A stretch of DNA of 64,000 nucleotides from an uncultured Chloroflexia bacterium (GTDB lineage: Bacteria; Chloroflexota; Anaerolineae; Anaerolineales; E44-bin32). Both the position numbers and the translations under genes were made by a program. Of this stretch, positions 1 through 64,000 are shown piece by piece; within the stretch, counting starts at the first letter, position 1, and every line of letters starts with the position of its first letter. The notes under the pieces were generated by a model that was not told the origin of the DNA, did not search any database, and saw only the letters and a program-made list of their open reading frames with translations. Where the stretch lies: the NCBI GenBank assembly GCA_963777165.1, contig CAVZPO010000027.1, positions 22,209-86,208 on the forward strand. Reading direction: 5' to 3'.

Positions 1-770
1 GTAGGTGAAGAAGATGAATGCTCAGGAACTTGGCATTGGGATTGACATACGTGGCACCCATGGCGATCAGCTCGTCAAAGACGGAAAACGAGCCGATCAG
101 GCACATCGTGGTCGCCAGGATGAAGGACGGCCACATCTGCGGAAAATAGATCCGGAAGAGCCGCTGCAAGTAGCCTGCACCATCCACGACGGACGATTCG
201 ATGGTTTCTGCGGGGATGGACAGCAAGCCGGAGAGGAAGATGGCCATGTTGTAGCCGGCGTATCGCCAGCCCACCATGAGTGGCAAGATGAAGGCGGTCC
301 CCGGTGCCGAATAGATGTTGAGGGGCTCCTTGATGATTCCCAGAGCCTCGAGGACAAAGTTGCCCGTCCCGGTCTCCTTGGCGAACATCATCACCGCCAT
401 ATAGCCCACTGCCAGGCCCGAAACCATCAGCGGCAGGTAGACCACGGTGAAGAACCCGCCCCGGAACCCCACCTCGTACATGAGCAAGGCCAGGCTCAGC
501 CCAAAGATGTAGACGGTCGGGTAGTTGAGGATCGACGAACACGACGGTCCGCTGGAGAGCCGGAAGATAGTCCTCCTGGACGGAGCGGTCGGTGAACACC
601 GCCGTGAAGTTCTTGGTTCCGATGTAGTTTATCGTGGGATCGTTGAACTGCGACTTGTCGGTAAAGAGGATCGGGACGGCGATGAACAACGGGACGATCG
701 TCAGCACCACAAAGATCAGCAATTGGGGCAGGATGAATCCCCAGTCGCCCAGGATCTTTCTGCGCTGCAT
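1..770 (-). CDS. Carbohydrate ABC transporter permease (MalF/UgpA type). The 3' end runs off the window and there is one frame break near 525-535.
   Basis: Internal Met of ORF 75..986(-) at 770: MQRRKILGDWGFILPQLLIFVVLTIVPLFIAVPILFTDKSQFND. After ...RTVVFV the protein continues in another frame (own translation: SILNYPTVYIFGLSLALLMYEVGFRGGFFTVVYLPLMVSG...RIYFPQMWPSFILATTMCLIGSF) to position 1. Confidence 0.8.
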
Positions 771-924
771 CTTGCTCAGTTTCCTCTTGGCCGGCTTTGC
801 CGGCAGTTTCGAGTCAAGGATGGCTCGCAGGTGCAGATTGCATGTGATCTCCTCCTGCGAGCGAGTTAGGGCGGCCCACCTTGCGGTGGGCCGCCCTGCT
901 TTCTCATGCAGAAGAATACGAGCA

Positions 925-2397
925 CTACGCGGCCGGAAGACCTTCGTAGCTCTCTTCCCAGTTCTTCTGGGCGATGTCCAACGCACCCTTCACGTCGATC
1001 TTGCCGGTGAACAGATCGGCAAAGACCTGGTTGTTACCGTTGGACTCCCAGTCGAACACGCCCTTGGCGCCCTTCTTGCGGAAGGGGCTGGCCAGGACGT
1101 TGCCCGTCTGTGCCTGCTCCCACTTGGTGTTGGGCCAGGGGCCCGCGGGGTCTTCGATGTACTTGCAGACCGCCAGGAACTGCAGGCCCTTGAGATCGAT
1201 TGGCGTATCCAGCTTGTACAGCGGGAAGCGGCCTTCGGCCTGGGCACGGCAGCGGGATGGCCTCGGGGCTGAAGAACCAGTTCCAGGCCGCCAGGTTCTG
1301 CGGCCAGGTGGGCAGCTTGTCCACGCCAGCACGCATCCACCACTGGTTGTCGATGTTCGGCGGCAACGCGCTCTGCCACCAGGTCTCCATGCCCTCGGCA
1401 GGCGGCGTCGCCGGGATGCCATCCTGTTTGAAGGTGGCGCCGGCGGCCGATGCCTTGTCCCACACCCACGGGCCGTGGAGCATCATCACCGACTTGCCGC
1501 CGATGTAGCTGGCCTCCATGTCGCCTTCCCACAGCCGCTGCGGCATGTTCTCCGGGATCCAGCCCTTGTTCCTTGGCATCCAGGTAGAACTGGTAGTAGT
1601 GGCGGTAGGGCGAATCCTCGGCGTTGAACTTGGCCTTGCCCAGCCAGCAGTCCGCCATGCGCTGGCGGGTGCCATCGGACCAGCCCTGCGGGATGCACTC
1701 GCTGTAGTTGACGCCGAAGATCCAGTTGTGCCAGGCCTGGTTCCAGAACTGCTCAGCCTTGCCTGAACTCTTGACCCAGGCAGTGCCCTCGTCCATCCAC
1801 TTGTACAGGTCGTCCATGGACTTGACGTCTTTCCTGGGATCGAGGCCCGCCTCGGCCATCAGGTCGCCGTTGTACTGCCAGGTCATGACGTAGCCCTGCG
1901 CCCAGTCGAGCGAGCGAGGGCCGGGCAGGTTGAACAGGTCCGACCAGGCGTTCTTGGCGTCGAACGTGAAGCGGTCCCACCACGGGAAGTCGATCTCGCC
2001 CAGGTTGAGCGCCATTTCGTAGTTGTCGTTCTTGAAGAAGATCTGCGTCTCCTGGGTGAGCTCGATGTGGTCCAGGTAGCCACCTGCGATCTTGGCCTCA
2101 AAGGCGGCGGCGGTGTCTTCGTTGATCGAGAACACGTTGATCTTGATCCCCGGGTTCTCGCTTTCAAAGACATTCCAGATCTCCCTGTACGGCCCTTCGT
2201 ACTCGGCCAGCGACATGACGTCCAGCGTCACGGGCGCGCCCGCCGGCGCCGCAGTGGTGGGTGCTACGGCGGTGGCTCCTGCCCGGCGGCGGGGGCGGCG
2301 CTTCGGTGGCCACGCCGCACGCAGCCAGGGTGCTGCCTGCCGCTGCTATGGCGCTGATGCGCAGGAAGTCACGTCGGCTCATATCCTTGGTACGCAT
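925..2397 (-). CDS. Extracellular sugar-binding lipoprotein of the ABC transporter, with a Tat/lipobox signal. It is split over four frames (breaks near 1240, 1570 and 2200).
   Basis: ORFs 2164..2397 (MRTKDMSRRDFLRISAIAAAGSTLAACG), 990..2231 (YEGPYREIWNVFESENPGIKINVFSINEDTAAAFEAKIAGG...), 1034..1675 (WIPENMPQRLWEGDMEASYIGGKSVMMLHGPWVWDKA...) and 925..1422 (...PLYKLDTPIDLKGLQFLAVCKYIEDPAGPWPNTKWEQAQTGNVLASPFRKKG...) join into one family-1 solute-binding protein. Confidence 0.8.
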
Positions 2398-2508
2398 TCA
2401 CTACTCCTCCTGGTTAGAATCGCAGAGCCTTGGTTTCACGCAGACGAACGTCCAGCGTCGGTTCTTGCGCAATAGGCTTCCTGCCTCCTTCCCCCTGAAA
2501 GCCCGGGG

Positions 2509-3927
2509 CTAGCCCATGTGATGGTACAGTTCCCACTTCAGGTAGGTCTCCAGGGCTTCCTCAATGACTGCTGCACATTGGGAACGTACCATTCCCACAT
2601 GGTGTTCAAATCCATTCCGGCAGATGTACTTCAACAGCCCCTGAAGGTTGGGGACCTGGGCGATGGCGATTCCACCGGCCATGTCGAACGGATCGGCGGT
2701 GAACTCCCCTTCGCCCAGATAGGCTTTGATCTTGCCCCGGGGATCGTCGGTCGATACGCGGAAATAGGTCATCGGGCCAGGAGCCACCCTGCCTTTGATG
2801 GCGCCAAAGCTCCTGTCTTTGCCGAGCGATTCCCCCAGCACGTCCAGTTCGGAGATCTCGATCGGGCTGTTGAAGAAGCTCTTGGGATAGTTGCTGCAGT
2901 GGGTGCAGGCGCACTTGTCTCGCTGGTCAGCGTAGTTGTTGTTCCAGTCCAGCAGCGCCGAGGGATTGCCGCTCGCCAACGTGAGGGCATACATCCCGAG
3001 CACGCCCGCCACATCCACCTCGCAGGCGCAGGGCTGCAGCTTTTCCCCGCACATGCTCATGGACAGGCAGACCGCGCAGCCATAGTTCTCCTCGATGGAG
3101 GTCCAGCATTGGACGCCGGCGGCGTCGATGCTGTTGTCGGCCATCCACTTGTCGATCACCACCGAGAGCTTGGCTTGTCGCAGGACAGTCGCATCGGGTA
3201 TATGACCTGCGATCGGAGCATACGCTCGGATCTCCGCCAGCTTGTCGTTCACCTCCGGCGCCCCATCCCGAAGCCTTTGGGCGGCGAAAATGATGTCCGA
3301 CAGGTCGGTGGTGACGACGGTGATGCCCGACCGCTGCAGCAGCTTTTCGCTGACCCGCATCGTCTGGAACGGGCTGGGCCTAGCCCCAATCGCCCCGATC
3401 CGAGCGCTGCGTAGACCACCCACCACGCGGCAGACCCTGGCAAAGAACTCGATGTCCTTGCCGAACACGTCGCTTCCGATGGCGCACGTGTGGTAGGTCG
3501 TATCGGTAAAGGGGATGCCGTACTGGTAGAGGTTGTTGCACACCGACAGCTTGCCGCAGAAAGAGTCGCGCCGGTTGGCCACATCCAGCTTGTCCAGCTC
3601 GTCATCGCTGGCCTGGACCAGGACCGGAACGTCCAGCTTGGACAGCTTCAGGGTGTTGACCACACCCAGCTCATCGCCAAAGTTTGGCAGCGCGACAATC
3701 ACTCCGTCGATGTCCCTTTGGCGATCCTGGAAGAGCGCGGCGCATTTTTGGGCGTCGGCAATCGTCTCGATCGCCCCGTTCGGCGTGGCGTCTTCGGGCA
3801 GGATCACGTACCCGTAGCCCAACGCATCCAGCTTGGCGAGAAGCTGCTTGCGCCCTTCGACTGCCAACTTGGGCGAGAAGAAACCCCGGGTGCCGACAAT
3901 CAGACCGAACGTTGTTTTCTTGTTCAC
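2509..3927 (-). CDS. L-fucose isomerase-family sugar isomerase (FucI/AraA-like)
   Basis: ORF 2509..4119(-). Likely GTG start at 3927 behind GGAGAGAG (VNKKTTFGLIVGTRGFFSPKL...). C-terminal region ...QCWTSIEENYGCAVCLSMSMCGEKLQPCACEVDVAGVLGMYAL...LLDWNNNY... is typical of the family. Intact, 472 aa. Confidence 0.8.
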   Translation of the reverse strand: MNKKTTFGLIVGTRGFFSPKLAVEGRKQLLAKLDALGYGYVILPEDATPNGAIETIADAQKCAALFQDRQRDIDGVIVALPNFGDELGVVNTLKLSKLDVPVLVQASDDELDKLDVANRRDSFCGKLSVCNNLYQYGIPFTDTTYHTCAIGSDVFGKDIEFFARVCRVVGGLRSARIGAIGARPSPFQTMRVSEKLLQRSGITVVTTDLSDIIFAAQRLRDGAPEVNDKLAEIRAYAPIAGHIPDATVLRQAKLSVVIDKWMADNSIDAAGVQCWTSIEENYGCAVCLSMSMCGEKLQPCACEVDVAGVLGMYALTLASGNPSALLDWNNNYADQRDKCACTHCSNYPKSFFNSPIEISELDVLGESLGKDRSFGAIKGRVAPGPMTYFRVSTDDPRGKIKAYLGEGEFTADPFDMAGGIAIAQVPNLQGLLKYICRNGFEHHVGMVRSQCAAVIEEALETYLKWELYHHMG

Positions 3928-3953
3928 CAAGACTCTCTCCTGAATGGAATGTC

Positions 3954-4809
3954 CTACCCTGTCCAGCCGATCACGCGGATGAGCCGCTTGGTCTCGGCGT
4001 AGAAATAGCCGATGGCCCGCGAGACGAGGTGGTGATAGACGATCGTCTCCTGGCTGGCTTCCAGAACCAGGCGCTTGACATCGTCGATCGCACCGAGGCC
4101 CATGGCCGTGTAGTAGCACAACTTGCTGATGCCACTGGCAACAATCTTGGGGTACATCCCGTCCGACAACCCCGAAGCGCCGTGCATCACCAGCGGGACC
4201 TCGACCTTCTCGTGGATCTCGCGTATCCGATCCAGGTCGATCCTGGGCTCTCCCCTGTACACTCCGTGGGCGTTCCCAAAGGAGATGGCCAGGGCATCCA
4301 CGCCGGTCGTGGCAACATACTCCGCGGCCGCCAGGGGATCGGTGAGAGACGCCTTGCCGCCGGCGGTCTGGGGGCTCAATCGCACGGACCCAGCAATGCT
4401 CCCCAACTCGGCCTCCACGCTCACGCCCACGGCATGAGCGATACGCACCACCTCCTTTGTCCTGGCTGCGTTCTCTTCGTAGGGCAGGCCGGAGGCGTCA
4501 AACATCACCGTCGAGAGGCCCAGCCGGATCGCCTGAACAATCGCCTCCAGGCTTTGGCCGTGGTCCAGGATGGTCGCCACCGGCACCCTGGCTCTCTGGG
4601 CGACGTTCACCATCAAGGGCACGGCTATTTCCATGGGTACCTGGGGCGTCACATCCTGGTTAAACGCCAGGATCAGTGGTGCCCTCTCTTCCTCGGCGGC
4701 CAGCACCGTGCCGATCACCATTTCTAGGCTGCCTGCCAGAAGGCTCAGGACTCCATACTCTCTTGCTCCTAGCCTCCCTCAGGATCTCACCCATGCTGAC
4801 GTGCGGCAT
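3954..4809 (-). CDS. Class II ketose-bisphosphate aldolase (FBA/tagatose-bisphosphate aldolase family), with one frame break near 4750
   Basis: ORF 3954..4721(-) has the motifs ILDHGQS, VMFDAS, EAELG, FGNAHG and LVMHGASG. The true N-terminus MPHVSMGEILREARSK starts at 4809 in another frame and joins at ...EYGVLSLLAGSLEMVIG. Confidence 0.85.
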
Positions 4810-4833
4810 GAATGTTTCTCCCGTTCCTTCAGA

Positions 4834-5739
4834 CTAGAGCCGCACGGCGTAGCCGTTAGGGAACTCGGGGCTCAACTGGTATTCCACGATCCGTTCCAGG
4901 AGCTTCAGGTATTCAATCCCGTCCCGGGCAGCGGTGTCGGCATCCGGGATCATGGGCGCGCTCTCGATGGTGCAGTAGCCGTTGTAGCCGATCTTCTTGA
5001 CTGCGCGGAGAACGGCCTTGAAGTCGACGTTGCCGTAGCCCGGCGTCAGCGAGTTCGAGTCGCGGAAGTGCATGTGCCACAGCAACGGGTGGGCATCCAT
5101 GACCGCCTCGTAGGGGTTCAGCTCCTCGAAGTTGGCGTGGAACCAGTCGATCTGAATCCCGATGTTGTCCCGCTCGGTCAGCTCGATCATGCGCTTATGG
5201 TTCAGCACGGTGTTGACGAACTTGCCCATCTCCAGGTGATTCGTGGCCTCAAAGACCAGGCGGACGCCCTTGGCCTTGGCATAGTCGCACATGCGCCGCA
5301 GGGCATCGACTGCCACCGCCGCAGCCTCGGCGACCGTGTCGCGGGTGATGTCCTGGTGAATGGCCACCGCCACCGTGACGAAGGGAGCGCCTAGTTCGCC
5401 GGCGAAATCGATCGAGGCCTTGGTCTCCCGGACCGCCAGGTCGGCCGTCTTGGTCTCGGTCAGCGTCTTGTAGGTTGGGGAGAAGGGATCCCACTCTTCT
5501 CCCCAGCATTCGTTGATGCAAGACACCGCCAGGCCATGGTCCGCCATGAGCTTCTTGTGGGTTTCGAGATAGGGTTCCATCTTGACGCCCAGCCCGTAGC
5601 GTCCCTTGGGAGGCGTGATCTCGATCGCGTCGTAGCCGCAGCGTTTCAGGCGCGCGTAGGTCTTTTCGGGGTGCCGGTAGGCTTCCTCCTGCCCGAAGGT
5701 GAGTTGGAAGTAGCTGAATTTCAGTTTCTCGAACACCAT
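4834..5739 (-). CDS. Sugar-phosphate isomerase/epimerase (xylose-isomerase-like TIM barrel)
   Basis: ORF 4834..5790(-). Met at 5739 is preceded by AGAGGAGA. Sequence: MVFEKLKFSYFQLTFGQ...VRLVFEATNHLE...IQIDWFHANFEE...WHMHFRDSN... Confidence 0.8.
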   Translation of the reverse strand: MVFEKLKFSYFQLTFGQEEAYRHPEKTYARLKRCGYDAIEITPPKGRYGLGVKMEPYLETHKKLMADHGLAVSCINECWGEEWDPFSPTYKTLTETKTADLAVRETKASIDFAGELGAPFVTVAVAIHQDITRDTVAEAAAVAVDALRRMCDYAKAKGVRLVFEATNHLEMGKFVNTVLNHKRMIELTERDNIGIQIDWFHANFEELNPYEAVMDAHPLLWHMHFRDSNSLTPGYGNVDFKAVLRAVKKIGYNGYCTIESAPMIPDADTAARDGIEYLKLLERIVEYQLSPEFPNGYAVRL

Positions 5740-5859
5740 CGGTCTCCTCTTGCCGCCATGATCCTCACGGCACTCTCGCCCTGTGTGCAACGAAGGGTCT
5801 CCTCGCTCATCGAGAGAGATTCCTCGCTTCGCTCAGAGTGACGGATACAAGCTCCCGAA

Positions 5860-7431
5860 TTACCCTCGATCCCGCAGTCGGGCCAGCGCCCGAAAGTCCT
5901 CCTTGACATGCTCGTACAACTGTTTGTAGAGGGCAAAGTAGGCCATGTATTGTTCGTGGCGCTCCTGGTTGGGCTCGACTGGGTCGATGTACTCCGCCCA
6001 CTCCTTGGCCACCGAGAAGCTTGGCAAGACGCCGGTGACGACCCCGGCCAGGATGGCATCGCCGAACGGAGCACCCGTCCGGCGCTTGACCAGGACCGTG
6101 GGCACGTTGAACACGTCGGTGATGATCTGCCGCCACAGCTTGCTCACTGCCCCCCCCTCGTTCAGGACCATGGGGTAGTTGATCTTGAGGCCTGCGGCTT
6201 TGATCAGCCGGTACGAGTCGTATAGGGCGTAGGCCACGGCCTCCATCATGGCCCGGACGATGTGCCCCTTGGTGTGGTTCAGCGACAGGCCAAAGATCAC
6301 CCCCCGAGCGCGCGGATCCCAGATGGGCGAGCGCTCGCCCATGAGATAGGGGAGGATGATCAGGCCATCGCTGCCCAGGGGGACCTTAGCTGCCTGCAGG
6401 TTGAGCAAGTCGTAGGAACTGACGCCCAGGATCCGTTCGGTCTCGATCTCGACCTGGGAAAACTGGTCGCGCAGGTAGCGGATCGATTGGCCGCCTGTCA
6501 TCGTGGAGGGGATCGTCATGTAGGTGTGCGCGGCGTCGATGGTAAAGCTGAGGTTGATCATCGACAGGCCTTCAGGGGAGAACATGAAACTCGGATCCCT
6601 GAAGATCACGCCAAAGTTGCCGACGGTGCCAAGGTTGCTCAGAATGTCCCCTTCAGCGATCGCGCCGGCGGCAATGCAACTGGCGTTAAAGTCCACTTGC
6701 GTCATGACGGGGATGCCCGATACCAGACCCGTTTCGGCGGCGGCCTGGGGGGTCACCTCGCCGACGACCTGCTCAGAGTCCACCAGGTCGGGCAGGATCG
6801 AAGGGTCTAGGTCGATTTCTTTCAGGATGTGCTCATCAAACGTGCGGTTGAGGACGTTGTAGGCCACGCCGAAGAAGGGGCCCGCGCCGTAGCACACCAC
6901 GGTCTTACCGGTGAGCTTCAGGGTGACAAAGCCGTCAATGGTGAGGGCCTTGTGGATTTGCCTGAAGGAGTCAGGCCGGTAATTCCTCTCCCACAGCAGA
7001 TTCACGATGGAAGGGTGGTCTTCCAACCGGTTGGCCGTCACCTGCATGATCCGGGCTTCGCCGACATGCTCCTTCAGCCACTCGACCTCCTTCGTCGCCC
7101 GCCGGTCCATCAGGTTGTAGGCGCGCTGGATCGGGTTGCCGTTCTTGTCCACCATCACCATCGAGGGCAGGGCCGAAGAGACAGCCATGCCGCGGATCTC
7201 GGCCGGGCTGATGCGCGCCTGGGCCAGACAGTCCTTGATCATCCGGCAGGCGGCTTCCCAGTAGCGCATGGGCTCGTGTTCGGACCAGCCCGGTTTCTCG
7301 TGGACAAAGGGATACTCTTCGAAGGCCGAGCCCAGGACACTTCCCTGGGTGTCGATGATGCATGCTTTGGCCCCGCCGGTGCCGTAGTCAAGGCCCAGCA
7401 GGTAGTTTGGCGTCTTCCTTTCTTCAGTCAT
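5860..7431 (-). CDS. FGGY-family carbohydrate kinase (xylulokinase-like)
   Basis: ORF 5860..7431(-), 523 aa, intact. N-terminal [17 protein letters not shown] and a C-terminal FGGY domain. The start overlaps the upstream gene's stop by 8 nt. Confidence 0.9.
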
Positions 7432-9014
7432 CCTTCAACCTCTCTGACAGTTTCCCGCCCACGGCCCCGCTGGGGTGGGTCATCCCGAACTGCTCACGGG
7501 AGTACCCCCGCAGCTCGAGCAACAGGACACACAGGGCATCTTCGGCAGCGCCGTTTACCAGGGAACTGCCGATGGCGATCATCCCATACGGGTCCACATC
7601 GTCGGCAGCCTGAATGTGGTAGACAGCGTCACTCATCTGAGCCAGCGGTGACGCGGGGTTCTCGGTCTGGGCGATGATCTTGGCACCCCGTTCACGCGCA
7701 ATCTGGGCAAACTGGTTGATCTCGGCGCTGACGCCGCCTTTCGAGATGACAAACACGACATCGTCCATCGTGATCGCCCCAGCACCTCCGTGCAGGCTAT
7801 CGGCGGCGTTGATGCAGAGGGCCGGCGTGCCGACACAAGAAAGCAGGTGGGCAAAGCGTTGAGCCACTGCGTGGGAAGTGCCCGCTCCAGCCACGAGAAC
7901 GTGCCCTCTGCAATGCAGAAGCAGATCCACAACCTGGGGAAGGTCGGCATCGAACTGGTCGGCCAACGCGCTCACCGCGCGCGCTTCTCGCTGGACCACC
8001 TGTCTGGCCCTGGCAATCATGTCCACGGCTGAGCTATCCGTGCTGTTCAAGCCCTGGTGGGCCTCGGCGAGCAGCCATTGAGCTGTCGCATGGTCGGTGA
8101 TCAGTACATCCAGGATCTCGCCGCGCAATGCAGCTTGGATCACCGAGTGTTTGGCCGTCCCCCCAGCCACGCCGATGACACGCGGAATGTTCTTGAACTG
8201 CTCGAGGGTCACCCCAATCATCCGCTCGTTGATCTCCAGGTCAACCGGACTGCCCCTGGCGTCCATGTATCGCAGGCGCAAGATCCCCCACGGCGCCCGC
8301 CTGCTCTAGCAGCTTGAGGTCCTGCTCGCGCAGGATCGTACCGGAGCGCATCACCACCGAGCCAGGAGATGGCACACCAACGCCGACGAGGGCCAGATCT
8401 GCTCTGGCGGCCAACGCTAGCGTCTCTGAGACTTGGTTGTCTGATCGAAGGGTCTGGGCCGCTTCACGGGTGGAGACGATACCCGGTGCCGGGAGCAAAC
8501 GGAGCTTGGCGCTTAGGCGCTGAGCTGCTCGCCGGGTCAGTTCAGTTGCATGCTCCTGAGCGTCCAACGGCCCGAGCCCGCCCAGCATCTGCACGATCGT
8601 GACATCGGGCCAGAACCGAGCCGGGAGGGAATCCACTACAGCCAGGAGGGAGGTACCCCAGGTCAGGCCGACTGTCTGCCGGCCCGAGACGGAGCGCACA
8701 AGGCACTCCGCTCCCGCCGGGCCCAATTCGCGGGCGACGAGGCCTAGGTCGTCCGGGTCACTGACTGGGACGACGACCGCCTCCTGAAGGCCGTACCGTT
8801 GTTCCAGCTCACGTTCGACATCGGAGAGGCCGCTGGCCGGCGGGATGAGCGAGATCGTGACGATCTCTTCGGCGCGGGCCTTGTGGAGCATGCGAGAGAC
8901 CTTTGGCCGGGATAGGCCAAAGCGGCGGGCGATGCTCGCCTGGGTCAAGCCATCAGAATAGTAGGCTTGGGCTATTCGATACATGAGCCGGTGTTCATCT
9001 TGTCCAATGGACAC
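7424..9014 (-). CDS. SorC-family sugar-binding transcriptional regulator continuous with a C-terminal SIS (KpsF/GutQ-like) domain. There is one frame break at the C5 run 8285-8289.
   Basis: ORF 8241..9014: [27 protein letters not shown] plus a SorC sugar-binding domain. ORF 7424..8281 continues ...[20 protein letters not shown]...[11 protein letters not shown], then the SIS domain [22 protein letters not shown]...[13 protein letters not shown]...[11 protein letters not shown], with no stop between the domains. Confidence 0.75.
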
Positions 9015-9037
9015 GCCGCCCTCATTTCGAGCAAGCG

Positions 9038-9066
9038 TTCAGTACTGAATGGATGTTCATATTCTA
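9038..9066 (-). promoter_or_regulatory. Candidate promoter -10 (TGgTAGAAT on the minus strand, 9061-9069) followed by the perfect 12-bp palindrome TTCAGTACTGAA (9038-9049) upstream of the SorC-SIS gene
   Basis: Read directly. The palindrome lies about +5..+16 relative to the predicted -10, as expected for an autoregulatory operator. Confidence 0.4.
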
Positions 9067-9557
9067 CCACGAAACGAATCACTGATCGAACCCTTCCCGT
9101 CAAAGACGGCTTGTGAATCGTTTGCACAAACGCTAGGCGATCATACGTGCGAGTCTGTAAGTCGCAGGCCCAGAGGACATTCCGTCACCGCCCTTCCCTT
9201 TTGCTTCCGGCACCAGTGAACGACGCCCACAATCTTGGCCGATCTCGTTCGTGAGGAAGTAGAGCTTTCACACCCATCTCTCTTCGCCTCGACCAGGGGA
9301 GCCCTGACGCCAGGCACCAGGCGCCCACGATGCTCGGCGTGATTGGCGCTCCCTCCGCGGTTCGCCTGGATCCAGAGCACTTCGGTCTACTCCCGTGCGG
9401 CCGTGGCCGGCTCGGCGTCTACGCCCTTGTTGTCCCAGCGCCGGAATCCGACGGCGTCGCAGCCGACCTGTGCGCCCATCTGGCTCTGATCCAGGAACGA
9501 CCGCTCTGCGCCCGGCCCTCTCGACGCAGGTTGAGGCTCTCATCACCTGAGGCGCCC

Positions 9558-10624
9558 TCAGGCGATCGCCGATTTCACTAGCTTGACAGCGAACTCCAAA
9601 TCCTCTCGAGCCATTTCCCCGTTCGTCCTCGGTTCGCGATCGTGACGGACGCAGTCATAGAAGTGCCGCCACTCGCGCTTGAACGCCTCGTCATAGGAGG
9701 TCAGAATACGCTTCCGCACCGCCGACGATCCTTCGTTCATCTCGACGATGATTTCAGTCGCCGCGTTCTTCAAGTAGGGAAACGGGAAATCTGATCTCAA
9801 CACGGCGGTCGGCACCCCACACTTTGATGTGTTCGTCCCACTCCACGAGGTCCACGAGATTGCCCGTCTCCCACATGCAACGCACGCCGTCCTCGTATTC
9901 CAGGAGCGCCGTGACAATCGTGCCATCGATACAGCCGGGCGCCGACAATCCTGTCCGGCAGGCCGCGCAATCCATGCAACGCGTTGATGTCGTGAATGGC
10001 CAGGTGGATCATGATGTCATGCGCCTCGAGCAGGTCGCTGCGATCTGACCCAAGATCCTCGAGCATATCCCGCTGGTCCTGCTTGGAGCTTTCAGCCAGC
10101 TTTCCGCGCTCCTCGTCCGGGGCGACCACGAGGTCGTAGATCTCGAAGTTGATCTTGTACGATCCGGCGAAATCGTGGACGCGGATCAGGTGAATCTTTC
10201 CCATTCCGGCGACCTGTTCCTGCGCCCATTGAAACGCCGGATCGTAGTGTTTCATGTACCCGACCATCAGCTTGACCCGGTTCCGCAGGGCCGCGGCGAT
10301 CATCTCGTCGGCCTGCGCCAGGTTGAAAGCGATGGGTTTCTCGACCAGGACATGCTTCCCCGCCTCCATCGCCGCGATGGCCGGCCCGGCATGGTTCTTG
10401 TTGGTCACCAGGACGGCGTCCAGGTCCTGTTGCTTCACCAACTCACTGAATTGTTGATACCGGCGCCTGACACCGAATCGTTCGCCCACCGCGTCGACCA
10501 CGGTCGGCGAGACGTCGCACACCGCCCCGATCTCGAACATGGGAAGTTCTTGCAGGTAGGGCAGGTGCGCGATCTGGGCGATCTGGCCACAACCGATCAC
10601 GCCGACCTTCAGCCTTGCGTCCAT
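9558..10624 (-). CDS. Gfo/Idh/MocA-family NAD(P)-dependent oxidoreductase, split over three frames (breaks near 9960 and 9810)
   Basis: ORF 9797..10726 from Met at 10624: MDARLKVGVIGCGQIAQIAHLPYL...KHVLVEKPIA... It continues in ORF 9754..9975 (...GTIVTALLEYEDGVRCMWETGNLVDLVEWDEHIKVWG) and ORF 9558..9926 (...FPFPYLKNAATEIIVEMNEG...FKREWRHFYDCV...). Confidence 0.75.
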
Positions 10625-10802
10625 GAGGTCCTCTTTCTCTTGCGGCCCCGGCTGGCACCTCACCGCCGGCGATCGCGCATCCGGCTCAGTCCTAAGCCTG
10701 TGCGCAGCGATTCCGAAGCGCGCCAATCATCACTGCAAGGACGTCGATGGAGCCATCCGATCCGAATTCAGCCACCTCAGACTCGTGTCCGCAATCCGGC
10801 TT

Positions 10803-11200
10803 CTAGAAGACGACGCCTGACACAAGAACGACATTGGCAAACGGCGTGAACTCCCCCGTCCGGACGACGGCCACGGCAGTCAGCGCTGAGCTTCTTCAGC
10901 TCAGCGTGCGGAATGTGGTCGACCTCGGCTCCATCGAATACCTCAAGCAGGGCTCTGGTAGACATGGGGACAGGCGGCCTTCATCTCCTCGGCGACTATG
11001 ATCTTCTCGACGTTGAGCTCCACTGCGATTGCCTTGACCGTCTCGAGAAACCCGGGCACACCCCGCGTCACGGCAAGGTCGATCCTGCAGGTGGCGCCCG
11101 GAATGGGCAGACCGGCGTCGCAAACCACCAGCATGTCGGTGTGCCCCATGGAAGCAATTGCCATCGAGAGATCCTTGTTCAGGATGCCAGCCTTCTTCAC
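10803..11200 (-). CDS. rbsD: D-ribose pyranase RbsD, with two frame breaks (near 10955 and 10875)
   Basis: ORF 10943..11200: MKKAGILNKDLSMAIASMGHTDMLVVCDAGLPIP...RIDLAV. It continues in ORF 10777..10965 (ALLEVFDGAEVDHIPHAELKKLSAD) and a third frame (own translation AVAVVRTGEFTPFANVVLVSGVVF*), with the stop at 10803-10805. Confidence 0.75.
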
Positions 11201-11201
11201 G

Positions 11202-12251
11202 TTATTCCCTCTTGCTCGCGTGCGAAATCAGACCAGGCAACGACTTAGAGAACCGGGTGGCGTTCTCCTCTGTCTCGGCGAGTAGCTTCTCGACTTCTGC
11301 TCGCGCGGGGATCGAGGTCTGCGCACCCAGCCGGGTGACTGCCAGTGTCCCCGCGGCACAAGCGAAACGGGTGGCCTCCCCCAAGCCACGTCCCTCGACC
11401 AGCGACACCGCGAATCCGCCAACAAAGGCATCGCCTGCTGCGGTGGTGTCGACTACTTTGACCGGACGTGCCGGTACGGGAAGGCCGCCTTCCGAGGAGA
11501 ACACGTAGGCGCCCCGCTCGCCCAGGGTCAGCACAACCACGCCGACGCCACGCGCACACAGGGACTGGGCTGCTCCCCTGCAGCTGTCGGCGTCCACAGG
11601 TTTGATCCCCGTTAGCACCTGGGCCTCGGTCTCGTTCAGAACAAGGTAATTGACCTGGGCAAGCAGCGCCTCATCCAGTGCCGACGGCGGCGCGGGGTTG
11701 AGAAGCACTGGGACCCCGTGCCTCACGGCCATTCGGATGGCGGTTTCGACGGTGGGAATCGGCACTTCCAGCTGGAGGACCAGGAGGCTCGCCTTTGCGA
11801 TGCGAGCCTCCGCCGATGTCAGCTCGTCTGGGGTGAGAAGCCCGTTGGCGCCGGGGATGACGATGATCCGGTTCTCGCCTACTCCGTCCACGAGGATGGC
11901 GGCAATCCCCGTCGAGACGCCTTCAAGCCTTCGCACAATGGAGAAGTCCACGCCGAAGCTACCGAGGCTCCGGAGCAGTCGTTCGCCGAAAGCGTCGTCC
12001 CCAACGCAGCCGATCATCGCCACTTGTCCACCGAGCAGTGCCACGGCCGCCGCCTGGTTGGCGCCCTTGCCCCCGGGCACGGTCGAGAACGCGGTGCCGC
12101 GCACCGTCTCGCCAGCGGAAGGCATCCGGGGGGCCTGAACTACGAGATCCATATTCAGACTGCCGACAACGACGATTTCTGCCATCTGTTCCCGAGATTT
12201 GACCCTGGCTGCCCCACCCCACTCCCGGACCGCCCCGTCTTTCGAACTCAC
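11202..12251 (-). CDS. rbsK: Ribokinase (PfkB family)
   Basis: ORF 11202..12251(-), intact: IVVVGSLNMDLVV...GGKGANQAAA...DTTAAGDAFVGGFA. An alternative ATG start lies at 12185. The 12251 start (GTG) overlaps the repressor stop. Confidence 0.9.
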   Translation of the reverse strand: MSSKDGAVREWGGAARVKSREQMAEIVVVGSLNMDLVVQAPRMPSAGETVRGTAFSTVPGGKGANQAAAVALLGGQVAMIGCVGDDAFGERLLRSLGSFGVDFSIVRRLEGVSTGIAAILVDGVGENRIIVIPGANGLLTPDELTSAEARIAKASLLVLQLEVPIPTVETAIRMAVRHGVPVLLNPAPPSALDEALLAQVNYLVLNETEAQVLTGIKPVDADSCRGAAQSLCARGVGVVVLTLGERGAYVFSSEGGLPVPARPVKVVDTTAAGDAFVGGFAVSLVEGRGLGEATRFACAAGTLAVTRLGAQTSIPARAEVEKLLAETEENATRFSKSLPGLISHASKRE

Positions 12252-13258
12252 TTTGGCACGGCGGTCGACTCGCGCTCGACCAAGAACGGACTCAAGACAT
12301 GCCGCTCGGTTTGCGTCAGATCCCGCTTGCGGTTGATGCGGGAGAGCAACAGGCCAACGGCGATCCGGGCCATTTCCTCCACTGGCTGCGCCACCGTGGT
12401 AAGTGGAGGGCCTACCTCGGAGGCCAGAGGTATGTCGTCGAAGCCGACGATGGAGACATCAGCTGGCACGTTCAGGCCGGCTGCCCGTATCGCGCGGAGT
12501 GCCCCTATGGCCATCAAATCGTTGCAGGCAAAGACGGCGGTGGGGGCATCTGGCAAATCCAATAGTTCTTTCATGCCTGACTGCCCACTGGTCGGGCGGA
12601 AATCTCCCCCCACGATCCATTCTGGCATTACAGAGATGTCGGCCTCATCCATGGCCTCTCGATAGCCAAGTACACGATCGGCGCTCGGGGCCAGCATGGA
12701 CGGGCCCGTAATGCACCCGATCCGTCGATGGCCTAGGCCGATCAGATGTCGGGTCGCCAGCAGACCACCCGTCTTGTTATCGAGAAGCACCAGGTCCGCC
12801 AGAGAAAGCGGCACCTCGCGGTCGACGACGACCACAGGAGTGTCATGGCGTGTCAGTTCCTGCAGAGGCTCTGTCGCACCGCCGGAGGTAATGAAGATGA
12901 CACCATCGACCCTCTTGATGACCAGGGAATTGACGTACGCTCGCTCTTTGTCGACTTGGCCATCGCTATTGCACAGGAAGACGCTGTAGTCTTCGCGGAA
13001 GCCGATGTCCTCGATTACGTGCGAGACCTCCGCGAAGAACGGGTTCGTGTTGTCCGGGACAACGAGCCCAATCGTCCGGCTTTCGCGAACCCGCAGGCTC
13101 CGAGCCAGAGAATTGGGCCGATAGTCCAGTTCCTGTATCACCTCAGAAATTCGGGTGCGCAGCGCATCACTCACGTAGCGGGTACCGTTGACTACGTGGG
13201 AGACAGTGCTGGTCGAAACACCGGCTCTCTGGGCGACATCTTCGATCGTGGCGCTCAT
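12248..13258 (-). CDS. LacI-family transcriptional repressor (ribose-operon position)
   Basis: ORF 12248..13303(-). Likely start MSATIEDVAQRAGVSTSTVSHVVNG at 13258. Periplasmic-binding-protein-like effector domain. Intact. Confidence 0.85.
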   Translation of the reverse strand: MSATIEDVAQRAGVSTSTVSHVVNGTRYVSDALRTRISEVIQELDYRPNSLARSLRVRESRTIGLVVPDNTNPFFAEVSHVIEDIGFREDYSVFLCNSDGQVDKERAYVNSLVIKRVDGVIFITSGGATEPLQELTRHDTPVVVVDREVPLSLADLVLLDNKTGGLLATRHLIGLGHRRIGCITGPSMLAPSADRVLGYREAMDEADISVMPEWIVGGDFRPTSGQSGMKELLDLPDAPTAVFACNDLMAIGALRAIRAAGLNVPADVSIVGFDDIPLASEVGPPLTTVAQPVEEMARIAVGLLLSRINRKRDLTQTERHVLSPFLVERESTAVPK

Positions 13259-13276
13259 TGTGGAATCATACCCAGA

Positions 13277-13344
13277 CAAACGTTTGGCCAATCGATTGCG
13301 CAAACGTTTCTATGAAAATACATCCCGCCGCCCCTATCCGTCAA
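13277..13344 (-). promoter_or_regulatory. Candidate promoter (-35 TTGACG 13339-13344, -10 TATTTT 13315-13320, minus strand) with three palindromes downstream: CAAACGTTTG (13277-13286), CAATCGATTG (13289-13298) and AAACGTTT (13302-13309)
   Basis: Read directly. The AAACGTTT core is the classic LacI/RbsR-type operator half-site pair. Palindrome centres are 12 bp apart. Confidence 0.5.
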
Positions 13345-13599
13345 GTGACAAACTTCTGCCCGCCGAGTGACAAGCTTCCACGATCAAATCGGCGGTAGCC
13401 CGGATTTCTGGCAGTCATCATGACAAAGACCACAAACACGCTCGTGTCCGACAGGTTGGGCTCTCTTGCGTGACGGCTCTCTGATAGCCGTGGCGGTGAG
13501 CGGTCAACGTCCTGTTCACGCGTATGGCGTCAGGCCCAATGGGAGATCAGGCGTGATTTGCAGATACACTCTTCCCGCCCCCTGTACAACGAAGCGGGA

Positions 13600-14640
13600 G
13601 GTACGGTGGCCGAGAAGATGGAAAGCGTAGAACCCACCGTTCGGATGCTCTGCCGAATGGCGGACGCCAGGCACTCGGCGGAGGAGTGGAGAAAGTCCGG
13701 ATCGTCCCGAGGGCCTGCGGGGCGAGACCAGCATTGCCACATTGTGCCGGCGGGAGGGCATCACGACTAGTCTGCAATATCGCCCCGCTAAGACCGCAGG
13801 ATCTTCGGGTGGGACAAGGAACTCCTGGAGGCGGGTAAGCAACGGCCGGTTGGCGACGCCGAGCATCGGGCGGGCAACCGGTGAGTGAATCAGATCCGGG
13901 CAGAGGTCGAGCACTTGAAGAGACCGGTGGCCGCCGACGATCGGTTGCCCATCCCACCCACCGGGTGAACGAGGTATGGCAGACCGATTTCACCTGCTTC
14001 AAGATTCATGGTTGGGGCTACTACACCCTTCCACCATGTTGGACGACTACTCCGACCACAACCTGGCCTAGAAACTCACCCCCTACCATGGCGGCCACGG
14101 ACGTGCAGGAACCGCTCGAGCTTGCTCTGCCGCGCGACAAGCTTGATCGAGTACGGGTTCGTCATCGCCCCCGGCTGCTCCCGCAGAATGCGCCGCGCCA
14201 GGTGTATAACGAGCTGCGCCGGCTCCTGGAGGGCCGACGGATCGAGCGCACGCGCGGGGCACTCCTGCGTGACATCCGATGAGCCCGACCAAGGTCGGGC
14301 GCTGCCAACGCTCGATGTGGAACCTGATCCAACTTCCGAGCTTCGCGCTACGCCGGGACTTAGGGATGCAGGACCATCCGGGGGTTGTGGACTACTACGG
14401 CCACCACGACGCCACGACGCGGGATTCGCTAGGGCAGCCGTCGACCGCCTGCGGACTGTGTACTGTCGAGCGAGAGCCAAGTGAGGTGCAGTTGCGTCGG
14501 AAAGAGATCAAGTCCGCAGGGATCGGTGGAGCGCACCGACGACCGTCGACGTGCAGTGGAGACGCTGAAGGACCGCCGCATGACCCGTCCAAGCCGAAGC
14601 AGTGTGTCTTAACCTGCGAGCCCCGATTTGTCGCACTCTA
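13600..14640 (+). mobile_element. Decayed IS3-family transposase remnant (Transposase_8 HTH plus rve integrase core), with many frameshifts and stops
   Basis: Fragments across frames: ...LCRREGITTSLQYRP (HTH part), NEVWQTDFTCFKIHGWGYY...MLDDYS...TMAATDVQEPLELAL (DDE core, ORF 13881..14282), ...VDYYGHHDATTRDSLGQPSTACGL (YYNHxRYHESL-like tail). No intact ORF, and ends not defined. Confidence 0.6.
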
Positions 14641-14778
14641 GCTAACACGATACAGTTGTTCGGGTTGGCTGTGCGACATACAGGCACATTGCCCGATGGG
14701 GTCGCAAACTGCCTTTGATATTTGGGCTCGTCGGTTGCGCGGGCATCCTGCCGACGCTTAGGTAAGGAGAGCAATGCC

Positions 14779-15930
14779 ATGTTAGAAGGTATGCACTTTG
14801 CCGTGTTCGTAGAGGAAAACACCAACCCGACCGAATACAACTACTGCCGACTTCGGCTGAAAGAAGCGGGAGCCAGGGTTACCGTCATCGGTTTGACCCG
14901 GCTCGAATACCGGCTGGAAGATCATTCGCCCGGTCACGCCGATGTGATGATCGACGAGTTGCCGCAGACATCCTTCGATGGCGTTGTGATCCCCGGCGGG
15001 CTGGGACCAGAGAAATTGCGGCTGAACCAGAAAGTGATTGACATCGTCAGGCAATGCCACCAGGCGGGGAAACTGTGCGCTGCGATCTGTCATGGCCAGC
15101 AGGTGCTCATCTCGGCCGGTTTATTGCGCGGCGTCAACGCAACTGCAGCCTGGAGCATGATGGATGATCTGCGCATGGTCGGTGCGATCGTGCCTGAGGG
15201 GGTACGGGCAGTGCGGGACGGGAATATCGTCACCGCCGTGTTTCCCCCGGACTTACCCGAGTTCTTCCGGCTGATCCTGAGGGCGATGGCCGAGATGACC
15301 GGACGGCAGGTACCGTCGGGTTACCCCGACAGACTGAAGAACCAAACCTGGGGCATCGTTGTGGATGACGCCAGCGACTCGGTCCAGGTGGACTACCTTC
15401 GCCTGCGGGTTCAGGAGGAGGGCGGAGAGGCGTTGTTGCTGGGTCGAGGCGTGGGCAAGGTAGTCCGGCTGGGCAGCCCCAACTCGGAATGGGGCGACCT
15501 GGGTTGGCGGGTGGTGGTTGAGCGGGCACTACCCCAACCGGGCGTGATCACATCCTGCGACCATGACGCCGAGGCCAACAGCAAGGCGATCTCTCTCCGC
15601 GAGCTGAATGGGATCATTCTCCCCGGCGGACTGGCCACCTGGATGATCCGGGGGCACCCGGGCCTCAGGCAATTGCTGCAGGAAATGAATGCCGCTGGCA
15701 AACCGATCGCCGCCGTGGAACGTGGCCCTAAGATACTCGTGATGTCTGGCGTATTGGACGGCAGGTCGATCACCTGCGCCCCGCAAATGAAGGACGATAT
15801 CATCCAATCGGTCATTCCCATCCATTACCGGGATGAACCCGTTGTGGAGGATGGCAACCTGATCACGGGGCGGGGTTCTGAAGATCTGCCGCAGTTCATG
15901 CAGGCGATCCTCAACCGGATCAGCAAGTAG
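14779..15930 (+). CDS. Tandem DJ-1/PfpI (class I glutamine amidotransferase-like) domain protein
   Basis: ORF 14722..15930. Met at 14779 follows AAGGAGAG. The first domain has the nucleophile elbow AAICHGQQVL. The second domain has AAVERGPKIL (Cys replaced), so it is probably non-catalytic. Confidence 0.75.
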   Translation: MLEGMHFAVFVEENTNPTEYNYCRLRLKEAGARVTVIGLTRLEYRLEDHSPGHADVMIDELPQTSFDGVVIPGGLGPEKLRLNQKVIDIVRQCHQAGKLCAAICHGQQVLISAGLLRGVNATAAWSMMDDLRMVGAIVPEGVRAVRDGNIVTAVFPPDLPEFFRLILRAMAEMTGRQVPSGYPDRLKNQTWGIVVDDASDSVQVDYLRLRVQEEGGEALLLGRGVGKVVRLGSPNSEWGDLGWRVVVERALPQPGVITSCDHDAEANSKAISLRELNGIILPGGLATWMIRGHPGLRQLLQEMNAAGKPIAAVERGPKILVMSGVLDGRSITCAPQMKDDIIQSVIPIHYRDEPVVEDGNLITGRGSEDLPQFMQAILNRISK

Positions 15931-16213
15931 TCCATACCTGCCAGATAGACCCTGCGAAGATCCGGTCTTTGGACTCGCCGGGACCACTTGGCGGTGCTCG
16001 AAACCCACGGCGCTCGGGCAGCGGCGCCCTTGACCGAACGCACGCGGCGTCAATTGGCCGCCACTCAGCGACGCCAGGCGCCGGAGGTGTATCCGGCCCC
16101 CTCCTTGGGATCACCTCCTCTCGCTATAGCAGATTTGGGAATGACGTAGACTCTGGCACAGAAACCGGCTACTGCACAATCCTGAAGTCCACGAATGACT
16201 ACCTGTTGAGGGA

Positions 16214-17045
16214 GTGAAAGTGCACAAGGTTTGGATTGGCGTGGGCTGGAAAATAAATCACACCCTCCCTGAAGCGGAGGCCTATGCGATTGCGCTGAGA
16301 CAATTCATCAAGAGCTCACAAACCTCATTGGGGGTCTTCGTCGTCCCGCCCTATACCGTCTTGCATCGAGTGAGCAGCTTGCTGAAAGAGACGCCCATTC
16401 TGGTCGGTGCGCAGAACATGCACTGGGAAGAACGCGGGGCTCACACAGGCGAAATCTCCCCTCTGATGTTGAAGGACTGTGGGGTCACCTTGGTGGAGCT
16501 GGGGCATTGTGAACGCAGGCTCCACTTCGGTGAAACCGACAAGACAGTCAACCTGAAGACCCTGGCGGCACTAAGACATGGTCTGAAACCGCTGATCTGC
16601 GTCGGGGAGACGGCGGAGGAGGGAGAGTCTGGTGCTGCATATCCGGCACTTGCTCGTCAAGTGAGGATTGCCCTGCGCGGAGTCCCGTCTGAACAAGTTC
16701 AACACGTAATGTTCGCCTATGAGCCAGCACGCGGCTATCGGAGACGGCGGAACCCCCGCCGACCCCGATTCCGTGGGGGCCGCTGTTGCATGGCTGCGCT
16801 CGCAAGTTGCGGATGCCTACACTGAACAAGCGGCAGGTGAGATCACCATCCTGTATGGTGGGGGCGTGAGCCAGGAAAACGCCCGCCTCTATCTGTCACA
16901 GCCCGGGGTTGACGGTTTGTTCATTGGTAGGGCGGCGTGGAAGGCGGAGGATTTCGTCGCCATCATTCATTCGATAGCAGTGCGGGCGGCCGAGACAAGG
17001 CCTGGAAAGGACATTGCTGACCATGAAGATACTGATCGGAAGTGA
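16214..17045 (+). CDS. Triosephosphate isomerase-family paralogue, with one frame break near 16730
   Basis: ORF 16214..16825: VGAQNMHWEERGAHTGEISPLMLKDCGVTLVELGHCERR...ICVGET...FAYEP. It continues in ORF 16719..17045: AIGDGGTPADP...ILYGGGVSQENA...GLFIGRAA. Confidence 0.75.
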
Positions 17046-17481
17046 TCACATCGGATATCCTCTTAAGGCTGACTTGCTATCCTTCCTGGGGAGCTTGGGA
17101 CACGCCGTGATTGATGTTGGGTGCGACGGAGATCATGATGTCGTCGACTACCCGGATATCGCCGTTGCCCTGGCGGAACGAATCAGATCTGGGGAGACTG
17201 ATCGCGGTGTACTGGTCTGCGGCACAGGGATCGGCATGGCGATCGCGGCTAACAAGGTTCCCGGGATTCGGGCCGCGTGTTGCCATGATGCGTACTCTGC
17301 TGAGCGGGCGAAGAGAAGCAACAACGCGCAAGTCATGACGATGGGAGCCCTGATAGTCACGCCAACCTTGGCGCATGAGATCATGAGTCATTGGCTTGCC
17401 TCCGAATTCGCTGATGGGAAGTCCGCGCAGAAGGTCCAGAAACTGATCGACCTGGACACCCGCTTTCGAGGTTCGGGCTGA
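17014..17481 (+). CDS. RpiB/LacA/LacB-family sugar-phosphate isomerase
   Basis: ORF 17014..17481: MKILIGSDHIGYPLK...GVLVCGTGIGMAIAANKVPGIRAACCHD...RSNNAQVMTMGA. Likely start at 17023. Confidence 0.85.
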   Translation: MLTMKILIGSDHIGYPLKADLLSFLGSLGHAVIDVGCDGDHDVVDYPDIAVALAERIRSGETDRGVLVCGTGIGMAIAANKVPGIRAACCHDAYSAERAKRSNNAQVMTMGALIVTPTLAHEIMSHWLASEFADGKSAQKVQKLIDLDTRFRGSG

Positions 17482-17725
17482 CAAGGCTGTGACACTCTCT
17501 CTTGTCTTTGACCGTGCTGCGGCGAGGACCAACGCGAAAGAGGGGCGCACAACATCTTCAGGACGGGGAAGGAAGCCCCTTACGTCAAGGGCTGGAATAC
17601 CGAACGGAGGCCCCATCGTGAGACTGCTGGCCAGTTCTGAGTTCCTTCCCCTTGGCGGGTTGAAGAGGCTGGCAGAGGTTACTGGGCGCGAAACGAAGAC
17701 GGTGAGCCGAAGGAGCCTTTTGCCA

Positions 17726-18716
17726 ATGATCACAGAAGAAACGACCCCGGTTCCGCACGTAGTCTTGGGCCGCAGCGGAATTACCAGCACCCGTCTCGGC
17801 CTGGGATGTTCCATCTGGCCGCTCAAAATCCCCTATCCCCAAGTCGTCGACACTCTCCGGACTGCCCTTGACCTGGGTATCCGTCACATCGACGTGGCGC
17901 CCATTTACGGCACGGAGGAGATCGTCGGGCGCGCCCTACACGACCTGGGCATCCCGAAAGATCTTGTATTGGTGACGAAGACTTGCGCCTACAGGGGAGA
18001 ACTTGGAATTCTGTACCGTGAGTACTCCGGCGCGACAGTCTACGAATCGGTTGAAAGAAGCCTGCACAGGCTCCAGGTTGACCGCCTCGACATCGTGCAC
18101 CTTCACGATGTCGAACCCGAAGATCTGCCCCATATCCTAAGCGAGAAGGGGGCCTTGAGGGCCCTGCTTGACCTGAAAGCCCGAGGCGTCATCCGATCTA
18201 TTGGAATGGCCACGCAGTCACTCGTGGCGCTGCAAGCCGCCATAGACACAAACGAGGTTGACCACATCCAGGCCTATCACAGCTACACGCTTCTGAACCA
18301 AGATCTGATGCTGAGCGTCTGCCCCAGAGCTCGAGGAAAGAACCTGTCGATCCTGAACAATGCGCCATTCGCGGGCTTTATCCTCGCCACGGGTCCTGTA
18401 CCGGATGCCGCGCTACAACTACCGGCTTGCCGCGCGCCCCGTAACGGAGGCTACGCGACGTCTTGAGGAAGTCTGTACACGCAAAGGCGTCTCTTTGGAG
18501 ACGGCGGCCCTGGCCTTCTCACTCAAGAACCCGGAGATCGATGTCACGGTTGTGGGGGCAAGCACACCGGAGAAACTGCGCAGGCGGGTAGAGGCTTTCC
18601 AGGCGCCTCTTGAGAAGGAAGACTTCGCGGAGATGATCCTCGCTGCGGGTGGATCGTTTCCCATTTCATCGCCCTTTGCCGGCAAGAACCCCTACAAGGA
18701 CGACCGAGGGCTATGA
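17726..18716 (+). CDS. Aldo/keto reductase, with one frame break near 18405
   Basis: ORF 17489..18466 from Met at 17726: MITEETTPVPHVVLGRSGITSTRLGLG...IRHIDVAPIYG...LHRLQVDRLDIVHLHD. The C-terminus continues in ORF 18360..18716 (...RYNYRLAARPVTEATRRLEEVCTRKGVSLETAALAFSL...VVGAST). Confidence 0.75.
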
Positions 18717-19440
18717 ACCGTGGCGGGCTCCTGAAGAACCTGGTGCGGTGATCGGATCAAGAAGCGCCTCTTGGTTCTGGGGGATAGAGAGACTATGCTC
18801 GCGGAAGGGCCGAAACATCCGCGGAGAGGAGAACGAGAACGCTCCTGGCTCCTTCTTCTTCGATCTTGAACAGCGACCACTCCAAGATCATCCGCTGCGG
18901 ATCACCAGGACCTTGATCGAACCCGAGTCGTATTGGATGTCGCCCGCTCTCGATGAGATGTATTCCTGGACTGGACGTCACTCCATCCTGCCTGCAGGCC
19001 ACGGAGGGAAGCCCTTTCGTCGTCGCGTCTCTCAGTTCTGAGCACGTCATCAGGATGGTGCGTGTTAGGGTCAGCCACATGGAGCATTACGACACTGGGA
19101 CTTGCCTCGCGATCCGCGGCACCAGCCCTGAGCGATCCGGGGTCGATCAATTCCCCGACGCTGGCGTACTGATTCGCGCCCTCTACCTCATTGTCCGCAC
19201 CACCTAGATCTGATCGTGTCTGCATGTCGGAATCGGCTCGCGTCGACGAGATCGGCCCAGAGAGGGACCACAAGCACCCAACTGCCTCCTCACGGCTACG
19301 AGCCTTTGGCAGTCGCGATGGTCATCAGGAGAGCTAATCTCCAGGGTCTACGGAGGGGGGCGATCGAGTGCTGGTTCACATCCGTGAGGTCGGAGGGTCG
19401 TCGCCCTCGGAGACCCCTTGCGCGAAGCGAAAGGGATGAC

Positions 19441-19482
19441 GGGCGCCGGCCCGAACGGGGTTCGAACCCCTGCGCCTACCCA
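19441..19482 (+). other. tRNA-like minihelix: GGGCGCC / GGCCCGAAC / GGGG-TTCGAAC-CCC / TGCGCCT followed by ACCCA
   Basis: Read directly. It has a consensus T-loop (TTCGAAC), a 6/7-paired acceptor-like stem and a CCA-like tail. No D or anticodon arm is present, so it is not a tRNA gene. Confidence 0.35.
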
Positions 19483-19718
19483 GTCAGCACCCAGGTCCCC
19501 ATGGTCAGCCCGCGGAGGGAACCGTGAGGACTTCAGTTATCGCGTAAACTCAAGCCGCGCCGATATCGAGGCTCCCATTGGCGGTCGGGAGGGCCCACGA
19601 CAGGCCAGTCGGGCCGGGTCCCGCCAGCGCTCCCTCCAACTCCCAACTCTTCGCAGCCGTCATCCCACAGGGGGTCGACCGCGGCGCTCTAGCCCGCGTT
19701 GGTCCGCGGCATACCGCA

Positions 19719-19795
19719 GGCTCCCCCAAGTGGCGGAGGCACACACTCCCCGGCCGATGGATGCGGCCGGGGAGCCTCTCCGGTAGAATAGGTTG
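19719..19795 (+). repeat. Intergenic box-plus-hairpin repeat, copy A (intact)
   Basis: CTCCCCCAAGTGGCGGAG (19721-19738), then hairpin CTCCCCGGCC-GATGGATGC-GGCCGGGGAG (19746-19774), then TAGAAT (19784-19789). It lies 75 nt upstream of hup. Confidence 0.85.
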
Positions 19796-19863
19796 ATGCC
19801 CCGCGCCGGCGGATCCACGCCTCCATCCCGTAGCTCATCAGCGGTTGGCATCAAGGAGCGCAC

Positions 19864-20172
19864 ATGGCGAGCAAGAGAATGAGCAAGGGTCAATTCGTGA
19901 CCGCCGTCGCCGAGAAGAGTGGTCTGACCAAGAAGGAAACCAACGCGGCGCTGGAGGCGATCACGGCGGTCGTCACGCGCGAGCTCGGCAAGAAGGGGCC
20001 TGGAGAGGTCGTCTTCCCGGGCCTGCTCAAGCTGACCGTCGTCAATAAACCTGCCACGCGCGAGCACGAAGGTATCAACCCCTTCACCAAGGAGCCGATG
20101 ACCTACAAGGCGAGGGCGGCGCGCAAGGTGGTGAAGGTGCGCGCCCTTAAGACGCTCACCGACGCCGTCTGA
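19864..20172 (+). CDS. hup: HU/IHF-family nucleoid-associated DNA-binding protein
   Basis: ORF 19864..20172: ...KGQFVTAVAEKSGLTKKETNAALEAITAVVTREL...PGLLKLTVVNKPATREHEGINPFTKEPMTYKA. An AAGGAG RBS is present. Confidence 0.9.
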   Translation: MASKRMSKGQFVTAVAEKSGLTKKETNAALEAITAVVTRELGKKGPGEVVFPGLLKLTVVNKPATREHEGINPFTKEPMTYKARAARKVVKVRALKTLTDAV

Positions 20173-20420
20173 GCTTCACGAGGTCGACAGCCGCGTTCGT
20201 CAAGAAGTGGCTGGGGTTCTGTCTTGCAGACGAGCCCGATAAGGGAGAATCCGAAGGACCCATTCCCTGGGTGACCAAAGGGGGTGGGTCCGGTTCGCGT
20301 CCGGCGCTCACCCGGTCCTGGTGGCCGCCGCAAGCCACACGATGCCGTCGGGCTCCTGACAACTGATCGCCGACCTGCGGCGGCGCTTCCAGTGCGCAGG
20401 CTTCGGCGCCGACGAAGCAA

Positions 20421-20457
20421 CACGAAACCGGGCCGCGCGAACCCTTGCGCGGCCCGG
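20421..20457 (-). terminator. Rho-independent terminator (11-bp GC stem CCGGGCCGCGC/GCGCGGCCCGG, then TTTCGTG on the minus strand)
   Basis: Read directly. It lies 40 nt downstream of the small minus-strand gene ending at 20497. Confidence 0.6.
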
Positions 20458-20496
20458 ACCGACTCTCAACCCCAGGGCCCCCACGCGATCGAGCCG

Positions 20497-20667
20497 CTAG
20501 AGATTCCTGGTGCGTGTCGCCACCAGCATCAGGACCAGCCCGATGAAGACAAACCAGAACGCGTATGCGCTCAAGCCGGCCACATTACCCATGTAGCCAA
20601 GGAGGCCAAGCAGTCCCAGGAAGAAGGCTATCCACCAAGTGATGTTCTTCGGAGGGCTAAGGTGCAT
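20497..20667 (-). CDS. Small hydrophobic membrane protein (56 aa), below the ORF-track length cutoff
   Basis: Own translation: MHLSPPKNITWWIAFFLGLLGLLGYMGNVAGLSAYAFWFVFIGLVLMLVATRTRNL. AAAGGAG lies 8 nt upstream and a terminator lies downstream. Confidence 0.6.
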   Translation of the reverse strand: MHLSPPKNITWWIAFFLGLLGLLGYMGNVAGLSAYAFWFVFIGLVLMLVATRTRNL

Positions 20668-20865
20668 TGTCGCATCTCCTTTGACATTGACGTCTCTTCG
20701 TGCGGCGTCCGACGTTCGGCCCAGGTGCGGCAGGAAGGCGGACAGCCCGCATGCGAAGTCGCGTTGTGCGGATACACGCCCATGCTCGGCCGACGGGCAC
20801 CGACCGGCTTCGGGCCAAGCGGCGCCAGGCAGGCCGGCCCACAGATCAAGGGCCGGCGGTTCGGG

Positions 20866-21278
20866 CTACCGGCGGCGTCTCGAACCAGCGGTGGCGCCGA
20901 GAATGACAAACACGAGTGCCACTCCAAGCAAGAACCCAAGGTTGTACTGGCTCCCATCGTTGTGGACTTCGTACATCTGCACATTGGAGTTGACGAAGGA
21001 CAGCACTAGGGTCACCGGGGAAATGATCCCGTGCCAAAGTCCCAGCAGGATGCCGGCGACGCGACCACGCGCATCGCGCGGTATTGACCAGCGGGTTCGG
21101 GTCCGGGCGCATTGACTTGTATGGTTACGCCGGGGACGTTGATCTGACCGCTGGGAGCGGGCGTACCGGGCGTGCCCGGGACCGGCGTATTGACTTGTGC
21201 GACGGGGCCGGGAGCACAGCCCGCGACTGCGCCCATCATCACGGCCAGAAGCGCGAAAGCGACAAGTGCCTTCCTCAT
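20866..21278 (-). CDS. Lipoprotein/membrane protein of unknown function, with frame breaks near 21090-21110
   Basis: ORF 21012..21278: signal plus lipobox MRKALVAFALLAVMMGAVAGC and a Pro/Gly-rich linker. The C-terminal part is in the frame of ORF 20866..21738: ...GILLGLWHGIISPVTLVLSFVNSNVQMYEVHNDGSQYNLGFLLGVALVFVILG. Confidence 0.55.
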
Positions 21279-21382
21279 CTCTTACCTCCAGACCCGGTCT
21301 GACGGGCCGTTGCCTGAGTTGCCGTTGCAGGAATGCGAGCTCGAAAGGCGCACGCAGCTCGTTTCTCATTCTGCGGCCATTG

Positions 21383-21436
21383 CTCCCTGACCGCATCCAA
21401 CGACTGGGGAGTATCGATCTCCGCCATTTGGGGGAG
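21383..21436 (-). repeat. Intergenic box-plus-hairpin repeat, copy B (inverted, degenerate)
   Basis: The reverse complement reads CTCCCCCAAATGGCGGAG-ATCGAT-ACTCCCCAGTCGTTGGATGCGGTCAGGGAG. The box is conserved and the hairpin arms are mutated. Confidence 0.7.
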
Positions 21437-21944
21437 ATAGTAAGGAAGGGGGGCACATCACATTCTGCCTGGCGGGCACCTGACCCGGGCTTCAAGGGCG
21501 GGCTGCGGCATGAGCACTTGAATGGGGGGCTTTCGACCCGCTCCCGGACGATGTGCTGATCGAACAGTGGAGGCCGAGGCCAGCCGATGACGTCACACGG
21601 CTCGCGAGAGCAATCCCCCGCCGGCACCGGATGCTTATCGGCCCCCCTTCCCACGATCTCCACTTGCTGCTGCAGCCTGCGGACCCAAGTGGGCTCTGGC
21701 AGAGAAACCAGGGAGAGCCGAGCCCCGGCAGCTCTCAACGCTCACTGTTGACCCGTTGGGCCGCGATTCTGCAGCCCCATTCGAGATACACTTCTGTCAT
21801 GGTCTTCTGGCCGCAGGTGAGTGGATCCGGGTCGTCGCCCGGGAGGAGCGAATGGACCGGCTAGCAAGCGGGAATCAGACCAGATGACGTGCGGGCGGAA
21901 ACAGGATCACCTCGCGCCTTTGTTCTCAGCCAGGGAACGCCCTC

Positions 21945-23573
21945 ATGCAGCGTAGCCGGCCCCGTCCGTCTCCCGGGGAAGAAGGGCGATTCCGCAGCAT
22001 CTTCGATGCCGCCGCCGACGGGTTGATCCTTAGCGATGCGGAAACCGGGGCCGTGATCGAGGCCAACCCCGCGGCGTGCGCGATGCACGGCTGCACCCAC
22101 GAGGCATTCCTCGGGCTCCTCCCGGCGGGATTCATCCACCCCGAAAGCCTGCAGATCTTCGGCAACTACCTCCGGGGCATTCGATCCGGCGCCGTGTCCG
22201 ACACGCGGGTCCAGCATGTACGCCGGGACGGCTCGACGTTTCATGCTGAATGGCGTGGTACGGCGTTCTCCTATCAGGGCCGACCGTGCCACCTGAGTAC
22301 CGTTCGGGACGTCAGCCAGCACGTCCTGGCAGACCAGCGTCTCAACCAACGGGTTGAAGCCCGCACGCGTGAGCAATCCGCGCTGTTGGAGATCTCGCAC
22401 GTCCTGGCCTCGACGCTGGAACTCCAGCCCGTTCTGATCCTGGAGCAACTGCGGGAGATCATCGAGTACACGCACGCCGGGCTTTTCGGTCTGACGGACT
22501 CAGCACTGGTTGTTCTGGCCGTACGCGGGCCACCGCAGCTCGAGCGGGCCGTGCCCCTCCAGGTCCGAGTGGAAGGTCCCGAGACGCTGGCGGCTTTGTT
22601 CAACGGTCAGCGGCCGATCCGCATCGCAGACGTTCGCGGCGCCGACCCGGCGGCGGAGTTCCTGCGCACGCTCTTGAACGGGGCTGCGGCCGCGCTCCTG
22701 GAAGGGGTGCGTGCGTGGATGTGGGTCCCCCTGGCCGTCAAAGGCCGGATCATCGGCGGCCTGGGCGTGGCGCATGCCCAGCAGGATTACTTCACGGCCC
22801 ACCACGCCGCCCTGGCCCTCTCGATGGCCGACCAGGTCGCGATCACCATGGTCAATGCCGAACTGTACGAACAAGCCCGGGCGCTCGCCGCGCTGCAGGA
22901 ACGACAGCGCCTGGCTCGGAACCTCCACGATGCGGTCAACCAATCGCTCTTCTCCGCCGGCCTGATCGCCGAAGTCCTGCCGCGCCTGTGGGAGCTCGAC
23001 CCGGTCGAGGCGCGGCAGTCCTTGGAGGACCTGCGCCGGCTCACACGCGGTGCCCTGGCCGAAATGCGCGAGCTGTTGGCCGAGCTGCGGCCCTCGGTCC
23101 TGACCGACAGCAGCCTGGGCGACCTGCTGCGCCAGTTGGCCAGCGCCTTCACCGGCCGCACGAATGTTCCGGTTCGCGTGGCCATCGCCGGGGAACATGT
23201 TCTCTCCGCAGGAATCCAGGTGGCGCTCTATCGGATCTGCCAGGAAGCGCTCAACAACATCGCCAAACACGGCGGTGCCAGCCGCGTGGAGATCAGCCTG
23301 GACTATGATGCCGGTGCGGCCCAGGCGCCTTTGCCCCTTGCCCTCGCCGGCGTCCCCCCCATGATTGCGGTCAACTCGGTGGAGTTGCGGATACGCGACG
23401 ATGGCCAAGGCTTCGACCTCACACAGCCTGCGGGCTCCGGTCACTATGGTCTGGGCATGATGCGCGAGCGCGCCGAAGCCGCGGGCGCGCGGCTGACGGT
23501 CACCAGCAGTCCGGGGCAAGGAACCGAAATCTCCGTGCATTGGCAAGCTGCTCCAGAAGAGGAGGCTCGATGA
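21945..23573 (+). CDS. Sensor histidine kinase: PAS - GAF - HisKA_3 - HATPase_c (NarL-partner type)
   Basis: ORF 21945..23573, intact, 542 aa. PAS: FRSIFDAAADGLILSD. H-box: RLARNLHDAVNQSL. ATPase: ELRIRDDGQGFD...GLGMMRERAEAAGARL. Confidence 0.9.
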   Translation: MQRSRPRPSPGEEGRFRSIFDAAADGLILSDAETGAVIEANPAACAMHGCTHEAFLGLLPAGFIHPESLQIFGNYLRGIRSGAVSDTRVQHVRRDGSTFHAEWRGTAFSYQGRPCHLSTVRDVSQHVLADQRLNQRVEARTREQSALLEISHVLASTLELQPVLILEQLREIIEYTHAGLFGLTDSALVVLAVRGPPQLERAVPLQVRVEGPETLAALFNGQRPIRIADVRGADPAAEFLRTLLNGAAAALLEGVRAWMWVPLAVKGRIIGGLGVAHAQQDYFTAHHAALALSMADQVAITMVNAELYEQARALAALQERQRLARNLHDAVNQSLFSAGLIAEVLPRLWELDPVEARQSLEDLRRLTRGALAEMRELLAELRPSVLTDSSLGDLLRQLASAFTGRTNVPVRVAIAGEHVLSAGIQVALYRICQEALNNIAKHGGASRVEISLDYDAGAAQAPLPLALAGVPPMIAVNSVELRIRDDGQGFDLTQPAGSGHYGLGMMRERAEAAGARLTVTSSPGQGTEISVHWQAAPEEEAR

Positions 23574-24214
23574 CGTCCCCCTCCCCACGCATCCGCGTTT
23601 TGGTCGTTGACGACCATGCGATGGTCCGCCGTGGGCTGGCGACCTTCCTCAAGGTCTTTGAGGACCTGGAACTGGCGGGCGAAGCCGCCGACGGGCAGTC
23701 CGCTATTCAGCAGTGCGCGGAACTCGAGCCGGATGTTGTCCTGATGGACATGGTCATGCCGGACATGGATGGGGCCGCCGCGACGCGCCTCATCCGTCGC
23801 CAGTCCGAATCGATTCAGGTCCTGGCATTGACGAGCTTCAAGGAGGAAATCCTGGTGCAGAGCGCGCTGCAGGCCGGTGCCATCGGCTATCTACTCAAGG
23901 ATGTGTCGGCCGACGAATTGGCCCAAGCCATCCGCGCGGCGCATGCCGGCCGCGCCACCCTCTCTCCCGAAGCAGCACAGGCGCTGGTGCATGCCGCCTC
24001 CCAGGCTCCGAGACCGGGCTCGGATCTGACCGAGCGCGAGCTTGCCGTGCTGGCCCTGATGGTCGAGGGGTTGAACAACACACAGATCGCCGCACGGTTG
24101 AGCGTCAGCCCTTCCACGATCAAATCCCACGTCAGCAACGTCCTGTCGAAGCTCGGCGTCGCCAGCCGCACGGAAGCCGTCAGCCTGGCACTCCGCAACC
24201 GCCTGGTCATCTAA
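23570..24214 (+). CDS. NarL/FixJ-family response regulator (REC plus LuxR HTH)
   Basis: ORF 23540..24214. The Met at 23570 overlaps the kinase stop (ATGA). Sequence: RVLVVDDHAMVRRGL...VVLMDMVMPDMDG...LTERELAVLALMVEGLNNTQIAARLSVSPSTIKSHVSNV. Confidence 0.9.
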   Translation: MTSPSPRIRVLVVDDHAMVRRGLATFLKVFEDLELAGEAADGQSAIQQCAELEPDVVLMDMVMPDMDGAAATRLIRRQSESIQVLALTSFKEEILVQSALQAGAIGYLLKDVSADELAQAIRAAHAGRATLSPEAAQALVHAASQAPRPGSDLTERELAVLALMVEGLNNTQIAARLSVSPSTIKSHVSNVLSKLGVASRTEAVSLALRNRLVI

Positions 24215-24224
24215 GCCCCGTCCG

Positions 24225-24290
24225 TGCCTCCCCCAAGTGGCGGAGACAAACACTCCCCGGCCGATGGATGTGGCCGGGGAGGAATAGGCG
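24225..24290 (+). repeat. Intergenic box-plus-hairpin repeat, copy C (intact)
   Basis: CTCCCCCAAGTGGCGGAG (24228-24245), then hairpin CTCCCCGGCC-GATGGATGT-GGCCGGGGAG (24253-24281). It starts 11 nt after the regulator stop. Confidence 0.85.
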
Positions 24291-24302
24291 CATCATGAGC
24301 TT

Positions 24303-24675
24303 ATGACCCGCGTGTTTCTCGCCGATGCTCAGCCCGATGAGCGCAAGGCTCTGCGAATCGTGCTGCGAGACCTCAAGATGGAGATCGTCGGCGAAACCGC
24401 AGATTGGCCAACGACGTTGGCCAAGGCTCCCAAGACCGGGTTGGACATGTTGCTCGTGGATTGGGGGATGCTCCCCACCGAGATTGGGAGTGAAGGCCCT
24501 GGCTGACCTGCGCCTGGCCTGTCCCATTGCGATCGTGGTGGTCCTCATCAGCCATCTGGATGCCCGGCACCAGGCTGCGCTCTCCGCTGGAGCCGATGTC
24601 TTCATCAGTAAGGGCGAGACCCCCGAGCGTGTGGCCGAACGCCTGCAATCCGCAGCGGATAGTGTTCGCACGTAG
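24303..24675 (+). CDS. Stand-alone receiver-domain protein (CheY-like), with one frame break near 24485
   Basis: ORF 24303..24506: MTRVFLADAQPDERKALRIVLRDL...DMLLVDWGM. It continues in ORF 24325..24675: ...VKALADLRLACPIAIVVVLISHLDARHQAALSAGADVFISKGE. Confidence 0.7.
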
Positions 24676-24780
24676 GTTTCCCGGCGGATGGCTTTGAGCC
24701 CCGCACATCCATCCGCCCCGGGTGCCGCCGGAAACCGATCAGCCGATTTCATCGAACAGGAGGAGCAGGAGGAGCGAACC

Positions 24781-25020
24781 TTGAATAAAGACATCTTCGA
24801 AGGCAAATGGAAACAAGTCCGAGGCGAGGCAAAGGCCTGGTGGGGCAAGCTCACCGATGACGACTTGGATCGGGCCGCCGGCAAAGTCGACGTTCTTGCC
24901 GGCCTACTTCAGGAAAAGTACGGCTACACCCGCCAGCACGCGGTGGACGAAATCGATAGGCGCGTGACGGAGTATGAGGCGGGTCTGAAAGCCAAGACCG
25001 CCCCCCTCCGCAGCAAGTGA
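24781..25020 (+). CDS. CsbD-family general stress protein
   Basis: ORF 24688..25020. TTG start at 24781 follows GGAGGAG. Sequence: NKDIFEGKWKQVRGEAKAWWGKLTDDDLDRAAGKVDVLAGLLQEKYGYTRQHA. Confidence 0.8.
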   Translation: MNKDIFEGKWKQVRGEAKAWWGKLTDDDLDRAAGKVDVLAGLLQEKYGYTRQHAVDEIDRRVTEYEAGLKAKTAPLRSK

Positions 25021-25120
25021 TCGGGGCGGGTCAACCGGTCCTTCTCGTCGGAGAAGAACCTGGCATCAAGAACGAGCGCGATCCTGTGCAATTTGCACAC
25101 TCACACTTGAGGAGAATGCG

Positions 25121-25376
25121 ATGAACATCATTATCTATCTGGTCGCTGCGGCGATCGTCGGCTGGGTGGCGAGCGAAATCATGCACGACCGTGCCAGCCT
25201 GTTGATGAACATCCTCGTCGGCGTCGTCGGCGCCTTCCTGGCCGGCTACTTCCTTAGCCCGATCTTCAAGGTCGGGACGATCAACGATGCGGTCAACCTT
25301 CCCACCATGCTGGTGACGCTCGCTGGGCGCCATCATCGTGATCGCGCTCGTCCATCTCATCCGTCGCCGGGTTTAA
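25121..25376 (+). CDS. GlsB/YeaQ/YmgE (transglycosylase-associated) small membrane protein, with one frame break near 25316
   Basis: ORF 25121..25450: MNIIIYLVAAAIVGWVASEIM...ILVGVVGAFLAGYF. The natural C-terminus LGAIIVIALVHLIRRRV* is in the next frame. Confidence 0.7.
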
Positions 25377-25478
25377 CCCGGCCTGCTTTCGCCCGGGTTC
25401 GATCCACAAGGCAGGGGTGCGGTGACGCACCCCTGCCCAGGCTCTCGTAGGCGAGCACACGCAGCAAGGAGGATTAAG

Positions 25479-25895
25479 GTGACCGACAACAGAGTCTCCG
25501 AGGTTCGCACGACCCAAAGGGAACCGGAACGAGAACAGCGCATCTTCACCTTCAAGGCTACCCAGTTGGTCTGGCTGCTCTTTGGAGTGCTGGAGGCGCT
25601 GATCGCACTGCGCATCGTGCTGAAGCTGTTCGGGGCCAACGCCGCCAGCCCGGTGGCTGCGTTCCTGTATGGGTTCACCGACCTGTTCCTGTGGCCCTTT
25701 GCCGGGCTCCTGGGGACACCGCAAGCGGCCGGCATGGTGCTGGAACTCTCGTCCGTCGTCGCCATGGCGGTGTACGCCCTGATCGCCTGGGCGCTTGAAA
25801 GACTCATCTGGGTGCTCTTCTACCGCCCGCGCGGCGGACCGGTCGTGGGCGTCACAGAAACCACCAGCACGAATCAGCGCACGGGTCCTCGCTAG
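25479..25895 (+). CDS. YggT-family membrane protein
   Basis: ORF 25422..25895. GTG start at 25479 follows AAGGAGG. Sequence: FKATQLVWLLFGVLEALIALRIVLKLFGAN...FTDLFLWPF. Confidence 0.7.
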   Translation: MTDNRVSEVRTTQREPEREQRIFTFKATQLVWLLFGVLEALIALRIVLKLFGANAASPVAAFLYGFTDLFLWPFAGLLGTPQAAGMVLELSSVVAMAVYALIAWALERLIWVLFYRPRGGPVVGVTETTSTNQRTGPR

Positions 25896-25921
25896 CAGGG
25901 CCAAGATAAGCGGAGAGAACC

Positions 25922-26572
25922 ATGCTTCCAATTGGCGATGATAATAGCGCTCGAAGAACCGTGCCGATCGTTACGTACATTCTCATCCTGCTGAATGTGC
26001 TCTTCTTCTTTGTGGAGCTCAGCGGCGGCGATGCCTTCATCATGCGATGGGCGTTCGTTCCCAGCCGCTTCCTGGCCAATCCCGGAGCCGAATTCCCGAC
26101 GCTGTTCACCTCCATGTTCATGCACGTCGGTTGGGTCCACCTGGGTGGCAACATGCTCTACCTGTGGATCTTCGGGGACAATATCGAGGATCGTTTCGGG
26201 CACGTGCAGTTCTTGATTGGCTATCTGATCTGCGGGTTGGCGGCCACGGCGGCCCAGTTGGCCTTCAGCCTGGACTCAAGCATCCCGAACCTGGGCGCCT
26301 CCGGGGCCATCGCTGGCGTGCTCGGCGCCTACATCTTGTTGTTCCCGAGAGCCAGGGTTAGTGTCGCACAAGGACAGGCAGTCGTCCCAGTTCCCGCGCT
26401 GATCGTGATCGGGCTTTGGTTCGTTCTGCAGCTCTTCAGCAGCCTCGGCTCCATCGCCAGCTCGGCCGATACGGGGGGTACGGCCTACATGGCACACGTC
26501 GGAGGGTTTGTCGCCGGCGTGGTGCTGACGTTGTTGTTCCGAGGGAGCACGCGAACACCCTTGACGGCCTGA
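25922..26572 (+). CDS. Rhomboid-family intramembrane serine protease
   Basis: ORF 25922..26572: ...FMHVGWVHLGGNMLYLWIFG...GASGAIAGVLGAY...AHVGGFVAG (catalytic Ser and His motifs). Confidence 0.9.
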   Translation: MLPIGDDNSARRTVPIVTYILILLNVLFFFVELSGGDAFIMRWAFVPSRFLANPGAEFPTLFTSMFMHVGWVHLGGNMLYLWIFGDNIEDRFGHVQFLIGYLICGLAATAAQLAFSLDSSIPNLGASGAIAGVLGAYILLFPRARVSVAQGQAVVPVPALIVIGLWFVLQLFSSLGSIASSADTGGTAYMAHVGGFVAGVVLTLLFRGSTRTPLTA

Positions 26573-26821
26573 TGGCCCGCATTCGTCTTGGTGCCCAGGA
26601 ATCCCAAGGGCGACCGATGGACGACGGCGAAGAGGGTGACGAGAGGGTACTTTGGCCCCGGGTCATGGCGCTGGATCTCGCCTCCGTGACCGCACGGGTG
26701 ATGGTGGGCTTGATCGCCTGGGCCCTCAAGCCGCTGGCCTGGGTGGATCTTCTACCGCCCGCGCGGCGCGCCGGTCGTGGGCGTCACGCGCACCTCGACC
26801 ACGGATCATCGCACTCCATAG
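26571..26821 (+). pseudogene. YggT-like C-terminal paralogue or fragment, frame-broken near 26745
   Basis: ...LDLASVTARVMVGLIAWALKPLAWV, then (next frame) IFYRPRGAPVVGVTRTSTTDHRTP*. Positions 26749-26787 are nearly identical at the DNA level to 25817-25855. Confidence 0.4.
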
Positions 26822-26833
26822 CAGAGGGACGGC

Positions 26834-27007
26834 ATGGACATCGCCTCCGACAGATACAACTCGAAGGAAGACCGGCCGGGGGCGCTCTTGGCCCTGGTGC
26901 AGGCCGTCCGGGGCATGGTCGGGCGGCTGTACGGGTTCTTTGCCCTTACAGATGACGAGTGGTCGAACGTCGGCATCTACCTGGGGGGGATGAAGCAGGA
27001 CCGCTAG
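26834..27007 (+). CDS. Possible small protein (57 aa), unknown function
   Basis: Own translation: MDIASDRYNSKEDRPGALLALVQAVRGMVGRLYGFFALTDDEWSNVGIYLGGMKQDR. AGAGGGA lies upstream. No recognisable family. Confidence 0.3.
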   Translation: MDIASDRYNSKEDRPGALLALVQAVRGMVGRLYGFFALTDDEWSNVGIYLGGMKQDR

Positions 27008-27078
27008 GCATAGTGCAGCGCACTTTGCGCAAGCCGGAAAGCGCGATCGCCGGCATGAGTAGTCAAGGAGGTGACAAG

Positions 27079-27432
27079 ATGGAAGACAGCACCGAGGAAC
27101 ACAACAGCAGCTTCCAGAGTACGAAGAGCATGCTGATCGGCTTTCTGGTCGGCGGTTTGGCCGGCGCAGGAGCGATGCTTCTGCTCGCACCCCAGTCGGG
27201 AGCGGAGACGCGTGCCCAGATTCGGGAGAGAAGCATCCAGTTGCGCGATCAGACGGCCGCTACCGTGAGGAACGTGTTGGAGCAGGCTCGTGTCGAGACC
27301 GAGGAGATGGCGGCTGGCGTTCGGGAGAAGGCCGGGGAACTCAAGCATCGAGGGCAGGAGAAGCTCGTGGAGCAGATCGATCGTGCATCCGCCGCTCTCG
27401 ACGCCGGGAAGAAAGCGGTCAAGTCCGCCTAA
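27079..27432 (+). CDS. YtxH-domain protein
   Basis: ORF 26959..27432. Met at 27079 follows AAGGAGG. Sequence: LIGFLVGGLAGAGAMLLLAPQSGAETRAQIRERS... Confidence 0.75.
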   Translation: MEDSTEEHNSSFQSTKSMLIGFLVGGLAGAGAMLLLAPQSGAETRAQIRERSIQLRDQTAATVRNVLEQARVETEEMAAGVREKAGELKHRGQEKLVEQIDRASAALDAGKKAVKSA

Positions 27433-27495
27433 GGTCGCGACATCCGCAGCCCACCGTCACCCGGCGGCCCGCAAGGGCCGCGGGGGGCGGACGGC

Positions 27496-27678
27496 TTGAC
27501 GCTTGTCGCCTCAGAAAGGATCGGCACCGTGCGTTTCACCAAGAACATCGGCATGCTTCTGCTGGCCATCTTCCTCATCGCCTGGGGACTGGCCCAGCTT
27601 CTAGGATTGGGCGGCCTCTACCCTCTCCTGGCGATCCTCGCCATCGCAGCCGGCATCTTCCTTCTGCTAGGGCGTTAG
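27496..27678 (+). CDS. Small two-TM membrane protein
   Basis: ORF 27496..27678: ...FTKNIGMLLLAIFLIAWGLAQLLGLGGLYPLLAILAIAAGIFLLLGR. The start is uncertain (GTG near 27529 is possible). Confidence 0.5.
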   Translation: MTLVASERIGTVRFTKNIGMLLLAIFLIAWGLAQLLGLGGLYPLLAILAIAAGIFLLLGR

Positions 27679-27721
27679 GTCAGCCTACCCTCAGACGGCC
27701 CATGAGGGGCCCTGGCGTGAA

Positions 27722-28711
27722 ATGCGCGCGTCAATAGCAGGCGGCCTCAAGTCTTCCTCCCACCTCCCGCTGCGGGCGAAGCTGATCTTCAATGCTGGCT
27801 CCGGCCGGCCGGAAGAATCACCTCAGCAGCTTGCCGTGATTCTTTCGGAGATGCAGGACCACGATATCCTGCCCGAGGTCTATACCGTCCGCCCGGACAG
27901 CCAAGTTGAGACCATCGTGCGCAATGCCATCAAGGCGGGCATCAAACTGATCGTCGTAGCCGGCGGCGACGGGACGATCGACAGTGTCGTAGGGGCCATG
28001 GTCGGACAGGACGCAACCCTCGGCATTATCCCCACCGGTACGCGGAACAACGTCGCATTCAACCTGGGGATCGGCGAGGATATCCCCAAGTCCGTCGCCC
28101 TCCTGCGCCAGGGACGCCGGTTGAAGATCGATGTAGGCCGAGTTCACTTCGGCCGTTTCCGTCACTGGTTTCTGGAACTCGCCACGCTGGGCCTCGTGTC
28201 CGATCTCTATCCCATGGCGGATGATCTTCAGCACGGAGACCTGGGGCAGATCGGCGCATTGTTGTCGACCCTGGCCTCGGCCACGCCCTCGCGCCTGCGG
28301 GTAAGTCTGGACGGGCACAAGGTTCTGGGTACGACGGCGCACATGATCCTGGTGACAAACATGCCCTTCCTAGGGCCGCGCTTCCAGCTCTCCCCGAACG
28401 TATCGTTCAGAGACGGGCGTCTGGATGTGTTCGCATTTCCGGACATGAGCAAGCTGGGTATGCTCTCCCATGCCGTGCTATCTCGCGGTGCTCTGGTGAA
28501 GGATGCCGGCGTTGTGCACTACCACGCCAAGCACATCACAATCGCCGCCAACCCGCAAATGACGGTGCTTGCCGACGGCATCCAGTTGGGCCAGGGCTCC
28601 TTAATCGTTCACGTCCACCCTCGCGCCCTGAGGGTGGTGGCTGGCACAGTGCTTACAGGACAGGACGCGACAACAGCGAAGATCGATCCCATGCTGGCGC
28701 CCGATGGATAA
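27722..28711 (+). CDS. Diacylglycerol/lipid kinase family protein (YegS/BmrU-like)
   Basis: ORF 27722..28711: KLIFNAGSGR...LIVVAGGDGTIDSVVGAM...LGIIPTGTRNNVA. Confidence 0.85.
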   Translation: MRASIAGGLKSSSHLPLRAKLIFNAGSGRPEESPQQLAVILSEMQDHDILPEVYTVRPDSQVETIVRNAIKAGIKLIVVAGGDGTIDSVVGAMVGQDATLGIIPTGTRNNVAFNLGIGEDIPKSVALLRQGRRLKIDVGRVHFGRFRHWFLELATLGLVSDLYPMADDLQHGDLGQIGALLSTLASATPSRLRVSLDGHKVLGTTAHMILVTNMPFLGPRFQLSPNVSFRDGRLDVFAFPDMSKLGMLSHAVLSRGALVKDAGVVHYHAKHITIAANPQMTVLADGIQLGQGSLIVHVHPRALRVVAGTVLTGQDATTAKIDPMLAPDG

Positions 28712-29474
28712 TGGCACTCCCAAGCCAGTCCGTGCTCTCCCATTGACGGCCCGCGCTTCCTTCTGGTCCGCCCAACAGCGACGCCCTGTCTTTCTGCTCC
28801 TCTTGGTGATTGGATTGGTGCTGGTTCTTGCCTGGCTGCCGGGCGGGACGCGGGCATCCCTGTGGGCGGCCTTGAGCGCCCAACGTGGTCTCATCGTCTT
28901 GCTTTCCTTGTTTGCCCTGGTGACGTTGTCGTTGATCTGGTCGGCCGGTCAGCGCCTGGACACCCGGATCTTCACGCTGCTCAACATGCAGGTCTATCCG
29001 CGGTGGCTGGATCGTTGTATGTGGCTCGCCACCCAGCTCGGGAGCATGGTGGCTGCAATGATCGCCGCCTTCCTTCTCTATCTCCTTGACGACCGGCGTC
29101 TGGCTGTCGAGATCGTCTTCGGGACCCTCACGCTCTGGCTGCTGGTGGAACTCATCAAGGCGATTTCTGATCGGGACCGGCCGTTCCACACATTGGACAA
29201 GGCACGCGTCATCGGCCGGCGAGAGAGGGGCAATTCCTTTCCCAGCGGTCATACCACCCAGGTGTTCTTCCTGACCGCCCTGCTCATCCATCACTTCCAG
29301 TTCGGGGTGGTGGTCGCTGGAGCGCTGTATGCAGTCGCGGCCCTGGTCGGCCTCACGCGGATCTATGTTGGCGCGCACTACCCGCGAGACGTCATCGCGG
29401 GAGTTGTTCTTGGATCGGTCTGGGGATTACTGGCGATCCTGGTGGATCGCTATTGGCTTGTCCTTCACTTCTGA
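28704..29474 (+). CDS. PAP2-superfamily phosphatase (membrane)
   Basis: ORF 28704..29474: KAISDRDRP...SFPSGHT...RIYVGAHYPRDV. Overlaps the lipid kinase by 8 nt. Confidence 0.85.
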   Translation: MDNGTPKPVRALPLTARASFWSAQQRRPVFLLLLVIGLVLVLAWLPGGTRASLWAALSAQRGLIVLLSLFALVTLSLIWSAGQRLDTRIFTLLNMQVYPRWLDRCMWLATQLGSMVAAMIAAFLLYLLDDRRLAVEIVFGTLTLWLLVELIKAISDRDRPFHTLDKARVIGRRERGNSFPSGHTTQVFFLTALLIHHFQFGVVVAGALYAVAALVGLTRIYVGAHYPRDVIAGVVLGSVWGLLAILVDRYWLVLHF

Positions 29475-29550
29475 TGCCGCCTCCCCCAAGTGGCGGAGGC
29501 AAGGACTCCCCGGCCGATGGATGCGATGAGAGGGCCCCCGCTGTAGGATG
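29475..29550 (+). repeat. Intergenic box-plus-hairpin repeat, copy D (3' hairpin arm lost)
   Basis: CTCCCCCAAGTGGCGGAG (29481-29498), then CTCCCCGGCC-GATGGATGC (29506-29524) followed by diverged sequence, then TAGGAT (29544-29549). It starts at the PAP2 stop. Confidence 0.75.
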
Positions 29551-29877
29551 AGCTCAGTCTCCCCAGACCTCCTTGGGTCCTTTCGGGCCCGATCCTGAAG
29601 CCAACAGGCATCATGCCGGTGAGTCTTCATGGTCATCGTGCGGATTGTCGACCGGTTACCGGGGGATATTGGACTGAGTGTCTCCTTTGCCTCTCCGCTC
29701 CCTGGCAGAGGTGTGTGCGTCGAATTGGCCGTCGAGGCGATCCTGGGTGTTCTGCAGCCATCGGCGAACCTCGGGTTCCCAGCTATGCCCCACTCGGCCC
29801 GGAGCCGGCCGTCCCGGCCCCCGCTCCATGTACCTTGCAGCTGAGGTGCTGTTCCCATCCTAAGCGAGGAGAAGATC

Positions 29878-30315
29878 ATGAAGAAATGTGAAGAGGTAAT
29901 GACGAGGGGCCCCGTTTGCTGCCTGCCGACGACCATGGTCGAGGAGGCGGCTCAACTCATGAAACGCGAGAACATCGGCCCGATACCCGTCATCCAGGAC
30001 GAGCAGACACGAAAGCTCGTCGGTATCGTTACCGATCGGGATCTGGCTTTGAAGATCGTGGCCGAAGGCCGCGACGCCAAGTCCACGAAAGTGGAGGCGG
30101 TGATGACGCGCAAGGTGGTGACCTGCCGCGCCGAGGATGACGTGCAGAAGGCGCTGGACGCGATGGCCGAACATCAGTTGCGCCGCATTCCGGTCGTGGA
30201 CAAAGATGGCAGGATCCTGGGGATTATTGCTCAGGCAGACGTAGCCACGCGCGTGAACCAGCCGGACAAGACCGCCGAAGTGGTGAAGGGAATCTCCCAA
30301 GACAACAAGAACTGA
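29878..30315 (+). CDS. CBS-domain pair protein
   Basis: ORF 29878..30315: ...VCCLPTTMVEEAAQLMKRENIGPIPVI...VGIVTDRDLAL...AMAEHQLRRIPVVDKDGRILGIIAQADV. Confidence 0.85.
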   Translation: MKKCEEVMTRGPVCCLPTTMVEEAAQLMKRENIGPIPVIQDEQTRKLVGIVTDRDLALKIVAEGRDAKSTKVEAVMTRKVVTCRAEDDVQKALDAMAEHQLRRIPVVDKDGRILGIIAQADVATRVNQPDKTAEVVKGISQDNKN

Positions 30316-30502
30316 TGGATCGTTCGCTGCGGGTGATTGCGTGTCCCGGCTCCATGAGCGTTGGGTCCGGGCTGGGGGCGAAGCGACGCACAGCCTGGGC
30401 CCGTCGCCGGGGTGCATGCACCCCGGCGGCCTCCTCGACAACAGGGTGGATTAGTTCGCACCTGTCCTCCGGTGACTCCCGGGGCGTCTCGGTTGCGCTG
30501 CC

Positions 30503-30578
30503 AAGGCCTCCCCCAAGTGGCGGAGGAAAACACTCCCCGGCCGATGGATGTGGCCGGGGAGCCGCTACGGTAGGATGA
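30503..30578 (+). repeat. Intergenic box-plus-hairpin repeat, copy E (intact)
   Basis: CTCCCCCAAGTGGCGGAG (30508-30525), then hairpin CTCCCCGGCC-GATGGATGT-GGCCGGGGAG (30533-30561), then TAGGAT (30571-30576). Confidence 0.85.
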
Positions 30579-30690
30579 ATTCGTGCCCTGGATGGGCATA
30601 TCGGCTTGTCCGATCCGCGTCTTGGGTGCGGTGGGCGGCACGAAGGCCGCCATCACCGCCTCAAGCCAATCGATCAAGAGGAGGCATCTC

Positions 30691-30849
30691 ATGTTGTGGA
30701 CGATCATTGTGATTCTCGCCATCCTGTGGCTTCTCGGCTTTCTTGGCCCGAACTACATCCCCAGCATCCCTAGAATGGGCAACGCAGTCCACGTCCTGAT
30801 CGTGATCGTGGTCATCCTGGTTATCTTGAATCTCCTGCACGTTATCTAG
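30691..30849 (+). CDS. Small membrane protein (lmo0937-like family)
   Basis: ORF 30583..30849. Met at 30691 follows AGAGGAGG. Sequence: MLWTIIVILAILWLLGFLGPNYIPSIPRMGNAVHVLIVIVVILVILNLL. Confidence 0.7.
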   Translation: MLWTIIVILAILWLLGFLGPNYIPSIPRMGNAVHVLIVIVVILVILNLLHVI

Positions 30850-31171
30850 CCGGGAACACGTCAGCAGTCCGCCACGGGGCAATCTTCTGCGCCTGACCGT
30901 AGCTGCGGCTTCAACGCAGGATGCGATCGACTGGCCGACAACGGCCCGCTTCCAAGTCGAAGCGCATGTTGAGAACCCGGACCTGGCCTTGGGAGTTCCG
31001 CGCGAGCAACGCGTCGGGTAGGTGATACGTTGCGTTCCATCGGCAAGGTATCCACCCCCGTTGCTCCGCCAACGGGGGTCTTGCTTTCCCTTTGCGAGAT
31101 CCTCATGATGAGAGAGGGGATACGGCATCCTCCACCCGCTCAACCGGGTAGCTGCTGCCGACCGAATCGCC

Positions 31172-32665
31172 ATGGATTCTAACAGCCACAACCACCGCGC
31201 GATCCTGGAACGCATCGCCCATCGAGCCATGCTTGAGCGAGGGCTGCTCCCGGATTTCTCTGCCGCGGCGCTTGCCGAGCTGGGACAACTCCAGCCGTCG
31301 ACGGCGGGGAAGTCCCGGCCGGCCGATGTTTCGCCTGGGATCCGCGACCTGCGCAGCCTGCTGTGGGCTTCGATTGACAACGACGACTCGCGTGACCTCG
31401 ATCAGCTGACCTTTGCCGAGGCATTGCCCGGCGGCCAGGCGCGGCTTCTCGTCGCCGTGGCGGACGTAGCCTCGCTGGTGCCCGATGGCTCAGCCATCGA
31501 CGCCCACGCCCGCCACAATACCACCTCGGTCTACACCGCCGGCGGGATCTTTCCCATGCTCCCGGAGAGGCTCTCTACCGACCTCACCTCGCTCAATCCT
31601 GGCGAGGACCGTCTCGCACTTGTTGTGGAGATGGTGATCGATTCCGGTGGAGCGCTTCACGACTCCACCATCTACCGGGCGCGGGTCAGGAACCATGCCC
31701 AGCTCGCCTACAACAGCGTGGCGGCCTGGTTGGAGGGAAGCGGCGGCCCGCCGGAGGTTCTTGCGGGTCTGAAAGGATTGGACGAGGTCCTGCGCCTGCA
31801 GGATCGGACCGCCCAGAGCATGAAGCGTCTCCGGCATGTCCATGGGGCGCTCAGTCTGGACACCCTTGAAGCCAAGCCCGTGTTCGACGGTGATCAGCTC
31901 CGGGCGCTGGACGTCGATGAGAAGAATCGGGCCAGAGAGATCATCGAGGATTTCATGATCGCAGCCAACGGCGTGACCGCCCGGTATCTCTCGGCCAAGG
32001 GATTCTCCTCGATTCGGCGTGTCGTACGCACGCCCAAACGCTGGGACCGGATCGTCGCCCTGGCCTTCGAACGCAAAGCCTCCCTCCCGGACCGCCCGGA
32101 TTCGAAGGCGCTGGAGGAGTTCCTGATCAAGGAGAAGGCCGCCGACCCTCTGCGATTCCCGGACCTGTCCCTGGCCGTGATCAAGCTTCTGGGTTCAGGC
32201 GAATACGTGGCCGAGCTGCCTGGAGGGAATGCCCCGGGACACTTCGGCCTTGCCGTCAAGGATTACACCCACTCGACGGCCCCCAATCGCCGCTACCCCG
32301 ATCTGCTTACCCAGCGCCTGGTGAGGGCGGCGCTGGCCGGTCAGCCTGCCCCCTATCGGAAGGACGAGTTGGACGGCCTGGCCGCACACTGCACGGAAGC
32401 CGAAGATGAGGTCACCAAGGTCGAACGTCAGGTTGGCAAGTCGGCGGCCGCGCTTCTGCTCCAGTCGAGGATTGGCGAGCGCTTTGATTCGATCGTCTCC
32501 GGCGCCTCCGAGAAGGGCACGTGGGTCCGCCTGCTCACGGTTCCGGTGGAGGGCAAGCTGACTCAGGGGTTTGAAGGGGCCGACGTCGGCGACCGGCTTC
32601 AAGTGCAGCTAATCTCTGTGGACGTTCAGCGAGGGTTCATAGATCTCAAGAAGGTCCATCCATGA
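31172..32665 (+). CDS. RNB-domain exoribonuclease (RNase II/R family)
   Basis: ORF 31172..32665, intact, 497 aa: ...IDNDDSRDLDQL...ARHNTTSVYTAGGIFPMLPERLSTDLTSLNPG...HFGLAVKDYTHSTAPNRRYPDL. C-terminal S1-like domain. Confidence 0.85.
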   Translation: MDSNSHNHRAILERIAHRAMLERGLLPDFSAAALAELGQLQPSTAGKSRPADVSPGIRDLRSLLWASIDNDDSRDLDQLTFAEALPGGQARLLVAVADVASLVPDGSAIDAHARHNTTSVYTAGGIFPMLPERLSTDLTSLNPGEDRLALVVEMVIDSGGALHDSTIYRARVRNHAQLAYNSVAAWLEGSGGPPEVLAGLKGLDEVLRLQDRTAQSMKRLRHVHGALSLDTLEAKPVFDGDQLRALDVDEKNRAREIIEDFMIAANGVTARYLSAKGFSSIRRVVRTPKRWDRIVALAFERKASLPDRPDSKALEEFLIKEKAADPLRFPDLSLAVIKLLGSGEYVAELPGGNAPGHFGLAVKDYTHSTAPNRRYPDLLTQRLVRAALAGQPAPYRKDELDGLAAHCTEAEDEVTKVERQVGKSAAALLLQSRIGERFDSIVSGASEKGTWVRLLTVPVEGKLTQGFEGADVGDRLQVQLISVDVQRGFIDLKKVHP

Positions 32666-32723
32666 GATCGCTAGGGCTGGGATACCGGCTCCCGCTCCTC
32701 GAATTGGGCCAAGGAGAACTTCC

Positions 32724-33110
32724 ATGAAAATGCAAGCGGGTTTGTGGATCGATCATCGCAAGGCCGTGATTGTGATCGTTACGGACGAAGGGGAAACGCT
32801 CAGCGAAATCCCCTCGAACATGGAGAAGCACGTCCGGTTCTCAGGTGGTACGGGGTCTGAGGTCGGTTCAGCGGAAGACATGCGGGACCGACAGTTTGGG
32901 AACCACCTCAACAGCTACTACGACAGGGTCGTCGCCGCTCTGCGTGGCGCGGACTCCATCCAGATCTTCGGTCCAGGCGAGGCCAAAGGTGAGCTCAGCA
33001 AGCGTCTTGAGCACGAAGGACTCAAGGGTCATGTCCTCGCGGTTGAAACCGTGGACAAAATGACCGACCGCCAGATCGCAGCCAAGGTCCGAGAGCATCT
33101 ACGGACTTAG
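32724..33110 (+). CDS. Conserved hypothetical protein (128 aa)
   Basis: ORF 32724..33110 with an AAGGAGA RBS. Coding-like composition. I cannot assign a family with confidence. Confidence 0.55.
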   Translation: MKMQAGLWIDHRKAVIVIVTDEGETLSEIPSNMEKHVRFSGGTGSEVGSAEDMRDRQFGNHLNSYYDRVVAALRGADSIQIFGPGEAKGELSKRLEHEGLKGHVLAVETVDKMTDRQIAAKVREHLRT

Positions 33111-33178
33111 CGTGAGCCAGACAGGTCAAGACCAGGCCATCCGACAGAAGCAGATCGATATGGACTCGCGAGGTTGGC

Positions 33179-33667
33179 ATGAGTGACGGACAACGGATCA
33201 CAGCTGAGGAGGCTCGTGCGATTGGCGTGCGGCTCGGGGTCGATTGGGCAAACATCGTCCTGGAGCAGTTTCGGCGCGGGCTCGAGGTAGAACTCGAACA
33301 CGGCGCCCGCGATCCGGACACCAACGTCACGAACGACGATCTGACCCTCACGGGCAAGATCGCCTGGGCGCACCTCAAGGAGATCCGGGACTACTACACG
33401 CGCCTGGATCGTCTCGAGGCCGAGGCCCGGGCCGAGACGATCGGCATCTGGCCGCTGCATGACGGGAGGCCCGATCTTGAGGCCGCGGCCGTGTCCAGCG
33501 GGGCTGATCCAGGCAGCCTTGCCCTTGTCTTCTCCGGGGCGCATGGGGGGCTCTTTCCCAGGCTGCACTACGGTTCGGGGGATCAGGACGAGGAGACCCG
33601 CCGTGGCCGTTCGCTCACGCGAGACCTCTCAAGCGGAGATCTGTTTTCCCTGATGAATGAGGGCTAG
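33179..33667 (+). CDS. Hypothetical protein; the N-terminal region resembles the DUF5661-type helical domain
   Basis: ORF 33179..33667: ...EQFRRGLEVELEHGARDPDTNVTNDDLTLTGKIAWAHLKEIRDYYTRLDRLE. Confidence 0.5.
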   Translation: MSDGQRITAEEARAIGVRLGVDWANIVLEQFRRGLEVELEHGARDPDTNVTNDDLTLTGKIAWAHLKEIRDYYTRLDRLEAEARAETIGIWPLHDGRPDLEAAAVSSGADPGSLALVFSGAHGGLFPRLHYGSGDQDEETRRGRSLTRDLSSGDLFSLMNEG

Positions 33668-33825
33668 CCCGCCACCACCGACTGGGCGCGCACATGCAGC
33701 GTGGAAACCCGTTGCCGCAGGTCGGCCAGGTTGGCCTTAGCCGCCGTTCAATCGATACCCTGGCTTGCCCAGTCGCAGCCGGATGGCGGCCCTCCGTGAC
33801 ACGCCTTGAAGCGCCAGCTTCACAC

Positions 33826-34644
33826 CTAGGATCCGCCTGCGCCTGCAGGCGAGCGCAGCTCCGCGAGCGGATCCCCTCCCCTCCAGCCCTTCAGGCCGTG
33901 CAGGAAGAGGCCGAATTGCGACAGGCCGAACCACAATAGAAAGACGGTCAGGCCGATGCACGTCCAGTCCACCCACCCGGGAAGGCCGCTTTCAATCTCC
34001 GCCAGCCTAGCCCGCCATCCGCCGATCCTGGACTCATACATCGAGACGACGCCCAGGAGCTCCTCGACATGCCGCTGGGTCTCTCCCACGTCCCCTCGGA
34101 GAACGTATTCGACATCCGACAGGAAGGTGGATGCCTGATCGGCGACCTGCTCGATGCTGGCGATGTCGCCGTTCAATCGGTCGGCAGCGTCGATCAGGCC
34201 GGCGAGGAGTTCCTCGCCGGGGATCTCCAGGTTGAGGAACGAGGCGGAGTTGATCGTCTCCAGCGTGGTCAGCAGCCCCTGCAAAGCGACCCGCACCTGG
34301 TCGATTTTCTCGCTGGCTGTCCTGAGCCCTGGAATCAGCGTCTCGTCCAGGGTCTCCCCGAAGGCGTGTAGGGTGTCAGACGCCTGCGTCGTCTTCTGCG
34401 TCAAGGCGGCCAGCGCAATCTCGACATCTTCTAAGATGCGGACCGCCCGCTGCAGTTCCAGTTCGGCGCTCTGCAGCGTCGTCTGCGCCTGGCTCAACTC
34501 CAGGTCGACCTCGTCCAGGCGGGCCAGGCCCAGGCGTGTGAGCGGCCCGTTGTAGGCCCAGGCAGCACCGATCCCGACAAGACTCAGCACCATCAGGATG
34601 ACGCTCAGCCCGATCAGCAAACCGTAGAGGATCTTCCGCGCCAC
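33826..34644 (-). CDS. Membrane-anchored coiled-coil protein, unknown function
   Basis: ORF 33826..34704(-). GTG start at 34644 follows AAGGAGG. N-terminal TM (ILYGLLIGLSVILMVLSLVGIGAAWAY), a long helical repeat region, and a C-terminal TM. Confidence 0.6.
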   Translation of the reverse strand: MARKILYGLLIGLSVILMVLSLVGIGAAWAYNGPLTRLGLARLDEVDLELSQAQTTLQSAELELQRAVRILEDVEIALAALTQKTTQASDTLHAFGETLDETLIPGLRTASEKIDQVRVALQGLLTTLETINSASFLNLEIPGEELLAGLIDAADRLNGDIASIEQVADQASTFLSDVEYVLRGDVGETQRHVEELLGVVSMYESRIGGWRARLAEIESGLPGWVDWTCIGLTVFLLWFGLSQFGLFLHGLKGWRGGDPLAELRSPAGAGGS

Positions 34645-35077
34645 GTCTGCCTCCTTGCCGGAGAACCGGGTCTGTGGGTGCTCTTCCGAAAGAGCATCGA
34701 GCAACCCGTCTTACCCCGGCGCCCCACGGTCGCCGGCGGGCACCGTAGATCGGCGGCCCCTCCGGCGAGTCTACCTTCCCGGCTTAGCACCCCTCCGCAT
34801 CCCATCCCTGGCCTCGGGAAGATCACCTCGGCGACGGCACCGCATAAGGTCGGGTCACCAAGACCCGCATTCCGAGGTGGTTCAAACACCCGTACCCTGA
34901 TGGCCTGCCGCTCGGCATGTCCACAGTCGGACGACCGGACGGTGGATTGAGGCTCTGCCCGCCCGAATTGTCAAGATGTGGGGGGCCGCACGCCTTGTCC
35001 AAGCAGGAGTTCACCCGCCATCTCCCGGTATCCTTCTTGCCAGAGGCTATCTCAGCCCCCTGGCCCGGGCTTGGCCC

Positions 35078-35129
35078 TTGACAAGCAAGGCGGAATTGTC
35101 CTATCATCATATTGTAGTAACTTTATGAC
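35078..35129 (+). promoter_or_regulatory. Candidate promoter of the GntR/BMC operon: TTGACA (35078-35083), 18-nt spacer, TATCAT (35102-35107), then a GT/AC-rich candidate GntR operator TTGTAGTAACTTTATGAC (35112-35129)
   Basis: Read directly. It lies about 45 nt upstream of the GntR start. Confidence 0.45.
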
Positions 35130-35153
35130 TTTTCCGAGCTAGGTGAGCGTTGG

Positions 35154-36011
35154 ATGTCTAGTGGGCGTATGCCACCTCCCGACCGGCGTCTGCGGGTTGA
35201 TCGTGCCAGCCCGCTCCCGCTGCACGTCCAGGTAACACAGGCTCTCCGAGACCAGATCGTGCGCGGCGCCTGGAAGCCCGGCGACCGAGTCCCGGGAGAC
35301 CTGGAATTGTGCTCCGAGCTCGGGATCAGCCGGACCACCATCCGTCAAGCCTTGGCGGAGATGGCGCACGAGGGGTGGGTGGTGCGCGAACGGGGTCGCG
35401 GGACTTTCGTTGCGCCCCCGAAGCTGACCGAGACCGCCGTCGAAAGATTGTCGGGCTTCTTCGAAGACATGGTCGCCCTTGGCTACCCGCCAATCAGCCA
35501 GGTGCTGCATCAGGAAGACCGCCCGGCCGACGAGCAGATCGCTGCCCGGCTGAACGTCAGGCCCGGGACGCGCATCGTCGAGATCGAGCGGCTGCGTTTC
35601 GTGGAGGACGAGCCGGTGGTGTTGACTACGACCTACCTGCCCCTGGCGTTGGCGCCGGGACTGGCAACGGCCGACCTCACCCGCCGATCGTTGTACGAGT
35701 ATCTGGAAACCGAGTGCGGCCTGACGCTGGCGCGCGGACAGCGCACCATCGAGGCCGTCGCTGCCGATGTCCGCCAGGCCAGGCTGCTTCGCATCCGCAA
35801 GGGCGCTCCGCTGGTATACCTGCAAAGCGTGAGCTATCTGGCGGACGGGCGGCCGATTGAGTACTACCGGGCGCTCCACCGCGGCGACCGCTCGCGCTTC
35901 GAGGTCGAGCTGGTTCGAGGCCGAGATCGCGGGGCGGCCGGATCGGACGGGGACCGCTTCGGGCGGCTGCCTCCGGGCGGCGGGACCGTCCGGCGCAGGG
36001 ACGTAACGTGA
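35154..36011 (+). CDS. GntR/HutC-family transcriptional regulator (wHTH plus UTRA)
   Basis: ORF 35154..36011: PLHVQVTQALRDQIVRGAWKPGDRVPGDLELCSELGISRTTIRQALAEMAHEGWVVRERGRGTFV. A UTRA-like C-terminal domain follows. Confidence 0.9.
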   Translation: MSSGRMPPPDRRLRVDRASPLPLHVQVTQALRDQIVRGAWKPGDRVPGDLELCSELGISRTTIRQALAEMAHEGWVVRERGRGTFVAPPKLTETAVERLSGFFEDMVALGYPPISQVLHQEDRPADEQIAARLNVRPGTRIVEIERLRFVEDEPVVLTTTYLPLALAPGLATADLTRRSLYEYLETECGLTLARGQRTIEAVAADVRQARLLRIRKGAPLVYLQSVSYLADGRPIEYYRALHRGDRSRFEVELVRGRDRGAAGSDGDRFGRLPPGGGTVRRRDVT

Positions 36012-36042
36012 CGAGTCGGAGTTCGGCGGCCAGGAGGGGTTC

Positions 36043-36783
36043 GTGACGAACAGGGAAGTGATCCGGGCCAAGGTCCGCCAGGCGGTGTATCGCACGCTCG
36101 GCCTGGAGCCGCACCTCGATCCCGCGCCCAGGCGCCGCCTCGTGACCGAGCACGACCTGCGCGGCCTGCCTTTCGGATCGGACTTCCAGGTTCCGGAAGC
36201 CGGCCTGATCACGCCCCTGGCCCGCCAGGTTGCCATGGATCGCCACATCACACTGCACAAGACATCCGCGCCGGCAACGACTACAAAGAAGCAAACGCCG
36301 CGCACACCCAATGTGGCCGCCGGAGGCAAGGCCGTCGCCATCGGCGCCGACCATGGGGGCTTCCAACTCAAGGAGACGCTCAAGGCCTACTTGCACGAGC
36401 TCGGGCATGAGGTCATCGACTGTGGGACGAACAGCACCGAGGCGGTCGACTATCCGGATTTCGCCCTGGCGGTGGCCGAACTGGTGTCGCAGGGGCGGGC
36501 CTGGCGCGGCATCTTGGTCGACGGCGCCGGCATCGGTTCGTGCATGGTTGCCAACAAAGTGCCGGACGTCAGGGCGGCCATGTGCTACGACCAGTCCACT
36601 GCCGTGAACAGCCGCGAGCACAACGACGCTAACGTGCTGACGCTGGGTGCGGGCCTGATCGGCGAGACGCTTGCCCGTCAGATCGTCAAGACCTGGCTCG
36701 AGACGCCGTTCGGCGGCGGCCGGCACGCGCGCCGCGTCGAGAAGATCATGGAGACCGAACGGCGCTTCCTGCGCAGGCCCTAG
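36043..36783 (+). CDS. rpiB: Ribose-5-phosphate isomerase B (RpiB/LacAB family) with an N-terminal extension of about 100 aa
   Basis: ORF 36043..36783. Core: [15 protein letters not shown]...[28 protein letters not shown]...[12 protein letters not shown]. Extension: amphipathic helix [16 protein letters not shown], then [10 protein letters not shown]...[17 protein letters not shown]. Confidence 0.85.
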
Positions 36784-36823
36784 GCAGCGGCGACGAAGGA
36801 CTCTGGAATTCCTAACGGGACGA

Positions 36824-37690
36824 ATGATGAAGCCGATTGACGAGAAGACACTGGATCGCATCATCGAGCAGATCACCAGCCAGGTGCTGCTCAGCCTGCA
36901 GGAGGAGCCGGCTGCGAAGGGCTCGCCTGCCCCCGCCCCTCTCTCGGCGCACGATTTCGTGCAGCACGCTCGTCCGGTGCTGAGCGCCGGCGCCGATCGT
37001 CTGGCCAGCACGCTGGGGATCGCGCCGACCGACAAGAGCCTGGCGCACACCATCGACCACACGCTGCTCAAGCCCGACGCCACGCAGGACCAGATCGCCC
37101 AGTTGTGTTTCGAGGCCCGCAAGTACGGCTTCGCCTCGGTGTGTGTCAACTCCTCCCACGTCAAGCTGTGCGCCGATCTGCTCAAAGGCAGCGGTGTCCC
37201 GGTGTGCACGGTCATCGGGTTCCCGCTGGGCGCCACGCCGACCGATGTCAAGGTCTTCGAGGCCCAACAGGCCATTCGCGACGGCGCCAGCGAACTGGAT
37301 ATGGTGATCAACGTCGGCGCGCTCAAGTCGCGGGAGTACGAGTTGGTGCGAGGCGACATCGCCGCCGTGGCCCGCGCCTGCCACGCCGGGAATGCCATTC
37401 TGAAGGTCATCATCGAGGCCGCCTTCCTGACGGATGAGGAGAAAGTGATCGCCTGCCAGCTGGCCAAGGTGGCCGATGCCGACTTCGTCAAGACCTCGAC
37501 CGGCTTCGGCCCCAGCGGGGCGACGCCGGAAGATGTCGCCCTGATGCGGCGCGTCGTCGGTCCGTCCATGGGGGTGAAGGCAGCCGGCGGCATCCGTACC
37601 TACGCCGATGCTCAGAAGATGATCGCCGCCGGCGCCAGCCGGATCGGCGCCAGTGCCAGCGTCAAGATCATTCAGGGACCTGAGAAGTAG
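36824..37690 (+). CDS. deoC: Deoxyribose-phosphate aldolase (DERA) with an N-terminal extension of about 60 aa
   Basis: ORF 36671..37690, Met at 36824. Core: [11 protein letters not shown]...[10 protein letters not shown]...VIGFPLGAT...[12 protein letters not shown]...[10 protein letters not shown]...FVKTSTGF. Extension: [21 protein letters not shown] plus a Pro/Ala linker. Confidence 0.9.
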
Positions 37691-37709
37691 CCGGCAAGGA
37701 GAAGCGCCC

Positions 37710-38348
37710 ATGGCCGTGGATCTAAGGACCTACATCTTTCTCGACAGCCTGCAGCTCCAGCACTCGGGCTTCCTGGGGACCGTTGCCCGGGGGTTCTTGC
37801 CCCTGCCCAACGACACCTCGCTGTGGGTCGAGATCTCGCCCGGGATCGAGATCAACCGCATCACCGACATCGCCCTGAAGTCGACCCGTGTCCGTCCCGG
37901 GATGCAGATCGTCGAGCGGTTGTTCGGGATGCTTGAAGTTCATCATGAGGACCAGGCCGAGGTGCGGGCCGCCGGGGCGGCCATCCTGCGGGCGCTCGAT
38001 CTTCAGGAATCGGATCGCATCAAGCCCAGGGTGGTGTCGAGCCAGATCATTCGCCACATCGACGCCCATCAGGTTCAGCTGATCAACCGCATGCGGCATG
38101 GCCACATGCTGTTGGCCGGCCAGACCCTGTACGTGTTGGAGGTCGAGCCAGCCGGGTACGCCGCCCTGGCCGCCAACGAGGCGGAGAAGGCCGCGGACAT
38201 CAACATCCTTGAGGTGATGGCCTTTGGCAGCTTTGGCCGTGTGTACCTTGGGGGTGAGGAACGCGACATCATGGCCGCCTACGGCGCGGCCGTGGGCGCC
38301 ATTGAAGGGGTGTCCGGGCGCGTGGTCGAAGGTGGCCGGCGCGACTAG
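37710..38348 (+). CDS. BMC shell protein, tandem-domain (BMC-T), divergent
   Basis: ORF 37653..38348. Met at 37710 follows AAGGAGAA. 212 aa with two BMC-like halves (...[22 protein letters not shown]... and ...[42 protein letters not shown]...). Confidence 0.75.
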
Positions 38349-38409
38349 GTCGAGGAAACCGTCGAGCGTAGACGTTCGAACTCATCCAACGAGTCATCAG
38401 GAGGCAACT

Positions 38410-38730
38410 GTGTCTGAAGAATACGGAGCAACCGAAGCGCTGGGAATGATCGAGACCAAGAGCTACGCGGCCATGGTCGAGGCGGCCGACGCGATGGTCA
38501 AGGCGGCCAAGGTCGAGCTCGTCGCCTACGAGAAGACCGGCGGCGGGTTTGTCACGGCCATCGTGCGCGGCGACGTCGCCGCGGTCAAGGCGGCCGTGGA
38601 AGCCGGTGCGCGCGGGGCGGAGAAGGTCGGCGAGGTCGTCGCCATTCACGTCATCCCGCGCCCGCATGTCAATGTGGATCGCACGCTGCCTCTGGGCCGC
38701 GGCCCTGCCGCCGGCAAGGGCGGCAAGTAA
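38410..38730 (+). CDS. BMC shell protein, hexamer type (BMC-H, PduA/EutM-like)
   Basis: ORF 38224..38730. GTG start at 38410 follows AGGAGG. Sequence: [58 protein letters not shown]. Confidence 0.9.
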
Positions 38731-38838
38731 CCGGACCCTGTGGCGGTTGTCCCAGGCGGTCCCCGGCCCGTTCCGGGGGCCGCCCGGGCGGACGCACGCC
38801 GCCTCGCCGAGAGGTATGGGCGTCGAATGGAGTAGCCA

Positions 38839-39138
38839 ATGCTGCTGGGCAGAGTAGTGGGCACGCTCGTCGCCACGCGCAAGGAGCCGTCGCTCGAGGG
38901 GCTGAAGTTCCTCGTGCTGCGTCAGCTGGACATCGACGGCAAGGAGATGTCCGGCTACCGGGTGGCGGCCGACGCGGTGGGGGCGGGCCTGGGTGAAGTG
39001 GTCCTGTACGCCACGGGCAGCTCGGCGCGCATGACCACCGTCACCGACAAGCGTCCGTGCGATGGCGTGATCATGGCCATCGTCGACACGCTTGAGGTGG
39101 ACGGCGTGGTGACCTACGACAAGGCCAGGGTCGGGTGA
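38839..39138 (+). CDS. BMC vertex protein (BMC-P, EutN/CcmL family), copy 1
   Basis: ORF 38839..39138: [31 protein letters not shown]...[10 protein letters not shown]. Confidence 0.9.
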
Positions 39139-40640
39139 TGGGCGACCGGCGCGACCGTGGGGCGCAGGAGCATGCCGTGCTCGATGACGCCCGGATTGAC
39201 GCGATCATCGAAAGGGTCATGGCCGAACTGCGCCAGGCGGAGAGCGGCCCGCATGAGCCGCTGCCGCCCGCCAGTCCAGCCTTGCCGTCCGCGCCGGCTC
39301 CCGATCTGCGCCATGCGGACAACCTGTTCCCGGATGTCGACAGCGCCGTGCAGGCCGCCCGGCGGGCCTTTGAGCAGCTGGGCGGGCTGCCCCTGGCGTT
39401 GCGCGAGCGCATGATCGGGGGAATGCGGCGGACGGCACGCGAGAACGCCCAGGTCCTGGCGCGTCTGGCCTGGGAAGAGACCGGCATGGGGCGGCTCGAG
39501 GACAAGATCGAGAAGAACCTGCTCAACGCCAACAAGGCGCCCGGTACGGAAGTCCTCACCCCGACAGTCTGGACCGGGGACGACGGGATGGCGCTCGTGG
39601 AGTACGCCCCGTACGGCGTCATCGGCTCGATCACCCCGAGCACCAACCCGACCTCGAGCGTGATCTGCAACGCCATCAGCATGGTCGCCGCCGGCAACTC
39701 GGCGGTGTTCAACGCGCACCCGGGGGCCAAAGGCTGCACGAACCTGACGGTGCAGCTGCTCAATCAGGCGATCGTCGAAGCCGGCGGGCCGGCCAACCTG
39801 GTGTGCGCCATTGCCGAGCCGACGATCGAATTGGCGCAGGAGCTCATGCACCACCCGACGGTGAACCTGCTGACGGTGACCGGTGGGGAGGGCGTGGTGC
39901 ACGCCGCCATGCAGAGCGGCAAGCGCGCCATCTGCGCCGGCCCGGGCAACCCGCCGGTCGTGGTGGATGAAACGGCCGATATCGACGAGGCCGGGCGCGG
40001 GATCGTGCGCGGCGCCTCATTCGACAACAACATCGTGTGCATCGTCGAGAAGGAGACCTTTGCCGTGGCGACGGTCGCCGAGGCCCTCAAGCGCTCGATG
40101 CTCGCTCACGGCGCCTACGAGATCGATGCCGGCCAGCTCGAGCGGCTGATGAAGGTCATCTTCACCCAGGTGCCGCCGCCGGGGAAGGTCGGGCCGCTGA
40201 ACAAGTCCTTCATCGGCAAGAGCGCCGCCGTGCTGCTCAAGGAGATCGGCATCACCGTCGGCGACGAGATCCGTCTGATCGTGGCCGAGGTCGCCGCCGA
40301 TCACCCGCTGGTCGTGACCGAGCAGATGATGCCGATCATGCCGCTGGTGCGCGTGCGCCATGCCGACGAAGGCATCGACCTGGCCAAAAAGGTGGAGCAC
40401 GGCTACCGGCACACGGCGGTGATGTACTCCAAGAACCTCGATCATCTCAGCCGCATGGCGCGGGTCATGGACTGCAGCATCTTCGTCAAGAATGCCCCGT
40501 CGCTGGCAGGTCTGGGCGCCGGCGGGGAGGGGTTCTGTTCCTTCACCATCGCCAGCCCCACCGGCGAGGGCATCACCAATCCGATCAGTTTCAGCCGCCT
40601 CCGGCGCTGTACGCTCAAGGATGCGTTCCGAATCGTATGA
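39135..40640 (+). CDS. CoA-acylating aldehyde dehydrogenase (PduP/EutE-like) with an N-terminal encapsulation-peptide-like helix
   Basis: ORF 39135..40640, intact, 501 aa. N-terminus [18 protein letters not shown] plus a Pro-rich linker. Core ...[26 protein letters not shown]...[13 protein letters not shown]. Confidence 0.9.
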
Positions 40641-40676
40641 GACCGATGCGCCCATTCTGCAGCAAGGCGATGACCG

Positions 40677-41267
40677 ATGATTGAGCCCGCACTCGCTCTG
40701 GTCGAGTTCTCCAGCATTGCCGCCGGGATACAAGCCGCCGATGCGATGGTCAAGCGCGCCCCGATCGACGTGATCAAGGCGGGGACCGTGCACAACGGCA
40801 AGTACCTGGTGCTGATCGGCGGCCTGACAGCGGATGTCGAGGAGTCGCTGGCCGCCGGCCGGCAGGTCGGCGCCGATGCAGTCCTGGATTTCGTCTTCCT
40901 GCCGCACGTGCATCCCGAGGTCGTCGAGACGATCGGCGGAGCGCGTGCGCCGCAGGCCAACGACGCGCTGGGCGTGATCGAGACGACGACGGCGGCCGGC
41001 GCCATTCACGCCGCCGATGCCGGCGTCAAGGCCGCCATGGTCCGCCTGGTCGAGGTGCGCCTGGCCGACGGCCTGGGCGGGAAGGGTATCGTCCTGTTCT
41101 CCGGGCTGGTCGCCGACGTCGAAGCCGCCATTCAGGGCGGCGTGGGCGTCCTCGAACGGCCGGACCTGCTCGTGCGCCAGGTCGTCATCCCGCAGCTGCA
41201 CCCCGGCATGTGGGAGAACGTCGGCGACGCCACACGCTTCGGCCACCGCGTGCTGGGCCACCTATGA
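40677..41267 (+). CDS. BMC shell protein, tandem-domain (BMC-T, PduT-like arrangement)
   Basis: ORF 40677..41267. Two BMC domains: ALALVEFSSIAAGIQAADAMVKRAPIDVI... and ALGVIETTTAAGAIHAADAGVKAAMVRLV... Confidence 0.85.
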   Translation: MIEPALALVEFSSIAAGIQAADAMVKRAPIDVIKAGTVHNGKYLVLIGGLTADVEESLAAGRQVGADAVLDFVFLPHVHPEVVETIGGARAPQANDALGVIETTTAAGAIHAADAGVKAAMVRLVEVRLADGLGGKGIVLFSGLVADVEAAIQGGVGVLERPDLLVRQVVIPQLHPGMWENVGDATRFGHRVLGHL

Positions 41268-41596
41268 AATTCGCCCGCGTGCAAGGCACCGTCGTGGCCA
41301 CCCGCAAGTACGAGGGGCTCGAGGGCGTCAAGTTCCTGGTCGTCCAGCCGCTGGACGAGGATCTGCGACCCGTCGGCGGTCCGCAGATCGCAGCCGACGC
41401 CACGGCCCAGGCCGGGCCGGGGGAGCTGGTCCTCGTCGTCGGCAGCCGCGAAGCGGCGCAGGCCCTGCCCGTGGTGTTCGTCCCGGTCGATCTGGCCATC
41501 ACCGGCATCATCGACGAGGTGGAGGTCGAGCGCGGGCTGCGCCGCACACAGCCGACGGCCGTCTGGCACAGTCCGCCGTCCGAGGACGAGGACTGA
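41264..41596 (+). CDS. BMC vertex protein (BMC-P), copy 2
   Basis: ORF 41210..41596, Met at 41264 (ATGA overlap): MKFARVQGTVVATRKYEGLEGVKFLVVQPLDED...LVLVVGSREA. Confidence 0.9.
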   Translation: MKFARVQGTVVATRKYEGLEGVKFLVVQPLDEDLRPVGGPQIAADATAQAGPGELVLVVGSREAAQALPVVFVPVDLAITGIIDEVEVERGLRRTQPTAVWHSPPSEDED

Positions 41597-41598
41597 CG

Positions 41599-41871
41599 AT
41601 GTACATCGGCAAAGTGATCGGGACGGTTGTTTCGACGATCAAGATCTCGCACCTCGATGGCCGCAAGCTGCTGCTCGTGGATCAGCTCGATCTGCAGGGG
41701 AATGAGACCGGGGCGTACGATATCGCCGTGGACGTCGTCCAGGCCGGGCCGGGCGATACGGTGCTGGTGATCGACGAAGGCAACGGCGCGCGCCAGATCC
41801 TTCAGCTCGACCCGGGGGCGATCCGGGCGGTGATCGTGGGCGTGGTCGACGAGGTGGCGCTGGGGATGTAG
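41599..41871 (+). CDS. BMC vertex protein (BMC-P), copy 3
   Basis: In-frame tail of ORF 41017..41871 from Met at 41599: MYIGKVIGTVVSTIKISHLDGRKLLLVDQLD...[11 protein letters not shown]. Confidence 0.9.
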   Translation: MYIGKVIGTVVSTIKISHLDGRKLLLVDQLDLQGNETGAYDIAVDVVQAGPGDTVLVIDEGNGARQILQLDPGAIRAVIVGVVDEVALGM

Positions 41872-42001
41872 CAGCTAGCGACTAGCGGCTGTCAGCTATC
41901 AGCGGTCAGCAAACAGCCAAAGGGCAAGCGGCAAGTCGCAGGTGGCCTGGAGCTCGCGAGGCGCGAGGTAGGGCCAGGCAAGGAACGGGAGGGGAATCGG
42001 C

Positions 42002-42022
42002 GGGGCCAGCTGAGCTGGCCCC
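42002..42022. terminator. Bidirectional hairpin GGGGCCAGC-TGA-GCTGGCCCC between convergent BMC-P3 and the tpiA fragment
   Basis: Read directly. Perfect 9-bp GC stem. No clear U tract. Confidence 0.45.
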
Positions 42023-42052
42023 GATGGCTTCCGTCGGATCCCCGACTTCGGG

Positions 42053-42151
42053 CTAGCGACTGCCGGACGCCTCGACCGCACGCCTCACCAGGTCGACAAA
42101 GTCGGGCTTGAGGCTCGCTCCCCCCACCAGCGCCCCGTCGATCTCCGGCAT
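42053..42151 (-). pseudogene. tpiA 3' fragment (last ~32 codons only)
   Basis: Own translation: MPEIDGALVGGASLKPDFVDLVRRAVEASGSR*. Homology to the full tpiA at 49068 stops abruptly at 42151. Confidence 0.85.
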
Positions 42152-42284
42152 GGCCCTTTCCCCCAGGCGGTGGGCGATCCGATTCTGCTGAGAAGCTTCC
42201 GTCTTGGGCCGTGATCTGCGGGGCGCGAGGAGGAGGATGGCGCCTCGCTCCGGGAGCGTATCCGCGCGGCATAGCGCGGGCGGG

Positions 42285-43358
42285 TCAGCAGGGATCGCGT
42301 GTGCCGGCGGTGTTTCCCTTTGATCTGCTGTTTCTCAGGTCATAGAAGGTGGCCACGAGCGCATCTAGTTCAAGTCTCGCCGATGCCTCGTAGCGGAGGT
42401 CGATGTGGATTTCGCCAGGCAAATGGATCGAGAGGACCACGTCCCCTTGACCGGCGCCGGCAATCGACAGATGGTCAATCCTCCTCAGAGGCATGTAGGT
42501 CCCACACCCCGCCGTATCTTTCGCGCCCGCCCGGGGAGGGTACCTCCCGGATGGTGATGATCTCGCGGTTTGTGAGGATGATCGCATTCGTCGGGGACAC
42601 CATCCGTCGGTATGTCCGGCCGAATGCGGCTCCGATCTTGACCTGAGATCTCCGGCTGAAGAATCGCCTGCTGGATCTCTTCGTCTCCTGACCAGGCTTC
42701 GCTTTGCATAGTTCATGAACTTGAAGTTGCGTTTCCCCCAGGCATCGAAGGGGTCTTGCCCTCCGGTTCGGGGAACTTTCGACACTTCCGCGACCCGACC
42801 GAATTCTCGTCACAATGGGAGAGAAGAGATACTCGGTCACCGCGTTGAAGCGGACTGGGGTGCGAGCAGGTGCGAGCCCGTCTCCTTCCAGGCCCATGAT
42901 CTCGAGCCGGGCGTCCAGAAGCCTGGAGCTGACTTCGACGCAACTGATCATGGAGATCGAGATAACTGCGCACGTCGATCTTGTGGCCGCGCTTCTCGAG
43001 AATCAGAATCTCGTCGGACGTCGCCCAGACCATCTTCTCGATCTCCCGGTGGAGGAAACCCTCGTAGGAAGGCGCGATAACGACAAGCGGGAATGGCACC
43101 CCCTTCGCTTGCAGAGGTCGGAAGAAGCTGCTATACGCGGCAGGCACGTCGGCATAGGAGGCGATCGACCTCGCCCAAGATCGCTGCGCCTGCTCGAATG
43201 GGGTCAGGCCGACGGGTACTGGACCGCGCTAGGGCGCGTCTGTGATTCCAGATCGATCGCAGGCCTGCGAGGATCCTCGAGGCGCAATGCACAATCCTCC
43301 GCGGAGGGCGAACTCCGCAGACCGTGGCGTCGTGCAGGCACGAAGCGCAGAGCGCCAC
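42285..43358 (-). pseudogene. Hypothetical protein (Cys-rich N-terminus plus PH-like repeats) broken by at least 5 frameshifts
   Basis: Pieces in ORFs 42285..42785, 42475..42951 and 42713..43147 and in the frame of 43131..43760: VALCASCLHDATVCG...; FFRPLQAKGVPFPLVVIAPSYEGFLHREIEKMVWATSDEILILEKRGHKIDV...; VSPTNAIILTNREIITIREV...; RIDHLSIAGAGQGDVVLSIHLPGEIHIDLRYEASARLELDALVATFYDL. Confidence 0.5.
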
Positions 43359-43468
43359 AGGCCTTCGGCCTGCGGGTCTGGCTGGAGGAGTGTTGACTAT
43401 CGGGCAGCCAGTTCCGCCCAGTGGCGCTGACGCCCCCTCGCGAGCGAGGGCCTTGTCCAGCTGTTGGT

Positions 43469-44116
43469 CTACCTCTGGCCGTACTTGCTCTGGTAACGGT
43501 GGTGCAGGGCCGCCACGGCTTCTGCCGGGATCTCGTCGGGGTGACCCAGCTGCAGCGCCAGCCACGAGGTCCGGGCCACATCCTCGACCATCACGGCGGC
43601 CTTGACGGCGTCTTCCGCGGTCGGGCCGAGGGTGAACACGCCGTGGTTCTTGAGCAGGACAGCGCAGGAGGGGCCGATCGAACTCCACGACGACCCGGCC
43701 GATCTCTTCGCCGACCGATGGGCGCGAACCCCCCGCAGGGGATCGGTCCGCCGAACTCATCGGCGTGAGCCGTCAGATAGACCGGGATCGACCGGGCATT
43801 GGCGGCGAAGGCCGTGGCATAGGGGGAATGCGTATGAACAATTCCACCGACGTCCGGACGGTGCCGGTAGATGTAGAGGTGGCTGGCCGTATCCGAGGAG
43901 GGCAGCAAGTCCGAGTCCCGAACTTGTCCCTCGAGATCGACGATCACCATGAGCTCGGGACGAAGGTCCTCATAGCGAACTCCGGACGGTTTGATCACCA
44001 CCAGCCCCGTGGCCGCATCTCGGGCGCTGACGTTGCCGCTCGTCCAGGCGACGAGCCCGTTCCTGGGCAGCTCCTGGTGCAGGCGGAACAGGCTGTCGGC
44101 GCAGGGCTTCAAGCAT
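43469..44116 (-). pseudogene. araD: L-ribulose-5-phosphate 4-epimerase (class II aldolase fold), with at least 3 frameshifts
   Basis: ATG at 44116 (MLEALR). Middle part in ORF 43591..44328: LFRLHQELPRNGLVAWTSGNVSARD...VIKPSGVRYEDL...SSDTASHLYIY...GGIVHTHSPYATAFA. C-terminus in a third frame (own translation ...AEDAVKAAVMVEDVARTSWLALQLGHPDEIPAEAVAALHHRYQSKYGQR*). Confidence 0.75.
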
Positions 44117-45805
44117 GGACGACCTCCGCTCCGGCTGCGCACCTCGGCTCTCCAGCGCTTCAGCCGTTTGAGGACATCATTCTCGCCGCGCCCGAAGTAA
44201 TCGTGCAGTCGCAGATAGTCGCTGTAGATCTCAGTGTAGGCTGCGTGGTGCTGCGGGTCCGGCAAGAAAGCCTCGTCGTTCAACCGAGCCATACGGCTCG
44301 GCCGCGGCGTAGATCGTGTCATATCCACCCAAACGTGCGCCGGCGGCCACGGCGCCGAACATCGCTGATCCCAGGGCAGGCGTCTGTTTCGAAGAGCTGA
44401 CTTGGATAGGCAAGCCGGTGACGTCGGAGAAGATCTGCATCAGCAGCCTGTTCTTCTCCGGCAATCCACCGCAGGCCACGAGCTCATGGATCGGGACGCC
44501 GTTCTGCTGAAACGTCTCAACGATCACTCGTGTGCCGAATGCCGTGGCCTCGATCAAGGCCCGGTAGATCTCCTCGGGCCTGGTGGCGAGGGTCGCGCCG
44601 AGCAGCAGGCCCGCCAGATCCACATCGACCAATACCGAGCGATTGCCGTTCCACCAATCGAGGGCCAGCAGCCCACTTCCCCCGGCGCGAGGGCGGCGGC
44701 CTTCCGTTCGAGCAGGGTGTGGATGTCGATCCCTTCTTCGGCTGCTTCGCGCTCGAGGCAGCGCCGGAACGCAGTTCTCCACGAACCAAGCGAAATGGTC
44801 GCCCACGCATGATTGCCCCGCCTCGTAGCCAAAGAATCCGGGGATGATCCCATCTTCCACGCACCCGCACATGCCCGGCACAAGGTGCTCTTCCTTGCCG
44901 CAGCACCATGTGACAGATGGAGGTGCCCATGATCATGACCATGCGCCCGGCGCTCCGTGACGGTCGTGGCCGGCACGGCGACGTGGGCGTCGACGTTGGC
45001 GATCGCCACCGCCGTGCCAGGCATCAGGCCCGTCCAAGCGGCGGCCTGCTGTGTGAGACCGCCGGCTTTCTCGCCCACAGGCCGAATGTCACGCGACATC
45101 TTCGCTTCTACGACGGTGCCGAACTCGGGGTTCAGGGCGCCGAAGTACGCCGGCGGAGGAAAGCCTTCGCGCTTGGACCACAGCGCCTTGTAGCCGGCCG
45201 TACACGAGTTGCGGGTCTCGGCGCCCGTCAGCTGCCAGACGACCCAGTCTGCCGCCTCGATCAGCCGATCTGCGGCGGCGTAGACCGCGGGCGCTTCGTT
45301 CAAGATCTGCAGGGACTTGGAAAAGAACCACTCCGAGGAGATCTTCCCACCGTAGCGATTGAGCCAGGCTTGCCCCGTCTCCCGGGCCACGCGGTTGATC
45401 TCGTCCGCCTCGGGCTGTGCGGCGTGGTGCTTCCAGAGCTTCACCCAGGCGTGCGGCTCGCCACGCCACTCGGGCAGCGTGCAGAGCGGTGTCCCATCGG
45501 ACGCGAACGGGAAGCATGGTGCAGGCAGTGAAGTCGATCCCCACGCCGATGACGTCGCTGGGGAGACACACCGGCGTCCTGGAGCACCTGCGGGATGGTG
45601 GCCCGAAGCGTGCGAAGGTAGTCCTCCGGGTCCTGCAACGCCCAGTCAGGCGCAAGCGGGAGACCCGTTTCCGGCAAGCGTCTCGTCGATGACCCCGTTC
45701 GAGTAGGGGTACACCGCAGTCGCCACCTCGTGGCCGGTGCCGACATCGACCAAGACGAGCCCTACCGGACTCTGTCCCGAAATCCACACCGATGGCGTAC
45801 TTCAT
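44110..45805 (-). pseudogene. araB: Ribulokinase (FGGY family), with at least 5 frameshifts
   Basis: N-terminus MKYAIGVDFGTESGRA (start at 45805, ORF 45089..45823). Internal pieces in ORFs 44554..45444 (KLWKHHAAQPEADEINRVARETGQAWLNRYGGKISSEWFFSK...) and 44231..44881 (...[48 protein letters not shown]). C-terminus ...[27 protein letters not shown] in ORF 43591..44328. Confidence 0.75.
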
Positions 45806-45847
45806 CCGAGTGCACCTCCACAACCAACTCGAGCGGCAAGCGCCGCG

Positions 45848-46710
45848 CTAACCGGTGGCTCCGCTTCCTGGGTGATGATAGATATCCCAGTCCATGTACT
45901 TTCCAAGACCCTCTTGCAGGATCGAGGCACAGCGCGACGGGTTGATGGCTACATGATGTTCGAAGCCTTGCTCGCAGATGTGCGTCAGCAGATCTCTGCA
46001 AGCTGGTCGATGTGAACGACGCCGTAGCCGCCAAAGGTCCGCAAGGGATCGTTCGTCAGCTGGCCTTCGCCGAAGTAGGCCCGGATGCTGTCCGCGGAGT
46101 GTCATCGGGGGAAACGCGGCAGTAGGTGAAGGGTGTTTCCCGAACGCGACCGACGATGGTCCCATACGTGTTCTCTTTGCCGACCGTGCCGGCGATGATG
46201 GCCTGATAATCCATGGTCGGGATGTCCTCGGGGGCGATCCCTTCCTGGACGAAGATGTCCTTGGGGAGATTGGAGCAGTGGAAGATGACGGCTTTGTCCG
46301 GATCGTCTCCGTAGTTGTTGTTCCAATCCACGATCGCACTGGGCTTCCCCGTCGCCAGGACCATGGCGTACATGCCCACAAGTCCGGCGACGTCCGTCTC
46401 ACACGCGGAGGGCATGAGGTTGTTGCTCATCATGCTCATCAGGGTGCACGGCACGACGCCGTAGAACTCCTCCATCGCCGTCCAGCATTGCAGGGCGGTC
46501 GCCACCACCTCCGTCTCCTGCATCCAGCCCTCGATGGCAACCCCAAGTTTCGCCATTCTGCGTCAGGATCAAGGGTGGCACGCGGCCGGTCGAGACATAA
46601 GCCATAATCTCATCGATCTTGTGTTTGACCGAAGGCTCGCTGTCGCCGAGCTTCAGCGCCCGGCCGAAGATCTCAGAGAGATCGACCGTCTCGACCGAGA
46701 TGCCGGTTGA
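45848..46710 (-). pseudogene. FucI-family sugar isomerase (araA position), 5'-truncated and frameshifted; paralogue of 2509..3927
   Basis: ORFs 46056..46556 (AKLGVAIEGWMQETEVVATALQCWTAMEEFYGVVPCTLMSMMSNNLMPSACETDVAGLVGMYAM...VDWNNNYGDD) and 45848..46402 (...ICEQGFEHHVAINPSRCASILQEGLGKYMDWDIYHH). The first ~260 codons are absent. Confidence 0.7.
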
Positions 46711-47727
46711 CCGCCCGTCAGCGACGGTCTGCAGGTTTGGATCCGAAGCGCGGAAGACGCCTTCCTGCGAGGGCACCCACTTGGGCAGCTCCTCGCCGTT
46801 GGCGGCCTTCAGGGCGGCTTCATACACCTGCGGCGCGAGCAGCGGGTTGCACTCCACCGCCACGTTCACCTCTCCGGCGAGCATCGCCTTGAAGGCGCCC
46901 GCCGTCGCATCGAAGGTCAGGACCATCACGTCCTTGCCCGGAACGAGGCCGGCTTCCCTAAGGGCCTCGATCGCACCCAGGCCCATCTCGTCGTTCTGGG
47001 CAAAGATGCCGTTGACGTCCTTGCTTTCCTTCAGCCAGGCCTCGGTGACGGCCTTGCCTTCGGTAGCGCTCCAGTTACCGGTCTGGCTGTTGGTGATGGT
47101 GATTCCGCATGCGCCCATGCCTTCGCGGAACCCCTGGCCGCGGTCCTTGGCGGCCGACGAACCCACATTCCCGACCAGTTCCCAGACGACCTTGCCGCGT
47201 GCTGCCTTCCAGCAGCTTGCACATCTCCTCGGCGCCCTTGCGGCCTTCCAGCGCGAAGTCGGAGCCGATGTAGGTGGCGTACAGGTCCTCGGGGGCGTCA
47301 ATGCGCCGATCTTCAAGGACGACGATCTTGCCGGCGTCCTTGGCTTCCTTGAGAACATCCTCCCAGCCCGTGGTCTCGAGGGCGGCCAGGATGATCACGT
47401 TCACCTCAGGATCCTGGATGAACTGGCGAAAGCCCGCCACTTGATTGGCCAGGTCGTTCTGCGAGTTGTAGAACTTCAAGGTCAGGCCCAGCTGCGTTGC
47501 GGTCTCCTTGAAGGAGGCTGTATTGGCTGCGCGCCAGCCGCCCTCGGATCCGGTCTGCAGGAAACCCACGACCAGGTCCGAGTACTCGCAGTTTGGTGAG
47601 CACGCCAAGCCGGCGGCTGGTGCCGCAGGGGCTACCGGGGCCTCGGTCGCCGGGGCGCGGGGCGCAAGCGCCCAGGGCGAATGGCGGCAACGAGGAGAAC
47701 AAACGCAATCGTCTTGATGCGGGACAT
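46711..47727 (-). pseudogene. Periplasmic sugar-binding lipoprotein (RbsB/YtfQ-like), frameshifted; its 3' end abuts the truncated isomerase
   Basis: Start MSRIKTIAFVLLVAA at 47727. Pieces in ORFs 47075..48013 (...DLVVGFLQTGSEGGWRAANTASFKETATQLGLTLKFYNSQNDLANQVAGFRQFI...) and 46399..47358 (...VWELVGNVGSSAAKDRGQGFREGM...IFAQNDEMGLGAIEALREAG...). Confidence 0.7.
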
Positions 47728-47922
47728 GTCGATGCTCCTTCTCTCGATGTATTGCCCTTGCGAATTGCGGGCGGAAACGAACGATCCTTTGTCGACTTCG
47801 TGCGGTCTTCGCTGATGAGCCCGTGCTTCGGTCCTCGCGCGCGACGACGGACACGACGAGTGGGCTGGCGGCTCTGGCGATCTTCTCCTCTCCCCTGCGT
47901 AGCCTCCTTTCGTGTTCCTGGT

Positions 47923-48722
47923 CTATGAGGACGGTCGGATGGAGCTCTGTCGGACGACCAGAGTCGGGGACAAGATGACCGGCGTGGGAGCCGGTGCGGC
48001 GGTGCCTGTCCACTGGAATCCGATCATCCGGATCACTTCCTCCACGGCGATCTTTCCCAGTGCATGTTGGTCCTGCTCGATCGTCGTGAGAGGTGGCCAG
48101 TAGTACGCGGACTCGGAAATGTTGTCGAAACCGACAACGCCCAGGTCCCGCGGGATGCTGATACCCCTCTGACAGGCCGCTTGCATGACGCTCAGCGCCA
48201 TCTGGTCGTTGGCGACGAAGACCGCATCCATCGTCGGGTACTGTCTGGAAGAGCCGCTCGATGGCCTCGGCGCCGCTGGCAGAAGACCAGTTCCCCTCGA
48301 CCGAAGCCTTCCGCTTCTGGCTCCAGGCCAGCTTCCCTGAGGGTGTCCTCCCAGGCGGCTTTACGCTGTCGGGCCTCCCACCAATCCAGCGGTCCTGAGA
48401 TGTGGCCGATTTGCCGGTAGCCCTGATCGAGCAAATGGGCGACGGCCAGGCGGGCGCCAGCGTAGTTGTCGATCGAGACCGCCTTGAGGTTCTTGCGAGG
48501 CTCCATCGTCAAGGAGACGATCGGGACCTCTGAATCCAACGTCAGCCGATCGACGAACTCCCGGTTCGCACCGATCTCGGGGATGGCCCAGATGACGCCG
48601 TCGACATGGCGCGAGTGGAGCGTCTGGAAGATCGGCAAGACGTCGTTCGAGTTGAACTGGGGAAGCTCCTTCAGAGAAGCGAGTAGCCCAAACCTCGGCT
48701 GCGCCAGCGATGCCGTCAAGGA
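47923..48722 (-). pseudogene. LacI-family regulator lacking its N-terminal HTH (cut at repeat R2) and frameshifted near 48210
   Basis: ORFs 48192..48719 (...PIVSLTMEPRKNLKAVSIDNYAGARLAVAHLLDQGYRQIGHISGPLDWWEARQR) and 47923..48231 (DAVFVANDQMALSVMQAACQRGISIPRDLGVVGFDNI...). No DNA-binding domain lies upstream. Confidence 0.75.
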
Positions 48723-49166
48723 GGGCGTACGATATCGCCGTGGACGTCGTCCAGGCCGGGCCGGGCGATACGGTGCTGGTGATCGACGAAGGCAACGGCG
48801 CGCGCCAGATCCTTCAGCTCGACCCGGGCGCCATCCGGGCGGTGATCGTCGGCGTGGTCGACGAGGTGGCGCTGGGGATGTAGCAACTCGCAGCTAGCGA
48901 CTAGCGGCTGTCAGCTATCAGCGGTCAGCCAACAGCCAAAGGCAAGCGGCAAGTCGCAGGTGGCCTGGAGCTCGGAGGCGCAGGTAGGGCCAGGCAAGGA
49001 ACGGGAGGGGAATTGGCGGGGCCAGCTGAGCTGGCCCCGATGGTTACCGCGGATCCCCGACGTCGGGCTAGCGATTGCCGGACGCCTCGACCGCACGCCT
49101 CACCAGGTCGACAAAGTCGGGCTTGAGGCTCGCTCCCCCCACCAGCGCCCCGTCGATCTCCGGCAT
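48723..49166 (+). repeat. Direct repeat R2 (444 bp): BMC-P3 3' fragment (~53 codons), terminator region and 3' end of the intact tpiA
   Basis: See R1. The BMC-P fragment reads ...[52 protein letters not shown], identical in protein to 41599..41871. Confidence 0.9.
49018..49038. terminator. Second copy of the GGGGCCAGC-TGA-GCTGGCCCC hairpin
   Basis: Read directly, inside R2. Confidence 0.45.
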
Positions 49167-49847
49167 CGCCATGAACTCGGCGATGTTGTCGGCCGTCACG
49201 CTCCCCCCATACTGGACGCGGACTGCCTGAGCGACCTCCTCACCGAAGCGGTCGGTGATCGGTCCCCGGATCGAGAAGGCGATGACCCGGTTGGCATCCG
49301 CCGGCGTCGCTGCCTTGCCTGTACCGATGGCCCAGATGGGTTCGTAGGCGATCACACTTCGCGCTACCTGAGCGGCGTCAACGCCCTCGAAGGCGCCGGC
49401 GACCTGGCCGCTGACCCAGGCGTGTGTTTCCCCGGCCTCCATCTGCTCCAGGTTCTCCCCGACACACACGATGGGCGTCAGATCCCTGGCGACCGCCGCC
49501 CGCACCTTGCGGTTGATGGCAGTGTCGGTCTCGAGGGCCCCGCCGGCGGCACGGCGCTCGGAATGGCCGAGGATGACGTAGCGGCACACGCCGGCCAGCA
49601 TCGCCGCCGAAATATCTCCCGTATGCGCGCCCTTGTCCTCGAAGTGCATGTTCTGCGCGCCCACGGCAATCGACGTCGCCGCCAGCGCCTCGGCCACCAC
49701 GGCCAGGACCGTGAACGGCGGGCACAGGACGCGATCCGCGCCCTCGATCTCCGAGAGCGGAAACCGGATCCGGCGCACGAACTCAAGGGCTTCGTCCGTG
49801 CGCCCGAGGTTCATCTTCCAATTGGCCGCCAGGACGGGTCGACGCAT
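49068..49847 (-). CDS. tpiA: Triosephosphate isomerase
   Basis: ORF 49068..49880(-). Likely start MRRPVLAANWKMN at 49847. Sequence: ...GAQNMHFEDKGAHTGDISAAML...ILGHSERR...VCVGE...IAYEPIWAIGTGK...YGGSV. Intact. Confidence 0.9.
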   Translation of the reverse strand: MRRPVLAANWKMNLGRTDEALEFVRRIRFPLSEIEGADRVLCPPFTVLAVVAEALAATSIAVGAQNMHFEDKGAHTGDISAAMLAGVCRYVILGHSERRAAGGALETDTAINRKVRAAVARDLTPIVCVGENLEQMEAGETHAWVSGQVAGAFEGVDAAQVARSVIAYEPIWAIGTGKAATPADANRVIAFSIRGPITDRFGEEVAQAVRVQYGGSVTADNIAEFMAMPEIDGALVGGASLKPDFVDLVRRAVEASGNR

Positions 49848-50310
49848 GCTACTTGGACTCATGCCATAGGATGGTGACATTCACAGCGATGCGACTCCTT
49901 CTCAAGTGCGTGCCCTCGATCGGGCCGTGCTCCCGAGGCGGCGAGTTCCGCCGGCAGTCCCCTTCCTTGCGGGAGCGATTGTACCCCTGCCTGTTTGGAA
50001 TCAAGAAGACAGGCTGACACACTTGCCCACGTCCCGCCCACCCTTCCTCCTGCGCGGTGTCCGCCTTGGGCATCGTGTAATCATGTCGCTACCGGAAACA
50101 GCTCGCGGCCAGGTGAGGGAGGACGATCTTGAGCGGGCGTCTCATCCCGGCCTCGCCCGGATCTCGAGGGAGAGTTGAGACGGTGATCCTGGGCTACTCC
50201 TACAAGTCACCGATAATAGACCTTCATTGTCTGGACACGCTTAGGTTCGCGATGTAGAATGACGGACCTTCGCTCAAGAAGCCGATCGGCTGGACGAGGA
50301 TCTACCCGCT

Positions 50311-51003
50311 TTGCGCCACATTTCCATTCAGGCCAACGCTCTGACGCGCACCTATCGCCGGGGCTCCGAAGACGTGCATGCCCTAATGGATGTGACGCTT
50401 GCGATCCCGCCGTCCGCCTTTGCCGTCGTCCTCGGGCCCAGCGGCAGCGGCAAGTCCACGCTGCTCAATCTCATGGGGGGTATCGACCGGCCGACGAGCG
50501 GGCACCTGAGGGTCGATGGCCTCGAGCTCCACACCTTGACCGAGCGGCAACTCGACGGCTACCGCCGGGACTACGTCGGCTTCGTCTTCCAGTTCAACAA
50601 CCTGCTCCCCAACCTGGACGCGCTGGAGAATGTTGCCTTGCCGCTGATCGCCCAGGGACGCAGTTGGGCCCAAGCGAGGGATGAGGCCAGGACGCAGCTG
50701 GCGGCGCTCGGCCTGGGCAGCCGGGCAAGCCATCGGCCGGAGGAGCTTTCGGGGGGCGAGCAGCAGCGCGTGGCCCTGGCTCGGGCTGTTGTTTCCAGGC
50801 CGGCCCTGGTCCTGGCGGATGAGCCGACCGGCGACCTTGACCTCGAATTGGCCGAGATCGTGCTCGACCTGATGTCGTCCCTCAATCGTGATCTGGGCGC
50901 GACCTTCGTGATCGCCACCCACAATCCGCGGCTGGTGTCGCGTGCGACGCAAGTGATCGAACTCACCAATGGACGGATGACTCCCCCGGCGACGCAGGCA
51001 TGA
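50311..51003 (+). CDS. ABC transporter ATP-binding protein (MacB/LolD/FtsE-like)
   Basis: ORF 50311..51003: GPSGSGKSTLLNLMGGIDRPTSG...LSGGEQQRVALARA...LVLADEPTGDLD. Confidence 0.9.
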   Translation: MRHISIQANALTRTYRRGSEDVHALMDVTLAIPPSAFAVVLGPSGSGKSTLLNLMGGIDRPTSGHLRVDGLELHTLTERQLDGYRRDYVGFVFQFNNLLPNLDALENVALPLIAQGRSWAQARDEARTQLAALGLGSRASHRPEELSGGEQQRVALARAVVSRPALVLADEPTGDLDLELAEIVLDLMSSLNRDLGATFVIATHNPRLVSRATQVIELTNGRMTPPATQA

Positions 51004-52140
51004 TCCATCTGGCGCTTCAGGACCTCCGCCACGACCTGCTCACCTTCGGGTTCAGTGTGCTTGGCACCGGGGTCCTGGTCTTCGCCTTCCTGCTCCTGAT
51101 CCCGCTTTCTCTGGCGGTCACCCGCATCGGCGAGGCGGGGGGCCTGCCCCAGAATCTGATCCTCATTGAACGGGATGCCCTGCAGCCCGAGCAAAGCAGG
51201 ATCGCTCCCAGCCTGGCGGAGAGCGTGTCTGCCATCCTCGGCGACCGCCTGGACCGCGTCGACCCGGTGATCTTCCGCATCATGCGCGTGGAGGAGCCAT
51301 CCGATCCAGCTGCGCGGCGTCGCCTTCGAGTCGTGGGTGACTACGTTTCGCCTGCGGCTCCTCGAAGGAGCATGGCCATCCAGCTCCTCTGAAGTCGTGG
51401 TCGGTCAGCTGGCAGCCCAGGGCGGCGGCTGGCAGACCGGAAGCGAAATCAGCATCTATGGCCGGCGCTTTCGAGTCGCCGGCATTGCCGACGGGCCGGG
51501 GACCAAGACGCAGACGATCTGGATGTCTTACTCGGCCGCCAGCGCGCTCTTCGGCCGGGAGAAGGGCGCCCAACTCCTCGTGGCCCATCTGCAACCGTCG
51601 GCGGATCCGCTTGTTTCCAGGCAAGACCTGGAGGATGGGCTCCGGTCGATCGGAGCCGAGTACGATGCTTACTTCGAAGACGCCCTCCTGCGCGAGTATG
51701 GCGCGGCGCTGAACGATCTCCGTTCGCTGGCGCTCTTGACGGCGGTCATCGCCATCGCCGCGGTGACTGTCGGATCGCACAATCTGGCCTGGCTCGCGGC
51801 CGAGGAGAGGATGCGCTTGCTCGGCGTTCTGCGTGCGGTTGGATTCGACCGCCGAGCCGTCGGCCGATACCTCCTCTTCCGCGCCGGAGTGATCTCCGTG
51901 GCCTCGTACCTCCTTGCTCTGGCAGCGGCGATCCTCTTCATCCGGTTGGGGGCTGGGCCGAAGGACCTCGCCATCGGAGGAACCCAGACCGACTTGAGTT
52001 CGAGTTCGGCCATGGCCGTGCTGGGTCTGCTTCTAGCGTGCGCCGCAAGCCTTGCGGGGACCTGGCTGTCGGCACGCCATATCCTGAGAGCCTCTCCGGC
52101 ATCCTTGCTAGGGAGAGGACCGGGGAGCAGCTTCGCGTGA
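51000..52140 (+). CDS. FtsX-like ABC permease, with one frame break near 51300-51340
   Basis: ORF 51000..51392 (MIHLALQDLRHDLLTFGFSVLGTGVLVFAFLLL...) joins ORF 51337..52140 (...RLLEGAWPSSSSEVVVG...ERMRLLGVLRAVGFDRRAVGRYLLFRAG...). Confidence 0.8.
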
Positions 52141-53228
52141 GCGTAGCCGCGTGGCTTGCGCTGCGTGATCTCTCCGTCCACCGGCGCCAGGCCATCGCGC
52201 TGGGGATGGTGTTCGCGATGGCCGTCACGGCCTTCGTAGCACTGGGCAGCTACCGGCTGACGCTCTTGAGGGATTATCGGCCGGCGCGGGAAGACCAACT
52301 CGTGATCCAGGAGACCCAGTCGTTCGCCGAGTTCTACGGCAGCCGGCTCTCCCCCGAGATCGCGGTCGTGCTCGAAGACCTCGGTTTTCCCGGGGCCGTG
52401 GCGGAGATCCACGCCATCGTGGGGACATCGTTGGAGAATGCCGTGCTTCTCAAGGGTGTCGACCTGGCGCGCTACCCAGAACTGGACTCCTATGTCATCC
52501 GCGCCGGCCGAGGACTCGAACCTGGCGATCCTCCACGTCGAGCGATGATCGGTACACGTCTGGCAGAACGGCTGGAGGCCGCGCCGGGGGACACGATCCA
52601 GTTGCGCGGGCGGCCCTTCGAAGTGATCGGCGTTTTCGAGACCGACTCGTACACGGAGAACGAGGCCTGGGTTCCGCTGGCTGGGGCGCAAGAGCTGCTC
52701 GGTTGGGGTCAGGACGTCTCCCTGTATGTCGTCACGGACGATGGCCGGTTGACACCGGGGCAACAACTCCTCGACGGCGTGTCGGTCGTCCGCCGGGGTG
52801 AGTTGTGGTCGACGTTCCCGCGGCAGTGGGATGGTCTGATGGCCCTGATCGGCACCGTGACGCAGGCGATCGGGCTGGCGGCCGCCTTCTCCCTCGCCGC
52901 CATGTTGTGGAGGCTCGCCTGGAGGAGGAGGCGGCAGATCGCCGTCCTGCGCAGCCTGGGTTTCAGCCGGACCGTCTTTGCGATCTACCTGGCCGTGCAA
53001 GGCGCTTCGGTCGCATTCACTGGTGGGGCGTGCGGCGTCCTGGCTGCGCTGGCGCTTCTTCGGTGGGTGCGACCCACGCTGGCGGGCGTCAGTCTCCGCC
53101 CGCACCTCACGCCAGATCTGTTGATATCGACCGGTGTCTGGTTGGGATTTCTAACCCTGCTGAGCGTCGTGGTCCCCGTCTGGGCGTTGGGCCGCAGACG
53201 CGTTGCCGAGCTCATGATCGGCGAATGA
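52137..53228 (+). CDS. FtsX-like ABC permease (second)
   Basis: ORF 52038..53228. GTG at 52137 overlaps the upstream stop. Sequence: VSVAAWLALRDLSVHRRQAIALGMVFAM...RRQIAVLRSLGFSRTVFAIYLAVQG. Confidence 0.8.
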   Translation: MSVAAWLALRDLSVHRRQAIALGMVFAMAVTAFVALGSYRLTLLRDYRPAREDQLVIQETQSFAEFYGSRLSPEIAVVLEDLGFPGAVAEIHAIVGTSLENAVLLKGVDLARYPELDSYVIRAGRGLEPGDPPRRAMIGTRLAERLEAAPGDTIQLRGRPFEVIGVFETDSYTENEAWVPLAGAQELLGWGQDVSLYVVTDDGRLTPGQQLLDGVSVVRRGELWSTFPRQWDGLMALIGTVTQAIGLAAAFSLAAMLWRLAWRRRRQIAVLRSLGFSRTVFAIYLAVQGASVAFTGGACGVLAALALLRWVRPTLAGVSLRPHLTPDLLISTGVWLGFLTLLSVVVPVWALGRRRVAELMIGE

Positions 53229-53268
53229 GGGGGCTCCCCCCTCTGCTCTCTGACTCTATGGAGGAACG

Positions 53269-54058
53269 ATGATGTCGAGAAGAAGTATTGTCGGTCTCGG
53301 GCTGCTCGTATTGATCGTGGGGAGCGCCTGTGGGATCAGTTCACAGGGCGGCACGCCGGCCGCAGGGGAGGGTGAAACACCGACCGCGGAGCCAACGACC
53401 GAGGCGCCCATGTTGCCGGTCTCCATCAATGAAGGCCTCGCCAGCCTTGACAGCTACCGCATGACCTACACCACCGATGCGTTCGATTCGGTCACTCAGG
53501 AACGGAGCGTGATCACCTTCGTGGTGGCCCGCGACGCCAATGCGGACGCCAGCTACAACCGCACGGAGACGCGGGTGACGGGCGAGGCAGACGAAGTCGT
53601 TTCCGACGACGTCCAGGAGCAGTACATGATCGGCAATCAGGTGTGCCAGGTCGCAGGCGGTGAAGCGGAATTGACGACGATGAGCGACCCGGCCCGGGTG
53701 ATGTCGGACCTGATGTCCCGGGTCGTCGTCTTCAAACCCCTGATCGAGAACCCGGTGTACGTCGGACAGGATGTTCTCAGCGGGGTGCCCGTTCGCACTT
53801 ACACCTTCGAGGTGCGGAGCCTGGGTGTCGACTCGGGGGTGGAGGTGGCCCGCGCCGATGGCGAGTATGCCGTCGCCGCCGATGGCAATTACCTGGTGCA
53901 CTACAGGCTGGATATGGAGCTGCGCACGGCCGCCGAGGGAGATCCCGAGGCCGAGTTCGAACGTCTTTTCCATCGAGGCTTCCCTCGAGGAGATCAACCA
54001 GCCCGTGGAAATCACGTTCCCTCCAAACTGCCAGGCGGCCGAATCCTCCGGGGGGTGA
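53269..54058 (+). CDS. Lipoprotein of unknown function adjacent to the ABC system, with one frame break near 53960
   Basis: ORF 53269..54105: signal/lipobox MMSRRSIVGLGLLVLIVGSACG. The natural C-terminus ...VFSIEASLEEINQPVEITFPPNCQAAESSGG* is in the frame of ORF 53771..54058. Confidence 0.6.
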
Positions 54059-54101
54059 TGTCGGTCCGGATCGAATCGCGGCGGGCGCGCCGTCCTCGGT
54101 C

Positions 54102-54437
54102 GTGACCGGCCGATCTCGGCTGCGGATCACTGTTCTGACGCTGGGTTCCCGCGGGGACGTGGAGCCGTATCTCGGCCTGGGGGTCGCCCTGGTGCGGGCC
54201 GGCCACCAGATAACCGTGGCCGCACCGGCCGCTTTCGAGGCGCTCATTCGGCGGGCGGAGGGCCGCCTCCCAATCCCGCGTGGCTCCCTGCCTTCGGAGC
54301 GGCCGGTTCCGGCGATCGATGAGGCGCTGAACGATTCGAGAATCGCCGAACGGGCGGCCTTGCTAGGGTCTCAAATTCGCGCCGAGACAGGCTTGTCGAC
54401 GGCTGTCCGCCTGATCGAGGCCACCAGCCTGTCATGA
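54102..54437 (+). pseudogene. Glycosyltransferase (GT1/MGT-like) remnant with an internal deletion
   Basis: ORF 54102..54437 (111 aa). The N-terminus RITVLTLGSRGDVEPYLGLGVALVRAGHQITVAAPAAFEALI runs almost directly into a C-terminal-type tail (...RIAERAALLGSQIRAETGLSTAVRLIE). Family members I know are about 400 aa. Confidence 0.5.
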
Positions 54438-54549
54438 TTCATGCTGGGATCCGCTCGGCCCGACCCCCGAAAGGCCGAGAGGCGGTGGGCCCCCGGCGGG
54501 GTTATAAGTAGTCGTCAGGCATGATGAGCAGTACCGAAAGCGAGGCCCG

Positions 54550-55815
54550 ATGAGCGAGAGAGTGGACGCAGAAGACGCTAAGCCTCAGGCAGCTCCTTTC
54601 TTCGAGCAGCCCCGCGTCGAACAGGCGATCATCCCCGTTGGCCAGGGGATTGCGATCGGGCTGGAGCGCGTGTCCAGCCGCGAGTTGGGGATCGGGGGGG
54701 CGTACGGCACGTGGGGCACCGGCTACGACAACCTGGCCTTGCGAAGCTTCATCGAGAAGCGCCTCGGCGAGACGATGAGAGACGACGAAGTCCTCAATCT
54801 GGCGGAGCTGGGTTTCGTCGGCCGGTATCACCTGCCCGACCTCTCGGACGCGGACCACCTCGAGGTGGAGCTCGAGGTCGGCGCCCGCCTGCTGCGCGAG
54901 GCCGCCCGAAGCAGCGGCTGGAACCCGTCCGAGGTGGAGGGGGTGCTGATCGGGATGAGCGGGCCCGTCGCAGTTGACTACGTCGCCCAGATCGCCCAGC
55001 GGGCCGGCATCCCGGACGCTGCCCTCAAGGTCAGCGTCCACAAGGCCTGCGACGGATCGATGGGCGCCCTGCACCTGGCGCTCAACCCGAATCTGGCCGT
55101 ACCCGGACATCGGAACATCGCCCGCGAACTTCAAGGCAAGAAGGTCCTGGTCGGCGGGATCGAAGGGTTGAGCCGGTTCACCAGCCACGCTCGGGACAAG
55201 AACGCGCTGCAGTTGTTCGGCAACGGCGCCGGCGTGATCGGGGTGATCCCCGGGAAGACGATGACCTTCCTGGTGGGCAAGAGCCATGAGGCGTTCGACA
55301 CGGAGGGCCTGCTCGAGGTGCGGATGTACTACCCCTACTCCGGCCCCAAGGAAACGGGGCAGTCGCGGGTGGAGGTGTCGGAGCCGGCGCCCGATCAAGT
55401 GCGCGTCGCCGGGATGATGCACGAGCCCGAGGACGGCAGTCCGGTGGTGATGGCCGGATTGATGGGCATGGTCAAGCTGTTCGTGCGCAACGGCGTCCAG
55501 GTGGTGTCGGACGTCGTGCGCGAGTACCAGGAATTGATGCGCAGCCGCGGCACGCCCGACAAGTCGATCGCCGTGGCCATCGTGCACCACGCCAATTACA
55601 AGATCAACCTGCTCAAGCAGAAGCACCTGAACAAGGAAGGCATCCGCTTCCCGATGCCGTGGCTGCTCAGCGAGTTCGGCAACGTCAGCGCCGCCTCGAA
55701 CATGATCGCTTTCCTTCGCCAGCTCCCTAAGATCCATTCGGGCGACCATGTGCTTTTCGATGGCTTCGGCGCCGGGACATACTACGACGTGCTGGCCGTG
55801 GCCATGGGGACCTAG
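54550..55815 (+). CDS. KAS III (FabH)-like thiolase-fold condensing enzyme, atypically long
   Basis: ORF 54550..55815, intact, 421 aa. Candidate Cys-His-Asn triad: VHKACDGSMGAL, IVHHANYKIN, FGNVSAAS. Confidence 0.7.
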   Translation: MSERVDAEDAKPQAAPFFEQPRVEQAIIPVGQGIAIGLERVSSRELGIGGAYGTWGTGYDNLALRSFIEKRLGETMRDDEVLNLAELGFVGRYHLPDLSDADHLEVELEVGARLLREAARSSGWNPSEVEGVLIGMSGPVAVDYVAQIAQRAGIPDAALKVSVHKACDGSMGALHLALNPNLAVPGHRNIARELQGKKVLVGGIEGLSRFTSHARDKNALQLFGNGAGVIGVIPGKTMTFLVGKSHEAFDTEGLLEVRMYYPYSGPKETGQSRVEVSEPAPDQVRVAGMMHEPEDGSPVVMAGLMGMVKLFVRNGVQVVSDVVREYQELMRSRGTPDKSIAVAIVHHANYKINLLKQKHLNKEGIRFPMPWLLSEFGNVSAASNMIAFLRQLPKIHSGDHVLFDGFGAGTYYDVLAVAMGT

Positions 55816-55962
55816 CCGCAAGTTCCATTGCGACCCGCGGGCTGGATGAAACGAGAACGCCGGAGGTTGATCTCCGGCGTTCCGATTCGTTTGGTCCCAC
55901 GGATGGAGCCCCGCAGCCGGTCGGCCTGCGCGGGCTGTTGCCGGAGCCGCGAAAGGGATCCG

Positions 55963-56694
55963 CTACATCGACGGTACTGGGGCGTCCGCCTGCTCCGAGC
56001 GGGTGGCTGCTTCCAGCGGCAGGGAGGACAGCAATCCCTTCAGCCTTGGATGATCGGCGTAGGCTCCGTGGCGCTCGGGAGGCAGCAGCGCCGCGATCCG
56101 GCACATGATCTCGTCGTCATACGCGGCGAGCTGCGCGGCCTGGTCGAGCCCGGGGCTGGCCGTGAGCCGGAACGGCTTGCCAAAGCGTACGACGACGTTC
56201 ACGCGTTGCAGTCTGCGCAGCCGGGCTTTTACGGCTGCGTCCTCCGTGCCGAGGATCGCCGTCGGCACGATGGGGGCCCCGGACTTGGCGGCCAGAAAGC
56301 CGGCGCCCGACCTCGCCTTCATCAGCGCCCCACTTGGACTGCGCGTCCCCTCCGGTGCAATCACCAGCGCTCCGCCTTGTTTCAACCGGCGGAGGCAGGT
56401 CCGGATCGCCGTCAGGTCGGCGCCAAAGCGGTCGACCCACACGCCATCCAGTGCCGCGGTCAGCCAACGGAAGATCGCCACTTCGCGGTACTTCTCGGCC
56501 ACGAGCATGATGATGTCGTCGCGGTCGACCAGACAGTACACCAGCCCGGGGTCCAGGCGCCCGATGTGATTGGTCACGGCGACGATTCCGCCCGCCGGTG
56601 GGATGTTGTCTTCGCCGATCACCTGGATGCGGGTGAGCAGCTGGTAGAGCAGGCGGATCACAAACCGGGCGATCTTGAAGGTCATCAACCTCAC
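55963..56694 (-). CDS. plsC: 1-acyl-sn-glycerol-3-phosphate acyltransferase family
   Basis: ORF 55963..56694(-): NHIGRLD (HX4D) and VIAPEGTRS motifs. Confidence 0.85.
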   Translation of the reverse strand: MRLMTFKIARFVIRLLYQLLTRIQVIGEDNIPPAGGIVAVTNHIGRLDPGLVYCLVDRDDIIMLVAEKYREVAIFRWLTAALDGVWVDRFGADLTAIRTCLRRLKQGGALVIAPEGTRSPSGALMKARSGAGFLAAKSGAPIVPTAILGTEDAAVKARLRRLQRVNVVVRFGKPFRLTASPGLDQAAQLAAYDDEIMCRIAALLPPERHGAYADHPRLKGLLSSLPLEAATRSEQADAPVPSM

Positions 56695-56874
56695 CCCGGG
56701 CCGCGGGCACGCCTATCTGGCGGGTAAGTCTAGTCGAGAGTCTGCGCTCCGGCAGCGCGCCCGTCGTGCCTCGATTGTACCTGGCGTCCACCGGTCCAAA
56801 GGCGTAAACTCTTCTTCTTGGGTCTCTTTAGTCATGGAGCCACCGGGCCCGCATGGCTTTGGTGGAGGGCGAAG

Positions 56875-58767
56875 ATGAGCATCGCGAACAGCGCTCTGGC
56901 GGCGTCGCTAGCCTTCGCGTCCTTCTTCACGTCGGCCGCACCGCTGCCTGCTCCCGTCTCGGCCGCACAGCTCCTGGTCCTCGGCGAGGGCGGAATGCCC
57001 CTGACCCGACTGACGGACGGCGACGTGGTTCAGCTCCAACTGACGCTTCCGGAACCGTCGAGCCAGGCCGTCCCGGTCGTCTTCTCGCTCGAAGGCAGCG
57101 ACCAACCCCTGGTGGGATGCACGATCCTCCAAGGCTCTCCGGCCTGCATGTCCGAGCCGTTCGCGACCCTGGGTTGGTACTGGCGGCCAGACGGGGCTCC
57201 CTCCCCCCGCCGTTCGATCGTCGCCGGGCTGACCTCCGGCGGTGACGTACTCGCCGCAGCCACGATTGAGATTGCCCCCCGCCCGGTCGTCATGGTCCAC
57301 GGCTTCTCGTCCACGTGGGAGGCCTGGGTTAACTACCTCGGGCCCTCGGGCTTTCTGGCCGCCGATGGACTCTCCGGCTTCGCCGTCGGGGACGGTCAGG
57401 TGCCGGGCAGCATGAACACGGGTAACCTGGCCGCTCCTGCCGAGCGCACCAACACGATCGCCGAGAACGCCGCCATCCTCGGCGAGTATATCGACGGCGT
57501 CCGGCGGGCGACCGGCGCCCGATCCGTGGACCTGATGGCCCACAGCATGGGCGGGCTGATCTCGCGCTACTACATCGACCGCGTGATGACGGACGGTGAG
57601 GTGTCGCAGCTGATCATGCTCGGCTCGCCGATGGCCGGCACGGACTGCGCCAACCTGCCTGCAGCACTTGGTCTCTACCTCCCGGCGACGCTCGAGCTCC
57701 GCCCGAGTTACGTGCGCCAGGTGTTCGACCCACAGATCCGCCAACGCCACGGCGTGCCGTTTCGAGCGCTGGCCGGCGTCCCGATCGTCGAGGGCTTCAA
57801 GTCCCCTTGCACGTCGGTGCCCAGCGACCTGGCCGTCTCGCTCGAGAGCGTGACGGCTATTCCAGTTCAATCGAGGCAGTTGGCGGTCCTGCATATGAAC
57901 CTGAACCTCTCGGCACAGGTCTACCAGGAGTTCGTCCGGCCGCTGTTGCAGACTCCCTTCGGCGGGTTCACGCCGGAAGCCGATCCACCTCCTGCGGCCG
58001 AGTCGGGTGGGACGCTGCAGTTCTCCCGCGTCTACACGGGCCACGTCGAGAGCGGGGCAAGCCAGGTGGTCACCATTCCACTCGATCCCGGGCTGACCGT
58101 CGCCAGCTTCGCCCTGTACGACACGACCCGCTCGCTGGCCGTGGCCGTCACCGGAGCCAGCGGGAAGACGATCGACTTGAGCGCCGAGGCGAACGGGTTG
58201 ATCGTGGTGGATGATCCGACCGCGCTGCTCTACTTGGGGTACGGCTTCGAGAATCCCAAGCCGGGGTTGTGGCGCGTCGAGCTGCGATCGTCCGAGCGGA
58301 CCCCCGCGCAGGGCGCCGACTATGCTCTGGCCGCTCGCTTCGCCGGCGGCGCAGAGCTGGCCGCGTCGCTTAGCTCGCTGCTTCCGCAGATCGGGGACAC
58401 GGTCGGCCTGACCGCCGGCCTCAGTCTGCAGGGAGCCGATCTTGGTCTGTCCGGCGCGCAGGCGTCGGTACGGGCGCCGGACGGGCAGATGCAGATCCTT
58501 GATCTGTCCGTCACCGGCGGTCAAGCCCATGGAGAGCTGCAGGCGACGATGGCCGGCCTGTACGGAATCGATCTGAGCGTGATGGGTACGGCCGCCGACG
58601 GCACGCCCGTCGAACGGACTTCGTTCCTGGCCTTCGAAGCGCAGCCAAAGGGCGGCGCCGCACGCGCGCCGGCAGGCTGGATGGGAGTAGGCCTCGGGGC
58701 CACCGTCTTCCTGGCACTGATCCTCGTGGCGGTTGCCCGGCGACGGCGTAAGGCCAAGGCGGCTTAG
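56875..58767 (+). CDS. Secreted, C-terminally membrane-anchored alpha/beta-hydrolase (lipase/PGAP1-like) with a large beta-rich C-terminal region
   Basis: ORF 56818..58767, signal from Met at 56875 (MSIANSALAASLAFASFFTSAAP). Sequence: VVMVHGFSSTWEAW...VDLMAHSMGGLISRYY (GxSxG). C-terminal TM GVGLGATVFLALILVAVARRRRK. Confidence 0.75.
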   Translation: MSIANSALAASLAFASFFTSAAPLPAPVSAAQLLVLGEGGMPLTRLTDGDVVQLQLTLPEPSSQAVPVVFSLEGSDQPLVGCTILQGSPACMSEPFATLGWYWRPDGAPSPRRSIVAGLTSGGDVLAAATIEIAPRPVVMVHGFSSTWEAWVNYLGPSGFLAADGLSGFAVGDGQVPGSMNTGNLAAPAERTNTIAENAAILGEYIDGVRRATGARSVDLMAHSMGGLISRYYIDRVMTDGEVSQLIMLGSPMAGTDCANLPAALGLYLPATLELRPSYVRQVFDPQIRQRHGVPFRALAGVPIVEGFKSPCTSVPSDLAVSLESVTAIPVQSRQLAVLHMNLNLSAQVYQEFVRPLLQTPFGGFTPEADPPPAAESGGTLQFSRVYTGHVESGASQVVTIPLDPGLTVASFALYDTTRSLAVAVTGASGKTIDLSAEANGLIVVDDPTALLYLGYGFENPKPGLWRVELRSSERTPAQGADYALAARFAGGAELAASLSSLLPQIGDTVGLTAGLSLQGADLGLSGAQASVRAPDGQMQILDLSVTGGQAHGELQATMAGLYGIDLSVMGTAADGTPVERTSFLAFEAQPKGGAARAPAGWMGVGLGATVFLALILVAVARRRRKAKAA

Positions 58768-59089
58768 CTTCTTCAAACCCGGGTGAAAGCCCGCTCGGCG
58801 AGTCTCCGGCGTGCCGCGAGCAGCTTCGGGCCATCCCGGGTTCGAGTCTAGCGGCGCCTCGGGCCGGGCGTCCGCACCCCCGGCACGCCCCTCCACTCTA
58901 CGATCTCCCTAACGCGGACGAACGCAATCGTCGAGCGCCCCCCGACCACCTCGATCAGGGACTGCGGACTTAGGGCGATGCGTCGGAGCAGCCGCACCCA
59001 AAGGGAACGAAAGCCATCAGGGTCGCGGCGGCCGCCGCGACCCTGAATTCAGGTTTGTGGGAGGAAGTACGGTAGGGACGCGCCTGGCG

Positions 59090-59311
59090 TCAGGACTTCT
59101 TGCGCACCAGCCAGGCCTTGTAACCAAAGTACCAGATCGCGCACAGCGCGGCCGTGATGCCCCAGATGGGGAACCCCAGCTGGATGGCCTGCAGCCAGTT
59201 GCGGCTGGTGAACAGACCGATGTAGAGCGTGATCGCCGCCCATACGATGATGAACGTCCCCACCAGCCAGAAGCGCATCAACTTGAGCAGTTTCTCTTTC
59301 TCCGGCGTCAT
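59090..59311 (-). CDS. Small membrane protein (73 aa)
   Basis: In-frame tail of ORF 59090..59587(-) from Met at 59311, after GAAGGGAG: MTPEKEKLLKLMRFWLVGTFIIVWAAITLYIGLFTSRNWLQAIQLGFPIWGITAALCAIWYFGYKAWL. Confidence 0.6.
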   Translation of the reverse strand: MTPEKEKLLKLMRFWLVGTFIIVWAAITLYIGLFTSRNWLQAIQLGFPIWGITAALCAIWYFGYKAWLVRKKS

Positions 59312-59580
59312 GGCGAACTCCCTTCGCTGATCTGAGTGCCTCGTCCAGGTGCGGCCGGCGCATGGGGTCATCATGCGATCCCCCCGTTGCCGCGGCGCGA
59401 GCCGACGATCCGTCTGCGGCCGCGCACCGCTCCATGAGCATAGGCGATTGCGGGCCTTCGTGCAAGTTCGATGCCGGAGGCGCGCGTCCCTGGCAAGCCA
59501 GCATTCGCCAAACACGGGAATTCCATGCCGCCGCGATGGCTGCTCAGGGCGAGTCATCCCCCGAACCGACCCCCGACCCC

Positions 59581-59609
59581 TTGACACGTGGCTGCTTTCA
59601 TCGTAGAAT
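59581..59609 (+). promoter_or_regulatory. Near-consensus sigma-70-type promoter: TTGACA (59581-59586), 17-nt spacer, TAGAAT (59604-59609)
   Basis: Read directly. The GTG start of the ArsR gene lies only 15 nt downstream, implying a leaderless or very short-leader mRNA. Confidence 0.6.
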
Positions 59610-59623
59610 TACGATGAACCCTC

Positions 59624-59977
59624 GTGACCAAGTCGCCCGATCTCTCTCCCGACGAACGCCGCCTGGCCCGAATGCTCAAAGCGCTCGGGAGCCCCGTGCG
59701 CATGCAGTTGATCACCTACATGGCCGAGCACCCGACGTGCATGACGCGCCAGATCGTCGCCTCGACCCCGCTGGCGCAGTCGACGGTCAGCCAGCACCTC
59801 AAAGTCCTGCTCGATGCCGGGCTGATCCAGGGCGAGATCGAAGGCCCGGCAACCTGCTACTGCCTCGACCCAGACGGCTTCCACTGGCTCGACCAGCACC
59901 TGCAAGCCTGGATCCGGCGCCACGACCCCACCTTCGTGGTCTTCGAAACCACACCCCGCGCCGGCCAAAGGCGCTGA
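59624..59977 (+). CDS. ArsR/SmtB-family metalloregulator
   Basis: ORF 59624..59977: LARMLKALGSPVRMQLITYMAEHPTCMTRQIVASTPLAQSTVSQHLKVLLDAGLI. Confidence 0.9.
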   Translation: MTKSPDLSPDERRLARMLKALGSPVRMQLITYMAEHPTCMTRQIVASTPLAQSTVSQHLKVLLDAGLIQGEIEGPATCYCLDPDGFHWLDQHLQAWIRRHDPTFVVFETTPRAGQRR

Positions 59978-60017
59978 GCATGTCCAACCCCCCGCCTTGC
60001 GGCTCAGGAGACCCTGC

Positions 60018-61421
60018 ATGACCACCACCTACCCGTCCGCAGAATACTTCGACCAGGTCGCCGATCGCTGGGACTCCCTGCGCTCCGGCTACTTCACCGA
60101 GGCGGTGCGCGAGGCCGCCATCCACAAGGCCTACCTGCATCCGGAGATGATCGTCGCCGACGTCGGCGCCGGCACCGGGTTCATGACCGCCGGACTGGCG
60201 CCCCTCGTCCGCCGCGTCCACGTGATCGACGGCGCCGAAGCGATGCTCGACGTGGCGCGCAAGAACCTGGCCGCCTTCGCCAATCTCGAGTTCCACCACG
60301 CCGACGGCCTGTCGCTGCCCCTGCCCGATGGAGGCCTCGATGCCGCCTTTGCCAACATGTACCTGCATCACTGCCCCGATCCACTGCCGGCGATCCAGGA
60401 GATGGTCCGCACGCTGCGGCCCGGCGGCCGACTGGTCCTGACCGACATGGATTCCCACGACCACGAGTGGCTCAAGGCCGAGATGGCCGACGTGTGGCTG
60501 GGCTTCGACCGCACCCGGATCCGCGCCTGGTTCGAGCAAGCCGGGTTGGTCAACGTGATCGTCGACTGTACCGGCGAATCTTGCCACGCCGAGCGCGAGT
60601 CCGACGGCAAGGCGGCCACCAGCATCGGCATCTTCGTCGCCACCGGGACGAAGCGCATCCGCGCTCGAGAGGCGGTCCAGGCGTCGTACGCCGCCCGGGC
60701 GCTCAACGCCGAGTGCGGCTGCAGTGACACAGCCTGCTGCACGCCGGGGACGATCACCCTGGACGAGATCCAACCGACCAGCGTGCACTTCGACGGCGGT
60801 TACTCGCCGGCGGAGAAAGCCGCCATCCCGACCGAAGCGGCCGAGATCTCACTTGGCTGCGGGAACCCAACGGCGATGGCCAATCTGAAGCCGGGCGAGG
60901 TCGTGCTCGACATCGGCAGCGGCGGGGGGATCGACGCCTTCCTGGCCGCCCAGCGCGTCGGCCCCGAAGGCCGTGTGATCGGCGTCGACATGACACCGCC
61001 CATGCTTCAGCGTGCCCGCCGCGCCGCCGAGCAGGGCGGGTACGCCAACGTCAGCTTCCGCCACGGCCTGGCCGAGGCGCTGCCGGCCGACGATGCCTCG
61101 GTGGACGTGATCATCTCCAACTGTGTGATCAATCTGACCGAGGACAAGGCGAAGGTCTTCGCCGAGGCATTCCGCGTGCTCAGGCCCGGCGGCCGGCTGG
61201 AAGTCAACGATATGGTCTTCGGCGGCGCGGTGCTGCCATCGATGCGCGTGTCGGCGACCGGTTGGTCGGAGTGCATCTCCGGCGCGCTGCCCGAGGCCGA
61301 GTATGTCGACCTGGTGCGGCAGGCAGGCTTCGGCGACATTCACGTACGCCGCTCCACGAGTTCCGGGGAGGCCACCGGCGTTGCGGTCTATAGCGTGCAG
61401 CTCTCGGCGCGCAAGGCCTGA
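60018..61421 (+). CDS. arsM: Two-domain SAM-dependent methyltransferase: N-terminal class I MTase fused to an ArsM-like arsenite methyltransferase
   Basis: ORF 59997..61421, Met at 60018. Domain 1: [15 protein letters not shown]...LRPGGRLVL. Linker with [10 protein letters not shown]. Domain 2: [34 protein letters not shown]...VIGVDMT...ISNCVINL...FRVLRPGG...WSECISGAL. Confidence 0.8.
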
Positions 61422-61751
61422 GGCGCGGCATCTGGCGACTAGCGGGGAGCGACAAGCCACGAGTATTCGGAGGGTGGGCACGCAAGACCCATGAGGCAGC
61501 CTGCCCAGTCGGCCATGTGGGATACGGCCGACTCTCCCCCACGCCTAACATCGCGCAGCCCATGGTCACCGTCCTCCCCTAAATTGGTGAGCGGGTTGGG
61601 GGTTTTCCCCATCCGCTTAAGGGGAGCGGGAAGTCGGCTCGGGATTCCCGGGTCCGAGGTCGTTTCGCGGGGAGGCATGGGGGAACCGAGCGGCCGGGCA
61701 GGGCCGGCGATGGCGGGGATTGAGGGAGCTGGCCGGCGATCGAAGAGGGGG

Positions 61752-62768
61752 TTAGCCAGCTACGGGCGACTCGCCGACTGGGGCAACATCCCGCAAGATC
61801 TGCTTGAGGCTGCCGGAGGCGAGCACCTCGCGCCGGGCTCGCCGGCCGACTTCAAGCCAGCGCACGAGCCGGATGCGGTCGGCGGCGATCTCGATCGCGG
61901 TCATGCTGCCATCACTGAAGGAACAGCACCCCGTGTTGATGAAGCACGGCTGCTCCTGGGACCGGGCGAAGGCCAGGTCGGCCTCAATCCGCTCCAGCAC
62001 TTCGCTCTCGTAGGCCTCCGGCTGGTTGCGCAGCTCGTCATAGGTGGCGGTGAGCTGCTCAAAACGCGCTGCTGACGGGAAGATCGGGTGATGCGTGTGG
62101 CCAGCAACGACCAAGACTCCGGGTTGACTGACTGCCCATTCATACATGGCAAGCTCATGCTTTCGCGCCAGGCGCCAATCGGTGGCCGGGGTCGTCCTCC
62201 TGATTTTCGTCAGACGTTGGATTGGTCGCCAAAAGTAGTGCACTGCCCAGTGACTCAGCCAACCGTACCGATCGCCCCACGCCGTACCCTGGTGTCCATG
62301 AACCAGGAAGACTTCGCCGAGACGCTTATTGCGGTCCATCACCTCAAGACGCAGTGCCTCCAGGACGCCCACGCTGCCTAGCAGCGGATTGAGGTACCGT
62401 TCGACTTCGGCTTGCAGATGCCAGTCCTCGTCATGGTTGCCAAGGAACCGCCAGTAGCGGCCAACGTCCAGGAAGGGCTTCTCCGCCCGGATCGAGTCCG
62501 CGTGCTCGGCAACCACCTCGGACGGACGGCACTCCCACAGGTCCTCAACGTCGCCGAGGACGGCCAGGACACAGCCGGCCGCCTGATAGTGCTCGAGCGC
62601 AGCGCGGTAGACTGCTTTGCAGGCAAGGAAGTCGTCAGCGCCATCGCCGGATCCGCGATGGAGGTCCGAAACTACGGCGAGGCGCAGGTTGCTGAGCTCG
62701 AACGGCACCAAGGGCGCCTGGGCGTAGGCGCGATCGAGCCCGGCGTTGATGTTCTGCTGGTAATTCAT
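61752..62768 (-). CDS. Calcineurin-like metallophosphoesterase
   Basis: ORF 61752..63134(-), Met at 62768 (MNYQQNINAG). Motifs: VVSDLHRG, LGDVEDLWE, LGNHD, VAGHTHH. Confidence 0.85.
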   Translation of the reverse strand: MNYQQNINAGLDRAYAQAPLVPFELSNLRLAVVSDLHRGSGDGADDFLACKAVYRAALEHYQAAGCVLAVLGDVEDLWECRPSEVVAEHADSIRAEKPFLDVGRYWRFLGNHDEDWHLQAEVERYLNPLLGSVGVLEALRLEVMDRNKRLGEVFLVHGHQGTAWGDRYGWLSHWAVHYFWRPIQRLTKIRRTTPATDWRLARKHELAMYEWAVSQPGVLVVAGHTHHPIFPSAARFEQLTATYDELRNQPEAYESEVLERIEADLAFARSQEQPCFINTGCCSFSDGSMTAIEIAADRIRLVRWLEVGRRARREVLASGSLKQILRDVAPVGESPVAG

Positions 62769-63279
62769 CGTCCTCCAGACCGGGCGTGCGGCAGGGAAAG
62801 TACCCGATGGCCGGTATCCTACCAAGAAAAGAGGACGGGCGCCGCACACCAACACGCGTGCCCTGCCCGTCTCGCAATCTCGGGGACGGCAGCCGCGGCA
62901 GAGTGTCCCAGCAGCGGATATCGTCCCGAGGAGCCCCGCGCTCTGTGTGGGACGACGGGATAATCCCGGAAGCTGTGCGAGGCAATGGCCGCTCGCGGGG
63001 ACAAACCCCCGCCCTTCCCTCCCTCCTTTTGCTGCGCCTCGGGCACCTTCGGCGGTCCCAGGGGAGGGAATCGGGGCGCGGATCACCCTAGACAGATCCA
63101 CGGGCCTGTGGTATTCTTGCCCGCAAGGTAGCATGCTGGTTGTGTCTGGACGTCGTAGCGTTTCGACCTGAGCAGCAAGTGCTCAGGTCGTTTCGGTTAA
63201 CTCCGGGTCCCCGGACAACCCGACCTCCTGAAGAACACCACAGGCGCCTCAACACTTTTTGCCTGAGGAGGCAAACACA

Positions 63280-63489
63280 ATGACAGAACGTATCCAGGGT
63301 ACCGTGAAGTGGTTCAACGCCGGCAAGGGCTTCGGCTTCATCTCCCGCGAGGGCGGGGACGATGTCTTTGTCCACCACTCGGCGATCCTCGCCGAGGGCT
63401 ATCGCAGCCTCGAGGAAGGCCAGCGCGTCGAGTTCACCGTCGTGCAGGGCCCCAAGGGCCTGCAGGCCGCGTCGGTTACCGTCCTCTAG
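63280..63489 (+). CDS. cspA: Cold-shock protein (CspA family)
   Basis: ORF 63259..63489. Met at 63280 follows GAGGAGG. Sequence: [36 protein letters not shown]. Confidence 0.95.
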
Positions 63490-63513
63490 ACGGCCAAACC
63501 ATCGTACCCAACA

Positions 63514-63545
63514 AGCAGCCCCCATCCGGGGGCTGCTTCCTTTTC
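63514..63545 (+). terminator. Rho-independent terminator: AGCAGCCCCC-ATCC-GGGGGCTGCT followed by TCCTTTT
   Basis: Read directly. It begins 25 nt after the csp stop. Confidence 0.8.
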
Positions 63546-63737
63546 CCCTGCTTTCCCCCTGGCCCGCGTCCAAGGCCGCCCCTCCCGCCGAGGGCATGCG
63601 GCCCCCACATGGGGGCCGCGATGGCCGAGGCGGGCCAGAGTTTGAATCCGCCAACACGCGCCTCGCCCGCGCCCTGAAAGGGTTGTAGTATGGGAGAGAG
63701 GCGCCCGCTCGACGCCGGCGCCCTCGCCCCCTCCCCT

Positions 63738-64000
63738 ATGACGAACCCCATGCCCGCCGCCTCCGCGCCGACCGTGACCGTCGCCGGGTTGTCGTTCCGC
63801 TACCGCGACCGCGAGTCGCCGGCGATCGAGGGACTGTCGTTCGAGGTGCCGGCGGGCGAGGTGCTGCTGATCGCCGGCGCCAGCGGCTGCGGCAAGACGA
63901 CGCTGATCCGCTGCATCAACGGATTGATCCCACGTTCCTACAAGGGCGAGCTGCAGGGTCGCATCGAGCTGCTCGGCCAGGACACCGCCGGGCTGCCGCT
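63738..64000 (+). CDS. ABC transporter ATP-binding protein (ECF/cobalt-type ATPase-like), 5' part only; it runs off the window
   Basis: Own translation from ATG 63738: MTNPMPAASAPTVTVAGLSFRYRDRESPAIEGLSFEVPAGEVLLIAGASGCGKTTLIRCINGLIP... Confidence 0.8.
   Translation, partial: MTNPMPAASAPTVTVAGLSFRYRDRESPAIEGLSFEVPAGEVLLIAGASGCGKTTLIRCINGLIPRSYKGELQGRIELLGQDTAGLP

Follow-up and report, generated by a model that had tools for sequence, protein, structure and literature searches.

A putative shortened L-arabinose operon between duplicated gene ends beside an Anaerolineae microcompartment locus: probable ancestral acquisition, later deletion and haplotype blending

In the window (the whole stretch of 64,000 nucleotides analysed here), the shell gene BMC-P3 and the gene tpiA are separated by 6.6 kb of DNA, referred to as X, which is bracketed by two copies, R1 and R2, of a direct repeat. 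This raises the question of how X came to lie at this site, and whether its many frame breaks are properties of the genome or of the assembly. The host is an Anaerolineae (Chloroflexota) bacterium carrying an SPU-type microcompartment locus (Table 1). The SPU family is defined by DERA and aldehyde dehydrogenase genes together with BMC-H/T/P shell genes, RPI (PF02502) being commonly adjoining (PMC11585597), and matches to PF01791, PF00171, PF00936, PF03319 and PF02502 are found at 36043-41871. The gene content also agrees with that of the Chloroflexi SPU6 locus (PMC11585597). The GntR regulator, RPI, DERA, aldehyde dehydrogenase, the BMC-H/T/P genes and an adjoining TPI are shared with SPU6 (PMC11585597; PMC8217296), whereas in the sub-clade of the window an arabinose operon, or its remnant, parts TPI from the shell genes. 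A protein identical to the tpiA product of the window occurs in the public collection and is encoded on a contig of 285,069 bp.

Table 1. Coordinates of the features of the BMC-P3/tpiA region in the window.
Feature	Position	Strand	Evidence or remark
SPU-type bacterial microcompartment locus	35154-41871	+	Pfam; collinear with L089 at 95-98% nt
SPU locus, regulator and enzymes: GntR/UTRA regulator, RpiB-family protein, DeoC-family aldolase, aldehyde dehydrogenase	35154-41871	+	Pfam
SPU locus, shell genes: CsoS1D-like BMC-T, BMC-H, BMC-P1, BMC-T, BMC-P2, BMC-P3	35154-41871	+	Pfam
BMC-P3	41599-41871	+	EutN_CcmL, E 4e-24
R1	41711-42151		last 161 bp of functional BMC-P3 (41711-41871), 181-bp spacer, dead tpiA fragment
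R1/R2 substitutions (R1 coordinates)	41817, 41820, 41838, 41911, 41998, 42028, 42030, 42047, 42060		
Dead tpiA 3' fragment, 99 bp	42053-42151	-	part of R1
Non-coding stretch 3' of last operon gene	42152-42284	-	85-91% identical in L089, L088, L090, L081
Homologue of conserved 331-aa protein of unknown function, last operon gene	42285-43287	-	about 5 frame breaks in window
araD copy (L-ribulose-5-phosphate 4-epimerase)	43469-44116	-	Aldolase_II, E 4e-35; frame breaks
araB copy (ribulokinase)	44109-45805	-	FGGY_N and FGGY_C matches; three overlapping ORFs
486-aa isomerase, C-terminal ~285 codons	45848-46708	-	Fucose_iso_C family
Junction of 6,077-bp internal deletion	46707-46711		L089 1345-7421 missing from window
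Periplasmic sugar-binding protein gene (YtfQ-like)	46711-47727	-	Peripla_BP_4; last 3 codons gone, frame breaks
LacI-family regulator	47899-48722	-	ligand-binding-domain matches only; without promoter/operator and first 247 nt (HTH domain)
R2	48723-49166		dead 161-bp BMC-P3 3' fragment (48723-48883), spacer, last 99 bp of functional tpiA
Functional tpiA, 259 aa	49068-49847	-	TIM domain, E 7e-82

The imperfect direct repeat described in the initial annotation is recovered with exactly the same boundaries by repeat search and pairwise alignment, with copies of 441 bp (R1) and 444 bp (R2) at an offset of 7,012 bp and a sharp loss of homology at both ends. The copies differ by nine substitutions and five indels and are identical in 428 of 437 aligned columns (97.9%), or in 428 of 448 (95.5%) when gap columns are included; the 181-bp spacer accounts for ten of the 14 differences and the 260 coding bp for four. 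One indel, of 7 bp, comes right after the BMC-P3 stop codon, at about 41872-41876; the four others are of 1 bp, with the extra base always on the R1 side (41922, 41957, 41965 and 42034), such that private extra bases number four in the R1 spacer and zero in that of R2. Alignment and Pfam matches confirm that R1 is the only copy with a whole BMC-P3 and R2 the only one with a whole tpiA. The three BMC-P3 substitutions are indeed synonymous, both tails being translated into the same 52 residues, and the sole substitution in the tpiA part alters the penultimate residue, giving GSR in R1 and GNR in R2. The synonymous states of R2 are found in L089, L088 and L084 and those of R1 in L086, L087 and L090; both are thus alleles of functional BMC-P3 genes of other strains, in agreement with the earlier view that the repeat variants did not arise by decay in place. 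The spacer, previously called a terminator spacer, does contain a perfect 9-bp G+C hairpin (42002-42022 and 49018-49038, about -22 kcal/mol), predicted to lengthen to a 10-pair stem, but a consensus scan finds no T-tract terminator in it, and the name is therefore an interpretation.

When judged by its gene content, X appears to be a shortened copy of an L-arabinose-utilisation operon. The full operon of the relatives encodes LacI, a sugar-binding protein, an ABC ATPase, two permeases, a 322-aa protein, an isomerase, ribulokinase, L-ribulose-5-P 4-epimerase and a 331-aa protein of unknown function, and X corresponds to this operon after the loss of 6,077 internal bp, of the promoter and of the first 247 nt of LacI. 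The internal deletion, which is also evident when X is compared with L085/L088, L090 and L081, takes out the stop region of the sugar-binding protein gene, the ATPase, both permeases, the 322-aa gene and the isomerase N-terminus; with the LacI HTH and promoter also gone (as mapped by alignment to the full-length LacI of L085 and L081), a full, potentially functional arabinose gene set is absent from the window. The sugar-binding protein gene, for which the YtfQ-like label comes from NCBIfam on the L088 orthologue, has in addition a 32-bp deletion at about 47658. In L089, the ribulokinase (562 aa; TIGR01234 at 762 bits, cut-off 583) and the epimerase (NF005123 at 331 bits, cut-off 251) score above the curated thresholds, and the window copies match as fragments. 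The 331-aa gene is a single intact ORF in L089 (10825-11820), and its protein there has no Pfam or NCBIfam match. A canonical AraA L-arabinose isomerase is not found in the operon, the 486-aa isomerase of which matches Fucose_iso_C and, weakly, a sulfoquinovose isomerase; an intact paralogue of 536 aa is encoded elsewhere in the window (2509-4119). AraA domains do occur in a more distant operon (L082).

The initial annotation predicted that BMC-P3 and tpiA would be directly convergent in related genomes, and this is observed in nine of the 12 closest GTDB genomes (L002-L004, L007-L012) and likewise in the closer metagenome contigs L084 and L086. X interrupts this ancestral adjacency. It had also been proposed that the 6.6 kb was gained by this genome, with an ancestral organisation to be expected if relatives had the same arrangement with intact genes. 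The latter is what is found. An L-arabinose operon of about 11-12.6 kb adjoins the microcompartment locus in three closer relatives, from independent assemblies: L085/L088 (parts of one contig), L089 and L090. In L085/L088 and L089 the intact operon has the same site and orientation as in the window. When considering the nearest relative, L089 (95-98% nt identity), positions 46708-36000 of the window are collinear with L089 7422-18117 at 95.5%, spanning X, the junction, R1 and the microcompartment locus, and the operon/tpiA-fragment junction '...AAGGGCC|ATGCCGGAG...' is common to the window, L089 and L088. Because relatives share the intact operon and the junction, the arrangement is considered to be inherited within the sub-clade, not to be a recent 6.6-kb integration.

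The recent event envisaged earlier is a Campbell-type integration, into this genome, of a circular DNA of about 7 kb (R plus X) from a related strain. The left-R-X-R-right layout, with each interrupted gene whole at just one copy, is as expected for such an event, and so are coding differences that are synonymous or conservative, as for alleles of functional genes in other strains. Nevertheless, we regard it as very unlikely, because L089 and L088, in which the operon is intact at this very site, match the X/R1 junction and all of the left part of X in collinear order, and because X derives by deletion from this resident operon and is not a separate acquisition. The duplication is moreover older than the split between the window and L089, since the functional tpiA ends in GNR in both (P0247 in L089) and the tpiA fragments of both retain GSR. 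A Campbell-like origin is still plausible for the original event.

It is probable that the operon was acquired ancestrally at the BMC-P3/tpiA site and has since been shortened, the frameshifts being errors of merged haplotypes. What is observed directly is the ancestral adjacency, the presence of the intact operon at this site in relatives, the shared junction and the two extra deletions. In the proposed sequence of events, an ancestor of this Anaerolineae sub-clade would have gained the operon between tpiA and BMC-P3, the last shell gene of the SPU-type locus, with R1 and R2 as the duplicated target (BMC-P3 3' end, hairpin spacer and tpiA 3' end). The operon, with a copy of tpiA-spacer-BMC-P3', would have integrated by a single homologous crossover, or by an equivalent duplicative event, leaving a tpiA copy on each side. 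A microhomology-mediated deletion of about 1 kb, common to the window, L089 and L088, would then have reduced the BMC-side tpiA to the 99-bp fragment of R1. Finally, in the lineage of the window, the 6,077-bp internal deletion and the deletion of the LacI promoter and 5' end would have inactivated the operon.

A precursor in which tpiA stood on either side of the operon, the expected outcome of a Campbell-type integration, is suggested by L090, in which the order is operon, 315 bp, full tpiA and BMC-P3. The motif GGC.ATGCC at the operon/tpiA-fragment junction (42151|42152) is a microhomology with tpiA, GGC(A/C)ATGCC, of eight out of nine bases, as seen in L090, where GGCAATGCC is found at the place of the type-B junction and GGC(C/G)ATGCC lies 99 bp ahead of the tpiA stop. 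This comparison covers L089 from the operon to the microcompartment locus, and the L090 contig beyond its initial 4.5 kb. As in Campbell-type integration, direct copies of the target lie on either side of the insert, with each interrupted gene whole at only one of them, and a crossover between R1 and R2 would remove the operon and bring BMC-P3 and tpiA back into their ancestral adjacency; the link in L090 between the operon and a full tpiA-spacer-BMC-P3 is what such an integration could leave on the BMC side. The differences are that no circular donor or contig and no vector or plasmid functions are seen, that the event is ancient and common to several lineages, and that later deletions have cut the repeats back, so that one side keeps 99 bp of tpiA and the other 30 or 161 bp of BMC-P3.

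Other known routes fit less well. Integrase islands with attL/attR sites resemble the locus in having an accessory block at conserved 3' ends, direct repeats that regenerate the gene ends and presence/absence among strains, but the repeats here, of 320-441 bp, are far above the size of att cores, and no integrase, recombinase, excisionase or transposase is found in X (Pfam, long ORFs) or in the operons of L085/L088/L089 (gene tables). An integrase-type genomic island or prophage remnant was rejected, as among the long ORFs of X and in the L085, L088 and L089 gene tables there are only regulator, transporter and catabolic genes. An insertion sequence or composite transposon was also rejected, there being no transposase domains among the Pfam matches and no inverted repeats of at least 40 bp in 38000-53000, and the duplication being 441 bp. 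Homology-facilitated illegitimate recombination and microhomology-mediated deletion share with the locus the 4-9 bp microhomologies beside long true homology; such mechanisms usually give insertion with loss, not duplication, of the target, and here they best fit the secondary trimming, not the acquisition.

In L085/L088, the operon is flanked by a 343-column repeat at 80% identity, with copies that are near-identical throughout the tpiA part and for ~80 bp into the spacer and then continue as two different spacer alleles. This switch is compatible with a crossover, and also with later allele replacement. It is possible, although we consider it doubtful, that the operon is an integrase-free mobile cassette among Anaerolineae strains, travelling with a duplicate, 0.3-1 kb long, of the chromosomal target (tpiA 3' end, hairpin spacer, BMC-P3 3' end), entering by a single RecA-type crossover beside the SPU locus and leaving via the flanking repeats. 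Recent exchange of such a cassette fits the identity of the operon between L085 and L090, 97.7%, when compared with only 85-90% in the flanks. If this were true, soil populations would be polymorphic for empty, full and decayed states.

Returning to the probable ancestral acquisition with later shortening, the frame breaks of X require a separate account. At least 25 one-base insertions are private to the window, as against two to four one-base deletions, and their density is 4.2/kb in 41872-48722 and 0.35/kb in 11.4 kb of flanks (p = 3e-9). When the left part of X is considered, 16 of the 20 tested insertions (80%) copy the alternative allele that relatives have at the adjoining site (null 11%, p = 1e-12), and for 12 of these 16 it is the L081 allele; the same signature is found in other contigs of the accession series (L090, 7/8; L081, 4/5). 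L081 is also matched by 52% of the window-private substitutions in X, as compared with 11% of those private to L089. These allele-copying insertions and interleaved L081-type alleles mark X and the R1 spacer, as far as can be judged from the contigs, as a blended consensus of two haplotypes, one L089-like and one L081-like. The frameshifts of X and four of the five R1/R2 indels look like +1 'both-allele' errors from merging the reads of two strains. Haplotype-collapse errors in long-read metagenome assemblies are alike in that indels are concentrated in the strain-variable segment, with both alleles in tandem; the 'contig_N' names presumably indicate Flye.

A true decaying pseudogene array, with real frameshifts and with R1 and R2 diverged in place, seems highly improbable. 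The truncated LacI, the 6 kb deleted and the frame breaks in every remaining gene would agree with such decay, but the excess of insertions is opposite to the deletional bias of bacterial pseudogenes, most of the tested insertions copy an existing allele, the extra spacer bases are confined to R1, and third codon positions still dominate the substitutions. By codon position, the window-private substitutions are distributed as 21:17:62, a spectrum equal to that for the intact operon of L089 (22:10:62), and therefore a long period of relaxed selection is not indicated.

The blending also bears on the suggestion in the initial annotation that two co-existing strains had been assembled into a chimera: the sequence of X and the R1 spacer is blended, but the R-X-R order is not chimeric. 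It is unlikely, though less so than decay in place, that the structure of the contig is itself an artefact and that the real strains have either no operon or the full operon; in that case two to three co-existing haplotypes, collapsed and polished, or a chimeric long read would account for the 6-kb deletion, for the BMC-P3'/LacI' junction and for R1 and R2 being nearly identical. In agreement with an artefact, X and the R1 spacer are a blended consensus, the error-rich block, from its first error at 41922 to its last at 48696, is one R+X period with R2 clean, and the L081 contig terminates exactly at the equivalent of window position 42152, the X/R1 junction, in the way that assembly graphs break where strains vary. 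Furthermore, the X/R2 junction (48722|48723), with a 4-bp microhomology GCCC, and both deletions are unique to this contig, the joining of 161 bp of BMC-P3 to LacI nt 248 being found in no other assembly. However, overlap-based assembly cannot make junctions with 0-4 bp of homology unless at least one read has them; placement, orientation and the X/R1 junction are confirmed by independent assemblies of other samples, and the gene calls of the public record agree with the window sequence (P0001, P0259 and P0241; 285,069-bp contig).

L085 has only about 30 bp of BMC-P3, followed by the promoter and full LacI, so that the LacI-side structures of the window and L085 are not interconvertible by one deletion. 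The similarity of the R copies, 98% in the window and 80% in L085/L088, would require gene conversion, allele replacement or polishing with reads of another strain. Since the consensus of X is blended, a minor haplotype could be the source of the 6,077-bp deletion and of the LacI truncation; a chimeric read is a less likely source.

X is a case of ordinary strain-level genome variation combined with an assembly-quality problem, and its practical point outweighs the biology: what seems to be a pseudogene array with an imperfect repeat is for the most part an artefact of the consensus. Haplotype blending in long-read metagenome assemblies has a simple, sequence-only signature in one-base insertions that copy the alternative allele of a neighbouring site, and in blended regions frameshift-based pseudogene calls and estimates of repeat divergence are untrustworthy without the reads. 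For the biology of uncultured Anaerolineae, this is a clear, if modest, case of an accessory sugar-catabolic operon entering, spreading and being lost at a conserved junction, with intermediate forms of its gain and loss beside a sugar-phosphate microcompartment locus preserved across strains.

The direct repeat described in the initial annotation is real and lies at exactly the coordinates claimed for it, the two copies, R1 and R2, being spaced 7,012 bp apart. In the pairwise alignment the copies differ at nine substituted positions, by a single indel of 7 bp and by four of 1 bp, corresponding to 97.9% identity on aligned columns and 95.5% when gaps are included, and the homology stops abruptly at each end. 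The domain matches listed in the table confirm that only one copy carries the end of a whole BMC-P3, the last shell gene of the microcompartment locus, and only the other that of a whole tpiA, the triosephosphate isomerase gene. The three substitutions in the BMC-P3 part are all synonymous on translation, as had been proposed, and when the R1/R2 differences are compared with L089 (ERZ25039554 contig_23895) and other close contigs, these three are found as standing alleles in functional genes of other strains. This is in agreement with the earlier view that the copies diverged as functional genes and not by decay. The tpiA part has one substitution, altering the penultimate residue (GSR in R1, GNR in R2), and the 181-bp spacer holds 10 of the 14 differences. 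L001 was rejected for polarising the differences, because its contig is too short and its spacer too diverged.

Positions of the features in the window
Feature	Coordinates	Strand	Remark
R1	41711-42151		direct-repeat copy
R2	48723-49166		direct-repeat copy
BMC-P3	41599-41871		EutN_CcmL match; whole at R1 only
tpiA	49068-49847		TIM match; whole at R2 only
X	42152-48722		segment between R1 and R2
LacI-family gene	in X	-	without DNA-binding end
Sugar-binding protein gene	in X	-	
Isomerase, Fucose_iso_C family	in X	-	C-terminal part only
Ribulokinase	in X	-	
L-ribulose-5-P 4-epimerase	in X	-	
Conserved unknown protein gene	42285-43287	-	remnant; orthologue L089 10825-11820
Second cluster	990-13303	-	
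536-aa Fucose_iso_C-family isomerase	2509-4119	-	second cluster; ~50% aa to X fragment
Class II FBP aldolase; xylose-isomerase-like TIM-barrel protein; FGGY kinase		-	second cluster
SIS/sugar-binding regulator; GFO/IDH/MocA oxidoreductase; PfkB kinase		-	second cluster
Full LacI	12248-13303	-	second cluster

The spacer had been described as a terminator spacer. A perfect G+C hairpin is indeed present in both R1 and R2, but a simple scan finds no T-tract terminator in it; the promoter/terminator scan of 41500-49400 gives no significant match, and the Rfam scan of the whole window gives no match, including no rRNA or tRNA-like RNA. Just 3' of the BMC-P3 stop (41872-41925 and 48884-48940) lies a tract with a weak 7/14-bp periodicity (units resembling GCTGACA/GCTAGCN), the number of units differing among strains (alignment columns 270-340); the 7-bp indel adjoins this tract, within the same repetitive stretch.

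The genes of X are on the minus strand, and every one of them is broken across overlapping ORFs in differing frames. When compared with the operons of relatives, X has an internal deletion of 6,077 bp, with its junction at 46707-46711, and one of 32 bp in the sugar-binding protein gene. LacI lacks its promoter and its first 247 nt at the 48722/48723 junction, which has a 4-bp microhomology. A mobile-element reading of X is rejected, as no integrase, transposase or inverted repeats are found in it, and a local tandem duplication is disfavoured, as there is no second copy of X within the window. The only paralogues given by the search for a second copy are the isomerase and the LacI of the second cluster, a sugar-catabolic cluster that is apparently intact.

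The initial annotation interpreted X as a 6.6-kb insertion and expected BMC-P3 to be directly convergent with tpiA in relatives. Of the 12 nearest species-representative genomes, 9 show this geometry, with a gap of 9-150 bp, and so do two metagenome contigs that are much closer, L084 and L086, from which it follows that the adjacency is ancestral. In three contigs that are closer again and come from independent assemblies, an operon of about 11-12.6 kb lies beside the microcompartment locus, and in two of these, L085+L088 (a single contig) and L089 (a 494-kb MAG contig), the operon sits between tpiA and BMC-P3, as X does. Its genes code for LacI, the sugar-binding protein, an ABC ATPase, two permeases, a 322-aa protein, a 486-aa isomerase, ribulokinase, epimerase and a 331-aa unknown protein. 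By the criterion given in the initial annotation, a 6.6-kb insertion into this genome is therefore refuted, since relatives carry the same arrangement with intact genes; the claim holds at a deeper level, in that the operon was inserted into the older BMC-P3/tpiA adjacency. The ribulokinase and the epimerase exceed the curated NCBIfam cut-offs, and the conserved 331-aa (L089 10825-11820) and 322-aa (L088 5776-6744) proteins have no Pfam or NCBIfam match. The operon isomerase is of the Fucose_iso_C family and is not a canonical AraA.

The nearest relative is L089, with 95-98% nucleotide identity across the BMC locus, and window 46708-36000 aligns with it as one block that runs from X over its junction with R1 and through R1 into the BMC genes. 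The X/R1 junction (AAGGGCC followed by ATGCCGGAG) is identical in the window, L089 and L088. The functional tpiA ends with GNR in the window and in L089, and the tpiA fragments of both retain the ancestral GSR, so the duplication predates the split of these lineages. The L081 contig (ERZ25039502 contig_266488, 12,867 bp) has the operon only, and its last base is the exact equivalent of window 42152, at the X/R1 junction, which looks as though, in that sample as well, the assembly graph had broken at a boundary where the strains differ. Sequence upstream of tpiA (window 49880-50310, compared with L086 9053-10000 and L087) varies among strains, segments of 261 bp (L086) and 222 bp (L087) being absent in the window and L085.

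A variant order is seen in L090 (ERZ25039545 contig_84290), in which the operon is followed by 315 unique bp, full-length tpiA and BMC-P3; the 315-bp segment has no homologue in any fetched locus. In L090, GGCAATGCC is at the exact position where the other genomes have the junction and GGC(C/G)ATGCC is 99 bp before the tpiA stop, and a microhomology-mediated deletion of about 995 bp from an L090-like arrangement would generate the observed X/R1 junction. In the other genomes, a functional tpiA with its native upstream region is retained at the opposite end of the operon. Given this location and the need for tpiA, the simplest precursor would have tpiA-spacer-BMC-P3' on each side of the operon, the structure that a single crossover of a circle bearing the operon and tpiA-spacer-BMC-P3' would leave. 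These sequence comparisons support a Campbell-like origin, via a putative two-tpiA precursor, of the ancestral event; the Campbell-type integration proposed initially is plausible for that event but not for a recent arrival of X, given the intact operons of relatives. The L090 operon is 97.7% identical to that of L085, and against the L085/L088 contig the identity is 96-98% for the operon (L090 1-11965) and only 85-90% for the tpiA and BMC flanks (12280-17595), which suggests that the operon has been exchanged horizontally between lineages recently. The tpiA-side junctions vary by lineage: in L085, about 30 bp of BMC-P3 precede the promoter and a full LacI, and in the window 161 bp of BMC-P3 are fused to the truncated LacI, neither being derivable from the other by one deletion. 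It is possible that a longer ancestral BMC-P3 fragment was trimmed independently or, alternatively, that repair was templated by the intact BMC-P3. The JGI metagenome scan with LacI gives 80 loci, all of them lacking tpiA and BMC-P3 upstream of that gene, and an ancestor with a long BMC-P3 fragment and a full LacI is not found among them; homologous operons in JGI metagenomes have other genomic contexts.

The host of the window is an Anaerolineae (Chloroflexota) genome. Its microcompartment locus, upstream of R1, has a GntR regulator, an RpiB-family protein, a DeoC aldolase, shell proteins and an aldehyde dehydrogenase, and matches the Chloroflexi SPU6 sugar-phosphate type, with which triosephosphate isomerase is known to be associated (PMC11585597). 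In the 36043-37690 region, the RpiB-family protein has an N-terminal extension of about 97 aa, and the DeoC aldolase domain starts about 125 residues into the longest possible ORF, the true start being uncertain; this fits the putative encapsulation extensions reported on SPU6 enzymes (PMC11585597).

When indels are called against L089, L088, L090 and L081, the one-base indels private to the window comprise at least 25 insertions in X and four more in the R1 spacer, but only two to four deletions. The one-base insertion rate is 4.2 per kb in 41872-48722, whereas flanks totalling 11.4 kb have 0.35 per kb (p = 3e-9). Of 20 strictly private insertions in the left part of X, 16 copy the relatives' alternative allele of the adjacent site (random expectation 11%; p = 1e-12), and 12 of these 16 have L081-type alleles; the L090 and L081 contigs, of the same accession series, have the same insertion signature. 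Half of the window-private substitutions in X, dispersed over its whole length, match L081, as compared with 11% of the L089-private ones. The codon-position spectrum of the window-private substitutions (21:17:62) is the same as that of the intact L089 operon (22:10:62), which argues that X has not been under extended relaxed selection. Real pseudogene decay behind the frameshifts is rejected on this spectrum and the allele-duplicating insertions. The insertion signature, the L081-type substitutions and the codon spectrum together show that X and the R1 spacer do not represent one molecule: their sequence is a consensus in which two diverged operon haplotypes are blended. The four single-base R1/R2 indels are therefore probably errors, which leaves about nine substitutions and the 7-bp change as genuine differences.

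Outside X, a +1 C private to the window, at about 51294, divides a MacB/FtsX-type permease gene (51000-52140) into the two ORFs 51000-51392 and 51337-52140, the L086 orthologue being a single 379-aa ORF; this is probably a further consensus error. A crude GC3 frame model shows possible frame changes at 1-2250 and 25960-27002. Over about 6 kb (15930-21990), the G+C signal at third positions is weak and long ORFs of high GC3 are few, part of this region having lower G+C (58-59% at 16-19 kb).

The alternative of a chimera of two co-existing strains is borne out for the haplotype blending of X and the R1 spacer but not for a false order of BMC genes, R1 and operon, since independent assemblies corroborate both this order and the X/R1 junction. 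Only the window contig has the X/R2 junction and the 6,077-bp and 32-bp deletions, which, in view of the blending, may be those of a minor haplotype or, with lower probability, come from a chimeric read. The repeat is inherited, and it is the trace of an old duplicative event by which an arabinose operon was acquired next to the SPU microcompartment locus. The window contig has a deleted copy of this operon, and what looks like decay in it is for the most part an artefact of the consensus. The case is one of ordinary structural variation between strains, and it offers a useful lesson in quality control.
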